Assembly (NCBI GenBank): GCA_044892525.1 | Contig: CM097885.1 | Span: 39,494,001-39,558,000, forward strand | Direction of reading: 5' to 3' | Length of the DNA: 64,000 nt | Source of the DNA: Schmidtea polychroa | Lineage: Eukaryota | In this document: piece by piece, positions 1 to 64,000 of the stretch | How the letters are laid out: each line of letters opens with the position of its first letter | How positions within the stretch are numbered: position 1 is the stretch's first letter | Notes under the pieces: model-generated | Seen by the model: only the letters and a program-made list of their open reading frames with translations | Told to the model about the DNA's origin: nothing | Databases searched by the model: none | Position numbers and translations under genes: made by a program

Positions 1-930
1 TTATATCAACATTTTTCAATAAAAATAAAATATGATTATTTCCTGCTTATACGCACTGAATAGTAATATTAAATATTATATCTACATATTTTGTTCTTTA
101 TAGATTGCGTGCTATAATAAAGATATGTTTTTCTTAAATTATAATTATAATATAACATTAATTTTTTGAAATATAATAAATTTAATAGTAATTTTTCCTT
201 GCGTTAAAATAAGTTAATTATAACGTAGAATAAAGATTATTGTACAGATAATTAGCATAACCTGATTAAATATAAAATAGTCAATTATATACAATATAGT
301 CTCTACAAGATAGATTGGATTTGTGGGTCTTCTTTCTTATTAGACTTATTGCCTCGCTTCTGCATATACGTTGACCATTTAACCTTTAGACTCTGTCTTA
401 TTATTATTTGTTAGGGACGAATGTGGTGATGTGCCTACTATCATCATCCAGCAATATAATCAGTACAAAGTTTTCACACTCCTACTCCGGCATTCATCTG
501 TTTCATATATTTAAAGACTATTTCTCGCCTGATATCAGGACAGTACATGCCAAAATCTGTTAATGATTGAAGGAACTGTTTTAACTGGTATTGTGACTTC
601 CTTACCCAAAAGTAAAATCAGGCGAAACTTGAAGAAAGTGAATGAGCTGGTAAATATGCATTTGAATGTAAAATAAAATTGAAATAGTTAACTTATCAAG
701 CATCATTGGGGCTTTATAAATGTTTAAGATCCATAAAATCATCTGCAAGTGGTATATTTCTTTGAGTAAGAATATTTGAAAGTGAAAGTCGAATCAGCAA
801 ATGTAAAATTTATTAAATATATATAAACCAATAAAATTAATTAAAATTCCAATAAATTTCAAAAGATTCGCTATGAATGTATCCATATATTAAATAAACC
901 AACTCCTATAAAACTAACAATATAATACAA

Positions 931-1866
931 ATGGTTAAAAAAGTTTGGAAAAGCGTTAATGTCGATTTTACGATAAAAAGCAACAATAACATAATTGAGA
1001 ATTCGGAAATTAGCGAAAATAATACAACGATTACTGCTGAATTGAGAAAAGCTTTGCCAACAACAACACATGCCAATCGTCAACTTGAAGAAGTTAATAA
1101 ACTACCAATCGATGGTCCATTTTATTTGGCATTTTCTAATCTGAATTTTGATGTTGATGAAGAGTGCATTAGAAATCTGTTTAAAGGTTTAGATTTGGTG
1201 GATATTTATTTCAATCCGAGAAAGCGAGGAACTGGCAATATAGAATTCAGAAGTTTGGACAATTTGAAATCGGCGTTGGAATTTAATGGACAAGTTTTCG
1301 TCGGTAGAGCAATTAATTTGACATTAATCACGGACATAGACAAAGAAAAGAAATTTAACACATTTCTAGATAAGAATGGTTGTTTTCACAAAGATGAAAA
1401 GAAATCTAAAGCAGATGAATCTGAAAATTGGAGAAGTAAGAAAGTTGTTGAAAGGAAAGAAACAAAACCAAGTGATAGCGATAATTGGAGAGTAAAGAAA
1501 AATGTTGAAATGAAAGAAACCAAGCCAAGTAATAGTAATAATTGGAGAGTAAAGAAAACTATTGAAATGAAAGAAACTAAGCCAAGTGATAGCGATAATT
1601 GGAGAGTAAAGACAAATGTTGAAATGAAAGTATTCAAACCGAGATATAACAATAATTGGAGAGAAAAGAAAAGTGTTGAAATGAAAGAAACAAAACCTAG
1701 TGATAGTGATAATTGGAGAATAAAGAAAGATGTTAAAGTAACAGAATCAAAAGACTGTAGCAGTGGAACACAGAGAATTACAAATATGCGTGATACCAAA
1801 ACAGAAAATCTTCGAGAAAACAAAACAGCCGAAAAAGAAAATTCTTGGAGATTAGTTAAAAAATAA
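931..1866 (+). CDS. EIF4B: eIF4B-like translation initiation factor (RRM + NWR repeats), copy 1
   Basis: ALPTTTHANRQLEEVNKLPIDGPFYLAFSNLNFDVDEECIRNLFKGL...GTGNIEFRSLDNLKSALEFNG resembles the eIF4B pre-RRM/RRM (LPTAPRA...LP..PPYTAFLGNLPYDV.EE.I..FF.GL...G.GY.EF..LD.L..AL). It is followed by ADESENWR and repeated D/N-N-W-R motifs typical of eIF4B/Tif3. ATG to TAA, no intron. Confidence 0.75.
   Translation: MVKKVWKSVNVDFTIKSNNNIIENSEISENNTTITAELRKALPTTTHANRQLEEVNKLPIDGPFYLAFSNLNFDVDEECIRNLFKGLDLVDIYFNPRKRGTGNIEFRSLDNLKSALEFNGQVFVGRAINLTLITDIDKEKKFNTFLDKNGCFHKDEKKSKADESENWRSKKVVERKETKPSDSDNWRVKKNVEMKETKPSNSNNWRVKKTIEMKETKPSDSDNWRVKTNVEMKVFKPRYNNNWREKKSVEMKETKPSDSDNWRIKKDVKVTESKDCSSGTQRITNMRDTKTENLRENKTAEKENSWRLVKK
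1417..1758 (+). repeat. Six 57-bp coding repeats (19 aa, xSxNWRVKKxVEMKETKPS) inside the eIF4B ORF; present in each copy
   Basis: AATTGGAGA recurs every 57 nt. Peptides are ESENWR, DSDNWR, NSNNWR, DSDNWR, YNNNWR and DSDNWR. Confidence 0.95.
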
Positions 1867-4561
1867 ATTTTTCCTTTCTATATTTGTTTAATATTATGAT
1901 TGTTGTTTTTTCTTTAGAGTGTTTAATATATTTATTTTTCAATGTAAAATGTTTGATATATATCTTTAATATTAAATTGTATTTTTATGATAGTAGTTTG
2001 TTTGCAAAACTGATAATGAGAAAGTACATAAATCTCTATTTTATTTTTGTTATGATAGAACATTTTAAGGATACGTTTGAAATTATATTTATCAATAAAA
2101 ATTAAAATTTCTAAGTTATTCTATTATTAAACAAAATTTATATTGTAATTAAAATCAATTTCATAATTTTAATAAAATAATAGACCTAGAAAATTTCGAA
2201 AGATAGGGAAATAGAATGTAAGTAATTATATTTATTACTCATTATTTAGTCAACTTTCATGTTATAGATAATAGTTGACATATGTTTAGATAATTGATTT
2301 TTATTTTTTTCATTGAAAGGTCAGATTTGGTCTATGATTACCGTATGTGTGCGTGTGTAAGTAACTGAGTGATAAGGTTACTGTTACTTGACACCCAACA
2401 AAAAACATTTATGACGTCACTACACAGGTATGCAATATTGAGTATTATATATTTTTTACAATTAACAGTCAAACATATTAGTTTTGCAAATTGAATTCAC
2501 AAGCTAGGATTGATTGAATATTAAAAATATGTTGCAGTTGAAATCAGATTATGGTGAATATTTATAGGATGACTTTTATTATAGTATTTAATTTTATTCA
2601 AAACAATTTCTATTTTAACGCATAGATAAAATTCAAAAAACTTTGACAAATAACTATTATGTCATTGAATTAGTTTTCATAAAATATTATTATATATGAA
2701 TATTAATAGACAATCTATGTATTATTTTATGAAAGTTAATTAATAGCAGCTTAAAAATACTCAAAGACCTTTCCTAATGTTATTGAACACCAATAAAACA
2801 TCATTTATTCCATTTCAAAAATTAAATATTTTTACTCTTATTTGAAATAAACTCAATGGTAGTTTATTAAGTACGTGACATAGCATTTTATTTATTTCAT
2901 TATAAAGCTCTTTTCGTTTCTTGAAACCTTGATAATTTATCTTAATATGTTGGCTTAATTTAATAAATTTCGATCTATCTTGACTCTTATTATCGGTAGA
3001 TTTAACATTTGTCGACATCAAAATAAAGTCAAAAGAATCAAGAATCATTGAATTAAGAGAAATCTTTTTATATTTTCTTTATATGATATTATTTTATTTG
3101 AATAAAGGAAATGCTTATAAGCTAAAATTATATTAGATCATGATTCAATTTGTCCAAATTGCCAAATTGCGACCAACTAACGACTTATTGGACAGATAAT
3201 TATATGATGATGAAATGTTGTCAAACTACTTCTGTATTTGATGATTTTGTAATATTTAGGTCTCACTATTTGAGAATCTCAACTCTACTGGTTTTTATAT
3301 AAATATAAATAAAGAACACAGGTCTTTATATAAATGTTTATTTAAAATTTCAAAAATTACCAAATGAGAAATCGAAATTTGCAAAAATGATCTTCTAAAA
3401 TTGTAACTTTCACTGGATAATTACTAATTTATTTTCACTGCAAAATGCTAGCTAATTGTGTGGTTTTTTTATGTTGTGTAGTGCTTGTTGTGTTAATTTT
3501 AAATCAATTAAATAAGGCTTCTGTAGAGAGTTTTTGTCTGGTCTGTGTTTAAATATTTACGAAGCATTAAACTTTGAAAACTCTTCTTGGAGCAAATATT
3601 TGGCGAATTAAATGATTTTCTTCGCGCCTATTTATATCAACATTTTTCAATAAAAATAAAATATGATTATTTCCTGCTTATACGCACTGAATAGTAATAT
3701 TAAATATTATATCTACATATTTTGTTCTTTATAGATTGCGTGCTATAATAAAGATATGTTTTTCTTAAATTATAATTATAATATAACATTAATTTTTTGA
3801 AATATAATAAATTTAATAGTAATTTTTCCTTGCGTTAAAATAAGTTAATTATAACGTAGAATAAAGATTATTGTACAGATAATTAGCATAACCTGATTAA
3901 ATATAAAATAGTCAATTATATACAATATAGTCTCTACAAGATAGATTGGATTTGTGGGTCTTCTTTCTTATTAGACTTATTGCCTCGCTTCTGCATATAC
4001 GTTGACCATTTAACCTTTAGACTCTGTCTTATTATTATTTGTTAGGGACGAATGTGGTGATGTGCCTACTATCATCATCCAGCAATATAATCAGTACAAA
4101 GTTTTCACACTCCTACTCCGGCATTCATCTGTTTCATATATTTAAAGACTATTTCTCGCCTGATATCAGGACAGTACATGCCAAAATCTGTTAATGATTG
4201 AAGGAACTGTTTTAACTGGTATTGTGACTTCCTTACCCAAAAGTAAAATCAGGCGAAACTTGAAGAAAGTGAATGAGCTGGTAAATCTGCATTTGAATGT
4301 AAAATAAAATTGAAATAGTTAACTTATCAAGCATCATTGGGGCTTTATAAATGTTTAAGATCCATAAAATCATCTGCAAGTGGTATATTTCTTTGAGTAA
4401 GAATATTTGAAAGTGAAAGTCGAATCAGCAAATGTAAAATTTATTAAATATATATAAACCAATAAAATTAATTAAAATTCCAATAAATTTCAAAAGATTC
4501 GCTATGAATGTATCCATATATTAAATAAACCAACTCCTATAAAACTAACAATATAATACAA

Positions 4562-5497
4562 ATGGTTAAAAAAGTTTGGAAAAGCGTTAATGTCGATTTT
4601 ACGATAAAAAGCAACAATAACATAATTGAGAATTCGGAAATTAGCGAAAATAATACAACGATTACTGCTGAATTGAGAAAAGCTTTGCCAACAACAACAC
4701 ATGCCAATCGTCAACTTGAAGAAGTTAATAAACTACCAATCGATGGTCCATTTTATTTGGCATTTTCTAATCTGAATTTTGATGTTGATGAAGAGTGCAT
4801 TAGAAATCTGTTTAAAGGTTTAGATTTGGTGGATATTTATTTCAATCCGAGAAAGCGAGGAACTGGCAATATAGAATTCAGAAGTTTGGACAATTTGAAA
4901 TCGGCGTTGGAATTTAATGGACAAGTTTTCGTCGGTAGAGCAATTAATTTGACATTAATCACGGACATAGACAAAGAAAAGAAATTTAACACATTTCTAG
5001 ATAAGAATGGTTGTTTTCACAAAGATGAAAAGAAATCTAAAGCAGATGAATCTGAAAATTGGAGAAGTAAGAAAGTTGTTGAAAGGAAAGAAACAAAACC
5101 AAGTGATAGCGATAATTGGAGAGTAAAGAAAAATGTTGAAATGAAAGAAACCAAGCCAAGTAATAGTAATAATTGGAGAGTAAAGAAAACTATTGAAATG
5201 AAAGAAACTAAGCCAAGTGATAGCGATAATTGGAGAGTAAAGACAAATGTTGAAATGAAAGTATTCAAACCGAGATATAACAATAATTGGAGAGAAAAGA
5301 AAAGTGTTGAAATGAAAGAAACAAAACCTAGTGATAGTGATAATTGGAGAATAAAGAAAGATGTTAAAGTAACAGAATCAAAAGACTGTAGCAGTGGAAC
5401 ACAGAGAATTACAAATATGCGTGATACCAAAACAGAAAATCTTCGAGAAAACAAAACAGCCGAAAAAGAAAATTCTTGGAGATTAGTTAAAAAATAA
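4562..5497 (+). CDS. EIF4B: eIF4B-like, copy 2
   Basis: 311-aa protein identical to copy 1. Confidence 0.75.
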   Translation: MVKKVWKSVNVDFTIKSNNNIIENSEISENNTTITAELRKALPTTTHANRQLEEVNKLPIDGPFYLAFSNLNFDVDEECIRNLFKGLDLVDIYFNPRKRGTGNIEFRSLDNLKSALEFNGQVFVGRAINLTLITDIDKEKKFNTFLDKNGCFHKDEKKSKADESENWRSKKVVERKETKPSDSDNWRVKKNVEMKETKPSNSNNWRVKKTIEMKETKPSDSDNWRVKTNVEMKVFKPRYNNNWREKKSVEMKETKPSDSDNWRIKKDVKVTESKDCSSGTQRITNMRDTKTENLRENKTAEKENSWRLVKK

Positions 5498-8192
5498 ATT
5501 TTTCCTTTCTATATTTGTTTAATATTATGATTGTTGTTTTTTCTTTAGAGTGTTTAATATATTTATTTTTCAATGTAAAATGTTTGATATATATCTTTAA
5601 TATTAAATTGTATTTTTATGATAGTAGTTTGTTTGCAAAACTGATAATGAGAAAGTACATAAATCTCTATTTTATTTTTGTTATGATAGAACATTTTAAG
5701 GATACGTTTGAAATTATATTTATCAATAAAAATTAAAATTTCTAAGTTATTCTATTATTAAACAAAATTTATATTGTAATTAAAATCAATTTCATAATTT
5801 TAATAAAATAATAGACCTAGAAAATTTCGAAAGATAGGGAAATAGAATGTAAGTAATTATATTTATTACTCATTATTTAGTCAACTTTCATGTTATAGAT
5901 AATAGTTGACATATGTTTAGATAATTGATTTTTATTTTTTTCATTGAAAGGTCAGATTTGGTCTATGATTACCGTATGTGTGCGTGTGTAAGTAACTGAG
6001 TGATAAGGTTACTGTTACTTGACACCCAACAAAAAACATTTATGACGTCACTACACAGGTATGCAATATTGAGTATTATATATTTTTTACAATTAACAGT
6101 CAAACATATTAGTTTTGCAAATTGAATTCACAAGCTAGGATTGATTGAATATTAAAAATATGTTGCAGTTGAAATCAGATTATGGTGAATATTTATAGGA
6201 TGACTTTTATTATAGTATTTAATTTTATTCAAAACAATTTCTATTTTAACGCATAGATAAAATTCAAAAAACTTTGACAAATAACTATTATGTCATTGAA
6301 TTAGTTTTCATAAAATATTATTATATATGAATATTAATAGACAATCTATGTATTATTTTATGAAAGTTAATTAATAGCAGCTTAAAAATACTCAAAGACC
6401 TTTCCTAATGTTATTGAACACCAATAAAACATCATTTATTCCATTTCAAAAATTAAATATTTTTACTCTTATTTGAAATAAACTCAATGGTAGTTTATTA
6501 AGTACGTGACATAGCATTTTATTTATTTCATTATAAAGCTCTTTTCGTTTCTTGAAACCTTGATAATTTATCTTAATATGTTGGCTTAATTTAATAAATT
6601 TCGATCTATCTTGACTCTTATTATCGGTAGATTTAACATTTGTCGACATCAAAATAAAGTCAAAAGAATCAAGAATCATTGAATTAAGAGAAATCTTTTT
6701 ATATTTTCTTTATATGATATTATTTTATTTGAATAAAGGAAATGCTTATAAGCTAAAATTATATTAGATCATGATTCAATTTGTCCAAATTGCCAAATTG
6801 CGACCAACTAACGACTTATTGGACAGATAATTATATGATGATGAAATGTTGTCAAACTACTTCTGTATTTGATGATTTTGTAATATTTAGGTCTCACTAT
6901 TTGAGAATCTCAACTCTACTGGTTTTTATATAAATATAAATAAAGAACACAGGTCTTTATATAAATGTTTATTTAAAATTTCAAAAATTACCAAATGAGA
7001 AATCGAAATTTGCAAAAATGATCTTCTAAAATTGTAACTTTCACTGGATAATTACTAATTTATTTTCACTGCAAAATGCTAGCTAATTGTGTGGTTTTTT
7101 TATGTTGTGTAGTGCTTGTTGTGTTAATTTTAAATCAATTAAATAAGGCTTCTGTAGAGAGTTTTTGTCTGGTCTGTGTTTAAATATTTACGAAGCATTA
7201 AACTTTGAAAACTCTTCTTGGAGCAAATATTTGGCGAATTAAATGATTTTCTTCGCGCCTATTTATATCAACATTTTTCAATAAAAATTAAATATGATTA
7301 TTTCCTGCTTATACGCACTGAATAGTAATATTAAATATTATATCTACATATTTTGTTCTTTATAGATTGCGTGCTATAATAAAGATATGTTTTTCTTAAA
7401 TTATAATTATAATATAACATTAATTTTTTGAAATATAATAAATTTAATAGTAATTTTTCCTTGCGTTAAAATAAGTTAATTATAACGTAGAATAAAGATT
7501 ATTGTACAGATAATTAGCATAACCTGATTAAATATAAAATAGTCAATTATATACAATATAGTCTCTACAAGATAGATTGGATTTGTGGGTCTTCTTTCTT
7601 ATTAGACTTATTGCCTCGCTTCTGCATATACGTTGACCATTTAACCTTTAGACTCTGTCTTATTATTATTTGTTAGGGACGAATGTGGTGATGTGCCTAC
7701 TATCATCATCCAGCAATATAATCAGTACAAAGTTTTCACACTCCTACTCCGGCATTCATCTGTTTCATATATTTAAAGACTATTTCTCGCCTGATATCAG
7801 GACAGTACATGCCAAAATCTGTTAATGATTGAAGGAACTGTTTTAACTGGTATTGTGACTTCCTTACCCAAAAGTAAAATCAGGCGAAACTTGAAGAAAG
7901 TGAATGAGCTGGTAAATATGCATTTGAATGTAAAATAAAATTGAAATAGTTAACTTATCAAGCATCATTGGGGCTTTATAAATGTTTAAGATCCATAAAA
8001 TCATCTGCAAGTGGTATATTTCTTTGAGTAAGAATATTTGAAAGTGAAAGTCGAATCAGCAAATGTAAAATTTATTAAATATATATAAACCAATAAAATT
8101 AATTAAAATTCCAATAAATTTCAAAAGATTCGCTATGAATGTATCCATATATTAAATAAACCAACTCCTATAAAACTAACAATATAATACAA

Positions 8193-9128
8193 ATGGTTAA
8201 AAAAGTTTGGAAAAGCGTTAATGTCGATTTTACGATAAAAAGCAACAATAACATAATTGAGAATTCGGAAATTAGCGAAAATAATACAACGATTACTGCT
8301 GAATTGAGAAAAGCTTTGCCAACAACAACACATGCCAATCGTCAACTTGAAGAAGTTAATAAACTACCAATCGATGGTCCATTTTATTTGGCATTTTCTA
8401 ATCTGAATTTTGATGTTGATGAAGAGTGCATTAGAAATCTGTTTAAAGGTTTAGATTTGGTGGATATTTATTTCAATCCGAGAAAGCGAGGAACTGGCAA
8501 TATAGAATTCAGAAGTTTGGACAATTTGAAATCGGCGTTGGAATTTAATGGACAAGTTTTCGTCGGTAGAGCAATTAATTTGACATTAATCACGGACATA
8601 GACAAAGAAAAGAAATTTAACACATTTCTAGATAAGAATGGTTGTTTTCACAAAGATGAAAAGAAATCTAAAGCAGATGAATCTGAAAATTGGAGAAGTA
8701 AGAAAGTTGTTGAAAGGAAAGAAACAAAACCAAGTGATAGCGATAATTGGAGAGTAAAGAAAAATGTTGAAATGAAAGAAACCAAGCCAAGTAATAGTAA
8801 TAATTGGAGAGTAAAGAAAACTATTGAAATGAAAGAAACTAAGCCAAGTGATAGCGATAATTGGAGAGTAAAGACAAATGTTGAAATGAAAGTATTCAAA
8901 CCGAGATATAACAATAATTGGAGAGAAAAGAAAAGTGTTGAAATGAAAGAAACAAAACCTAGTGATAGTGATAATTGGAGAATAAAGAAAGATGTTAAAG
9001 TAACAGAATCAAAAGACTGTAGCAGTGGAACACAGAGAATTACAAATATGCGTGATACCAAAACAGAAAATCTTCGAGAAAACAAAACAGCCGAAAAAGA
9101 AAATTCTTGGAGATTAGTTAAAAAATAA
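8193..9128 (+). CDS. EIF4B: eIF4B-like, copy 3
   Basis: 311-aa protein identical to copy 1. Confidence 0.75.
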   Translation: MVKKVWKSVNVDFTIKSNNNIIENSEISENNTTITAELRKALPTTTHANRQLEEVNKLPIDGPFYLAFSNLNFDVDEECIRNLFKGLDLVDIYFNPRKRGTGNIEFRSLDNLKSALEFNGQVFVGRAINLTLITDIDKEKKFNTFLDKNGCFHKDEKKSKADESENWRSKKVVERKETKPSDSDNWRVKKNVEMKETKPSNSNNWRVKKTIEMKETKPSDSDNWRVKTNVEMKVFKPRYNNNWREKKSVEMKETKPSDSDNWRIKKDVKVTESKDCSSGTQRITNMRDTKTENLRENKTAEKENSWRLVKK

Positions 9129-11823
9129 ATTTTTCCTTTCTATATTTGTTTAATATTATGATTGTTGTTTTTTCTTTAGAGTGTTTAATATATTTATTTT
9201 TCAATGTAAAATGTTTGATATATATCTTTAATATTAAATTGTATTTTTATGATAGTAGTTTGTTTGCAAAACTGATAATGAGAAAGTACATAAATCTCTA
9301 TTTTATTTTTGTTATGATAGAACATTTTAAGGATACGTTTGAAATTATATTTATCAATAAAAATTAAAATTTCTAAGTTATTCTATTATTAAACAAAATT
9401 TATATTGTAATTAAAATCAATTTCATAATTTTAATAAAATAATAGACCTAGAAAATTTCGAAAGATAGGGAAATAGAATGTAAGTAATTATATTTATTAC
9501 TCATTATTTAGTCAACTTTCATGTTATAGATAATAGTTGACATATGTTTAGATAATTGATTTTTATTTTTTTCATTGAAAGGTCAGATTTGGTCTATGAT
9601 TACCGTATGTGTGCGTGTGTAAGTAACTGAGTGATAAGGTTACTGTTACTTGACACCCAACAAAAAACATTTATGACGTCACTACACAGGTATGCAATAT
9701 TGAGTATTATATATTTTTTACAATTAACAGTCAAACATATTAGTTTTGCAAATTGAATTCACAAGCTAGGATTGATTGAATATTAAAAATATGTTGCAGT
9801 TGAAATCAGATTATGGTGAATATTTATAGGATGACTTTTATTATAGTATTTAATTTTATTCAAAACAATTTCTATTTTAACGCATAGATAAAATTCAAAA
9901 AACTTTGACAAATAACTATTATGTCATTGAATTAGTTTTCATAAAATATTATTATATATGAATATTAATAGACAATCTATGTATTATTTTATGAAAGTTA
10001 ATTAATAGCAGCTTAAAAATACTCAAAGACCTTTCCTAATGTTATTGAACACCAATAAAACATCATTTATTCCATTTCAAAAATTAAATATTTTTACTCT
10101 TATTTGAAATAAACTCAATGGTAGTTTATTAAGTACGTGACATAGCATTTTATTTATTTCATTATAAAGCTCTTTTCGTTTCTTGAAACCTTGATAATTT
10201 ATCTTAATATGTTGGCTTAATTTAATAAATTTCGATCTATCTTGACTCTTATTATCGGTAGATTTAACATTTGTCGACATCAAAATAAAGTCAAAAGAAT
10301 CAAGAATCATTGAATTAAGAGAAATCTTTTTATATTTTCTTTATATGATATTATTTTATTTGAATAAAGGAAATGCTTATAAGCTAAAATTATATTAGAT
10401 CATGATTCAATTTGTCCAAATTGCCAAATTGCGACCAACTAACGACTTATTGGACAGATAATTATATGATGATGAAATGTTGTCAAACTACTTCTGTATT
10501 TGATGATTTTGTAATATTTAGGTCTCACTATTTGAGAATCTCAACTCTACTGGTTTTTATATAAATATAAATAAAGAACACAGGTCTTTATATAAATGTT
10601 TATTTAAAATTTCAAAAATTACCAAATGAGAAATCGAAATTTGCAAAAATGATCTTCTAAAATTGTAACTTTCACTGGATAATTACTAATTTATTTTCAC
10701 TGCAAAATGCTAGCTAATTGTGTGGTTTTTTTATGTTGTGTAGTGCTTGTTGTGTTAATTTTAAATCAATTAAATAAGGCTTCTGTAGAGAGTTTTTGTC
10801 TGGTCTGTGTTTAAATATTTACGAAGCATTAAACTTTGAAAACTCTTCTTGGAGCAAATATTTGGCGAATTAAATGATTTTCTTCGCGCCTATTTATATC
10901 AACATTTTTCAATAAAAATAAAATATGATTATTTCCTGCTTATACGCACTGAATAGTAATATTAAATATTATATCTACATATTTTGTTCTTTATAGATTG
11001 CGTGCTATAATAAAGATATGTTTTTCTTAAATTATAATTATAATATAACATTAATTTTTTGAAATATAATAAATTTAATAGTAATTTTTCCTTGCGTTAA
11101 AATAAGTTAATTATAACGTAGAATAAAGATTATTGTACAGATAATTAGCATAACCTGATTAAATATAAAATAGTCAATTATATACAATATAGTCTCTACA
11201 AGATAGATTGGATTTGTGGGTCTTCTTTCTTATTAGACTTATTGCCTCGCTTCTGCATATACGTTGACCATTTAACCTTTAGACTCTGTCTTATTATTAT
11301 TTGTTAGGGACGAATGTGGTGATGTGCCTACTATCATCATCCAGCAATATAATCAGTACAAAGTTTTCACACTCCTACTCCGGCATTCATCTGTTTCATA
11401 TATTTAAAGACTATTTCTCGCCTGATATCAGGACAGTACATGCCAAAATCTGTTAATGATTGAAGGAACTGTTTTAACTGGTATTGTGACTTCCTTACCC
11501 AAAAGTAAAATCAGGCGAAACTGGAAGAAAGTGAATGAGCTGGTAAATCTGCATTTGAATGTAAAATAAAATTGAAATAGTTAACTTATCAAGCATCATT
11601 GGGGCTTTATAAATGTTTAAGATCCATAAAATCATCTGCAAGTGGTATATTTCTTTGAGTAAGAATATTTGAAAGTGAAAGTCGAATCAGCAAATGTAAA
11701 ATTTATTAAATATATATAAACCAATAAAATTAATTAAAATTCCAATAAATTTCAAAAGATTCGCTATGAATGTATCCATATATTAAATAAACCAACTCCT
11801 ATAAAACTAACAATATAATACAA

Positions 11824-12702
11824 ATGGTTAAAAAAGTATGGAAAAGCGTTAATGTCGATTTTACGATAAAAAGCAACAATAACATAATTGAGAATTCGGA
11901 AATTAGCGAAAATAATACAACGATTACTGCTGAATTGAGAAAAGCTTTGCCAACAACAACACATGCCAATCGTCAACTTGAAGAAGTTAATAAACTACCA
12001 ATCGATGGTCCATTTTATTTGGCATTTTCTAATCTGAATTTTGATGTTGATGAAGAGTGCATTAGAAATCTGTTTAAAGGTTTAGATTTGGTGGATATTT
12101 ATTTCAATCCGAGAAAGCGAGGAACTGGCAATATAGAATTCAGAAGTTTGGACAATTTGAAATCGGCGTTGGAATTTAATGGACAAGTTTTCGTCGGTAG
12201 AGCAATTAATTTGACATTAATCACGGACATAGACAAAGAAAAGAAATTTAACACATTTCTAGATAAGAATGGTTGTTTTCACAAAGATGAAAAGAAATCT
12301 AAAGCAGATGAATCTGAAAATTGGAGAAGTAAGAAAGTTGTTGAAAGGAAAGAAACAAAACCAAGTGATAGTAATAATTGGAGAGTAAAGAAAACTATTG
12401 AAATGAAAGAAACTAAGCCAAGTGATAGCGATAATTGGAGAGTAAAGACAAATGTTGAAATGAAAGTATTCAAACCGAGATATAACAATAATTGGAGAGA
12501 AAAGAAAAGTGTTGAAATGAAAGAAACAAAACCTAGTGATAGTGATAATTGGAGAATAAAGAAAGATGTTAAAGTAACAGAATCAAAAGACTGTAGCAGT
12601 GGAACACAGAGAATTACAAATATGCGTGATACCAAAACAGAAAATCTTCGAGAAAACAAAACAGCCGAAAAAGAAAATTCTTGGAGATTAGTTAAAAAAT
12701 AA
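11824..12702 (+). CDS. EIF4B: eIF4B-like, copy 4 (one 19-aa repeat deleted in frame)
   Basis: 292 aa. A 57-bp in-frame deletion fuses repeats 2 and 3 near 12361-12380. Confidence 0.75.
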   Translation: MVKKVWKSVNVDFTIKSNNNIIENSEISENNTTITAELRKALPTTTHANRQLEEVNKLPIDGPFYLAFSNLNFDVDEECIRNLFKGLDLVDIYFNPRKRGTGNIEFRSLDNLKSALEFNGQVFVGRAINLTLITDIDKEKKFNTFLDKNGCFHKDEKKSKADESENWRSKKVVERKETKPSDSNNWRVKKTIEMKETKPSDSDNWRVKTNVEMKVFKPRYNNNWREKKSVEMKETKPSDSDNWRIKKDVKVTESKDCSSGTQRITNMRDTKTENLRENKTAEKENSWRLVKK

Positions 12703-15030
12703 ATTTTTCCTTTCTATATTTGTTTAATATTATGATTGTTGTTTTTTCTTTAGAGTGTTTAATATATTTATTTTTCAATGTAAAATGTTTGATATATATC
12801 TTTAATATTAAATTGTATTTTTATGATAGTAGTTTGTTTGCAAAACTGATAATGAAAAAGTACATAAATCTCTATTTTATTTTTGTTATGATAGAACATT
12901 TTAAGGATACGTTTGAAATTAACGTTTCAATTAACAGTCAAACATATTAGTTTTGCAAATTGAATTCACAAGCTAGGATTGATTGAATATTAAAAATATG
13001 TTGCAGTTGAAATCAGATTATGGTGAATATTTATAGGATGACTTTTATTATAGTATTTAATTTTATTCAAAACAATTTCTATTTTAACGCATAGATAAAA
13101 TTCAAAAAACTTTGACAAATAACTATTATGTCATTGAATTAGTTTTCATAAAATATTATTATATATGAATATTAATAGACAATCTATGTATTATTTTATG
13201 AAAGTTAATTAATAGCAGCTTAAAAATACTCAAAGACCTTTCCTAATGTTATTGAACACCAATAAAACATCATTTATTCCATTTCAAAAATTAAATATTT
13301 TTACTCTTATTTGAAATAAACTCAATGGTAGTTTATTAAGTACGTGACATAGCATTTTATTTATTTCATTATAAAGCTCTTTTCGTTTCTTGAAACCTTG
13401 ATAATTTATCTTAATATGTTGGCTTAATTTAATAAATTTCGATCTATCTTGACTCTTATTATCGGTAGATTTAACATTTGTCGACATCAAAATAAAGTCA
13501 AAAGAATCAAGAATCATTGAATTAAGAGAAATCTTTTTATATTTTCTTTATATGATATTATTTTATTTGAATAAAGGAAATGCTTATAAGCTAAAATTAT
13601 ATTAGATCATGATTCAATTTGTCCAAATTGCCAAATTGCGACCAACTAACGACTTATTGGACAGATAATTATATGATGATGAAATGTTGTCAAACTACTT
13701 CTGTATTTGATGATTTTGTAATATTTAGGTCTCACTATTTGAGAATCTCAACTCTACTGGTTTTTATATAAATATAAATAAAGAACACAGGTCTTTATAT
13801 AAATGTTTATTTAAAATTTCAAAAATTACCAAATGAGAAATCGAAATTTGCAAAAATGATCTTCTAAAATTGTAACTTTCACTGGATAATTACTAATTTA
13901 TTTTCACTGCAAAATGCTAGCTAATTGTGTGGTTTTTTTATGTTGTGTAGTGCTTGTTGTGTTAATTTTAAATCAATTAAATAAGGCTTCTGTAGAGAGT
14001 TTTTGTCTGGTCTGTGTTTAAATATTTACGAAGCATTAAACTTTGAAAACTCTTCTTGGAGCAAATATTTGGCGAATTAAATGATTTTCTTCGCGCCTAT
14101 TTATATCAACATTTTTCAATAAAAATTAAATATGATTATTTCCTGCTTATACGCACTGAATAGTAATATTAAATATTATATCTACATATTTTGTTCTTTA
14201 TAGATTGCGTGCTATAATAAAGATATGTTTTTCTTAAATTATAATTATAATATAACATTAATTTTTTGAAATATAATAAATTTAATAGTAATTTTTCCTT
14301 GCGTTAAAATAAGTTAATTATAACGTAGAATAAAGATTATTGTACAGATAATTAGCATAACCTGATTAAATATAAAATAGTCAATTATATACAATATAGT
14401 CTCTACAAGATAGATTGGATTTGTGGGTCTTCTTTCTTATTAGACTTATTGCCTCGCTTCTGCATATACGTTGACCATTTAACCTTTAGACTCTGTCTTA
14501 TTATTATTTGTTAGGGACGAATGTGGTGATGTGCCTACTATCATCATCCAGCAATATAATCAGTACAAAGTTTTCACACTCCTACTCCGGCATTCATCTG
14601 TTTCATATATTTAAAGACTATTTCTCGCCTGATATCAGGACAGTACATGCCAAAATCTGTTAATGATTGAAGGAACTGTTTTAACTGGTATTGTGACTTC
14701 CTTACCCAAAAGTAAAATCAGGCGAAACTTGAAGAAAGTGAATGAGCTGGTAAATCTGCATTTGAATGTAAAATAAAATTGAAATAGTTAACTTATCAAG
14801 CATCATTGGGGCTTTATAAATGTTTAAGATCCATAAAATCATCTGCAAGTGGTATATTTCTTTGAGTAAGAATATTTGAAAGTGAAAGTCGAATCAGCAA
14901 ATGTAAAATTTATTAAATATATATAAACCAATAAAATTAATTAAAATTCCAATAAATTTCAAAAGATTCGCTATGAATGTATCCATATATTAAATAAACC
15001 AACTCCTATAAAACTAACAATATAATACAA

Positions 15031-15966
15031 ATGGTTAAAAAAGTTTGGAAAAGCGTTAATGTCGATTTTACGATAAAAAGCAACAATAACATAATTGAGA
15101 ATTCGGAAATTAGCGAAAATAATACAACGATTACTGCTGAATTGAGAAAAGCTTTGCCAACAACAACACATGCCAATCGTCAACTTGAAGAAGTTAATAA
15201 ACTACCAATCGATGGTCCATTTTATTTGGCATTTTCTAATCTGAATTTTGATGTTGATGAAGAGTGCATTAGAAATCTGTTTAAAGGTTTAGATTTGGTG
15301 GATATTTATTTCAATCCGAGAAAGCGAGGAACTGGCAATATAGAATTCAGAAGTTTGGACAATTTGAAATCGGCGTTGGAATTTAATGGACAAGTTTTCG
15401 TCGGTAGAGCAATTAATTTGACATTAATCACGGACATAGACAAAGAAAAGAAATTTAACACATTTCTAGATAAGAATGGTTGTTTTCACAAAGATGAAAA
15501 GAAATCTAAAGCAGATGAATCTGAAAATTGGAGAAGTAAGAAAGTTGTTGAAAGGAAAGAAACAAAACCAAGTGATAGCGATAATTGGAGAGTAAAGAAA
15601 AATGTTGAAATGAAAGAAACCAAGCCAAGTAATAGTAATAATTGGAGAGTAAAGAAAACTATTGAAATGAAAGAAACTAAGCCAAGTGATAGCGATAATT
15701 GGAGAGTAAAGACAAATGTTGAAATGAAAGTATTCAAACCGAGATATAACAATAATTGGAGAGAAAAGAAAAGTGTTGAAATGAAAGAAACAAAACCTAG
15801 TGATAGTGATAATTGGAGAATAAAGAAAGATGTTAAAGTAACAGAATCAAAAGACTGTAGCAGTGGAACACAGAGAATTACAAATATGCGTGATACCAAA
15901 ACAGAAAATCTTCGAGAAAACAAAACAGCCGAAAAAGAAAATTCTTGGAGATTAGTTAAAAAATAA
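15031..15966 (+). CDS. EIF4B: eIF4B-like, copy 5
   Basis: 311-aa protein identical to copy 1. Confidence 0.75.
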   Translation: MVKKVWKSVNVDFTIKSNNNIIENSEISENNTTITAELRKALPTTTHANRQLEEVNKLPIDGPFYLAFSNLNFDVDEECIRNLFKGLDLVDIYFNPRKRGTGNIEFRSLDNLKSALEFNGQVFVGRAINLTLITDIDKEKKFNTFLDKNGCFHKDEKKSKADESENWRSKKVVERKETKPSDSDNWRVKKNVEMKETKPSNSNNWRVKKTIEMKETKPSDSDNWRVKTNVEMKVFKPRYNNNWREKKSVEMKETKPSDSDNWRIKKDVKVTESKDCSSGTQRITNMRDTKTENLRENKTAEKENSWRLVKK

Positions 15967-18294
15967 ATTTTTCCTTTCTATATTTGTTTAATATTATGAT
16001 TGTTGTTTTTTCTTTAGAGTGTTTAATATATTTATTTTTCAATGTAAAATGTTTGATATATATCTTTAATATTAAATTGTATTTTTATGATAGTAGTTTG
16101 TTTGCAAAACTGATAATGAGAAAGTACATAAATCTCTATTTTATTTTTGTTATGATAGAACATTTTAAGGATACGTTTGAAATTAACGTTTCAATTAACA
16201 GTCAAACATATTAGTTTTGCAAATTGAATTCACAAGCTAGGATTGATTGAATATTAAAAATATGTTGCAGTTGAAATCAGATTATGGTGAATATTTATAG
16301 GATGACTTTTATTATAGTATTTAATTTTATTCAAAACAATTTCTATTTTAACGCATAGATAAAATTCAAAAAACTTTGACAAATAACTATTATGTCATTG
16401 AATTAGTTTTCATAAAATATTATTATATATGAATATTAATAGACAATCTATGTATTATTTTATGAAAGTTAATTAATAGCAGCTTAAAAATACTCAAAGA
16501 CCTTTCCTAATGTTATTGAACACCAATAAAACATCATTTATTCCATTTCAAAAATTAAATATTTTTACTCTTATTTGAAATAAACTCAATGGTAGTTTAT
16601 TAAGTACGTGACATAGCATTTTATTTATTTCATTATAAAGCTCTTTTCGTTTCTTGAAACCTTGATAATTTATCTTAATATGTTGGCTTAATTTAATAAA
16701 TTTCGATCTATCTTGACTCTTATTATCGGTAGATTTAACATTTGTCGACATCAAAATAAAGTCAAAAGAATCAAGAATCATTGAATTAAGAGAAATCTTT
16801 TTATATTTTCTTTATATGATATTATTTTATTTGAATAAAGGAAATGCTTATAAGCTAAAATTATATTAGATCATGATTCAATTTGTCCAAATTGCCAAAT
16901 TGCGACCAACTAACGACTTATTGGACAGATAATTATATGATGATGAAATGTTGTCAAACTACTTCTGTATTTGATGATTTTGTAATATTTAGGTCTCACT
17001 ATTTGAGAATCTCAACTCTACTGGTTTTTATATAAATATAAATAAAGAACACAGGTCTTTATATAAATGTTTATTTAAAATTTCAAAAATTACCAAATGA
17101 GAAATCGAAATTTGCAAAAATGATCTTCTAAAATTGTAACTTTCACTGGATAATTACTAATTTATTTTCACTGCAAAATGCTAGCTAATTGTGTGGTTTT
17201 TTTATGTTGTGTAGTGCTTGTTGTGTTAATTTTAAATCAATTAAATAAGGCTTCTGTAGAGAGTTTTTGTCTGGTCTGTGTTTAAATATTTACGAAGCAT
17301 TAAACTTTGAAAACTCTTCTTGGAGCAAATATTTGGCGAATTAAATGATTTTCTTCGCGCCTATTTATATCAACATTTTTCAATAAAAATTAAATATGAT
17401 TATTTCCTGCTTATACGCACTGAATAGTAATATTAAATATTATATCTACATATTTTGTTCTTTATAGATTGCGTGCTATAATAAAGATATGTTTTTCTTA
17501 AATTATAATTATAATATAACATTAATTTTTTGAAATATAATAAATTTAATAGTAATTTTTCCTTGCGTTAAAATAAGTTAATTATAACGTAGAATAAAGA
17601 TTATTGTACAGATAATTAGCATAACCTGATTAAATATAAAATAGTCAATTATATACAATATAGTCTCTACAAGATAGATTGGATTTGTGGGTCTTCTTTC
17701 TTATTAGACTTATTGCCTCGCTTCTGCATATACGTTGACCATTTAACCTTTAGACTCTGTCTTATTATTATTTGTTAGGGACGAATGTGGTGATGTGCCT
17801 ACTATCATCATCCAGCAATATAATCAGTACAAAGTTTTCACACTCCTACTCCGGCATTCATCTGTTTCATATATTTAAAGACTATTTCTCGCCTGATATC
17901 AGGACAGTACATGCCAAAATCTGTTAATGATTGAAGGAACTGTTTTAACTGGTATTGTGACTTCCTTACCCAAAAGTAAAATCAGGCGAAACTTGAAGAA
18001 AGTGAATGAGCTGGTAAATCTGCATTTGAATGTAAAATAAAATTGAAATAGTTAACTTATCAAGCATCATTGGGGCTTTATAAATGTTTAAGATCCATAA
18101 AATCATCTGCAAGTGGTATATTTCTTTGAGTAAGAATATTTGAAAGTGAAAGTCGAATCAGCAAATGTAAAATTTATTAAATATATATAAACCAATAAAA
18201 TTAATTAAAATTCCAATAAATTTCAAAAGATTCGCTATGAATGTATCCATATATTAAATAAACCAACTCCTATAAAACTAACAATATAATACAA

Positions 18295-19230
18295 ATGGTT
18301 AAAAAAGTTTGGAAAAGCGTTAATGTCGATTTTACGATAAAAAGCAACAATAACATAATTGAGAATTCGGAAATTAGCGAAAATAATACAACGATTACTG
18401 CTGAATTGAGAAAAGCTTTGCCAACAACAACACATGCCAATCGTCAACTTGAAGAAGTTAATAAACTACCAATCGATGGTCCATTTTATTTGGCATTTTC
18501 TAATCTGAATTTTGATGTTGATGAAGAGTGCATTAGAAATCTGTTTAAAGGTTTAGATTTGGTGGATATTTATTTCAATCCGAGAAAGCGAGGAACTGGC
18601 AATATAGAATTCAGAAGTTTGGACAATTTGAAATCGGCGTTGGAATTTAATGGACAAGTTTTCGTCGGTAGAGCAATTAATTTGACATTAATCACGGACA
18701 TAGACAAAGAAAAGAAATTTAACACATTTCTAGATAAGAATGGTTGTTTTCACAAAGATGAAAAGAAATCTAAAGCAGATGAATCTGAAAATTGGAGAAG
18801 TAAGAAAGTTGTTGAAAGGAAAGAAACAAAACCAAGTGATAGCGATAATTGGAGAGTAAAGAAAAATGTTGAAATGAAAGAAACCAAGCCAAGTAATAGT
18901 AATAATTGGAGAGTAAAGAAAACTATTGAAATGAAAGAAACTAAGCCAAGTGATAGCGATAATTGGAGAGTAAAGACAAATGTTGAAATGAAAGTATTCA
19001 AACCGAGATATAACAATAATTGGAGAGAAAAGAAAAGTGTTGAAATGAAAGAAACAAAACCTAGTGATAGTGATAATTGGAGAATAAAGAAAGATGTTAA
19101 AGTAACAGAATCAAAAGACTGTAGCAGTGGAACACAGAGAATTACAAATATGCGTGATACCAAAACAGAAAATCTTCGAGAAAACAAAACAGCCGAAAAA
19201 GAAAATTCTTGGAGATTAGTTAAAAAATAA
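18295..19230 (+). CDS. EIF4B: eIF4B-like, copy 6
   Basis: 311-aa protein identical to copy 1. Confidence 0.75.
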   Translation: MVKKVWKSVNVDFTIKSNNNIIENSEISENNTTITAELRKALPTTTHANRQLEEVNKLPIDGPFYLAFSNLNFDVDEECIRNLFKGLDLVDIYFNPRKRGTGNIEFRSLDNLKSALEFNGQVFVGRAINLTLITDIDKEKKFNTFLDKNGCFHKDEKKSKADESENWRSKKVVERKETKPSDSDNWRVKKNVEMKETKPSNSNNWRVKKTIEMKETKPSDSDNWRVKTNVEMKVFKPRYNNNWREKKSVEMKETKPSDSDNWRIKKDVKVTESKDCSSGTQRITNMRDTKTENLRENKTAEKENSWRLVKK

Positions 19231-20244
19231 ATTTTTCCTTTCTATATTTGTTTAATATTATGATTGTTGTTTTTTCTTTAGAGTGTTTAATATATTTATT
19301 TTTCAATGTAAAATGTTTGATATATATCTTTAATATTAAATTGTATTTTTATGATAGTAGTTTGTTTGCAAAACTGATAATGAGAAAGTACATAAATCTC
19401 TATTTTATTTTTGTTATGATAGAACATTTTAAGGATACGTTTGAAATTAACGTTTCAATTAACAGTCAAACATATTAGTTTTGCAAATTGAATTCACAAG
19501 CTAGGATTGATTGAATATTAAAAATATGTTGCAGTTGAAATCAGATTATGGTGAATATTTATAGGATGACTTTTATTATAGTATTTAATTTTATTCAAAA
19601 CAATTTCTATTTTAACGCATAGATAAAATTCAAAAAACTTTGACAAATAACTATTATGTCATTGAATTAGTTTTCATAAAATATTATTATATATGAATAT
19701 TAATAGACAATCTATGTATTATTTTATGAAAGTTAATTAATAGCAGCTTAAAAATACTCAAAGACCTTTCCTAATGTTATTGAACACCAATAAAACATCA
19801 TTTATTCCATTTCAAAAATTAAATATTTTTACTCTTATTTGAAATAAACTCAATGGTAGTTTATTAAGTACGTTACATAGCATTTTATTTATTTCATTAT
19901 AAAGCTCTTTTCGTTTCTTGAAACCTTGATAATTTATCTTAATATGTTGGCTTAATTTAATAAATTTCGATCTATCTTGACTCTTATTATCGGTAGATTT
20001 AACATTTGTCGACATCAAAATAAAGTCAAAAGAATCAAGAATCATTGAATTAAGAGAAATCTTTTTATATTTTCTTTATATGATATTATTTTATTTGAAT
20101 AAAGGAAATGCTTATAAGCTAAAATTATATTAGATCATGATTCAATTTGTCCAAATTGCCAAATTGCGACCAACTAACGACTTATTGGACAGATAATTAT
20201 ATGATGATGAAATGTTGTCAAACTACTTCTGTATTTGATGATTT

Positions 20245-20737
20245 CGTCTTCAGTTTTCAATTTCTCCAAGGCTTCGTATTTGATTTCCGGTTTGTTGTGT
20301 ACATCAAATCCCAGTACGAATGGACAATTTGGGAATCGTTTGCGATGTTCTTCCTTTGGGTGTTCTCCTTTTTTCCATTCTGCTAATTTCCCTTTACAGA
20401 ATCGACACGTTACTTGATCGGGTATCTCTGGTTTTCCGGAGAAGAAAAATCCGTTGAATGCCAGCGCTCGGCTCTGTTCCTTGGTGAAAATGGCCTGGTG
20501 TTCAAATGACAGGTATCTCTGGTTCTCACATCTGAACTGCTCATTGCTCCCCTGCCTCAAATCTCCCTGCACTAAGCTATAACCATTTCCCACAATTCTT
20601 CGATAGTACGTGAAACCACTGGGTTTTGTTCTGCTGACTTCCGAACTTCCTACTTTTTCTCCGGATGATGTATCGTCCTCTCCTTCTCTCATTGTGATCG
20701 TTTTCTTTCGGATATTCGGTCTCGCTTGATTAATCAT
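20245..20737 (-). CDS. BIR-domain (IAP-like) protein, C-terminally truncated at the array junction
   Basis: FRCENQRYLSF...LAFNGFFFSG...DQVTCRFCKGKLAEWKKGEHPKEEHRKRFPNCPFV fits the BIR consensus (R..SF, LA..GF, CxxC...W...H....H......C). Below 20245 the ORF runs on into array sequence. Confidence 0.9.
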
Positions 20738-20872
20738 CTATAATAAATTTCATCATTTCTTTTTGCATTTTTCTTTTTCTAATTTTTATGGTTTTGGTGA
20801 AGGGTTTATACAATAGCTTTATAATTACTTTACATCGTTTTTACAAAATATTTACAGTTTCCCTCTATCCGT

Positions 20873-22234
20873 CTATCGTATTTCTATTGTTGGTCCTTCC
20901 TCGTCCAGTTCGATTAGGAAGAATATAGTGTCCTTTTCTATGTAGGAACCGTCATTAAACTGGTATAGCTGCATAAACTCTGCTGCTCCTACCGCAGTAT
21001 TAACCTCTGTAATTGGTTTATTCCGTGCTGGACTTGATGCGTGAAAGTATATTATGTGCGTCCGTTCTCTTCCTAAGAGAGATATTCTTACTTTGTGTCG
21101 GAATGGCCAGACTATTAGGTCATCGAAGTCTCCTTTACAGATCTGCATATATAAGGACATGCACCGATCTTTAAACTTTCCCTCGCCATTTGGAAACCAT
21201 ATCAATTTCATCTTGTATCCATGTTTCTTGGCGTAGAATGGTTTGCTCACTATCGTTGTCTGGGTTCCTTGCTTTGCTCGCTCCATTATTTCTGTTATTC
21301 CTTGGATTTTCCACATGTATGGTAATATTGGTAGTTCCTCTGTTGTCAGTTCCTTTGCAGTCCACTTGGTTTGTAGTTTAGTTACTTCGACTAATTTGTC
21401 ATCTAATTTCAACGTTCTTTGCGTTACGGCTTCTCTCGTATTTTCGAAGCTTTCCTGTGAGCTCAGCATTTCTTTTATCATGATTTTATGTGATTTGAGT
21501 TAGTCTTTGACATCTTCGATTGCCCTTGCTGTTAACTCTATTGATCTCATCATCTTTTGCATGTGTTCGAATGTATTCTCCTCCACATGCTTCTTCATTT
21601 CTTCTGCTGGTAATTGTGCTCTACAGTCGAATGTCACCATTGGGCATTTTATTGCTTTTCTCGTACATATCTCCCAATGTTCTTTTAATCTGACGTTGTT
21701 AATTTCTCCACACTCGTTTGGACATCTCCCTGTGTATTCGTCGTAAATCCGTCTTTCCGCTGCGTTTCGATGTTCCATTTCAATTTCTCTCCAATTAGCA
21801 GTTTCTCCGCAAAATTCGCATTTTTCTGTTCGTGCTTCGCATTCTCCTTTATGTTTGGTTTTCTCTTTTCGTAAGAACTTTACCTTACATGCTTCGCATT
21901 CCAATTCTAAATGTTCGCATACGTCTGTATGAGCTCTTAATTCCTTTACTCGACCTGTCCATTCGCATGACCTTTGGGGACATCTTATTTTCACTTCTCT
22001 GATTTCTCGGTTCATTGCTTTATCCGGTATCGTGCCAGTAGGAACCAACTTAAATGCTTCTCCACATCCTGGACAAGTTTCTCGCTTTAGTTTGGCTAAT
22101 CTTATATCGCACCCTCGGCACAATCTACAACCGCATCGCGTTTGGCTTGCTCCAATTAATAGTTTTCTACATGCTGCATCGGCACATAATAGTCTCTCTT
22201 CGAACTCGTCCGGCTCGGCTTGGTATTTTCTCAT
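20873..22234 (-). pseudogene. TRAF-family protein (RING - zf-TRAF - coiled coil - MATH) split by one in-frame TAA at 21500-21502
   Basis: ORFs 21500-22237 and 20873-21481 share a frame (DVKD*LKSHKIMIKEML). RING: C-x4-C...CGCRLCRGC...CPGC. DKAMNREIREVKIRCP..CEWTG is typical of TRAFs. MATH: YMWKI...SKPFY...GYKMKL..FPNGEG...MSLY.QICKGDFDDLIVWPFRHKVRISLL. Confidence 0.92.
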
Positions 22235-22386
22235 CAACTCATAGTTAATCTTTTGTTCCTCCGCTTCTCTCCGGTTCTCTTCCGCTTTGTTTTGTATTCT
22301 ACAATGATAACTTTTTAATCTTGGGATTCTACTTGGTTATAACTCTATTTATTTACAAGATTATTTACAATTTACTCCTCTCTCTC

Positions 22387-22842
22387 TTATACATCTACCG
22401 TCGAGTCCGGTTCACCAGCTCCTGGTAGTCCGGTCATCCACTCGACTAAACTGGCAATATCATCATGTTGTCGATTTTCGTGCAACCTTCTAATTTCTTC
22501 CGCTTGCCATCTGATTTGGCTTATTAACTGATTGTTATTGTATTCTAGTTGCGCGATTATTTGGTGTTGTTCCTCTATTTTGGTAATATATATTGCATTT
22601 CTATTAATACTCTCTATCAACGCCGTCTGGTTTCGTACCCAATGTTCTGTAGTTTGATTTGTCAATTGGGTCATTAATTCACACTGTGCCCTCCACATGG
22701 ATCCTGTTGGCTGACTCGGCTCATTTGGCATGTTCATTTCCATCATGTCTACTGGATGCACATTCATTAGTGGCTGTTCTCTTACTTCGACAACATGTGG
22801 TATCCCGTTTGGATGTTCTTGCTCTTCGTTTCTCTGGTTCAT
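22387..22842 (-). CDS. Orphan 151-aa Gln/Asn-rich coiled-coil protein in the element 3' accessory region
   Basis: Intact ATG-TAA ORF, co-oriented with the neighbouring accessory genes, with a heptad-like stretch. No recognisable family. Confidence 0.5.
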   Translation of the reverse strand: MNQRNEEQEHPNGIPHVVEVREQPLMNVHPVDMMEMNMPNEPSQPTGSMWRAQCELMTQLTNQTTEHWVRNQTALIESINRNAIYITKIEEQHQIIAQLEYNNNQLISQIRWQAEEIRRLHENRQHDDIASLVEWMTGLPGAGEPDSTVDV

Positions 22843-22990
22843 TCCTATTTATAATACATGGTCATCATACTTGTTTTTGATTTTTCTACATATTGTTTTA
22901 ATTTACTACTTTTATTTTGTACATACAACTACTATTATTACTACTTTTATCGTTTCATTTATACATTATTTACAACAACTCCTCCTCTTG

Positions 22991-24480
22991 TTATACCAGT
23001 GTCGCCATGGGGCCGGAATGCAACGTGCGCATTCCCCCATATCTTTCGTCCGTTAGTCGGTATATATCGACTTCGTGTGACCATTCGTTAGGTGTGGGTA
23101 TTCTTGGTAGTTCCGACATCCACAATCCACTGGATCCGGGGTCCTCTACCACCTCGTATTCTTCTAGATTCAGATTCTCGGTTGGAATACCGTATTCAAA
23201 TTTTTCTACTTTGGGCCATTTTCTCCGGTTTCTCGGTTTTTGTTTACATTTTTTGGTGGTTCTTATCCATTGAATCATTGCTAACGCTATTATCGTACTT
23301 ACTATCGCGCTAGTTATCCATATCATCTTTGTGATTATCGTTGTTCCATTATTTGTCTTTTCTGTCGTTAATACTGTACTGCCTGTAGTATTCGTTTCTG
23401 GTGTCCTGATTTTCTTGAATGCTTGATGTAATCGTTCCTTCTCCTTCTCTGTTAGGTCACTATGATTTTCCCGTTTCTCTCCCCCTTCTCGATCTCGGGG
23501 TATCCACGGTATGTTTAATAATTGGGGTTTTTGTCGAGTTATTGGTTGACATACGCTGGTTCCTCTTCCTTTCTTAAGGATACATACTTGGTATCGTTCT
23601 TTCCGTTTTCCTGTCTCCATTTTAACGTCTGCACCTTGTCTATCGGTGTTGTTGTACAGTCGATTATTCCCGTCTTATCCATTACACATATCCTTATGAT
23701 TGGTTCTCCTTCTTGGTTTTTGACTGTAATTACCTCTTCACCTTTCTTGTTGAGGTTAATAGTTATCTGCACTTCCCGTCTTTCGTCTTTAATTACTTCG
23801 TTAATCCATGTTGTTGTTGTTATTAATTCGGTTTGATTTTGCTCTGTTGTTGTTTTTGTACTAACTGATTTGTTTGGCTTCTTGGTTGTTATCCCCATCA
23901 ATGGACCTTGTTTCATTGCCATACTCTTTGGTTTGTCTTTTCTTGGTGCAGTTCTTGTTCCTTTACATACTACTATCCCTTGTGTTCCTGCGCATACCAC
24001 AGTAGGGGTATTTGGTTTGACCTCTCCCCAGAAGAATTTGTGATCCTGTGTCATATCAGTTACTATGCATATATCTCTGTCTTCTCTGATGCATACATGT
24101 GTAATTGATCAACTCCCTTTATCCTATATTTCGATACCTTCTTCCAGAATGTTAAGTTGAAAATGTACTCCGGTTTCATTGGCTCTTTCTAGTTCCATTT
24201 CCTCTGTTGTTATGTCCCTACAGATGTCATAATCTCCACATAACCTGGGATCTCTTTTTTGGCTGCTAAAAATCTTTCCCTTTGTTATCGATCTGAAATC
24301 ACAACTTACTCCTGTTCCTTCCATTAGTTGAGCACATATTCCGACGGCGTTTCCGTCGTAATCGCTGACTTTTATCACGAATACTTCGCCTTCTTGGAAA
24401 GCTTCTCTTACGATTCTCGTATGTTTTGTTTCCGTTAAACAGAAAGATGTTAATATTATGAATATTCTTTGTAGTAGGAT
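22991..24480 (-). pseudogene. Putative type-I membrane glycoprotein (signal peptide, four Cys-pair modules, Thr-rich stalk, TM, basic tail), broken by two stops and one frameshift
   Basis: Hydrophobic ILLQRIFIILTSFCLT near 24480-24432. Modules ICAQLMEGTGVSC, VCIREDRDIC, ICVMDKTGIIDC and VCILKKGRGTSVC. TM MIWITSAIVSTIIALAMIQWI (23263-23326) followed by RTTKKCKQKPRNRRK. ORFs 24124-27783 and 23539-24054 share a frame (TAG 24124-26, TGA 24109-11); 22991-23620 is in the -1 frame. Confidence 0.6.
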
Positions 24481-27400
24481 TGGCTGGATTTGATTTCGAA
24501 GCACTATGCTATGTAGTGGGGACTTTCGCTTTTTGTTTTCTGTTTTGTCGAATCCTTGATCTTCACCGCGACATTGGTCATCTTCGTCTTCTTCCAACTC
24601 CTCATCATCATCCGTTGTTTCTCCGCCCTCCGGATTCTGTTCTCTGTCGTTTTCCTCTGGGTTGTTATCGTTATCCCGCATCCTTTCGTCGTCGTCGTCA
24701 TCGTCATTCCTCTCACCCGGGGTTTTCCCAAAAATGTCGTCCTCGACATTTGTCGCTTTGATCATCTCTTTGTATTTTTTAATTATCTCTTTTTTATCGT
24801 TGTGGATACTTTCTCGTTCTTCTTTGGTTCCTTGATATTTCCGTTGTTTCCGGTGCCATTCCCACACTAGTATTTCTAGTTGCTTTGTCATCGAATGTGC
24901 TTTTGTGCTTTTCCACCAATTACCTGTCAATTCTGCTCTATTTCTTTGTAATATTGCTTTAATGGTTTTTGGCATTGGTGGTCTTGAGTATATGGCGCTT
25001 CTTAGTACGATATATTCGTTGTTCTGGAATTGATTTATATCAATTACTTCCGCTTTGAATTCGTTTTGTTTCCATTTGATTAACATTGCTGCGGTTCTGT
25101 CTAAGTTTCCTCTGATGGCTTCCAGAATTGGTTCAATGCTCTGTCCCAACACCTCGGCTTCTTCGGTTGTTGCGTTTCCCATGATAAAGCTTAGTATGCT
25201 AGGTCTTTTTGACCTGACGGCGTAGCGCAAGATGGTTCGTTGTTTGTTATCTTTTTCTTTCAAAGTAGATCCCGTTCTCAATAATTCTCTGAGTACTTCT
25301 CTTGACGCGCCTTTTGCTATGGCTTTCATCAGTGGAGTTTTCCCTTTACTATTTTTAACGTTTGTCGATTGTTTGCAGTTTTCCATTATTCGTATAATCT
25401 CTAATGCTCGTTTTTCCTGTCCTGCTTTGACTGCATGATGGATTGGCCAGTTATTACTCAAATCACTTGTGAGGAACATGATTGGTAATCTCCGGATTAG
25501 TTCATATATTTGGACTGGTACTTGTAATCCCTCAGCATACCTTCGTCCTTTTGCATATCTTTCTGCTACTATCATTAGTTTGCCTAATACTTGGTATTTG
25601 TTGGTTATATCAGCCCATTCTGGTACAATTTCTCGTGCTATTTTTACTGTCATATTCCATGTCGCTTGACTCCTTGCCATTGCGTCAGCTTCGCATTCTG
25701 CTCCGGTTCCGTTATTGGCGCTGCTGCTTGTTTCTCCCCTCAACATGAATATCCGTCTTGTCTGTGATCTAGTTAATCTACCGCTTACTTCTGGTTCTGT
25801 TGTGGCATTTGTTTGTGATCTCGTGATTATCTTCCTTGTTTCTTGGTCTTTAGTGGCAGTTTTAGCTACTGCTTTACATCGACATGTATTCACGTATATG
25901 GGTCTAATTAGTGGATTGTTAACCAACTTTACTCGAGCGTTGTTCTCGTTTACATAGATGATTTCATATGGTCCTCTGCCATTAATTTGTAATTTCTTTG
26001 CTGTTCCTGGGATTAACTCGGGTGTTTCTATAATAACCCAATCTCCGACTTTAAATTGATGGTTTTGCACGTTCTTCTTTTTATCATGTAATTCTTTATA
26101 ACTTTCCTGGTTGAATCGGATGTTCATTCCTGCGGTTTTCCATATTTCTTGCATTCTCTCTTTGAACTTTGTCACATAATCATCTATCTCCATATATTGT
26201 GAGATGGGCGGTTGGTACATGAGATCCATCGGCATGTTGCATTCCCTTCCGTACATGAGTTTAAACGGACTCATTTTCGTTGCTGAGTGTATTGACATTC
26301 GGTAAGCCATTAGACACAACTTAATATATTCATCCCAATCCTTTTGATGTTTACTTACATAATTTGACATCATGTCTATTAGTATGCCGTTAAATCTTTC
26401 TCTCTGACCATTCGTTTGCGGGTGGTACGGCGAGGTTCTCAATTTGGCAATTCTGAAATAGTTTGTCACTTCATTTATTATCTCGCTCATGAAATTAGTT
26501 CCTTGGTCCGTTAAGATTTGTTTTGGTGTTCCATATCTGCAGCAGATCTCTTCCACTAATATCCTTGCAACGGTTCGTGCTTTTTGGTCCGGCATCGCAA
26601 ATGCTTCAGGGAACTTGGTCAGATAATCAGTTATTACCAATATATACACATTTCCACTGTTAGTCTCTGGTAGTGGTCCAACTACATCCATTGCAATCAT
26701 TGTCATTGGTTCTGGCGGTATCGGCATTGGTTTCAAGGGCGGTTTTAATTTGCTGCCTGTTGTTTTCCTAGTTGCGCATATCAAACAGTTCTTTATCCAT
26801 TCCTTCACGTCATCGCTCATATTTGGCCAGTAATATTTCTGTTTAAGCCTGGCTTCTGTTTTCTTGGCTGACATATGTCCGCCCAATTTACCGTCATGGT
26901 ATTGAATCATTATTTCTTTTCGTCTACTTTCTGGTAAGCACATCAATCGTTTGTCGCCATCCATTACCAATAGCCATCCTTTCTCAATCGTATATCTGTG
27001 ACGATTTTTCTCCATGTGTTCTTTTAATCGATCATCGTTGTTGAATATTTTCATATCGTTTTTATCCAGGAACTCGATTATTAGTTTCAATTCGCTGTCT
27101 TCCTTTTGTTCGTTCTTTAGATTGGTAAAATCGATATCTTCTGCGATTATCATGCATATTCGCCTGACGTCATGATCCATGAGTTCTTCGAACACAAATC
27201 TCGACAAGCAATCCGCATTTGCGTTTGCTTTTCCTGACTTGAATTTAATGTATGGTGAATATTCTTGTAATTGCATTGCCCATCTCATTAATCGGCTGGA
27301 TGCTTCTTTGTGTTGGCCCAACCACACTAGAGGTTGATGGTCCGTAGTAATAATTATCTCGTGTCCCCATAATAAATATTTGAAATGTTTTATCGCCTGA

Positions 27401-27783
27401 ATTATTGCTAAGGCTTCTCTTTCTGTGACTGAATAATTCTTTTCGTGCTTTTTGAACGTCTTGCTATAATATCCGATGACTCTTTTTCGTTTCTCCTCAT
27501 CCCATTGTCCTAGCACAGCTCCTGATGCATATTCACTTGCATCGGTTGCTAATAGAAAAGGCTTTTTGAAATCTGGGTGTATTAAAATGGGTGAGGCTAT
27601 TAATTTATCTCTTAATGATTCGAATGCCATTTGCTGCTCTCTTTCCCACAGAAATGGAGTGTCTTTTTTCGTTAGTTCCTGAATTGGTTTTGCTATAGTT
27701 GCATAATTTTTGATGAACTTGCGGTAGTATCCGCACAATCCCAGAAATTCCTGCACTTGAGTCAGGGTCTTTGGATCGGACAA
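24124..27783 (-). CDS. Pol C-terminal part: RT connection - RNaseH - integrase - ankyrin repeats - acidic region (downstream copy)
   Basis: QEFLGLCGYYRKFI; LATDASEYASGAVLGQ; H..KLGGH...WIKNCLICA; IAMDVVGPLP; ILTDQGTNF; SPYHPQTNGQRERFN; GRGPYEII. Ankyrin repeats WPIHHAVKAG, KGKTPLMKAIAKG and KQRTILRYAVRSK. Confidence 0.95.
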   Translation of the reverse strand: MSDPKTLTQVQEFLGLCGYYRKFIKNYATIAKPIQELTKKDTPFLWEREQQMAFESLRDKLIASPILIHPDFKKPFLLATDASEYASGAVLGQWDEEKRKRVIGYYSKTFKKHEKNYSVTEREALAIIQAIKHFKYLLWGHEIIITTDHQPLVWLGQHKEASSRLMRWAMQLQEYSPYIKFKSGKANANADCLSRFVFEELMDHDVRRICMIIAEDIDFTNLKNEQKEDSELKLIIEFLDKNDMKIFNNDDRLKEHMEKNRHRYTIEKGWLLVMDGDKRLMCLPESRRKEIMIQYHDGKLGGHMSAKKTEARLKQKYYWPNMSDDVKEWIKNCLICATRKTTGSKLKPPLKPMPIPPEPMTMIAMDVVGPLPETNSGNVYILVITDYLTKFPEAFAMPDQKARTVARILVEEICCRYGTPKQILTDQGTNFMSEIINEVTNYFRIAKLRTSPYHPQTNGQRERFNGILIDMMSNYVSKHQKDWDEYIKLCLMAYRMSIHSATKMSPFKLMYGRECNMPMDLMYQPPISQYMEIDDYVTKFKERMQEIWKTAGMNIRFNQESYKELHDKKKNVQNHQFKVGDWVIIETPELIPGTAKKLQINGRGPYEIIYVNENNARVKLVNNPLIRPIYVNTCRCKAVAKTATKDQETRKIITRSQTNATTEPEVSGRLTRSQTRRIFMLRGETSSSANNGTGAECEADAMARSQATWNMTVKIAREIVPEWADITNKYQVLGKLMIVAERYAKGRRYAEGLQVPVQIYELIRRLPIMFLTSDLSNNWPIHHAVKAGQEKRALEIIRIMENCKQSTNVKNSKGKTPLMKAIAKGASREVLRELLRTGSTLKEKDNKQRTILRYAVRSKRPSILSFIMGNATTEEAEVLGQSIEPILEAIRGNLDRTAAMLIKWKQNEFKAEVIDINQFQNNEYIVLRSAIYSRPPMPKTIKAILQRNRAELTGNWWKSTKAHSMTKQLEILVWEWHRKQRKYQGTKEERESIHNDKKEIIKKYKEMIKATNVEDDIFGKTPGERNDDDDDDERMRDNDNNPEENDREQNPEGGETTDDDEELEEDEDDQCRGEDQGFDKTENKKRKSPLHSIVLRNQIQPILLQRIFIILTSFCLTETKHTRIVREAFQEGEVFVIKVSDYDGNAVGICAQLMEGTGVSCDFRSITKGKIFSSQKRDPRLCGDYDICRDITTEEMELERANETGVHFQLNILEEGIEI

Positions 27784-28763
27784 TTTTTTATCTTTTCAAC
27801 ATTTCTCGGGTCTGGTTCCTTTCCCTTTGCCGACACAATATGTCCTAAAAACGTGACTCTCTCTTTTGCCCAATCGCATTTTGACGGCTTCAATTTCAGC
27901 TTCCATTGTTTCAGTCTCACAAATACGTTCCTGATGTCGATTAAGTGTTGCTCGAAGGTACCTGAATATATCAACAGATCATCAATATACACAATACATT
28001 GTTTAATTCCGTGTGTCACAAAGTTCATACATCTTTTAAACGAAGCAGGTGCATTTGTTAATCCGAATGGCATCTTTTTAAACTGATATAAATCTTTTCC
28101 GATGGTAAAGGCTGTCTTTTCTCTATCTTCCTCTTTAACTTTAATTTGCCAGTATCCACTCTTTAGATCTAACGATGTAAAGTATGCTGCTCCATGCAAC
28201 ATCTGTAACATTTCGTTTATGTCTGGCAGTGGATATGTATCCCTTTTCGTTACTGCATTCAACCTCCGATAATCAATACAAAATCTCTGTGTGCCGTCTT
28301 TCTTTTTGACCATTACTACTGGGAATTGCCATGGTGAACAGCTAGGTTCTATTACTCCGGCATCTAACATCTTTTGTACTTCTTCCTCTGCTACCGTTTT
28401 TTGTGCTTCGGCTAATCGATATGGTCTCAAAGTTATGGGTGTCTCATCTGTTAATGGTATGATGTGTTGAGTTACATCGCTAGTACCCAAATCCAAATCT
28501 GAAGCCGCAAAAATATCTTTAAACTCAATCAGTAGTTGTCTGAGTTGTTCCTTTTCGTCTTCATTTAGGAGTTCGCTATCGATGGTCCATAATTCTTTTT
28601 CATCTGCTCCCTCGCTTTTTATCTCCGGCAGCTCAATGTTCATCATTGGTGTGAGTTTTCCAAGTCTCTCGTTTTCGTAGATTACTTTATCTTCCTCATC
28701 AAAATTGGTGATGTTGATGGGTATCTCGTTATCCTCATTTATACTGACAATTTCTCTTGCCAA
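27762..28763 (-). CDS. Reverse transcriptase (downstream copy)
   Basis: LRPYRLA, IEPSCSPWQFPVVMVKKKDGTQRFCIDYRRLN, FTSLDLKSGYWQI, MPFGLTNAPASF, VYIDDLLIYS. A 1-nt frameshift to RNaseH lies near 27780 (expected CPxPKTLTQ). Confidence 0.97.
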   Translation of the reverse strand: MAREIVSINEDNEIPINITNFDEEDKVIYENERLGKLTPMMNIELPEIKSEGADEKELWTIDSELLNEDEKEQLRQLLIEFKDIFAASDLDLGTSDVTQHIIPLTDETPITLRPYRLAEAQKTVAEEEVQKMLDAGVIEPSCSPWQFPVVMVKKKDGTQRFCIDYRRLNAVTKRDTYPLPDINEMLQMLHGAAYFTSLDLKSGYWQIKVKEEDREKTAFTIGKDLYQFKKMPFGLTNAPASFKRCMNFVTHGIKQCIVYIDDLLIYSGTFEQHLIDIRNVFVRLKQWKLKLKPSKCDWAKERVTFLGHIVSAKGKEPDPRNVEKIKNCPIQRP

Positions 28764-28790
28764 TGGCAGCTCCCTTCTCTTCTCGAATTT

Positions 28791-30209
28791 TTAACTTGGT
28801 TCAAATATCATATCTCCTTTGGCTTCGTTATCGACCTTGACATAACATATTGTCTGGGTACGTGCTGGTATTATCATTTTTTCGGAGCATCTCACTTCTG
28901 TTCTCATTGTGCATATCTGTCCAGTTTTATATTTTAATTTCATGGAACTCAAATCAATCACAATTTCTTTCAATAACTCCGGCATTACATCTGTTCCAAT
29001 TATACATGATACACTTAATTGTCTAATGACTGCGAGGTACGTCGTAACTTTAACTCCTTTATATTCGATCGTTGAACATACTCTTCCTACCACCGCTATG
29101 GATTGTTTGCTGCATGTTATTACATCCATGGTTGTCTCCTCAATGAATGGCCATAGTCTACCTGGGAGCATATTCATATTTATTGCTGAGATATTTGCTC
29201 CGGTATCGATCATTGCATCCATCTCTATTCCGTTTACTTCAACCGTGATGGTTAAGGATGGTCCGGCTGGTGTGTGTAATACCGCAATCGTTCGTGTCTC
29301 AACTTCTTGTTCTACACTTTTAGTCTGTTTGATCATCGTTGGATCCATTGCTGCCCAATTTGGTTCATAAGCTGTTGGATAAATGTTCGGTATGGGTAAT
29401 CTTCCGGTTCCCATTCTTATCCGTTCTCTCATTGTTCCTGGTCGTCGCATTGGTCCATTAGTTGGGGCCTGTAAATATGGTAATCCCCATGGTTTCATTT
29501 TTTCGTTTTCCCAAGTGGCTGTGTTTTTGTTTATCAACATTGCTCCTCCTTGGTTATTATCATCGTCGTCAAAATCATCATTGTCATCACTATCATCGTC
29601 TCGTCTGAGGTTCATCCACTTTTTCCACTTCCCGGTTCTTTTCGCTTTCTCTTGAGTTCTTTCTGCTTCTAATCTCATTATCACTTTGAACTTACGTCCG
29701 ACTTCTTCGTCTGTCCCTTTCATTTGCGTTAATATTTTCAACAATCTTTTTATTCGATAGATATCCTTTGAGTGTCCATGCAACACCATTGTTTTCGCTA
29801 AGAACGGTAAGAATCCAATTGCCAGTTTCCAATTTACTTTTCTCTCGCGCTTATAGATGTCAAAGCATGCTAGCATCTGGGTTAGTATCACTCTGACTAT
29901 TTGTATTATCAGAATAATTCCGAGTATCCCTGCCATCATTTGGCCAAATACTAAAAATCTACCCCACATAGCCTTCATCATGTTTGCTGTTGCCTGTTGA
30001 TAGTGACTTGGTGATAATAATAGCTCGTAGTTCGGGCTCTCCCCATAATTATTTCCTCCAGAAATAGTCACTATATTTGATAAAATCGCTTGTCTTTGTG
30101 CTGGGAATAACATATGGGCTCTTGCTGATTCGAGATCTTTTGGTGTATATAATCCACTCTGTGATACATCTATCGGCTTGAACTCTAATTCTGTTGTTAG
30201 TTCCGTCAA
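28791..30209 (-). CDS. Glycoprotein C-terminus/TM fused in frame to aspartic protease (duplicated copy)
   Basis: Same peptide as aa 300-771 of ORF 33557-35872. AMIDTGANIS at 29199-29207, CIIGTDV. Same frame as RT, separated only by a TAA (FEPS*KFEKRRELPLAREIV). Confidence 0.92.
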   Translation of the reverse strand: MTELTTELEFKPIDVSQSGLYTPKDLESARAHMLFPAQRQAILSNIVTISGGNNYGESPNYELLLSPSHYQQATANMMKAMWGRFLVFGQMMAGILGIILIIQIVRVILTQMLACFDIYKRERKVNWKLAIGFLPFLAKTMVLHGHSKDIYRIKRLLKILTQMKGTDEEVGRKFKVIMRLEAERTQEKAKRTGKWKKWMNLRRDDDSDDNDDFDDDDNNQGGAMLINKNTATWENEKMKPWGLPYLQAPTNGPMRRPGTMRERIRMGTGRLPIPNIYPTAYEPNWAAMDPTMIKQTKSVEQEVETRTIAVLHTPAGPSLTITVEVNGIEMDAMIDTGANISAINMNMLPGRLWPFIEETTMDVITCSKQSIAVVGRVCSTIEYKGVKVTTYLAVIRQLSVSCIIGTDVMPELLKEIVIDLSSMKLKYKTGQICTMRTEVRCSEKMIIPARTQTICYVKVDNEAKGDMIFEPS

Positions 30210-30279
30210 TCCGATGATGGATTGTCCAGTTATTACTCAAATCACTTGTGAGGAACATGATTGGTAATCTCCGGATTAG

Positions 30280-32562
30280 TTAATATATTTGGACTGGTAC
30301 TTGTAATCCCTCAGCATACCTTCGTCCTTTTGCATATCTTTCTGCTACTATCATTAGTTTGCCTAATACTTGGTATTTGTTGGTTATATCAGCCCATTCT
30401 GGTACAATATCTCGTGCTATTTTTACTGTCATATTCCATGTCGCTTGACTCCTTGCCATTGCGTCAGCTTCGCATTCTGCTCCGGTTCCGTTATTGGCGC
30501 TGCTGCTTGTTTCTCCCCTCAACATGAATATCCGTCTTGTCTGTGATCTAGTTAATCTACCGCTTACTTCTGGTTCTGTTGTGGCATTTGTTTGTGATCT
30601 CGTGATTATCTTCCTTGTTTCTTGGTCTTTAGTGGCAGTTTTAGCTACTGCTTTACATCGACATGTATTCACGTATATGGGTCTAATTAGTGGATTGTTA
30701 ACCAACTTTACTCGAGCGTTGTTCTCGTTTACATAGATGATTTCATATGGTCCTCTGCCATTAATTTGTAATTTCTTTGCTGTTCCTGGGATTAACTCGG
30801 GTGTTTCTATAATAACCCAATCTCCGACTTTAAATTGATGGTTTTGCACGTTCTTCTTTTTATCATGTAATTCTTTATAACTTTCCTGGTTGAATCGGAT
30901 GTTCATTCCTGCGGTTTTCCATATTTCTTGCATTCTCTCTTTGAACTTTGTCACATAATCATCTATCTCCATATATTGTGAGATGGGCGGTTGGTACATG
31001 AGATCCATCGGCATGTTGCATTCCCTTCCGTACATGAGTTTAAACGGACTCATTTTCGTTGCTGAGTGTATTGACATTCGGTAAGCCATTAGACACAACT
31101 TAATATATTCATCCCAATCCTTTTGATGTTTACTTACATAATTTGACATCATGTCTATTAGTATGCCGTTAAATCTTTCTCTCTGACCATTCGTTTTTGG
31201 GTGGTACGGCGAGGTTCTCAATTTGGCAATTCTGAAATAGTTTGTCACTTCATTTATTATCTCGCTCATGAAATTAGTTCCTTGGTCCGTTAAGATTTGT
31301 TTTGGTGTTCCATATCTGCAGCAGATCTCTTCCACTAATATCCTTGCAACGGTTCGTGCTTTTTGGTCCGGCATCGCAAATGCTTCAGGGAACTTGGTCA
31401 GATAATCAGTTATTACCAATATATACACATTTCCACTGTTAGTCTCTGGTAGTGGTCCAACTACATCCATTGCAATCATTGTCATTGGTTCTGGCGGTAT
31501 CGGCATTGGTTTCAAGGGCGGTTTTAATTTGCTGCCTGTTGTTTTCCTAGTTGCGCATATCAAACAGTTCTTTATCCATTCCTTCACGTCATCGCTCATA
31601 TTTGGCCAGTAATATTTCTGTTTAAGCCTGGCTTCTGTTTTCTTGGCTGACATATGTCCGCCCAATTTACCGTCATGGTATTGAATCATTATTTCTTTTC
31701 GTCTACTTTCTGGTAAGCACATCAATCGTTTGTCGCCATCCATTACCAATAGCCATCCTTTCTCAATCGTATATCTGTGACGATTTTTCTCCATGTGTTC
31801 TTTTAATCGATCATCGTTGTTGAATATTTTCATATCGTTTTTATCCAGGAACTCGATTATTAGTTTCAATTCGCTGTCTTCCTTTTGTTCGTTCTTTAGA
31901 TTGGTAAAATCGATATCTTCTGCGATTATCATGCATATTCGCCTGACGTCATGATCCATGAGTTCTTCGAACACAAATCTCGACAAGCAATCCGCATTTG
32001 CGTTTGCTTTTCCTGACTTGAATTTAATGTATGGTGAATATTCTTGTAATTGCATTGCCCATCTCATTAATCGGCTGGATGCTTCTTTGTGTTGGCCCAA
32101 CCACACTAGAGGTTGATGGTCCGTAGTAATAATTATCTCGTGTCCCCATAATAAATATTTGAAATGTTTTATCGCCTGAATTATTGCTAAGGCTTCTCTT
32201 TCTGTGACTGAATAATTCTTTTCGTGCTTTTTGAACGTCTTGCTATAATATCCGATGACTCTTTTTCGTTTCTCCTCATCCCATTGTCCTAGCACAGCTC
32301 CTGATGCATATCCACTTGCATCGGTTGCTAATAGAAAAGGCTTTTTGAAATCTGGGTGTATTAAAATGGGTGAGGCTATTAATTTATCTCTTAATGATTC
32401 GAATGCCATTTGCTGCTCTCTTTCCCACAGAAATGGAGTGTCTTTTTTCGTTAGTTCCTGAATTGGTTTTGCTATAGTTGCATAATTTTTGATGAACTTG
32501 CGGTAGTATCCGCACAATCCCAGAAATTCCTGCACTTGAGTCAGGGTCTTTGGATCGGACAA
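30280..32562 (-). pseudogene. RNaseH-integrase, upstream duplicate, with a premature stop before the ankyrin region
   Basis: Near-identical to 24124-27783 but GAA>TAA at QIY*. Substitutions ASGYASG and HPKTNG. Confidence 0.93.
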
Positions 32563-32627
32563 TTCTTTATCTTTTCAACATTTCTCGGGTCTGGTTCCTT
32601 TCCCTTTGCCGACACAATATGTCCTAA

Positions 32628-33542
32628 TTACGTGACTCTCTCTTTTGCCCAATCGCATTTTGACGGCTTCAATTTCAGCTTCCATTGTTTCAGTCTCACA
32701 AATACGTTCCTGATGTCGATTAAGTGTTGCTCGAAGGTACCTGAATATATCAACAGATCATCAATATACACCATACATTGTTTAATTCCGTGTGTCACAA
32801 AGTTCATACATCTTTGAAACGAAGCAGGTGCGTTTGTTAATCCGAATGGCATCTTTTTAAACTGATATAAATCTTTTCCGATGGTAAAGGCTGTCTTTTC
32901 TCTATCTTCCTCTTTAACTTTAATTTGCCAGTATCCACTCTTTAGATCTAACGATGTAAAGTATGCTGCTCCATGCAACATCTGTAACATTTCGTTTATG
33001 TCTGGCAGTGGATATGTATCCCTTTTCGTTACTGCATTCAACCTCCGATAATCAATACAAAATCTCTGTGTGCCGTCTTTCTTTTTGACCATTACTACTG
33101 GGAATTGCCATGGTGAACAGCTAGGTTCTATTACTCCGGCATCTAACATCTTTTGTACTTCTTCCTCTGCTACCGTTTTTTGTGCTTCGGCTAATCGATA
33201 TGGTCTCAAAGTTATGGGTGTCTCATCTGTTAATGGTATGATGTGTTGAGTTACATCGCTAGTACCCAAATCCAAATCTGAAGCCGCAAAAATATCTTTA
33301 AACTCAATCAGTAGTTGTCTGAGTTGTTCCTTTTCGTCTTCATTTAGGAGTTCGCTATCGATGGTCCATAATTCTTTTTCGTCTGCACCCTCGCTTTTTA
33401 TCTCCGGCAGCTCAATGTTCATCATTGGTGTGAGTTTTCCAAGTCTCTCGTTTTCGTAGATTACTTTATCTTCCTCATCAAAATTGGTGATGTTGATGGG
33501 TATCTCGTTATCCTCATTTATACTGACAATTTCTCTTGCCAA
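32628..33542 (-). pseudogene. Reverse transcriptase, upstream duplicate
   Basis: Same RT with TTT>TAA at ERVT* and a 13-bp deletion (GAAGGGAGCTGCC) between PR and RT. Confidence 0.93.
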
Positions 33543-33556
33543 TTCTTCTCGAATTT

Positions 33557-35872
33557 TTAACTTGGTTCAAATATCATATCTCCTTTGGCTTCGTTATCGA
33601 CCTTGACATAACATATTGTCTGGGTACGTGCTGGTATTATCATTTTTTCGGAGCATCTCACTTCTGTTCTCATTGTGCATATCTGTCCAGTTTTATATTT
33701 TAATTTCATGGAACTCAAATCAATCACAATTTCTTTCAATAACTCCGGCATTACATCTGTTCCAATTATACATGATACACTTAATTGTCTAATGACTGCG
33801 AGGTACGTCGTAACTTTAACTCCTTTATATTCGATCGTTGAACATACTCTTCCTACCACCGCTATGGATTGTTTGCTGCATGTTATTACATCCATGGTTG
33901 TCTCCTCAATGAATGGCCATAGTCTACCTGGGAGCATATTCATATTTATTGCTGAGATATTTGCTCCGGTATCGATCATTGCATCCATCTCTATTCCGTT
34001 TACTTCAACCGTGATGGTTAAGGATGGTCCGGCTGGTGTGTGTAATACCGCAATCGTTCGTGTCTCAACTTCTTGTTCTACACTTTTAGTCTGTTTGATC
34101 ATCGTTGGATCCATTGCTGCCCAATTTGGTTCATAAGCTGTTGGATAAATGTTCGGTATGGGTAATCTTCCGGTTCCCATTCTTATCCGTTCTCTCATTG
34201 TTCCTGGTCGTCGCATTGGTCCATTAGTTGGGGCCTGTAAATATGGTAATCCCCATGGTTTCATTTTTTCGTTTTCCCAAGTGGCTGTGTTTTTGTTTAT
34301 CAACATTGCTCCTCCTTGGTTATTATCATCGTCGTCAAAATCATCATTGTCATCACTATCATCGTCTCGTCTGAGGTTCATCCACTTTTTCCACTTCCCG
34401 GTTCTTTTCGCTTTCTCTTGAGTTCTTTCTGCTTCTAATCTCATTATCACTTTGAACTTACGTCCGACTTCTTCGTCTGTCCCTTTCATTTGCGTTAATA
34501 TTTTCAACAATCTTTTTATTCGATAGATATCCTTTGAGTGTCCATGCAACACCATTGTTTTCGCTAAGAACGGTAAGAATCCAATTGCCAGTTTCCAATT
34601 TACTTTTCTCTCGCGCTTATAGATGTCAAAGCATGCTAGCATCTGGGTTAGTATCACTCTGACTATTTGTATTATCAGAATAATTCCGAGTATCCCTGCC
34701 ATCATTTGGCCAAATACTAAAAATCTACCCCACATAGCCTTCATCATGTTTGCTGTTGCCTGTTGATAGTGACTTGGTGATAATAATAGCTCGTAGTTCG
34801 GGCTCTCCCCATAATTATTTCCTCCAGAAATAGTCACTATATTTGATAAAATCGCTTGTCTTTGTGCTGGGAATAACATATGGGCTCTTGCTGATTCGAG
34901 ATCTTTTGGTGTATATAATCCACTCTGTGATACATCTATCGGCTTGAACTCTAATTCTGTTGTTAGTTCCGTCAATCCGAATTTTTTGGGTGTTGGTGCG
35001 ATTGTTTTACTTGGGAATTGAACCCATTGTCCATCCTCTTTTTCGTACATTGGTCCATATGCATTACTGCAATTAAACAGATTTGGTTGAAACCCTACCG
35101 GGTTCATTATCCTAGTGACTGCTTGCACAAATCTGGGTTTTCCTCCATGAATAATTTCGAATTCGTTTGCACACTTATCGCTTGGTATTATAGGGTTTCC
35201 TGGCAATCTTGCAATTATCTTTTTGCATTGATAGGTGTACATTACCTCGCCCACGATTCGTCCGAAATATCCTTCTTGCAGTGGTAGTAACGGGATTGCG
35301 TTATCTGGATTTGTAATTGCCATTGCTAATTTTGTTCTCAATATTTCTTTGTTGAGCAGGCAATCGTTTCTTAACAGATCGTGATAGACCTTTTCCGTAG
35401 ATGTTAATCCCCTGTGATATAAGAAATCCATCTTATTATTAGCATATAAATATAATTTGACATCTTTTTCGCTTAGTCTTCCAACTGCATTTGCTAGGGT
35501 TCTCCGCGACAAGTAGATCCCTTTATAATTGGTGCTGATCACCATCTCATCGCATTTACTCACCATTTTGTTCTTTATGAATCTCATTCCTATTCCATCG
35601 TCTTTGGAGATTATCGCTGTGGGTGTTACTTCCGATTCCAATTTCGATGTTAATACGTCTTCTCTGAATCCTTTCCTTGCTCTCAACTCTTCCATCGCTC
35701 GTTTTTCTGCTTCTCCTTTTGGTTCACTGTACACTTTCCCTTGGATTTCTTCGAATATTGCTGTTTTGAGTAACATTAGTCGACATACTTTCTGATCCGC
35801 ATGGTATACCAGAGTTGACATTCCGGTTGAACATGATCGATCTGATGCGAGACAGCTTGGGTATTTCTTCAT
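33557..35872 (-). CDS. Chuvirus-like envelope glycoprotein (C-terminal two thirds with TM) fused in frame to aspartic protease
   Basis: NKMDFLYHRG...VYHDLLRNDCLLNKEILRTKLAMA..NPD...EGYFGRIVGEVMYTYQC...KCANEF...SGLYTPKDLESARAHMLFPAQRQAILSNIV matches recalled chuviral G motifs. TM FLVFGQMMAGILGIILIIQIV. Then an acidic D-run and AMIDTGANIS at 33965-33973. Confidence 0.85.
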   Translation of the reverse strand: MKKYPSCLASDRSCSTGMSTLVYHADQKVCRLMLLKTAIFEEIQGKVYSEPKGEAEKRAMEELRARKGFREDVLTSKLESEVTPTAIISKDDGIGMRFIKNKMVSKCDEMVISTNYKGIYLSRRTLANAVGRLSEKDVKLYLYANNKMDFLYHRGLTSTEKVYHDLLRNDCLLNKEILRTKLAMAITNPDNAIPLLPLQEGYFGRIVGEVMYTYQCKKIIARLPGNPIIPSDKCANEFEIIHGGKPRFVQAVTRIMNPVGFQPNLFNCSNAYGPMYEKEDGQWVQFPSKTIAPTPKKFGLTELTTELEFKPIDVSQSGLYTPKDLESARAHMLFPAQRQAILSNIVTISGGNNYGESPNYELLLSPSHYQQATANMMKAMWGRFLVFGQMMAGILGIILIIQIVRVILTQMLACFDIYKRERKVNWKLAIGFLPFLAKTMVLHGHSKDIYRIKRLLKILTQMKGTDEEVGRKFKVIMRLEAERTQEKAKRTGKWKKWMNLRRDDDSDDNDDFDDDDNNQGGAMLINKNTATWENEKMKPWGLPYLQAPTNGPMRRPGTMRERIRMGTGRLPIPNIYPTAYEPNWAAMDPTMIKQTKSVEQEVETRTIAVLHTPAGPSLTITVEVNGIEMDAMIDTGANISAINMNMLPGRLWPFIEETTMDVITCSKQSIAVVGRVCSTIEYKGVKVTTYLAVIRQLSVSCIIGTDVMPELLKEIVIDLSSMKLKYKTGQICTMRTEVRCSEKMIIPARTQTICYVKVDNEAKGDMIFEPS

Positions 35873-35893
35873 TGCTTGCGTGTCAGGGTCGAA

Positions 35894-37480
35894 CTAACCT
35901 TGATACCTTTCCAATTTGGCTTCATAACTTTCTATTACGACCACTCCACTAACTAGTTGTCCGTTCAGGGTGTATGTTCCTGTCTCACATGTTCCGTCTC
36001 CTTTAGTGATTCTGCCTGCTGTATACCCTCGAGTCGTTTTTATTTTTCCTGGTTCTGCAGCAATTTCAATCCCTTGCCTTAAGTGGATTCTCCCCGATCG
36101 GAATCCTTCCTCGCATTCCTCTCTTGATAGTAATATTACCGTCGATTCCAATCCCGGTTCTATGATTGTTGAGTGGGAGGATGAACCGCAGTGATGTGCA
36201 AATATCTTTCTGGTTACCGTACATTCTTGGACCATGGTTTTGATGAAATCTGCTTCTTGATATACGTTGTACGAGACTGATGCCATGACTGTTTGTAATT
36301 TTCTTGGGTTTGCCGCTTTACAGTCTTCCGTATCCTTTAATGAATATTTCTCATGGATTTTTATGTTGTCGCAGTCGTATACTGCAAATGACTCTGTTCC
36401 CTTGATACACATCATCCATATCAATATCGTGGTTATTATGGCATTCATTCCTTTTCGGCTTGCTCTTGGGTCGTTCATATTGATTGTCCCTTCGAATTCA
36501 GTTAGCAAATCGCGTAACTTTGCTTGCATCATTTCCGTTTGATCTTTCTTCCCAGTTGATTTGATGAAGCTTCTCCATCCCCCTTGTTCGAGTATATATG
36601 GTTCTTTTGATCGTTTGATTATTTCTGTTACTGTGAATTCATAACTAGTTGCGTTATATTTTGGCATTAGTTTTTTATATTGACCAATGACGTTATACAC
36701 CAAATATGCTAATCCCACTAAATATCGATTTTGGTCCTCTGATCTGCTTAATAGATGTTCCACAATTAATCTGAGTTCCATCGGATCCTTTAACGTTAAT
36801 CGAATTTTATTATCCATGATTTTCATTATTATCGGTTTCAATACCGCCCATAATTGTTTGGCTTCGGTTGGAATATTATCCTTCCTCATTATTCTTTTCA
36901 CATCTGGATTTGCTAACGCTAACATGTTAGCTAATAAGTCGTTTATCCATCGTGTCCCTTGTTCCCGGACGTTTGTTTTCACTTTGACTTGTTTTACTAA
37001 TGCACTTAGTTTATCCATTTTAGTTTTTACCTGTTCCATTTGCGCCTGAATTTTGGATTTTGGTTCCACTTCTGCTTTATCTGTTTTTGGTCTTCCTCTT
37101 GTTCGTCGATCCATAGCTGTTCCGGTTTCTTTCCGTTTTGGCGGATTGTAAGTTGTATCTTTTGACGTGGTCGCTCCTGGATCTACTCTCCAGTTGCTCC
37201 ATTCATCGGTTGTGGTTACATCTTTATCGACACCTCTTTCCACATTATCTAAATCCGTCTCGGCTTCTGTCGTTTCCACTGGTTGTCTTTGCGCGCATAC
37301 AAATCCATCTAGATCATCAGTTGTCGGTTCACCTTCGTCGATAAATAGATCTCCTGATTGCGATGCTCTCATAATCTCGCCAGCTTCTACTATCTCTTGT
37401 AATTCATCCAGTATTTCGTCTTCTCCCGTTGTTTTGATCGTTACTTCACTAACCGCATTTGGGACTTCTGGTGTGTCCAA
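35894..37480 (-). CDS. Acidic/Thr region + Bcl-2-like domain + internal signal peptide + N-terminal third of the chuvirus-like glycoprotein
   Basis: YILEQGGWRSFI is BH2-like. MNAIITTILIWMMCIKGTES|FAVYDC is a signal peptide followed by the YDC start typical of chuviral G; then C..HHCGSSSH, LSREECEE, GRITKGDGTCE. In frame with 33557-35872 across one TAG (QG*FDPDTQAMKKY). Confidence 0.8.
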   Translation of the reverse strand: MDTPEVPNAVSEVTIKTTGEDEILDELQEIVEAGEIMRASQSGDLFIDEGEPTTDDLDGFVCAQRQPVETTEAETDLDNVERGVDKDVTTTDEWSNWRVDPGATTSKDTTYNPPKRKETGTAMDRRTRGRPKTDKAEVEPKSKIQAQMEQVKTKMDKLSALVKQVKVKTNVREQGTRWINDLLANMLALANPDVKRIMRKDNIPTEAKQLWAVLKPIIMKIMDNKIRLTLKDPMELRLIVEHLLSRSEDQNRYLVGLAYLVYNVIGQYKKLMPKYNATSYEFTVTEIIKRSKEPYILEQGGWRSFIKSTGKKDQTEMMQAKLRDLLTEFEGTINMNDPRASRKGMNAIITTILIWMMCIKGTESFAVYDCDNIKIHEKYSLKDTEDCKAANPRKLQTVMASVSYNVYQEADFIKTMVQECTVTRKIFAHHCGSSSHSTIIEPGLESTVILLSREECEEGFRSGRIHLRQGIEIAAEPGKIKTTRGYTAGRITKGDGTCETGTYTLNGQLVSGVVVIESYEAKLERYQG

Positions 37481-37534
37481 ACTTCCTGGTTGTTGGTGGA
37501 TGATTTTTGCTTTATCTCTCTTCTCCTTAATTCT

Positions 37535-38164
37535 CTACCTGCAATTTCTCACCGTTAATCTGTTCACAATTTCTCCTTGAAGTGGTGTCACACCAATTTC
37601 AATATCATCGTCTAATGATCGTCCCTCGTGTTGTAAGTGAAACGGAAGTTCATAAGGTATTCTCTTTTTAACTTCCCTGACCTTGGCTGTTGTGTAGAAT
37701 TCCTTTTCCATTGGTTCAAAATCTGGTAAGAATATATTTAGTTGATATTTCTCGGGTGAGTTTTCGGCCCACTCCTGTTGTTTCCATTTCCGGATGATTT
37801 CACCAAATTGCTCTGGGTACCATACGTATACTCGTCGATATTCCTCAATTGCTTTAACGATTTTTCGTAGGTTTTGAATCCTTTTGCATGATTCGGCTAT
37901 CCATTTTGCTAGTTCTACTACCGCTCGTCGACGATTTTTCGCACCGTTTTGTAATATTTCTATCAACTCCTTACACTTTTGTGCTTCCATCAATGTTGCT
38001 GCTTCCTCCTCATCTGCGTCGGCGTCTATTGGTAGATGTCCTGAATCTGGTACTCTTCTCCTCATCATACAGATTCTCGGTTGATTTTTCGGTATGTTCA
38101 ATCGTTGGTTCATTTCTTTTTCCATTTCCACCTCTACTCTGATCTGGATGGCATTGCCTTTCAC
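37535..38164 (-). CDS. Last strand of the MATH domain plus an unknown helical domain (polyprotein segment)
   Basis: Begins VKGNAIQIRVEVE, the expected terminal TRAF/MATH strand. Same frame as 35894-37480, separated by one TAG (NCR*RIKEKR). Confidence 0.7.
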   Translation of the reverse strand: MKGNAIQIRVEVEMEKEMNQRLNIPKNQPRICMMRRRVPDSGHLPIDADADEEEAATLMEAQKCKELIEILQNGAKNRRRAVVELAKWIAESCKRIQNLRKIVKAIEEYRRVYVWYPEQFGEIIRKWKQQEWAENSPEKYQLNIFLPDFEPMEKEFYTTAKVREVKKRIPYELPFHLQHEGRSLDDDIEIGVTPLQGEIVNRLTVRNCR

Positions 38165-39795
38165 AAATATCGACTGTTCGTTCTCGATGTAATTTGACGT
38201 ATCAATTTAGACGTCCCAGAAGCGATATTTTCTAATGTCGTCGGTCGTTGATAGCAGGCGCTCCTTGGATCTGGTTTCAATGTTTCTTTATGTACGTTAA
38301 GGCTATATTTCAGTGGTTCGATCGCTATCGTTACTTTTCTGCTAAACGGCCATGGTACCTTGTCGTCATAACTTCCTTTGCAGATGATGAAGAATGCCGA
38401 CACATAACTTCTTTTTCCTACTCCGTCTCCGTTCGGGTATATTCGCAATTTCATCTTGTACTCACCTAATCCTGAGTAAAACGGTGGACTTACTAATCGT
38501 GTGATTTTTTCTTCCTTTCCTGATTTTATCTTTTCCATCCAATTCTCAATTTTCCACGTGAATGGTGCTAACCTTACCGGTTCTCGTATCTCCTCATCTT
38601 CTCCTAATTGTAATTCATTTTGGAATTCTTGTGGTAATATATCCTGGTAAGTATCGATTGGTTTCTCTCTTACCCATACTGCTGCGATCTCTTCGGGTAT
38701 ATTATCTATCCAATTTGGTTCCAACTTTTGCTGCTCCCAATCCCATCGAGCTTCACTTTCGATCCACACCTTTTTCCATGGTATCAGTTTGCAATCTTCG
38801 TCATTGAAGGCTGCTAGTTTTAGTTTATCATCCTTTAGCCAATGGTTATAAATATCTATTATTCGATCCATCTTTGCTCTCATTCCCCATTGGAATCTCT
38901 TGATTTGTTGATCAGTTTTGGTGACGTTTTTGTGTCCGCCAGATGGTTCATCCATCGCGATTATATTAATGACGGCTCCATCTTCCCAGATTCCTAGTTC
39001 GTAAATTACAGTTCGGTCTCCTCTTTCTAGCATGTGTCGGTTGTACATTATTATCACATCTTCGATCATTTCATCCTCACTATTTTCTCGAGCTTTTTGG
39101 ATAATCTCCTGATCTATGATTTGTACTAACTCGTCAACTTGGCAATCGGGATTGACTTCTATTATCTGTTTCTCTTCATTTGGCAACTTCACCTTTATTT
39201 TTATCGTTTCTTGTTCGCATTTGGTTCTCTCGTATTCTCCGTATTTTGATATTAATTCTGTTGCTCGTTTATCTTCAAATCTCATAATTTCCGTGTCTCG
39301 TACGTCTTTGACAAATTGTTTCATTAGTTGTGGCCATCTTTCTCTTAGTCTATTAATATATTTCCTTGCCTGATCGATAGCTTGTTTGACCAAGGTTATT
39401 TGGTTTTCTTTCATTATTTTTCGTTCGATCTTTTCCAATTCCGGTTCCACTTCATTGTTAAACACTTGTTGGATTTTCTTGAACATTTCTGTCACTGATT
39501 CGTCATCTCTGGTTTTCTCTAAGGTTAAGGTGTTAGTTTCGTTTGGCCATATCATCGCATCCACCAAATGTATGCCCGTTTTAACTTTGTAACCATCGAC
39601 ATATAATTGTTTATTTTTATGGCTCGTTCCCATCTTTTCCTGTACCCAGTTGTACAGTTCATCAGTATTTGTTCCTTTTAATTCAATGGCCCGTATCTGA
39701 ATCTCGGGGTGTTGAATACTTACTTGGTATTGATCTGGGTCTGCGTCCTTTAGTTTCTCTTTATATTTTGTTGCTAGATCTTTCCATGCTGCCAC
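38161..39795 (-). CDS. Two ubiquitin-like domains plus a TRAF-type MATH domain (polyprotein segment)
   Basis: Ubl1 (~39729-39517) QEKMG..KQLYVDG..GIHLVD aligns with ubiquitin QDKEG..QRLIFAG..GRTLSD. Ubl2 (~39204-38956) IKIKVKLPNEEKQIIEVNPDCQVDEL. MATH: FTWKIENW...SPPFYSG..EYKMKLRIYPNGDG...VSAFFIICKGSYDDKVPWPFSRKVTI. Confidence 0.85.
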   Translation of the reverse strand: MAAWKDLATKYKEKLKDADPDQYQVSIQHPEIQIRAIELKGTNTDELYNWVQEKMGTSHKNKQLYVDGYKVKTGIHLVDAMIWPNETNTLTLEKTRDDESVTEMFKKIQQVFNNEVEPELEKIERKIMKENQITLVKQAIDQARKYINRLRERWPQLMKQFVKDVRDTEIMRFEDKRATELISKYGEYERTKCEQETIKIKVKLPNEEKQIIEVNPDCQVDELVQIIDQEIIQKARENSEDEMIEDVIIMYNRHMLERGDRTVIYELGIWEDGAVINIIAMDEPSGGHKNVTKTDQQIKRFQWGMRAKMDRIIDIYNHWLKDDKLKLAAFNDEDCKLIPWKKVWIESEARWDWEQQKLEPNWIDNIPEEIAAVWVREKPIDTYQDILPQEFQNELQLGEDEEIREPVRLAPFTWKIENWMEKIKSGKEEKITRLVSPPFYSGLGEYKMKLRIYPNGDGVGKRSYVSAFFIICKGSYDDKVPWPFSRKVTIAIEPLKYSLNVHKETLKPDPRSACYQRPTTLENIASGTSKLIRQITSRTNSRYL

Positions 39796-40241
39796 TCATT
39801 TTTCCTGAACCAATGTTCTTTCACTTTTTCTTTTATTTGTTCCTCAGTTAATGTAGGGTTTTTGTTTTTGATTCTATCTTCGATTTTTTGTAGTAGTACC
39901 CTCTGAATTTGATTTTTTGTAACTATCTCATTGCTTTTTGGTTCGTCTTTGCTCTCATCCCTTTTTTGTCTCCTTTCTTTTTCCTCTTTGGTAAATTCTT
40001 TAATCAATTGTATTTTCTCTTCACTGCTCAATTCTGTCTGTGGATCAATCTCATTTTCTTTTGTCATTTTTATCTCCTCGTTTATTATCGGATCACTCCC
40101 TTCGTTGTTAACACACTGCTCCGCAGTGTGCGATTCCTCTTTATTTGTTAATCTCATCATATTTATTCTTCCGGGATTCGCTTCCGTTGTTTCCATCTTT
40201 CTTGAATTTCTCTGGCTTCCTCGTTTTATAATCTTTGCCAA
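39774..40241 (-). CDS. Charged coiled-coil segment between gag and the Ubl region
   Basis: 155-aa E/K-rich ORF overlapping both neighbours in the -1 frame. Contains GRINMMRL. Confidence 0.55.
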   Translation of the reverse strand: MAKIIKRGSQRNSRKMETTEANPGRINMMRLTNKEESHTAEQCVNNEGSDPIINEEIKMTKENEIDPQTELSSEEKIQLIKEFTKEEKERRQKRDESKDEPKSNEIVTKNQIQRVLLQKIEDRIKNKNPTLTEEQIKEKVKEHWFRKNEWQHGKI

Positions 40242-41431
40242 TCGATTCGTTGTTGGTCTTGTTGTTGCTTACTCGGTTGTTTCCGGATTTCCTCGGTGCT
40301 CTGCATCATATTGTTTCGTTGCTGTTGATTATTAACCGGTATTTGTTGGATCATATCTTTTAATTGTTCGATTTCCTGCATGAGGTTAATTTGTGTGTTC
40401 TGACTTGGATTGTTTGATCCTGGTTGATTTGGTTTGGTTCTCATCGTGCATTCTCTTGCCATGTGTCCAGGTTGATTACAATTGTAGCAGGTTCTGGTTC
40501 CTCCTCTGCCCATAGACATCATGGGTCCTCTGCAGACATTCTCCGTGTGGCCTCTTCTCCCACATTTTTGACACATCCTTGCTTTATAACATTCATTGCT
40601 CCAATGCCCTGATCGTTGGCATATGTTGCACGTCCGATTGTTAATGTCGTTGTTCCTGAAATTATTAGTAAAATTTTGAATATTACCTCCATTGTCTTGG
40701 TTTCTTGTTTGTGGAGTTTTGAACAACTGTTTCGATCCTGGGATGAATTGATTCATTACTGGATTCGCATTATTGACTTGATTGTTTGTGGTTGTTGATG
40801 TTGTTGCTGGAGCTGCTGGAGCTGCTGTCATTGCTGCTACTTGTATTGGTGTTAGGTAAGTTTCACATTTGTTAGCTATTTTTAGTGCTTCTTCCAGCGT
40901 CTCTGGTGCTCGACATCCCAAGGTTGCTCGTATATCCTCTCGTTTCATGCCATCTACGAATACGGCTATTATTCTGTCTTCCGGAACTGGTTGATTTGAA
41001 TCGAAGGCTTCTCTTGCTAGTCGTCTCAATTCGCATGCGTACAGTGCGTTGGATTCGTTATATTTCTGCTTTCGATGCAGAAAGTCTAACATTTTTCGAT
41101 TTCCTTCTTTCTCGATACCGAATGTTTTTATTAAAAACTCCTTGATCTCTTTCCACGTTCTCAACTTTGTTGCATCGCATTTTGCCTCTAAATATACATC
41201 TTGGGCGCTTCCCTTTAGATATAGGGGTATTCGTTCTCGTACGACTATGTCTGGCCAGTGACATATCGTAATGTATACTTCAAATTCTTTTATAAACGTT
41301 TCTAGCTGGTTTATATTTCCATCGAATGGCTCTCCTCGAAATTACTCTCTGAATTCTCCAATGTTGACGTGCACATTACTTGTTTCCGGTGGATCCGTTA
41401 CCCCTGTTCCATTTGGAGTCCCGTCTGCCAT
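40226..41431 (-). pseudogene. Gag of the giant element (capsid + three CCHC knuckles), one in-frame TAA at 41342-41344
   Basis: MADGTP...GEFRE*FRGEPFDGNINQLETFIKEF...RIPLYLKGSAQDVY...RTWKEIKEFL is continuous in frame. Knuckles CNICQRSGHWSNEC, CQKCGRRGHTENVC and CYNCNQPGHMAREC. The frame stays open further upstream toward 41842. Confidence 0.9.
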
Positions 41432-43139
41432 TATTTCTTGACACAAGATTCTTATATTGGTTGATTCTGAACTATTTCCTTCCTCGTCTGTTGATTCGGT
41501 GTCGCTTATCGGATCTAGTTCGGGTCGTTTGAAATCGTCGCTGTTCTCAAATTCGTTAGTTAAACTGTCCGATTCAAATACTGTTTCTACTGATGCTGGT
41601 TTCTTGTGTAGTTTTCTGTTTTTCTTGGCTCTTTGTATCCCTTCCCTGACCCCACCGATGTATATGGTACCAGATGTACCGGGTCCGGAGACGGGTGATC
41701 GTCTGCTGGTCAGTACCCTCGTCACTGCTAGAGCTAGATTGCGACATGTCTGTAATATAAATATTAGGACCCGTGTATAGCCCGTGTGGCTTATAAATTT
41801 AAAGTACGATAAAATATACAACATTTTACCCAAATAGTGCATTAATCACCAAAGTTATTAATATATATATATATATTCAACAATTAATCACCAAAGTTAT
41901 CCCAATCAATGCCTTTACATTTAATAATTAACCATCAAAGCTATCATAATTAATATATATACATTTAACCTGAAATTTTCGATTTAATTTATTGGATATC
42001 CTGTTAACTAACTAATTGGAAGAAAAATTTTGTCATCCTTTTAATTAATCAAATGAAAGAAAAAATTTTTTCAATGTTGAGTATTAATACTAGAAAGTTT
42101 ATGCCCCGAGCGATAATTCTCCAAAAGTCACTTTGTTTTAAATCATTATTTTATTCACCAAAAGTTATTTACCACTAGTTGGTAATTTAAAAATTCTTAT
42201 GTCAATTCTTTGCCATTTTCTGGAAATTATCGAATTACTACTGAATTCAGGCACGCCGGGGTGATGGGTATTAGCGACGAGCTTAGTTTCTCGTTTGCTT
42301 ACCTCTCCCTTGGTTGTGTTCGTCATGAGTGGTACAGTCGACTTTCATGCATTTGAGGTAATTCATTTATTTACCGTAAATTTTGATTCCCAGGAATGTT
42401 GGATGATAACTTTTCCTGGTTGGAGATGGATGAGCCTAGTTTTGGGAGATCATCCTACGATTCATAATTTTTGATTCTTAGTGGCTTGGTAATATGATTT
42501 GTTGTTCATAATAAAAGAAAAATCTTATGTTTTTATTAATAGTAATTTAATCTTCTAATAAACGAAGTTATATATTTGCCATTCATTCAGGATTTAAAGG
42601 GGGTAGTTTATATGTTGGATCAGGTACTCTCACCCATATCCTCAGCTAACCTAGATGGTGTTAACATTTTCTAGGGGGAGGGGTGTTGCTTAAAATAACT
42701 TTCTAGTATTTCAGACATTCCTATTAGTTCAAAAAGGTTGATTCCAAATTTAACTCCGGGGGGGAAATCCTAAATCAATATTTGATTTAGATTTTTATTT
42801 TTGTGACCTACAACTTATGAATAGGGACAATGATAGTATTAGCNNNNNNNNNNNNNNNNNNNNNNNNNNNNNNNNNNNNNNNNNNNNNNNNNNNNNNNNN
42901 NNNNNNNNNNNNNNNNNNNNNNNNNNNNNNNNNNNNNNNNNNNNNNNNNNNNNNNNNNNNNNNNNNNNNNNNNNNNNNNNNNNNNNNNNNNNNNNNNNNN
43001 NNNNNNNNNNNNNNNNNNNNNNNNNNNNNNNNNNNNNNNNNNNNNNNNNNNNNNNNNNNNNNNNNNNNNNNNNNNNNNNNNNNNNNNNNNNNNNNNNNNN
43101 NNNNNNNNNNNNNNNNNNTATCAATTATAATATTGATAG

Positions 43140-43190
43140 TGATAATAATAATAATAATAATAATAATAAGAAGAAGAAGAAGAATAAAGA
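43140..43190. repeat. (AAT)n-(AAG)n microsatellite
   Basis: GATAATAATAATAATAATAATAATAATAAGAAGAAGAAGAAGAAT. Confidence 0.9.
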
Positions 43191-43489
43191 TGATACTGAT
43201 ACTAATAATAATAATGGTGACGATTTAGAATGATAACTGGAAATATAATCACTCTCAATTGATACTCTATAATTTTAACAAAACTAATTTACATTTCTAA
43301 TTTTAACGTCGACTGCTTCGATGTAAGCTATGGTAGCTACTTGTACTTTATATCTTCATGGTCAAATTTTGATTATAGCTAATTATAATTCATTTCTACA
43401 TTTATACTTTGTAGTTATACCTAGGTACAAATTATATTTTATAATACGACTTTACCTCAAATTATTCGTATTCCCTACTCTTATAGTTA

Positions 43490-43810
43490 GAACTTATAAT
43501 TATTTATAATTTATATTCCTAAATATTTTATATATAACTAATTATAATTTATAACTTTATATTTTATAATTGCCAATTTTACATTTTATAATTTATAGTT
43601 TTTAATTTTTTTCAATTTATAAGTTTATATTCTATAATTTTTAATTTTATATTTTATAATTTTATGTTTTTCAATTTATGAGTTTGTACTTTGAAATTTT
43701 ACGTTTTCTATTTACAATTTCGTAGTTTGTAATCTATAAATTTATATTTTATAATCCGTAATTTTATGCTTTATAAAGAGTAATTCTAGGTTCTACAATT
43801 TATCATTTTA
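43490..43810. repeat. Degenerate TTTATAATTT-type low-complexity tandem repeat
   Basis: Repeated TTTATAATTT / TTTTATATTTT motifs. Confidence 0.6.
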
Positions 43811-46206
43811 TTACTTCACCACTCGTCATTTCATAATTCAGGGTTTATAATTTTATAGTCGACTCGTATACTTCTTTATGAGTACCCTTTTTGATCAATA
43901 TTGTCTTCTAAAATTATTCGCAGATTTCTTGGTACTATTAGCGTATAATTTCAGAATATTGACGGGTCTACAGTCTATACATAACTAGTTCTAAGTTAAT
44001 TGATCCTTATGCTAAAATTTATTTACTATTATCCCCATCTGAAACTTATTATCAAGACTTCTCCATTATCAATTTATATTTTCAGGGTCGATATAATTTA
44101 TATCTAAAATCTCATAATTATCTATAACTTGCATTTTGACTATAATTAGCAAATTTTATAATAAGTACTTATATCTTTATAAATATTTAAGATGGGCGCT
44201 TGAATTAATAGATCTGTAATTTAATCGGTTAGATTTGTAATATCTATAGGTAGATTGAATTTATTCGCATAGTAATTAATCTCGAAGTCCCAACTAGATG
44301 AGGTTATACCCACACATATGCCGGACACTTTATCATTTCTATTACTTGAGTTACTACAAATTTCTATTACCAAAATCGGATTCGGCATATGTCTAAGTAC
44401 AACTGGAATGGCTATTATTGATCAACCGACTTCATTAAGGTGATTGCAGAATTGTGTAAGGTTAGGTATGAGTTCTACTCAGATTAAGACCTTATTGTAG
44501 AGATATTTGACATTGATTTTTAATGTTGATTTTAAATTTGTATTACGTACAAAGTCGGGAAGAATATTGCTTCCATGGCCCCACTGTGACCACTTCCACA
44601 AACCTTAGTGTTGAGTGTTGAGTCAACCATTTACGGTCGACCTTACATAAATACAAAGAGTCAGACGGAGGATTTCCTCGACCTAACTCCGTGGCAGAAC
44701 CACAAAGTAGTTCGACCTTCGAAGGACCCGAACAAAAGAAATCATATAGTATCGATCAATATAGTACGAATAATGCATGTTGGTAGGTTGCATAAAAATT
44801 TTATTCGATATCTTCCAATGCAGGACGGAATAGCGACGCACAGTGACGCCGCTGATCAGTCATATTTATCTAAATAACAACGAATTTAGTAAGAATAATT
44901 TAATTATAGAATGGTGTTCATTAAAATGGTTACATACACGGTTAACATAAAAACAATGCAATCAAAAAATACCTACTATCAGTTTCCTTCAAAATTTGGT
45001 CAACAAAAAATTTTGGCATAAATGACTAAATTATGCCCGAAACGTGTCGGTATATATACCTATTTTGTACACGTGTATGTATTGATACAGTAAAACAAAC
45101 TCGAATTCTTTTTATTCCAGAATTTTCTATTTAGCGATTTTGCTATTTTTAATGGCAATTTTTGTGCCATAATTTTTGTTTTTATTTTTATATTTTTATT
45201 TTTTAATTATTTTTCGTTAATTTGCCGTCCATGATGGATTTGGAACGGTTCCAGAACATTCTATTTTACTTTTAATTTAATTTTTATTCTAACTGATGTT
45301 TTGTGAATTTCTTTTTAAGATTTATTATTTTTAATACTAATTTATTTATTTTCTCTAACTTTTATTGTTCTAGCTGGCTTTGTGATGGTCATCGCCATTT
45401 TAATGGAATGTTCTGGGTTTTTCTTGAATTTTTTCTGTTTTTATCGTCTTTTAAGTTGTTCGAGTCTGTTTTATGCTTATCTGTGTTTATTTGGTTGTTT
45501 TTGAGTTCTATTTTTGCATCACTTCTTGCTTTTGGATAATTTTATTTAAATTCTGTGTTTATGTTTTTTGTTGTTTTTCCTTTAATTACTATTGTTTATT
45601 TGATGTAATTTTAATATTTAACTATACTTTGTGCTTTTTTACTTGGTGTGTACCTACACATTTCGTTCATAATTAGAAGTTTGGGTCTAGAAATCAGTTC
45701 TAGCCCAACACTACTATCATCATCCAGCAATATAATCAGTACAAAGTTTTCACACTCCTACTCCGGCATTCATCTGTTTCATATATTTAAAGACTATTTC
45801 TTGTCTGATATCAGGACAGTACATGCCAAAATCTGTTAATGATTGAAGGAACTGTTTTACCTCGTATTGTGACTTCCTTACCCAAAAGTAAAATCAGGCG
45901 AAACTGGAAGAAAGTGAATAAGCTGGTAAATCTGCATTTGAATGTAAAATAAAATTGATATAGTTAACTTATCAAGCATCATTGGGGCTTTATAAATGTT
46001 TAAGATCCATAAAATCATCTGCAAGTGGTATATTTCTTTGAGTAAGAATATTTGAAAGTGAAAGTCGAATCAGCAAATGTAAAATTTATTAAATATATAT
46101 AAACCAATAAAATTAATTAAAATTCCAATAAATTTCAAAAGATTCGCTATGAATGTATCCATATATTAAATAAACCAACTCCTATAAAACTAACAATATA
46201 ATACAA

Positions 46207-46757
46207 ATGGTTAAAAACGTTTGGAAAAGCGAGGAACTGGCAATATAGAATTCAGAAGTTTGGACAATTTGAAATCGGCGTTGGAATTTAATGGACAAGT
46301 TCTCGTCATTAGAGCAATTAATTTGACATTAATCACGGACATAGACAAAGAAAAGAAATTTAACACATTTCTAGATAAGAATGGTTGTTTTCACAAAGAT
46401 GAAAAGATATCTAAAGCAGATGAATCTGAAAATTGGAGAAGTAAGAAAGTTGTTGAAAGGAAAGAAACTAAGCCAAGTGATAGCGATAATTGGAGAGTAA
46501 AGACAATTGTTGAAATGAAAGTATTCAAACCGAGATATAACAATAATTGGAGAGAAAAGAAAAGTGTTGAAATGAAAGAAACAAAACCTAGTGATAGTGA
46601 TAATTGGAGAATAAAGAAAGATGTTAAAGTAACAGAATCAAAAGACTGTAGCAGTGGAACACAGAGAATTACAAATATGCGTGATACCGAAACAGAAAAT
46701 CTTCGAGAAAACAAAACAGCCGAAAAAGAAAATTCTTGTAGAATAGGTAAAAAATAA
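46207..46757 (+). pseudogene. EIF4B: eIF4B-like pseudogene
   Basis: A 271-bp deletion between two AAAGCG hexamers removes half the RRM and frameshifts (stop 14 codons after ATG 46207). Two 57-bp repeats are also lost. Confidence 0.9.
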
Positions 46758-47174
46758 ATTTTTCCTTTCTATATTTGTTTAATATTATGATTGTTGTTTT
46801 TTTTTTAGAGTGTTTAATATATTTATTTTTCAATGTAAAATGTTTGATATATATCTTTAATATTAAATTGTATTTTTATGATAGTAGTTTGTTTGCAAAA
46901 CTGATAATGAGAAAGTACATAAATCTCTATTTTATTTTTGTTATGATAGAACATTTTAAGGATACGTTTGAAATTATATTTATCAATAAAAATTAAAATT
47001 TCTAAGTTATTCTATTATTAAACAAAATTTATATTGTAATTAAAATCAATTTCATAATATTAATAAAATAATAGACCTATAAAATTTCGAAAGATAGGGA
47101 AATAGAATTTATTAAAATAAATGTAAGTAATTATATTTATTACTCATTATTTAGTCAACTTTCATGTTATAGAT

Positions 47175-47546
47175 CAGGGGTCTCAAACTCAAACTGGCCT
47201 GCGGGCCGCATTAGACTAGTATTATGAGCCGGCGGGCCGCAACATAAATAATTGTTTTTCAGAACATGTGGAGTCTGAAACTCCGACGTTAATATTTATT
47301 TAATTAAAAACTCAACAAAACTAAAAAACATTTTTTTATTATTAAGAATAATAATAATAATAATAATAATTATTATAATCATAATATGTATAACGTCATA
47401 TGTATAAATAAAAATAATTAAAAAGATAAGTTTTAATTTATACAGCCAATTATGATTTTAATTGTTAAATAAGTTTGGTTAAATTGCAAATCTATGTTTT
47501 TTCGTTGCGGGCCGCCAAATGTAAAGCCGCGTGTTTGAGACCCCTG
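47175..47546. mobile_element. hAT-family non-autonomous element (MITE), 372 bp
   Basis: 14-bp TIRs CAGGGGTCTCAAAC / GTTTGAGACCCCTG. 8-bp TSD TTATAGAT (47167-47174, 47547-47554); the empty site is seen in array units 1-3. Subterminal GCGGGCCGC x3. Confidence 0.95.
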
Positions 47547-48146
47547 TTATAGATAATCGTTGACATATGTTTAGATAATTTGTTTTTATTTTTTCATTGA
47601 GAGCTCAGATTTAGACTATGATTACCGTATGTGTGCGTGTGTGAGTAACTGAGTGATAAGGTTACTGTTACTTGACACCCAATAAAAAACATTTATGACG
47701 TCACTACACAGGTATGCAATATTGAGTATTATATATTTTTTACAATTAACAGTAGTTAGTTTTGCAAAATGAATTCAACAAGCTAGGATTGATTGAATAT
47801 TTAAAATATGTTGTAGTTGAATTCAGATTATGATGAATATTTATGGAATGACTTTTATTATAGTATTTAATTTTATTCAAAACAATTTCTATTTTAACGC
47901 ATAGATAAAATTCAAAAAACTTTGACAAATCACTATTATGTCATTGAATTAGTTTTCATAAAATATTGTTATATATGAATATTAATAGACAATCTATGTA
48001 TTATTTTATGAAAGTTAATTATCTATAAAATATATGAAATTAAGTGTACCTAATATTGATGAAAGCAGCTTAAAAATACTCAAAGACCTTTCCTAATGTT
48101 ATTGAACACCAATAAAACATCATGTATTCCATTTCAAAAATTAATT

Positions 48147-48880
48147 CAACCGAAAAAAAGTATGTTCTTGTTATTATTGATTGGTTTAACAAATTAGTAA
48201 TTCTAACGGCTACAGCAAACCAAGATGAAAAAACTATTTTAAAGACACTAATGAATAATTGGATTTACAAATATGGTAAACCTTAAAGTATATTGACAGA
48301 CAGAGGGCGAAATTTTGAAAGCAAATATTTTAAGGAAAAATTAGAACTTAGAATAAAGCAAGAATTCGCCTCGCCATATCAACATCAATCGAATGGCTTA
48401 GTGGAAAGAGCTATCAGAACAATGAGAGATTTACTTGTGACGACGATGAAAGGGGCTGTGCTGAAAAACAGTGGCACGAACTGTTGCCTCGAATTGAATT
48501 CATTATAAATGCAACTTATCAAGGTTCTTCAAAATATTCTCCATTTGAGATAGTAGATGGACGGAAATAAACGTTACACGCTAATTCTAGACTCACACAT
48601 CAAGTACACAATATTTCGGAAGAAGCACAAAAGAATAACAAGCAAGCTGCGCAAAAGATGAGGAAATTCGAAAAAGACAAAAGAATTAAACGACATTTTG
48701 AAGTGGGGGAGGAGGTACTAGTAAGATGAGAACCACATAGAAGAAACAAAAATGATATTCAATATGATGGTCCATATAAAATTTTTAGATTTGTTTCAGA
48801 TCATCAAGTTGAATTGCAGTATCCAGATACGACGCGACACCGACGAATCGAATGGTTAAAGAGATGGCATCAATCTTATG
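48147..48880 (+). pseudogene. Degenerate Gypsy integrase fragment
   Basis: KKYVLVIIDWFNK...WIYKYGKP*SILTDRGRNFES...SPYQHQSNGLVERAIRT...GPYKIF, with stops and frameshifts. Confidence 0.85.
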
Positions 48881-49189
48881 AAGAAGAGAGTAATGATATT
48901 ACATTAGAGGCCAAGGACCAAATGTGAAGCAGTTCAGAGTATACTGCGTAATTCAATACACTCTGTTAATAATAATAAATCTTTAGATGNNNNNNNNNNN
49001 NNNNNNNNNNNNNNNNNNNNNNNNNNNNNNNNNNNNNNNNNNNNNNNNNNNNNNNNNNNNNNNNNNNNNNNNNNNNNNNNNNNNNNNNNNNNNNNNNNNN
49101 NNNNNNNNNNNNNNNNNNNNNNNNNNNNNNNNNNNNNNNNNNNNNNNNNNNNNNNNNNNNNNNNNNNNNNNNNNNNNNNNNNGGCCAAT

Positions 49190-49720
49190 TAAGATCAATG
49201 AAGGTTAAGACAAAAATAAATACATTACTTTGCGGTATTTTATAACTTAAATATATTTTAAAAACACATTTTGACGCCATTTTCATCATTTTCAACATTT
49301 TCATAATATTATTTTCAAAATATTATTATTATTAATATTATTATTATTTTATTATTATTATCATTTACAAAGTTATTTTCAATTTTATTTTCAAAGTATT
49401 ATTATTTTCAAAGTTCTTATTATTTTATTTTCGAAGTTTCATTATTTACGTAAATATTCATAAAACTTAATTTCTAATTAATTTCATGATTTTTAATATT
49501 TTCAATATTTTCATGATTATTTTCATTAGTTCAATGACTCATCGTGGACTCACTACTACCGATCAGAGAAAATTTTGAGGTTAAAGTCCAATTTTAGCAA
49601 ATTTAAGTCAAATTTCAAGGTCAACCCCCTAACCCATAATTTTAAGGTCAACGTCAGATCTTCAAACATGGGTAGGGTCCTATGAATTTTATTCGAAACT
49701 ACCCCCAATTAATCATATAT
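49190..49720 (-). repeat. Copy of a composite dispersed/satellite repeat family, inverted relative to the copies at 56590-60310
   Basis: Reverse complement matches GCGTCAAAATGTGTTTTTAAAATATATTT (56613) and CCATGTTTGAAG...TTGACCTTAAAATT (59581-59720). Confidence 0.7.
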
Positions 49721-50404
49721 TAATAATTTTAAATGATATCCTAAATATGTTTCTAGTTAAATGATTGAAATAATTGGTATTTCTATCAACTAAATAAAAA
49801 TAAATTTGTTATGAATCCTAGAATATTTTAATTAAATGGTACAGCCAAAAACATGGATTTCTAACTAAATTTGTCTTATGAAATTGTTATATATTTAAAA
49901 TAACCATGTATTTTTCACTAAATGGCCAAAAGATTTGCTATATGATATCTAAATAATCATGTTTTTCTTAAATTGTATGGTATTGTTAAATATTTTAAAT
50001 AATAATAAAATTAAAAATAAAATTAGGTCAGGGTATGATAAACTAATAAATATAAGTGCATAATTAACAATGACTTTCCAATAAATGTGCTTAAGACACT
50101 AGAAATTTGAATTGAGAACTTACATGTATGATATTCATTAATCAGTGTTGAACAGGCTTAAACATTCTTCTCGTGACACTTAGAACAAACAATTACGTGA
50201 CCACATGGTAAAAACAAAACTTGATTTTCTTTACAAATTGAACAAGTTAAATACTTTTTCTTAACATCGTTCCGTATTTTCCTTAGCTTATTTTCAATCA
50301 AATTGGCTTGCGCTACCCATCAATAAATAACCTATATTCCGGTTTCAACCTAAAATACATGCAACTCCATAAGTATTCATTCAGTGAATTATAATAATAC
50401 TAAT

Positions 50405-50991
50405 TGTAATGTACAGTTATTTTTGTTAGTATTTTAGTATTCACAATTAGGAATTGTGTATACTAAAATATAAAATATTACCATCTGGGAAATCCAGATT
50501 TTTAAAAATAAACTATATAGCGATAATTTACTATAGTAAATTATCGCTATAGTTAAAAGAAAATTGAAAAATTAAAAAAATCAATGACGAATAGAATATG
50601 GAAACGATAATTTGTATTAGTTTTGAGAACTGAAAATTCATTTCTTTATCAAAGACTTTTAAGTAGAGTTTATTGTACAGAAAGAAAATCAAAGAAAATA
50701 TTTGGAAGTATATTTCAAGAACATCCAAGATAGATACGAGGTTTTATTTCTTTGTTGTAATAAATTTTAAAAGTTGTAACATTTATTATTGTTTTGTATT
50801 ATATCTATAACTTTATATTGTTTGTAAATCTTATATTTTGAACATAACACGCACCCCGATTGTCCCGCTACAAGTTTTAACGGTGACTCTTTCGGGCTCT
50901 TCAAATTCTCCTCCAAAATAACATAATTAACAATAATAACAATAAAAACAATAATTTATTAACTATAATAACAACTATAACCTCCATAACA
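50405..50991 (+). repeat. 5' LTR (587 bp)
   Basis: TGTAATGTACAG...CCTCCATAACA. I see only two substitutions versus the 3' LTR. Confidence 0.96.
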
Positions 50992-50993
50992 AC

Positions 50994-51005
50994 TGGTGTC
51001 AGAAG
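50994..51005 (+). promoter_or_regulatory. Primer binding site, probably tRNA-Leu
   Basis: TGGTGTCAGAAG, 2 nt after the LTR, complements the CTTCTGACACCA 3' end of tRNA-Leu. Confidence 0.75.
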
Positions 51006-51192
51006 AAAAAATATACACAACACGACACTCGCATTCGACGATTTTTTTTCAATCACTACGCCTTTCAGCATACTTATTATAGAAGTATAAAGGATAGTGA
51101 CTCTTTTGGCTGAACACAGTAAGCCATATCCTTGAACAATCTCATTTTTTGTAACACAACAAGCAATAAAAAAAACATCAACAAACCAATTA

Positions 51193-52368
51193 ATGGCATC
51201 AAACCAAACAAATCCAACAAACATTTCACAACCCCCCAATAATACTGAAAACACACACATGATGGAAAATACGAATTACTACTATAACCCAAACACTAGC
51301 ACAGATAATACACACACCATAAACTCAGTAATTAACCCAAGAACAAACATCCCAAACTACTTTAGTGACGAAAATGGGACACCCCAAAAATGGCTTGAAT
51401 TTGCTAAATTAACCCTAACCCTATCGGGAATAAAGTCAACGAAAACTCTATGTTCAAACATTATCGCTGCACTCCCAAGTAGCAAATTGAACGAAATAGC
51501 TGACCAAATTGAGGAAATTTCAAAGAGCGAAGACCCGTTCAACAAGCTTTGCAACGTCCTAACAAACAAAAACAAAATCAACAGGAGGCAAATGCTGGAA
51601 TCATGTCTCAACAACACACAACTTGGCGACAATAAACCAACAGATTTCCTTCGCCAACTAAAACAAAAATTAGAGTACCTCCAACCAAACATCACTAATT
51701 CGGGATCAAACGAATTAGTAAAAGAATTTTTCATGCGAGCAATGCCGCCCGAAATAAGACGTATCTTCGCAGCCAGTAGCAATTCGGACGTAGAAACGCT
51801 AGCAGACATAGCAGATAAAATCAATGAAGAAATTTATCCTACTATATGCAGCACACAAAACTACAACAGAAACAAAACTAATCACAACACCCAACCAACC
51901 AACAAAAACACAGAACCAAATGAAACAACAAACCGATTAATAAACACTTTGATCAGCAAATTCGACGAAATAATTGTCGAAAACAGACAAATTAAAGCGG
52001 AACTAGCCGAAATAAAAGAGAAATACAACAGGCAAAATTTCAATCCAAACGAAAACAGAGACCTATTCAACAGAAACAATTTTAACACAGACCAACTATC
52101 ATACAATCATAACAGACAAAACTACGACCGACCACCCAACGAAAACAATAGACAGAACTACAGCCACAGACAATCCCCAAACGGTCACTACAGAAACCGG
52201 TCAAACTCACCAAATCGATACAACAATTACCGAAATAGCAGCCCAGAAAGGAATTCAAGAAAAGATTTCCTAAACAAAAACCACTGCTACTTTCATAACA
52301 AATTTGGCGACAAAGCATATAAATGCATAAAACCCTGCGAATTCCACAAAACAGAGCAGGAAAACTAA
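51193..52368 (+). CDS. Gag (CsRn1-type CHCC motif)
   Basis: 391 aa. IPNYFSD...PQKW, LGDNKPTDFLRQL, and C-terminal CYFHNKFGDKAYKCIKPC. Ends CAG GAA AAC TAA at a likely -1 frameshift. Confidence 0.9.
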   Translation: MASNQTNPTNISQPPNNTENTHMMENTNYYYNPNTSTDNTHTINSVINPRTNIPNYFSDENGTPQKWLEFAKLTLTLSGIKSTKTLCSNIIAALPSSKLNEIADQIEEISKSEDPFNKLCNVLTNKNKINRRQMLESCLNNTQLGDNKPTDFLRQLKQKLEYLQPNITNSGSNELVKEFFMRAMPPEIRRIFAASSNSDVETLADIADKINEEIYPTICSTQNYNRNKTNHNTQPTNKNTEPNETTNRLINTLISKFDEIIVENRQIKAELAEIKEKYNRQNFNPNENRDLFNRNNFNTDQLSYNHNRQNYDRPPNENNRQNYSHRQSPNGHYRNRSNSPNRYNNYRNSSPERNSRKDFLNKNHCYFHNKFGDKAYKCIKPCEFHKTEQEN

Positions 52369-52670
52369 AAATGTCACCATTGATAGCACCCACATTTGGT
52401 GACAACAATAATACTTTCACGGTGCATTCAAACAATACAGATTTTCTAATCGACACAGGTTCCGTGATCTCCCTATTACCACACTACTTATACACAAATG
52501 CAAAAACTACAGAAAAGTCACTAACCGCTGCCAATGGCTCCAAAATTAAAACATTTGGCCAATATACAATAACACTCACAATAAATTCAAAAAAATACAG
52601 TTGGCCATTCACAATCGCAGAAGTACAACAGTCAATAATCGGGGCCGATTTCTTAGCAATTACAACCTAA
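52323..52670 (+). CDS. Aspartic protease (pol N-terminus, -1 frame to gag)
   Basis: FLIDTGSVISLLP...LTAANGSKIKTFG...IIGADFL. Confidence 0.9.
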   Translation: MHKTLRIPQNRAGKLKMSPLIAPTFGDNNNTFTVHSNNTDFLIDTGSVISLLPHYLYTNAKTTEKSLTAANGSKIKTFGQYTITLTINSKKYSWPFTIAEVQQSIIGADFLAITT

Positions 52671-55504
52671 TAGTGGACTGTCGAAACAAGAAAATAGTCG
52701 AAAACAACAAAACAAACAAAGAAACAGCCAGGAACACAACATCAAACTTTTCGAAAGTAGACATCGGCGTGATTCAAACAAGTAGACCAACTTTCAAAAC
52801 AATTAAAACTATTGAACACGTACCAGAAATAGTCACACTACTGGCAAAATACGATAAACTCTGCGAACCAGTAACTTTCAATGGAAATTCAAACCACACT
52901 ACTGAACACGCAATACTGACAAACGGAAACCCAGTCCACTCAAAAGTAAGACCACTGGATCCAAAAAAAATAGAAATCACAAAAAATATATTTAACGAAC
53001 TGTTGGAAAATAATATAGTAAAAAATTCAAACTCAGAATGGTCTTCAGCACTGATGCTAAAACAAAAAGCTAACGGGGAATGGAGAGCTTGTGGCGATTA
53101 CAGACTCCTGAACAAAATAACAGAGCCCGACAGCTATCCATTACCGATAATAAAAGACATAATAAATCGACTAAATGGCGCAAAATATTTTTCAAAAATT
53201 GACCTACAAAAAGCATATCATCAGATCCCAATTAGAAAAGAGGACATAAAAAAGACAGCAATAACAACACCGATCGGCATGTTCGAATACAACCGAATGC
53301 CTTTCGGTCTACGAAATGCCGCAGCAACTTTCCAACGATTCATGGATCAAACAATGAAAAACAACAAAAACACAATCGCTTATCTGGACGACATCCTAAT
53401 AACAAGCCCAGACAAAGAAACACATCTAAAGGACGTGGAAAAAGTGTTCAAAACGCTGGACAATGCAAAACTAAAAATAAACACTCAAAAGTGCGAATTT
53501 ATGAAAACGGAAATAAATTTCCTTGGTCACACGCTAAACGACAAAGGAACACAACCAATAGAAAACAAAATAAACAATATAAAAAACTACAAACTGCCGA
53601 CAAACACAAGAGAGTTGAGGAGATTTCTAGGAATGGTAAACTTTTATCATTCTTACATCCCAAATTGCAGCAACCTACTGGCACCACTAAACGACATTAT
53701 CAAAACCAAACGAAACGTAACAATAAACTGGACACAACAAACAACCGACACATTCAATAAAGCCAAAGAAAGCCTATCAACGGCAACACTACTCGGTTAC
53801 CCAGATCCAGAACTAGAGTATCAACTAACTACAGACTGTTCTGGTTTTGCAATGGGCGCAACAATTTTCCAGGAAAATAAATTCGGCAAACAACCATTGG
53901 GATTTTTCTCGAAAAAACTAAAATCACATCAAACAAGATACTCAACATTTGACAGAGAACTCCTAGCAATACACGAAGCAATCAAACACTTTCAACATTT
54001 ACTCGAAGGACGAACCTTCAAAATATTCACAGACCACAAACCGCTAACAAATGCAATAGAAATGAAAAACCCTTCACCAAGGCAGATCAGACAAATCAAT
54101 TTCATTTCACAATTCAACTGCACAATAAACTACGTAGCAGGAAAATCAAACATAGCAGCAGATGCTCTATCCAGAATTGAAAGTGACATAAATGCCCTAG
54201 AATTCGGAGAAATAATTGAATTGGATCAAATCAAATCCAGACAAACCGATACATTAAGCAAACTGCCTACTAAACACAGCCTGAAACTACAGGAACTCGA
54301 CGGAATATGGCACGATGTCTCCAACGAAAGCAACAAACGAATCCTACTACCCGAAGAACTCCGACAAGACTGCATAAAAAAGATACATACTATCAATCAT
54401 CCGGGAAACAAAATAACATTCGAGTTAATACATAACAAATATGTATGGCCTCACATGCGGGAAGACATCAAGAATTACGTCAAAAGTTGCCACAGCTGCC
54501 AATTAAATAAAACAACAAAAAAACCTAAAACACAAAAAGTAAACTTCCCAAGCAGTGAAGCGTTTGAAACAATACACACAGACGTAGTAGGACCACTACC
54601 ACCAAACGACAACTACAAATATCTACTAACAATTATAGACAGAAAAACCAATTGGTTCGAAGCGATCCCAATAAAAGAAATCACAGCAAAAAATATCTGC
54701 GAAATGATCGAACTAAACTGGATAGCTCGTTACGGCCAACCGAAAACAATCATAACTGATCAAGGCAGACAATTCGAATCAGAAATGTTCAAAATACTGT
54801 GCAATAAATACAATATCAAAAGAAATCGAACAACAGCTTACAACCCACAATCAAATGGGAAAATCGAACGGTTTCACAGAACATTAAAAGAAAGCATCAG
54901 GACAAAAGCCAATGACCAAAACTGGTTAAACCAACTTCCAACAATATTAATCGGACTACGAAATAGCCCAAATTCAACAGATAATGAAAGTCCAGCATAC
55001 AAAATTTTCGGAAAAGCAACAAACTTGCCATCACTTAAATCAGATACAAACAAAAACACCGAAAACAGCAAACAAATAACAAACAAAAATAGCGAAACCA
55101 CCGAACAGAAACCAAAAGGAATTTTAAAAAGAAGACCGGACTCCGAATTAGACGGAAAAATAGTATTAACAACAGATTTCATCCTAATAAAAAAACCATT
55201 CACAAAAGGATTTGAATCCAAATACGAGGGTCCATTCAAACTCCTAGAAATTAACAAAAACGTCGCCACAATAATCAAAAACAACAACAAAATGAAAATA
55301 AACATAAGACGAATAAAACCCTATCACCAAAACAAAAACCCACAAAACAACTCACCGCAAGACAAAACACAAACCCAAACACAAACAAAAAAACAACCAA
55401 TTCACAAAAACATCACATTCAACCACAAAAATTCAATCAAAATATTTGACAAAGACACAATACTGACTCCACTATACAAAAAACGTTACAGCGAATGCTT
55501 TTAA
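52601..55504 (+). CDS. Pol: RT - RNaseH - integrase (separated from protease by a 1-nt deletion near 52650)
   Basis: WRACGDYRLLN, FSKIDLQKAYHQIP, AYLDDILI, TTDCSGFAMGA, HPGNK...CHSC, IHTDVVGPLP, ITDQGRQFES, YEGPFK. The expected GADFL-SNYNLIVD is split between frames. Confidence 0.95.
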   Translation: MAIHNRRSTTVNNRGRFLSNYNLIVDCRNKKIVENNKTNKETARNTTSNFSKVDIGVIQTSRPTFKTIKTIEHVPEIVTLLAKYDKLCEPVTFNGNSNHTTEHAILTNGNPVHSKVRPLDPKKIEITKNIFNELLENNIVKNSNSEWSSALMLKQKANGEWRACGDYRLLNKITEPDSYPLPIIKDIINRLNGAKYFSKIDLQKAYHQIPIRKEDIKKTAITTPIGMFEYNRMPFGLRNAAATFQRFMDQTMKNNKNTIAYLDDILITSPDKETHLKDVEKVFKTLDNAKLKINTQKCEFMKTEINFLGHTLNDKGTQPIENKINNIKNYKLPTNTRELRRFLGMVNFYHSYIPNCSNLLAPLNDIIKTKRNVTINWTQQTTDTFNKAKESLSTATLLGYPDPELEYQLTTDCSGFAMGATIFQENKFGKQPLGFFSKKLKSHQTRYSTFDRELLAIHEAIKHFQHLLEGRTFKIFTDHKPLTNAIEMKNPSPRQIRQINFISQFNCTINYVAGKSNIAADALSRIESDINALEFGEIIELDQIKSRQTDTLSKLPTKHSLKLQELDGIWHDVSNESNKRILLPEELRQDCIKKIHTINHPGNKITFELIHNKYVWPHMREDIKNYVKSCHSCQLNKTTKKPKTQKVNFPSSEAFETIHTDVVGPLPPNDNYKYLLTIIDRKTNWFEAIPIKEITAKNICEMIELNWIARYGQPKTIITDQGRQFESEMFKILCNKYNIKRNRTTAYNPQSNGKIERFHRTLKESIRTKANDQNWLNQLPTILIGLRNSPNSTDNESPAYKIFGKATNLPSLKSDTNKNTENSKQITNKNSETTEQKPKGILKRRPDSELDGKIVLTTDFILIKKPFTKGFESKYEGPFKLLEINKNVATIIKNNNKMKINIRRIKPYHQNKNPQNNSPQDKTQTQTQTKKQPIHKNITFNHKNSIKIFDKDTILTPLYKKRYSECF

Positions 55505-55734
55505 TAAAAACACAAACATACACAAACAAACACACGCACAAACAGCGTTAATTGTACAGTTTTTATTTTTCTTGTAAATACAAAACAAAATGTAAATTTT
55601 TAATTTTATTGAAGTTGTAGATACAAAGAAACAGAAAAAAAAACACAAAAACATAAAACATACGAAAAAAAAAGGTTATTGAATGTAATTTTTTTTTACG
55701 TACTTTTTATTGATTCATGTTAACCTCCGGTTTT

Positions 55735-55745
55735 AAAGGGGGAAG
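55735..55745 (+). promoter_or_regulatory. Polypurine tract
   Basis: AAAGGGGGAAG, 3 nt before the 3' LTR. Confidence 0.85.
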
Positions 55746-55748
55746 TTA

Positions 55749-56335
55749 TGTAATGTACAGTTATTTTTGTTAGTATTTTAGTATTCACAATTAGGAATTG
55801 TGTATACTAAAATATAAAATATTACCATCTGGGAAATCCAGATTTTTAAAAATAAACTATATAGCGATAATTTACTATAGTAAATTATCGCTATAGTTAA
55901 AAGAAAATTGAAAAATTAAAAAAATCAATGAGGAATAGAATATGGAAACGATAATTTGTATTAGTTTTGAGAACTGAAAATTCATTTCTTTATCAAAGAC
56001 TTTTAAGTAGAGTTTATTGTACAGAAAGAAAATCAAAGAAAATATTTGGAAGTATATTTCAAGAACGTCCAAGATAGATACGAGGTTTTATTTCTTTGTT
56101 GTAATAAATTTTAAAAGTTGTAACATTTATTATTGTTTTGTATTATATCTATAACTTTATATTGTTTGTAAATCTTATATTTTGAACATAACACGCACCC
56201 CGATTGTCCCGCTACAAGTTTTAACGGTGACTCTTTCGGGCTCTTCAAATTCTCCTCCAAAATAACATAATTAACAATAATAACAATAAAAACAATAATT
56301 TATTAACTATAATAACAACTATAACCTCCATAACA
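55749..56335 (+). repeat. 3' LTR (587 bp)
   Basis: Direct repeat of 50405-50991. Confidence 0.96.
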
Positions 56336-57239
56336 CTAATATTACTTTTAAAATAATAATAATAATATTATTAAAATCACCCACGCGTGTTAAAATAATA
56401 CTTTGAAACAAAATATTGAAAATTCAAAAAATAATAATACTTGGNNNNNNNNNNNNNNNNNNNNNNNNNNNNNNNNNNNNNNNNNNNNNNNNNNNNNNNN
56501 NNNNNNNNNNNNNNNNNNNNNNNNNNNNNNNNNNNNNNNNNNNNNNNNNNNNNNNNNNNNNNNNNNNNNNNNNNNNNNNNNNNNNNNTCTTTGTTAAATA
56601 AGTCAACTTTAGCGTCAAAATGTGTTTTTAAAATATATTTAAATTTTAAAATACCGCAACCTAATATATTTAATAATTAAAAATATGATGAGTCATATGT
56701 CTTTGTTTAAAATGATGAGTCATATGTCTTTGTTTAAAATGATGGGTTATATGTATTCGTTACATAAAATGATGAGTCATCGGTTATTATTCTCTGGCGA
56801 CATGTTGAGTGTGAATATTGCACATAATAGGCCTTTGAATTATCTTTTGTTTGATATACATATTATAAGGTTTTAAAATTTTGAACTCTTTGAAGGTTTT
56901 TATAGGTTCAGGACCCTTCATAAATATTTGAAAGTATGACCATGATACTCACATCACAAATACCTTTTGTTTGATATGTATATTATAAGATTTTAAATTT
57001 TTTGAATCTTGGACCCTTCGAGGGTATAACCTTCGAATTTACCATTAGAGGTCCTTTTGTAAGGTTTGAAAAAAAATTAAGTTTGAACACCTTAGAAGGC
57101 TATTGACCCACCATAAACTTTCGAGGGTATGACCATCATATTCGCCTCTCAAATACCTGTCGAATGATGTATATATTTTAAGGTTTGAAAGAAATCGAAG
57201 GTTTTTGACCCTTTGAAGAACATATGATGGTTATAACCA

Positions 57240-58253
57240 TCATACTTGCCTCCCAAGTACCTTTCGAATGATATTGTTAGGTTCGTTAGGCTTGTTCACA
57301 TTACCCTTATCGGTATTTTTATTGAACTGACTGGTGTTTCCACTCTGGTTTTGAGGGCATGACCTCATCATATGTCCGAATTTCCCACATCCGAGACATT
57401 TTATCTTTCCTGATGAATTTACATCATCTCTTTTAACCGTACTAAAATTATTGCTGTTCTGAGGACTTCTAGTCTTGCAGACCGCAGCAACATGTCCCTT
57501 TAGTTTGCATTTTTCACATTGCAAATTTTGTACTCTACAGTTTTCCGCACCGTGGTTATTCCGTCCACATTTGGTACATTGTATACTTTTACGATTGTCC
57601 ATAGTTTTCCTACCGGTACAATCTTTCGCTATATGCCCTTTTCTATGGAAATTGAAACACTCTACCGGTGTTCTTTCACTATTTACAAGGAACATGGTTG
57701 ACTTTTCCAAGCTGCTTTCAATTACGACAGCTTTCCGTGTCAATTCGTCAAAATCATCACTAGTATGTAATATTAGGGCGTTCCTCATTGTAGGAGTAAG
57801 TCCTTCCCATAGCTGATCCTTAACTAACAATTCTGTTGGCTTTGCCCATGTGGTTTTTGGACCAAATGCTCTTTCAGCAATTAATGATAGCTGGTGTGCA
57901 AATTCCCCCACATGTTCATTGGCATTCTGTTTTCGATGATAAAATTGTTGTCTAAACATTCTTCCCGCATCTCCGTGCAATATTCGAGCAGTCATTGCTT
58001 CTCTCATTTCGGCCCACGTTTTTGGTGCTTGAGCAACTGGTAATGCCATTGTGTCACTATATTTTTCTCTGGCCAGCCCTTTTAGGTATATGGGTAACCT
58101 TTGTATCATGATATTATATGGATAAGCATATGCATTTACCATCTGATAATATTCATACATAAACTCTGGGAATTCTCCCGGATCATCGCTGAATGCCTTT
58201 ACGGGCAGAGCAGGATATCTGGCAAATGCGTTTACATTAGCTTCCTCTGCCAT
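57240..58253 (-). pseudogene. Gag with four zinc knuckles (one degenerate), truncated; last 11 codons come from flanking DNA
   Basis: RLPIYLKGLAREKY, FYHRKQNANEHV.EFA..L. Knuckles CFNFHRKGHIAKDC, CTKCGRNNHGAENC, CEKCKLKGHVAAVC and CLGCGKFGHMMRSC. Confidence 0.9.
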
Positions 58254-58331
58254 TTAGTTATCCAATTTTACTCTGGCTCTAGTTCCTAACACTATTTTGT
58301 TTTATTTCAATTTCTACCCGCTGATAATTTT

Positions 58332-58349
58332 ATCACGTCGGGCACACCA
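58332..58349 (-). promoter_or_regulatory. Primer binding site, tRNA-Trp
   Basis: Minus strand TGGTGTGCCCGACGTGAT versus the canonical tRNA-Trp PBS TGGTGACCCCGACGTGAT (2 mismatches), 3 nt from the LTR end. Confidence 0.8.
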
Positions 58350-58978
58350 AAATGTTAGGTTCGATGGGTATGTATGCGAACTAACACAAAACGTTTATCT
58401 GACTCCGAAAATTTATAACGCGTGTAGGTAAATAAATAACAAATATGATTTAAATATTTATTAAAAGTAAATAATTTTTTACACAATTGTTTATATTACA
58501 AAAACAACCAAGCTGCTTTCTAAAGAACAGAAAACGGTTATACAAACCGCCCTAAAGAGTATTACTAAGAATCAAGGCTGGCCCTAAATGCGCCAACAGC
58601 CCGATATAGGTGAACGGAAAAGAGATAGGGATGTTTACCTAATTTTAACGCGATGGAGTCAACCAAGAAAACGGTTAACCCTTTAAATTATATCTGAAAC
58701 GAGACAGCTACAAAAAAATATGTGCTGACGTTACAATCCCCTTTAGTATAAGTTAAGTAAACGAATATATTTATATGTATATATATTTCAAATCAAAATT
58801 ACTAACTAATTAATTATTCCAACAAGAGCAAGATAAACCACAGATTGGTTGTCGAAATTGCTACAAATATATATCTTTAATTAATACTCCAATGGATATT
58901 GGAGTTTAGATATAGTATTGAGGATGCGAAATTTCCAAAATAATTGTTAAACTTTTTCCACAATCGATAATTGAATAT

Positions 58979-59073
58979 TGAATATCAAATCAGACTTGCA
59001 GTTATTAGTAGTGAATATCAAATCAGACTTGCAGTTATTAGTATTGAATATCAAATCAGACTTGCAGTTATTA
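58979..59073. repeat. 3 x 33-bp tandem repeat within the LTR
   Basis: TGAATATCAAATCAGACTTGCAGTTATTAGTAG starts at 58979, 59012 and 59045, bracketed by TTTCCACAATCGATAATTGAAT direct repeats. Confidence 0.9.
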
Positions 59074-61756
59074 TTTTCCACAATCGATAATTGAATGTCA
59101 AATCAGATAAATGCGAGAAATTTCTGAATCTATTTATAACTGTTTCTTTCAACTAATTCTCAATCTTTTTCTGTCGTGTGCAGTTTTCCGTCCTTGAGCT
59201 CAACTTTTCGACTGGTATTTATACCATTTTATTTATTTAAATCTATTAATAGTAATTATCTAATTACTATTTTTATTATATATTTTTATACAATTACTAT
59301 TTTTATTACAAATTTATTTTTAGTAATTGTTTATTACTATTTATATTTTAATTTTAATTTTAGTAATTATTTTCTATTTTAGGTAATTTTTTAAATACTA
59401 TTTTTAATTAATTATTATTTAATTCTACAACTTTTGATTCCGGTTCCTACTGAACCCCAACAATATATATTAAAAAGTTTGAAAATATTCGAAGGTTTTT
59501 GACCCTTTGAAGGTTTTACACCTTAGATCTTCGAGGGTATGACCACTGGATTGAGCTCTTCAAAACCTTTCCAATGATACCCATGTTTGAAGGTCTAACG
59601 TTGACTTAAAATTTGAACTTAAATTTGCGAAAATTTAATCTTTAAATGACCTAAATTGACCTTAAATTGTCCCTAGGATGCCATTGACCTTAAATTTTGA
59701 CCTTAAGGTGACCTCAAAATTTTNNNNNNNNNNNNNNNNNNNNNNNNNNNNNNNNNNNNNNNNNNNNNNNNNNNNNNNNNNNNNNNNNNNNNNNNNNNNN
59801 NNNNNNNNNNNNNNNNNNNNNNNNNNNNNNNNNNNNNNNNNNNNNNNNNNNNNNNNNNNNNNNNNNNNNNNNNNNNNNNNNNNNNNNNNNNNNNNNNNNN
59901 NNNNNNNNNNNNNNNNNNNNNNNNNNNNNNNNNNNNNNNNNNNNNNNNNNNNNNNNNNNNNNNNNNNNNNNNNNNNNNNNNNNNNNNNNNNAACAACAGA
60001 AAAAGTACATATTTCACGCCGAGTGTGTGTTAATAACAACCTTTTAACTTTACTACCAGGTGGATAACAAAGTTTAGAAACTATAGGTAAAATGTATATA
60101 ATATAAAGTTTGAAGATATTCGAAGGTTTTTGACCCTTTGAAGATTTTACTTCTGAGACCTTCGAGGATATGACAATTGGATAGAGATCTTCAAGGCCTT
60201 TCGAATGATACCCTTGTTTGAAGGTTTGATCTTAGTTGACCTTAAAATTTGACCTTACACTGACCTTGAGATTTGACCCTATGGTGACCTTTACACTGAC
60301 CTTATGACGTTGCGTATGACGAAATATGCATTTGTTACGTCATCGATGATCTCATGTCTTTATTCTCGGGTCCACATATTACTCTACTAATGTTGATATA
60401 AATGGGCACAAAAAAACATTAAATTCGCCAAAGTTTTGACCAAGAGTTTTCAAAGTTTAATCCTTCGGAGATATTAAAACCCAGAGTAGACAACAAAAGC
60501 TTTCAGGTTTTGGATTACACCACGAACCGAATTATTGAATTGCAAAGTGAGGAATGAAAAGCACAGATGCACTGAGTTGAAGAATCTTTGGCCGGCTGCT
60601 ACTGGAGAATAATTATTCTGTCAATTGCCTAAATTGGTTTAAAACGATTTTTATAATTGAAACTGTTCATTTTTTGATGAGATCGAGATAACCGTAAAGT
60701 ACCATCAATTTGTAACGATCACAGGTAATCAAGTAGTTAAATTCATAGAATATGTCAAAGTGAAATGGAGGGGTATGATGTAATATACATTTGTTACTTC
60801 GTCGATGACATCATATGTCTTTATTCCCGGTTCCATATGTCACCCTACTAACCTTTTCAATAAAAATAAAATATAAATATTTCTGGCTTTTTTTCATAAT
60901 TCTATTTTGTTTTAAATTTCCTAATTTTAACAAAATAAAAATTCGTTGTTTATTCCAAGAAAAATAAGAATTTTTAATTTAATTTTTAAATATTTTTGAT
61001 TGTATGAAATAACGTTAAAGTGCCTCTTACCGCATAATGACCTTAGCTCTTGATCTTTTAAGTAACACGATCCTGATTTTTAAAATCCTTAAAACAGTTA
61101 AGTAGTCTAGGAAATTTTTGTTGCATTTTCGAATTTACTTATTCTTTGATGATTTTTTTTGAAGTAATAAGTAATTTGTTTCTAACATTGAATTCGAGTT
61201 TTTTTCATATTTCTGTCGATAAAGATTGGTAAGCATATGAAAGTACTTGTATTTCTTGTTTTTAATAATTAAAATTTAAAATGCTTCTTCTACTTGTTGA
61301 AACCATTCTTATTTAAAAATTATTATTTTTGTCAGTTAGTATTCTGACTTCAATGATGTAATTACTATCAGTTGACATATTTTAAATGAAGCAGGGTAAA
61401 ATGGTAAAAATTTAACAAAATATGGAAATCTGGTAATTTGCAATTTTTTATTATTGAAATCACCTATTTATTACAATTTCAATATAAATGCAATGAGTTT
61501 ACTTTAAATTAAAATTGTTAAACATTTACTGATTAATAATGATTTCTAAATTACTTATAAATCTTTTTGAAAGATGTTGCTTATAAATAATAATAAACTG
61601 TCCTAAATCCTAAATAATTTCATGTGGTCGTAATTGTTTAAATATATATAAATAATAATTATAAACTAACATTTTTAAAATTTATAATTAAAATTGAAAT
61701 TATATATTAATAAAATTGTTTCATTACACAATAAATATAATTTTCTGTTATTTTAG

Positions 61757-62359
61757 ACTGAAAAGAAATTATTGATTTGTTGTACAGGCAGTGTGGCATC
61801 AATAAAACTATGTGAATTAATTGATCAATTGACTCTATTAAATTTCGAAATTAAAGTTGCTGCTACAAATAGCTCATTATTATTTATTGATTCAAATAAT
61901 TTTACTGTGCCAATATTCACAGATAAAGATGAAGGCAACTGCTGGAAAAAACGTGGCGATCCAATTTTACACATAGAAGTATTAATTATGAAACGTCTTT
62001 TTTATGCCAATTAGTTAACAGATTGGGCTGATATTCTTCTTATTGCCCCACTAAGTGCAAATACATTAGGTAAACTTGCTAATGGCATATGCGATAATCT
62101 TGTCTGCTGTGTTGCTAGAGCATGGCCTTCTATAAATTGCGACTCTCCTGAGTTTGCAAAACCATTTTTTATTGCACCATCAATGAATTCAAATATGTGG
62201 AATAATCCTTTAACACGAATGAACATTGAATCAATGAAATCTAATTATTCGGCGGTAGAAATACCCGTAACTAGTAAAGTGTTAATGTGTGGCAAACATG
62301 GTCCTGGCGCAATGGCAGAAATTACAGAAATTGTTTCTACCTTATCAAAATATCAATGA
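61757..62359 (+). CDS. PPCDC: Phosphopantothenoylcysteine decarboxylase (HAL3/CoaC flavoprotein); exons 61757-61978 and 62015-62359, first exon not located
   Basis: LLICCTGSVASIK...WKKRGDPILHIE|LTDWADILLIAPLSANTLGKLANGICDNLVCCVARAW...APSMNSNMW...KVLMCGKHGPGAMAE. GT-AG intron 61979-62014; acceptor TTTTAG at 61751-61756. Confidence 0.92.
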
Positions 62360-63797
62360 TTATTTAATAATAAATTCTATTTTTTTCTATTTCAATATAA
62401 AATTAGCGTATTATTTGAATTTAGTGATATGGCTAACTGCTTAAAATAAAGAGTTATGTTGATGTCGGTAATTTTAAAGTGAGAGTTTTGAGCTTATTTA
62501 TATTATACGTACGAAACCAGAGGGAGAGCACTTCAAGGTCAACCATTGATATAATTTTGTGTATCGCGAGAGCTCCCATAAGAAATAAATCTTTTTTTGA
62601 GAAAATTGTACCATACGTTATCTTGGTTTGAAAAATTTTGTTGATCCAGTAAGAGGTAATAAAATCTCCATTAGAAAATATTTAAGTTGTACATGTTCGA
62701 CATGTAATAGAAAAAAATAAAATTTTACCCATAATATTCAAAAACTTTATGAATTTTAACTGGTCATTGATATATATATATATGCTAGTAAAATTCACTG
62801 TAAAAAGCTAAGGTAGTGAGAACTTTGAATACTTTACCTTTGACAAAATCAATGGAAATTGACGAAAATATGATATCAGTTTTATTAAATCTCGAATCCA
62901 TATGTTAAGATAGACCATGTTACACTGGGCAATTTGAATTTAATTTATTTCAACTAAAAAGTTCTTAATTACAATGTATTAATTTGGAAAAATATAGTAA
63001 ATTTATTGAGATATCAATCTTGTTGCTTAATTAACAAATTAAGTTTTTCTTGGGATAAAATATTGTAAATTGAACACTCCATCATATGAAAGGGTAAAAG
63101 ATGAACTTTTAGATACCTCAAATTATCTATCCGATCATCAATTATTATCAAAGAAATTTGACTCGGTTATAAAAAAGTTTAAAGATGAGAGCACGGGTGA
63201 AGATGATGATGAGTGGGTTTTTTTAGATAAAAATGTTATAACTTATTAGGTAAATTAAAATACTTTAAAGCTAAGGGTGTATCTCTATAAGATGCGAAAT
63301 TAACTCATGAATCTTATAAAGATGTCAGAAGAAAACACAATTTTTACTGTTTGACAATTTGAATAGGAACAAAAAATAACCAGCTTTATAGTTTTAAAAT
63401 TTCAAAAATAGCACTCATTGATAAAGACCATAAAATGGTTTGGGTAGGAAAAAATAAAAGTTGTACATACGTACATAATAAAGTAAATAATCAAATGGAA
63501 GATGATGTTGAGATTTTAATAAAAAGAATTTAGATTCTCAACGTCGCACTGGTGTTTATTTATATGGTAATAAATAAAAAGACAGAGTTTTGATGTTTAA
63601 AAAATATGATAAATTAAAATTAACAACCAAAATTTCAATTTGTCTACAAATACTTCCGAAAAATGGTGCATATTATGTTTTGTTAAATGTTATGTGATGT
63701 TTATTGTGTTGCTTGTAAAGTTTGAACGTTTCTGTCATGTGTGTTCGATTTTCAAAGTTGGGATGAATTCACCTTTTTAACTCACAGACTTTTAGAT

Positions 63798-64000
63798 TGT
63801 TGGGCTAGAACCGAGAATCGAGAGCTTGTTTTAATGAATCAAAAATATATAACATAAAAATCGCACCAAGTTAAATTAAAACACCCATCAATACAAACTA
63901 AAGTGCATAACACATGGATGATAAATAAGACCCGGGTAATAAAATAAATGAACGCAAATAGAGGTCGCAATCACTAACACCATTAGGAGAAATATCGCAT
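63798..64000 (+). mobile_element. Probable start of another LTR, running off the window
   Basis: TGTTGGGCTAGAAC is identical to the 45710 terminus and similar to the 59462 terminus (TGTTGGGGTTC), followed by A-rich sequence. Confidence 0.4.

Follow-up and report, generated by a model that had tools for sequence, protein, structure and literature searches.

An in-frame chuvirus-related envelope in a giant Ty3/gypsy polyprotein of Schmidtea polychroa and its likely release as a membrane protein

The locus analysed here raises the question of how a chuvirus-related envelope glycoprotein, encoded between gag and pol in one frame with a retroelement protease, could become a separate membrane protein. 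The window, that is, the whole stretch of 64,000 nucleotides, carries the domain order gag, MATH, Bcl-2-like, glycoprotein, transmembrane (TM) segment, protease, reverse transcriptase (RT), RNase H, integrase and ankyrin. The element was interpreted as one decayed member of a giant Ty3/gypsy family that agrees, by description, with the published Burro elements, and host signal peptidase together with the element's own protease would probably free its env as a membrane protein, as predicted here. A probability of about 0.65 was assigned to this explanation as a whole, processing included. The features are as follows.

44462..45710, minus strand: recognisable part of the 5' LTR; TG start at 45710; 80% to the family LTR over ~1.3 kb
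40226..41845, minus strand: gag, capsid and CCHC knuckles (PF03732, PF19259, PF00098); split by a stop at 41344-41342
38173..38562, minus strand: MATH/TRAF-C domain (PF21355, E 1.7e-22; PF22486), part of the family polyprotein
36554..36826, minus strand: Bcl-2-like (BH1-BH2) region just ahead of the signal, from purpose-built profiles
36389..36448, minus strand: internal signal sequence; hydropathy peak, conserved in relatives, pN/pS 0.10
34724..36388, minus strand: ectodomain of the predicted class III fusion glycoprotein; 555 aa, 14 Cys, 1 sequon; interrupted by TAG at 35896-35894
34628..34723, minus strand: TM segment; Kyte-Doolittle 19-residue peak 2.53, 21-residue uncharged run
34562..34591, minus strand: second apolar run, short and containing GxxP; predicted not to be membrane-spanning
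34016..34561, minus strand: cytoplasmic tail and linker, predicted from sequence; acidic run ~34366-34325
33740..34015, minus strand: aspartic protease, DTG at 33973 (PF00077, PF13975); a stop (33559-33557) and a frameshift come after it
30280..33566, minus strand: first copy of RT, RNase H and integrase, broken (PF00078, PF17917, PF17921, PF00665)
25435..30214, minus strand: internal tandem duplicate of 30214-34980, 99.4% over 4,780 bases, junction read; contains the glycoprotein C-terminus, TM, protease, stop 28793-28791, RT, RNase H and integrase
22991..25434, minus strand: polyprotein end, in pieces here; ankyrin repeats (PF12796), acidic stretch, Cys-rich ectodomain
20174..22848, minus strand: accessory ORFs; 153-aa frame of no assigned function, TRAF zinc finger with MATH, and BIR (PF02176, PF21355, PF00653)

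The signal run from Met 36448, the YDC start at 36379, the TM segment (34723-34628), the acidic run (~34366-34325) and the DTG at 33973 were found to share one minus-strand reading frame, as the first-pass annotation had read them; its description of them as one ORF did not hold for the window copy, in which the in-frame TAG (35896-35894) splits the ectodomain. The signal peptide, taken earlier as the start of the ORF, is internal: in the window the open frame extends 362 codons further upstream, and in the family it is led by Gag. The frame of RT in the copy at 28791 is the same as had been stated, but RT lies there behind the stop 28793-28791, and the copy at 33557 carries the same stop (33559-33557) in addition to the frameshift. 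The copy at 28791 could not be retained as independent because it belongs to an internal tandem duplication of 4.78 kb (25435-30214 versus 30214-34980, 99.4% identical). The window copy is unable to produce the polyprotein. Its BIR is truncated at the element end (~20242), and a second copy of the LTR piece was absent from 1-20300, the 3' LTR being gone.

The layout was therefore read at family level, in 48 other loci representing 47 distinct places. TM and protease lay in one frame in 40 of the 48 loci and signal, TM and protease in one unbroken frame in 37, which bears out the proposed in-frame fusion of env to protease; no conserved stop or frame break separates the glycoprotein (G) from the protease in intact copies. 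The post-protease stop of the window was seen in 0/43 anchored copies and the ectodomain stop in 1/43. The distance from YDC to DTG was 802 aa in one frame in 19 of 20 copies, and the gag knuckles were joined to the protease in one frame in 6/20, the remaining breaks being scattered. The genome contained at least 148 matches to G at 96-100%; frames of at least 4,700 aa were present at 64 of the 148 scored matches, 42 of them of exactly 4,791 aa, and all three long frames whose span was checked ran from before the gag motif to past a second TM. The family frame begins 135 codons ahead of the gag motif, terminates after this second TM and encodes a Gag-led polyprotein of ~4,790 aa (4,791 stop to stop), in which the MATH/TRAF-C domain shares the frame of gag and G. 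The position of the glycoprotein between gag and pol, also claimed earlier, is thereby seen in window and family alike. Complete elements measure ~35.5 kb (35.4-35.6 kb in three of the four family copies mapped, the fourth running past the stretch examined), and the three fully mapped copies have LTRs of 4.9-5.05 kb (99.3-100% identity), end in TG..CA and show target duplications of 4 bp.

The layout is conserved in distant relatives. A Pfam protease was located downstream of G in the same protein in 14 of 20 relatives scanned, which were picked for length or position from 150 listed; among the other six, five end within or just past G, and a DTG-type motif was present in the sixth. The fusion was also present where G is just 28-48% identical. 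All-pairs pN/pS was 0.058 for the ectodomain, 0.050 for the TM region, 0.097 for the signal, 0.049 for the protease and 0.105 for the frame upstream of the signal (21-43 copies per region after identity filter; pairwise values not independent), while the first 70 codons of the tail and linker were less constrained (0.34). The env is under purifying selection akin to that of the protease (pN/pS ~0.06), a point added by the present analysis. That the window copy is broken, internally duplicated and in a tandem array might suggest that a chuvirus-derived endogenous viral element inserted by chance into one decayed retrotransposon, or that the assembly is at fault; this was rejected on the copy number, the selection, the frame shared across the 48 loci and the occurrence of the same fusion in divergent relatives, and its likelihood was considered negligible.

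The element was assigned to Ty3/gypsy (Metaviridae) from its protease-RT-RNase H-integrase order and LTRs. Burro and GYPSM1 are reportedly giant gypsy-like LTR retrotransposons, attributed to Jurka in 2007 and Grohme in 2018. The present family resembles Burro in its total length of more than 30 kb with long LTRs and in its giant single ORF of about 4,800-4,900 aa from Gag to beyond integrase (4,873 aa in Burro against 4,791 aa stop to stop here; PMC6431247). The order of Gag with three CCHC knuckles, MATH, Bcl-2-like, env between Bcl-2 and protease, RT, RNase H, integrase and ankyrin, together with BIR, was likewise recovered as in PMC6431247, the Bcl-2-like part through purpose-built profiles and not Pfam. 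Ubiquitin/SUMO-like and dUTPase-like domains gave no Pfam match at E 0.01; both were detected by HHpred in PMC6431247. The match is to the published description and is made at the level of the Burro elements, not of one member of Burro1-4 or GYPSM1. BURRO1 RNA has been seen in PIWI-depleted planarians (PMC8532177), an observation not tied to the present family.

The novelty of layout implied by the first-pass annotation does not stand. For the Burro elements of Schmidtea mediterranea, an env located in frame between gag and pol and giving matches to mononegavirus fusion glycoproteins was published in 2019 (PMC6431247), and GAG-ENV-POL elements with gB-type env have been catalogued in flatworms, nematodes and bryozoans (PMC13524379). 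The Smed_errantivirus_1-6 (HSV/gB-type errantiviruses) of the latter catalogue share the gene order, an env of gB type with signal or TM segments on its flanks, and the host group; none of the six env segments is that of the present family, the nearest being number 6 (~70% over ~180 residues by eye, against 96-97% within the family). Non-canonical nematode ERVs (Sacco et al. 2022, cited in PMC13524379) also have env before pol, whereas in the canonical Drosophila errantivirus env is a separate ORF 3' of pol and of F type; here it is gB-type and in frame before the protease. Atlas virus (10.1101/2021.11.23.469668) is described as carrying env within a single retroelement polyprotein of 2,828 aa, but it belongs to the belpaoviruses, and its env is C-terminal and of class II. 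At family level the layout stands as real, but, being on record already (PMC6431247), it adds little as a discovery; the question that it leaves is how such a polyprotein is processed. The section on Burro in PMC6431247 is without discussion of signal, topology, processing or a second membrane protein, the words 'polyprotein', 'in frame' and 'Burro' have 0 occurrences each in the main text of PMC13524379, and our literature search returned no published account of processing or topology for such polyproteins.

The first-pass annotation had proposed a chuvirus-like class III glycoprotein, and similarity to chuviral G was found by both sequence and fold search. The ectodomain matched PF24664 (E 7.5e-24 and 8.7e-45), and the glycoprotein showed 25% identity over 616 aa (E 3e-45) to the G of Tacheng tick virus 4 (Chuviridae, Morsusvirus), which has the same signal-YDC start and was the best structural match among predicted viral proteins; in that negative-strand RNA virus, G is encoded by a free-standing gene of its own (658 aa). 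The structure model of the ectodomain, a monomer, had a pLDDT of 90.3, and its best fold matches were chuviral G at E 4e-39 and herpes gB at E 1.8e-14, with TM-scores to gB of only 0.34-0.41 and a weak sequence-profile match to gB (E 0.012). The 14 cysteines were present in 17/17 ectodomains compared, and the signal and C-terminal TM complete the arrangement of a class III fusogen of the chuviral G/gB type; a furin site (R-x-K/R-R) was absent from all 17. The sequence and the model support a chuvirus-related glycoprotein with a predicted gB-like (class III) fusion fold, for which membrane fusion is predicted; the env of Burro was likened to gypsy Env by HHpred in PMC6431247. An ancient association of such envs with retroelements is argued in PMC13524379; from the relatedness to chuviruses neither the date nor the direction of transfer follows.

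The signal has a basic n-region upstream, a short h-region and a predicted cleavage site directly ahead of the FAVYDC start, which was placed by the -3/-1 rule. A Met stands directly before the h-region (36448 in the window) in 19/19 family copies examined, so a separate start is possible, and free-standing relatives begin with the same signal-YDC unit. Most Env might then be translated from an RNA of its own, spliced or internally started, as in errantiviruses, with the in-frame position being incidental. No stop follows the TM, and in most loci the protease continues its frame, so separately made Env would still carry Pol; moreover, 7 of the 12 relatives passing the pattern (18 examined) have no Met within 40 residues upstream of the h-region, and the upstream frame is open and selected. 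Four contig-only sequence runs, of guessed RNA origin, contained no well-supported joint removing or isolating env, and no verdict on expression or splicing was drawn from them. The separate RNA was regarded as very improbable, and the signal as true N-terminus was rejected at family level, where the frame runs on upstream and many relatives have no nearby Met.

The processing preferred here starts from the internal signal. The Gag-MATH-Bcl-2-like part would be made in the cytosol, after which the signal would thread the ectodomain into the ER and signal peptidase would free the ectodomain N-terminus, leaving the upstream part anchored in the membrane by the signal. With transfer stopped by the TM, protease, RT and integrase would come out on the cytosolic side, still joined to the tail of Env; a final membrane protein would be inserted by a second signal and TM, and cleavage by the element protease would set the cytosolic parts free. 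The cytosol-lumen-cytosol topology proposed earlier fits the hydropathy and charge counts, the simple measures on which the topology is based. A cytosolic Pol, a point added by the present analysis, is suggested by the second apolar run, which comprises 10 uncharged residues bounded by K/R in 14/15 motif-bearing proteins (18 examined); a second TM after the first, placing Pol in the lumen, was judged unlikely on this account, though the run reaches 21 residues in relative P0017. Hydropathy in window and family indicated a second signal-like run (~24480) and TM (~23317) in the polyprotein end, and both follow integrase in 5 of 7 long relatives; extra peaks inside Pol occurred in two of the seven (P0022, P0158). 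The sole sequon in the ectodomain was counted against the proposed glycoprotein route.

Insertion may be inefficient, the h-region being short (~13-15 residues) with a 19-residue hydropathy of 1.35. Some chains could skip the signal and remain a cytosolic Gag-Env-Pol precursor supplying Pol to capsids in the manner of Gag-Pol, only translocated chains yielding Env; Pol would thus stay covalently joined to Gag, as it is in other Ty3/gypsy elements. However, the signal is under strong purifying selection and clearly hydrophobic in relatives (13-residue peak 1.7-3.3), the strong TM would target skipped chains to the ER anyway, and a 14-Cys ectodomain would likely misfold in the cytosol. Such dual topology was rated unlikely.

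In the proposed assembly by translocation and cleavage, Gag anchored via the signal and Pol on the Env tail would both meet at the membrane carrying Env trimers, and would bud as enveloped particles. The proposed 1:1:1 ratio of Gag, Env and Pol is unlike the usual retroviral Gag excess, a point against the model. A functional analogy is the junction between core and E1 in hepatitis C virus, where the signal of the next glycoprotein forms the end of the capsid precursor and keeps it anchored after signal peptidase cleavage (PMC5402940); the proteins are unrelated, and the anchoring shown for that virus is only inferred here. The Bcl-2-like region scored 11.2 bits with a host-type Bcl-2 profile (shuffle maximum 5.1) and 25.3 bits with a profile of host-type Bcl-2 and element segments (shuffle maximum 7.5), and matched relative P0014 at E 3e-5, which in turn matches PF00452 at E 0.00096. 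No match was obtained in Pfam, ESM Atlas or PDB sequences, and none of the 150 PF00452 matches listed could be tied to the present family. The signal occupies the place where a Bcl-2 tail anchor would lie, as the present analysis adds. Tentatively, and with rather low confidence, the Env signal may also anchor the captured Bcl-2-like domain by its tail, tethering Gag to the membrane, with Pol reaching the particle on the Env cytoplasmic tail and not as Gag-Pol; no description of this route was found in the literature search. Processing may also proceed as proposed with Env serving cell-to-cell fusion or intracellular budding and transfer, not free infectious particles. The apoptosis and ubiquitin modules and the second membrane protein would fit such manipulation of the host cell, and no particle report was found in the literature search; against this, the class III fusogens in this family serve as virion glycoproteins and no evidence favours cell-cell fusion specifically, which makes this use of Env improbable.

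If signal peptidase separates Gag from Pol as preferred here, Pol would be packaged without a Gag-Pol fusion, a solution unlike those of retroviruses and other Ty3/gypsy elements. If the route on the Env tail is true, enzyme packaging would depend on Env, and protease activation, through clustering of Env trimers, would perhaps be Env-dependent too. In a stem-cell-rich model animal, a family that is high in copy number, was recently active and carries a selected fusogen offers a good place to ask about the movement of elements between cells.

The envelope in the window was identified as the env that Burro-type elements carry in frame; it is real and already known. PMC6431247 describes planarian Burro/GYPSM1 elements of more than 30 kb having an ORF1 of 4,873 aa, with modules comprising three CCHC knuckles, MATH, ubiquitin-like, BCL2-like, env, PR, RT, RH, IN, ankyrin and BIR. 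GAG-ENV-POL gB-type elements of Nematoda, Bryozoa and Platyhelminthes are catalogued in PMC13524379, where the nearest of the envs listed shares, by eye, about 70% identity with that of the window family. The features of the window copy were as follows.

Features of the window copy
36448, minus strand: hydrophobic run from Met, in the frame common to YDC, TM, acidic run and DTG
36379, minus strand: YDC (ectodomain start), in the frame common to signal-like run and protease
35896-35894, minus strand: in-frame TAG, cutting the window-copy frame
34723-34628, minus strand: TM run, in the frame common to YDC and DTG
33973, minus strand: protease DTG, in the frame common to TM run and acidic run
33559-33557, minus strand: frame end, then frameshift

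The acidic run also lies in this signal-YDC-TM-DTG frame. The first-pass annotation had placed all these parts in one ORF; the common minus-strand frame was recovered, but the TAG interrupts it in the window copy. The RT had also been assigned to the protease frame in the 28791 copy, an internal tandem duplicate (25435-30214 versus 30214-34980, 99.4% identical); RT does lie in that frame there, but behind a stop identical to that of the first copy. The window copy is dead. Upstream of the signal its frame is open for 362 codons, hence the signal is internal. The ectodomain stop recurred in one nearby copy among 43 anchored: L042, a locus some 80 kb ahead of the window, whose glycoprotein (G) is 99% identical; this suggests that a copy already broken was duplicated locally. 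The element, which has lost its 3' LTR, appears to lie within a tandem array (1-20244 and 45711-48021) whose units of 3.26 and 3.63 kb are 97-99.9% alike, with pieces of the same unit present also on the far side of the element. On the plus strand, 50901-58253 holds further ORFs of 410, 984 and 337 aa; direct repeats at 50405-50991 and 55749-56335 flank them, and the whole is probably another LTR element.

The chuvirus-like nature of the envelope was borne out by PF24664, matched by both G halves (E 7.5e-24 and 8.7e-45), and by alignment of G, its break filled with X, to the G of Tacheng tick virus 4, a chuvirus (25% over 616 residues, E 3e-45). The AlphaFold2 model, built from 106 sequences, had pLDDT 90.3 and pTM 0.71. 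In the comparison that the earlier annotation had proposed, it matched both chuviral and related G proteins (best predicted structures, E 4e-39) and herpes gB (best solved structures, E 1.8e-14, TM-score 0.34-0.41); the sequence-profile match to gB alone was weak (E 0.012). The relatives search revealed polyproteins nearer to G than any virus, with a protease after G in 14 of 20 scanned and a gag domain before it in 3. Among them P0158 (4,844 aa) carries seven Pfam protease-like stretches, and other relatives (among P0012 and P0005-P0010) carry 2-4 DTG/DSG motifs after the TM. P0008, a G-Pol polyprotein labelled as a 'Flavobacteriaceae bacterium' MAG, is likely mis-binned animal DNA. Pairwise pN/pS among family copies, from pairs that are not independent, stayed below 0.1 in the ectodomain (0.058), TM region (0.050), signal (0.097) and protease (0.049) and reached 0.34 at the start of the tail. 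Selection clearly acted on env during family spread. That Env serves cell-cell or intracellular transfer is considered quite unlikely.

A DNA search gave 667 candidates, of which 40 were scored; the 39 other than the window were 95-96% identical. The search with part of G gave 2,079 candidates; of the 148 scored matches, 64 lay in frames of at least 4,700 aa, and 42 in frames of exactly 4,791. In all three checked, this frame starts 135 codons 5' of the gag motif and closes after a second TM, past integrase and ankyrin. Of 48 loci at 47 places, 46 had the TM motif; TM and protease shared one frame in 40, and signal, TM and protease in 37. The YDC-DTG distance was 802 aa in 19 of 20 copies; a single frame ran from gag knuckles to protease in 6 of 20, the breaks of the others being scattered, and the post-protease stop was absent from all 43 anchored copies. 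Thus the family has no conserved break between G and protease, which the first-pass annotation had named as evidence against its fusion. Against this shared frame, env expression from a separate RNA is given very little weight, and chance insertion practically none. Mapped elements measured 35.4-35.6 kb in three of four, with LTRs of 4.9-5.05 kb (99.3-100% identical) and 4-bp target duplications at three of four. Contigs of four runs, presumed to derive from RNA, held no well-supported joint that would take out or isolate env. A single contig from one run jumps over 71 bases close to the 5' end of gag (41401-41473), with non-canonical ends; this is either a deletion or an intron.

At its end (22991-24480, minus strand) the family polyprotein carries another signal-like run, then an ectodomain rich in Cys and sequons, then a TM. 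Pol therefore sits between two predicted membrane proteins; the same ending was seen in 5 of 7 long relatives, following the integrase. Accessory ORFs of about 153, 487, 392 and 533 aa lie 3' of it (window part 20174-22848): the 487-aa ORF joins a TRAF zinc finger and MATH in a single frame, the 392-aa ORF is a BIR region, and the 533-aa ORF is missing from the window copy.

Signal cleavage was predicted with the -3/-1 rule, and hydrophobic runs with a hydropathy scale. Upstream of FAVYDC, a basic n-region and a short h-region are followed by small residues at -3 and -1. In 7 of 12 relatives the 40 residues before the h-region lack Met, which argues for an internal signal; the window family, unlike these, does have a Met there, and skipping of the internal signal in part of the chains is held improbable. 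In 14 of 15 motif-bearing proteins the second apolar run, which comes after the TM, contains GxxP, is 10 residues long and is flanked by K/R (21 residues in the exception, P0017). Exactly four hydrophobic peaks occurred in 3 of 7 long relatives, with extra peaks inside Pol in 2. The short run and the later signal and TM fit a predicted cytosol, lumen, cytosol, lumen, cytosol topology with Pol cytosolic, extending the cytosol-lumen-cytosol order originally proposed. The Bcl-2-like region upstream of the signal scored 11.2 and 25.3 bits with profiles built for this analysis versus shuffle maxima of 5.1 and 7.5, and had no match in the Pfam search. Its GGW motif lies 45 residues before the h-region in the family (31 and 59 in two relatives), which is roughly the tail-anchor position of Bcl-2 proteins. 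In several relatives no Bcl-2 part can be recognised; therefore the internal signal is independent of it. L103-L107 form a second element family, whose frames reach about 3,050 aa and which likewise carries a Bcl-2-like domain, then signal and YDC.

Literature searches, which covered part of the relevant papers, returned no printed account of processing or topology. The reading favoured from sequence, at a probability of about 0.65, is that signal peptidase would cut the polyprotein at its internal signal and the Gag-side part would stay anchored, as happens at the HCV core-E1 junction (PMC5402940). G would fold in the lumen, with Pol emerging on the cytoplasmic tail of G; the cytosolic parts would then be freed by the element protease. 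The boldest reading left, rather doubtful, is that Pol may be packaged via the Env tail and that the signal may also serve as the tail anchor of the Bcl-2-like domain.

Follow-up and report, generated by a model that had tools for sequence, protein, structure and literature searches.

A Bcl-2-like domain very probably precedes the in-frame envelope region in a broken copy of a giant planarian-type retrotransposon

Analysis of a 64-kb stretch of the Schmidtea polychroa genome (64,000 nucleotides, hereafter the window) revealed a broken copy of a giant planarian-type retrotransposon, which very probably carries the cell-death-regulator (Bcl-2-like) domain known to precede env in such elements. 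Homology of this domain to Bcl-2 proteins is suggested by its sequence and appears very likely to us, based on sub-significant matches taken together with the published position of a BCL2-like motif in Burro elements, immediately ahead of env. It is probable that we are dealing with a diverged, host-derived Bcl-2-fold domain in a Burro-type polyprotein, in which the own signal of the envelope protein is used internally and the domain has a pro-survival or immune-dampening role. Giant gypsy polyproteins in which a BCL2-like motif immediately precedes an in-frame env have been in the literature since 2018-2019, so our finding mainly re-detects a known feature. The copy in the window may be a new member of the Burro family, and the only new idea is that the env signal peptide might also tether the Bcl-2-like domain to the membrane.

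A GC island (39% GC versus 26.7% GC in the surrounding DNA) extends over ~20.1-41.8 kb of the window. As read from a Pfam search of 22 frames, the minus strand encodes a giant Ty3/gypsy element with the order gag (three CCHC), ubiquitin-like, MATH, Bcl-2-like domain, mononegavirus-type env, PR, RT, RH, INT and ankyrin, followed by TRAF-like and BIR accessory ORFs. Its coding span amounts to 21.7 kb, including an internal duplication. The features are:

40226..41341 (-), gag, Ty3 capsid-like domain and three CCHC knuckles (Pfam; CCHC motifs)
38161..39795 (-), ubiquitin-like segment(s) and MATH/TRAF domain (MATH E 1.7e-22, Pfam)
37535..38206 (-), frame upstream of the Bcl-2-like domain, same frame with a stop between (37535-37537)
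36557..36964 (-), putative helical domain resembling Bcl-2, covering residues 191-326 in the 546-aa frame (boundaries by inference)
36698..36736 (-), segment at the BH1 position and start of the alpha5-like hydrophobic core helix (NWGR not conserved)
36563..36646 (-), alpha6 to BH2-like segment, ending GGWRSFI (ungapped Mcl-1 match)
36467..36556 (-), polar stretch linking BH2 to the signal segment, with an additional helix predicted (models; composition)
36449..36466 (-), basic n-region (RASRKG) before the signal segment (sequence)
36389..36448 (-), env internal signal sequence: Met, hydrophobic core, putative peptidase site after T-E-S (PF24664 start)
35897..36388 (-), N-terminal part of the env ectodomain, a fusion glycoprotein of Monjiviricetes type (PF24664 E 7.5e-24; stop at 35894-35896)
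33557..35893 (-), C-terminal part of env with a TM helix of 21 residues and a cytosolic tail, plus aspartic protease, sharing the frame of the domain (PF24664 E 8.7e-45, RVP E 2.1e-5)
24124..33566 (-), RT, RNase H and integrase (twice via tandem duplication), then ankyrin repeats (Pfam)
20174..22336 (-), accessory ORFs, TRAF-like (zinc fingers, MATH) and BIR (Pfam)

The Bcl-2-like domain is carried by an open frame of 546 aa (35894-37534, minus strand). Stops at 37535-37537 and 35894-35896 split the frame common to this domain, env and the protease, and frameshifts are present at further places; this genomic copy of the element is decayed. It may also be truncated. Comparison of the two ends of the element gave no paired LTRs, and an assembly gap lies at 42844-43118. 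This gap falls where the 5' LTR might be expected and is one of four in the window (879 N in total), the others being at 48990-49182, 56445-56587 and 59724-59991. A tandem duplication of 4,780 bp (25435-30214 and 30214-34980; 99.4% identical, 14 mismatches and one 13-base gap) repeats the env C-terminus, PR, RT, RNase H and integrase, and is either a recent event or an assembly artefact. Up to three ubiquitin-like segments surround MATH on the minus strand (39735-39514, 39210-38950 and 37753-37547), the outer two recognized by eye only. The middle one (38950-39210), N-terminal of MATH, is weakly supported by OTU1_UBXL (E 0.0054), and no Pfam or relevant PDB match was obtained for the C-terminal 69 residues of the frame at 37535..38206, which look ubiquitin-like by eye. 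In the accessory ORFs, Pfam detected zf-TRAF (E 8.8e-6), MATH (E 2.2e-26) and BIR (E 1.9e-16). The TRAF-like gene (20873-22336, minus strand), broken by a stop, comprises a segment that is RING-like by eye, zf-TRAF and MATH, and is followed by the BIR ORF (20174-20737, minus strand). Identity between the element's two MATH domains amounts to only 33%.

The remainder of the window contains further repeats. Positions 1-19800 are occupied by an array of six nearly identical units of 3.2-3.6 kb, each with an ORF of 292-311 aa containing 57-bp repeats; the ORF of the first copy contains an RRM domain (E 1.5e-5). On the far side of the giant element, at ~45700-48150, there is a seventh unit, which is partial and more diverged. 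A second gypsy element of ordinary size (51193-55504, plus strand), whose RT is 35% identical to that of the giant element, is flanked by a 61-bp inverted repeat (49217-49277 / 56612-56672), and a separate gag remnant is present at 57240-58253 on the minus strand.

The BH2-like motif PYILEQGGWRSFI reported in an earlier note on this DNA is indeed present (residues 312-324; 36601-36563, minus strand). As a motif it is recognizable (YILEQGGWRSFI, with Tyr in place of the first Trp), at a level below family significance. For the pattern scan we used the BH2 consensus, loosened to admit Tyr for the first Trp. This pattern has one match across all six frames of the 64-kb window. When the 5,600 residues encoded by the element were shuffled 20,000 times, 0.055% of the shuffles contained the strict form and 0.385% the loose form, figures that somewhat overstate the significance because the pattern was loosened after the motif had been seen. 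The weak BH1-like motif DQNRYLVGLAYLV is likewise present (residues 267-279; 36736-36698, minus strand); DQNRYLVGL is found at the expected distance, but Trp and Gly of NWGR are missing in either register. Depending on the register, the spacing between BH1 and BH2 is 49-51 residues, and it is ~50 residues in Bcl-xL and Mcl-1. Residues 271-286 belong to a predicted alpha5-like helix (16 uncharged residues, mean KD 1.08). In the family order BH4-BH3-BH1-BH2, predicted amphipathic helices are located at the positions expected for BH4 and BH3, the former having a BH4-like look by eye, and no G-D of BH3 is visible in the domain. With the latter and the NWGR Trp and Gly missing, canonical BH3 binding is doubtful. 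BH1 with NWGR is described as a Bcl-2 family feature in PMC11209288, and viral Bcl-2 members may be devoid of BH motifs according to passages of PMC7022251. Since viral members can lose these motifs, the missing NWGR counts more heavily against canonical BH3 binding than against the fold.

Sequence searches pointed to the Bcl-2 family at sub-significant levels. The NCBIfam model TIGR00865 (bcl-2) matched one of four queries, for which it was the sole family reported, and subsequently all five domain-bearing queries, with E-values of 0.02-0.13, corresponding to 12-15 bits versus a family cut-off of 283. Control frames produced unrelated matches in 4 of 6 cases (E 0.032-0.64), placing the bcl-2 E-values at noise level, and with the whole 546-aa frame an unrelated family (E 0.031) ranked above bcl-2 (E 0.13). 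If the published work is taken to fix family and position beforehand, the chance of the match is ~1e-6 per model, as calculated by dividing E by 18,950. The Pfam family PF00452, proposed in the note as a check, matched none of nine domain-bearing queries. When a 37-residue BH2 query was searched against the PDB, all 49 sequences at E<=10 belonged to the Bcl-2 family (47 Mcl-1 and 2 Bcl-xL, both heavily over-represented in the PDB), and the alpha6-BH2 segment aligned with Mcl-1 over 26 residues without gaps (best E 0.28). No PDB match was returned for the 206-residue domain query, and the N-terminal 97 residues of the domain, BH1 included, gave no Bcl-2 match in the one query made. All sequence signal for Bcl-2 stems from the alpha6-BH2 part. 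The sequence searches run found neither homologs of the domain nor Burro sequences, and an atlas search returned low-score neighbours only (0.76-0.78), which are unnamed or gag-like. As regards the designation as viral-type Bcl-2, the carrier of the domain is an LTR retrotransposon, and the proteins that match it best are the cellular Mcl-1 and Bcl-xL rather than viral Bcl-2s.

The Bcl-2 fold comprises up to eight helices bundled around a central hydrophobic alpha5, as described in PMC7022251. Two AlphaFold models of the domain, predicted from the single sequence, were all-helical, in agreement with the helical region seen earlier, but both are of low confidence (pLDDT 44.2 and 39.7). Foldseek, which had been suggested together with AlphaFold to examine the fold, ranked the Bcl-2 family first for both models (E 0.78): it occupied ranks 1-8 and 29 of the 46 matches listed for model 1, and rank 1 and 15 of the 47 matches listed for model 2. 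ASFV A179L appeared at ranks 6 and 10 (model 1). No fold match at E<=0.001 was obtained with either model, and TM-scores of these poor models to Bcl-2 proteins were ~0.2-0.3. VIA, applied to the 93 chains from Foldseek, placed core/latch forms of Bak, Bcl-xL and Bax at ranks 1-4, in register over ~100 residues. No Bcl-2 chain was among the best 50 listed in wide structural searches with either model, and in BFVD named vBcl-2s were found at ranks 16 and 45 among the best 50 listed, not significant. The HMM, pairwise and 3Di+AA searches are not fully independent, because they have the BH2 residues in common. The Bcl-2-like assignment is thus probably right, given the sub-significant matches and the position known from Burro; the fold itself is likely but not demonstrated by these models.

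The envelope identity of the region that follows is confirmed by PF24664 (E 7.5e-24, Pfam), position 1 of which aligns at Met363, where the hydrophobic segment begins. This segment (36451-36404, minus strand) has an uncharged run of 16 residues (362-377, mean KD 1.88), and the ectodomain following T-E-S is cysteine-rich. The putative signal-peptidase site after T-E-S was placed according to the -3,-1 rule. The domain had been described as directly upstream of the signal peptide, which is overstated: a linker of 38 polar residues (7 K+R, 6 D+E) intervenes, the hydrophobic core begins 45 residues past the BH2 Trp, and the segment falls outside the range 36560..36960 given for the domain. A second signal-like segment is present past the ankyrin/acidic region (24489-24427, minus strand), with no Bcl-2 domain before it. 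Next come a beta-rich stretch that contains cysteines and runs over broken frames, and a TM helix of 21 residues (23329-23267, minus strand). Together these parts probably represent a second type I membrane protein, for which Pfam gave no convincing family.

Many Bcl-2 family members possess a C-terminal transmembrane anchor. The earlier proposal that the hydrophobic segment shares its origin with a Bcl-2 tail anchor would mean that the own tail anchor of the Bcl-2 gene was recruited as env signal and that the product is a stable, tail-anchored vBcl-2. Consistent with this, the segment would have the same orientation in both roles (N-side cytosolic), no other strongly hydrophobic stretch comes between it and BH2, and the TIGR00865 matches extend beyond BH2 to residue 341. 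However, only ~21 profile positions are left at this point and the hydrophobic core starts 21-24 residues later, i.e. the segment lies ~20 residues beyond the tail of the Bcl-2 profile; the env profile starts precisely at Met363; the uncharged run of 16 residues compares with 21 in both the env TM helix and the second downstream TM helix; and the second signal-like segment has no Bcl-2 domain in front. Together with the signal-peptide anatomy (Met start, uncharged core, T-E-S), these observations suggest that the segment came in with the glycoprotein gene. We therefore regard a recruited tail anchor as improbable, and the segment is most likely the captured glycoprotein's own signal peptide rather than an inherited Bcl-2 tail.

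Even less likely is an unrelated helical domain that has a GGW motif by chance, e.g. a matrix-like module or structural spacer preceding env. That no family, sequence or fold match reaches significance, that Bcl-2 chains are missing from the best 50 listed in the wide structural searches and that the atlas neighbours score low would fit such a module, but HMM, pairwise and 3Di+AA searches each surface the Bcl-2 family, in part from the same BH2 residues, the BH2 pattern is rare in shuffles, and a BCL2-like motif was independently reported at this place in Burro. More credit, though still well short of the favored reading, is due to an explanation with the same identity and another function: a Bcl-2 fold that does not bind BH3 might, by analogy with some poxviral Bcl-2-fold proteins, serve as a scaffold which dampens TRAF/NF-kB-type innate signalling with the MATH, Ubl-like and ankyrin domains. 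NWGR is not conserved, two MATH domains, a TRAF-like ORF and ankyrins are united in one element, and Bcl-2-fold proteins with non-groove roles in NF-kB signalling are on record (PMC7022251, in part). Against it, the best-kept part is BH2, which matches pro-survival Mcl-1, and BH3 ligands are still bound by viral Bcl-2s without recognizable BH motifs, as stated in a portion of PMC11209288.

According to the favored reading, a strongly diverged, host-derived Bcl-2-fold domain would reside in-frame within the gag-env-pol polyprotein of a Burro-type Ty3/gypsy element. In an active element, synthesis would proceed from gag onward in the cytosol, until the internally used env signal peptide directs the ectodomain of env to the ER lumen; transfer would then be stopped by the TM helix of env, returning PR-RT-IN to the cytosol. 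Following signal-peptidase cleavage, the Bcl-2-like domain would be left on the cytosolic face, ER-tethered at least transiently unless the linker is cut. If the polyprotein is made as one chain, the internal signal would have its N-side in the cytosol, and the domain and possibly the whole Gag-containing precursor would be ER-tethered, barring a cut in the linker. Such de facto use of the env signal peptide as anchor, probably by topology rather than shared ancestry, is plausible, and it predicts an ER rather than a mitochondrial location. The domain would most likely act in a pro-survival or immune-dampening manner beside the BIR and TRAF-like proteins, shielding the cell that replicates the element. 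In flaviviruses (capsid anchor) and hepatitis C virus (core signal), a single hydrophobic segment both holds the cytosolic protein before it at the membrane and acts as signal for the glycoprotein that follows; the likeness is an analogy of topology only, with no homology claimed. In an extended and rather unlikely version, the signal would perform triple duty: besides translocating env, it would hold a functional pro-survival Bcl-2 on the cytosolic ER face and, since gag precedes it in the chain, tether the whole Gag-Ubl-MATH-Bcl-2 precursor to the membrane where env sits, thus taking the place of a matrix protein during budding. If true, this would represent a flavivirus-like anchor/signal strategy in a reverse-transcribing element, with a vBcl-2 that is anchored in the membrane and produced in a one-to-one ratio to capsid and envelope.

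The anchor/signal idea was not found in section 7 of PMC6431247 or in a targeted literature search of limited reach. If true, it would explain the link of capsid and envelope in an element that has env in its polyprotein, and would mean that a transposon linked to the survival of stem cells has a second arm against cell death: the Burro1 RING-BIR region is reported to shield stem cells from caspase-mediated death/apoptosis (Lee 2026, as cited in PMC13465017). The functional work in the literature found, as far as its text was accessible, concerns this RING-BIR region only and not the Bcl-2-like domain or threading and processing of the polyprotein; the accessible parts of PMC8532177 and PMC13238120 contain nothing on the Bcl-2-like domain.

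The closest known system is planarian Burro/GYPSM1, for which section 7 of PMC6431247 lists gag, MATH, Ubl-like, BCL2-like motif, env, ankyrin and BIR, places an env related to mononegavirus fusion proteins in frame 'between BCL2 and PR', credits the BCL2-like motif in Burro-2, -3 and -4 to Grohme 2018 and also cites Jurka 2007. Common to Burro and the window element are a three-CCHC gag, followed by PR-RT-RH-IN in Ty3/gypsy order, MATH, ankyrin and BIR as accessory domains, putative Ubl-like segments, and a BCL2-like motif followed, the stop aside, by an in-frame mononegavirus-like env between gag and pol. The main coding region comprises ~4,300 codons without the duplication as compared to 4,873-5,140 aa in Burro, and host DNA is AT-rich in both cases (26.7% GC in the flanks of the window element; >70% A/T in the S. 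mediterranea genome, PMC11410931, in part). Burro has long paired LTRs and exceeds 30 kb in total; in the window copy, which may be truncated, the coding span is 21.7 kb with the duplication and no paired LTRs were found. In contrast to Burro, this copy is broken by stops and frameshifts, contains the 4.78-kb internal duplication, has its best-supported Ubl-like segment before rather than after MATH, and possesses a TRAF-like accessory ORF before BIR. A dUTPase-like motif (between PR and RT) and a Ubl/SUMO-like motif (between MATH and BCL2) were not detected by Pfam/PDB search, whereas the Burro paper used HHpred. Membership in the Burro family rests on architecture and composition, because no Burro sequence was found for comparison. 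With Mcl-1 and Bcl-xL (PF00452, TIGR00865) the domain shares the ungapped 26-residue alpha6-BH2 match, a hydrophobic central helix, the BH1-BH2 spacing and the all-helical prediction, but it differs by the absence of NWGR and of a clear BH3, by being embedded in a polyprotein and by a longer linker to a shorter hydrophobic segment. Like ASFV A179L and the vBcl-2s of herpesviruses and poxviruses, as portrayed in part of PMC11209288, it appears to be captured and highly diverged with BH motifs partly lost; unlike those dsDNA-virus proteins, which are encoded by stand-alone genes, it constitutes a polyprotein domain of a reverse-transcribing element.
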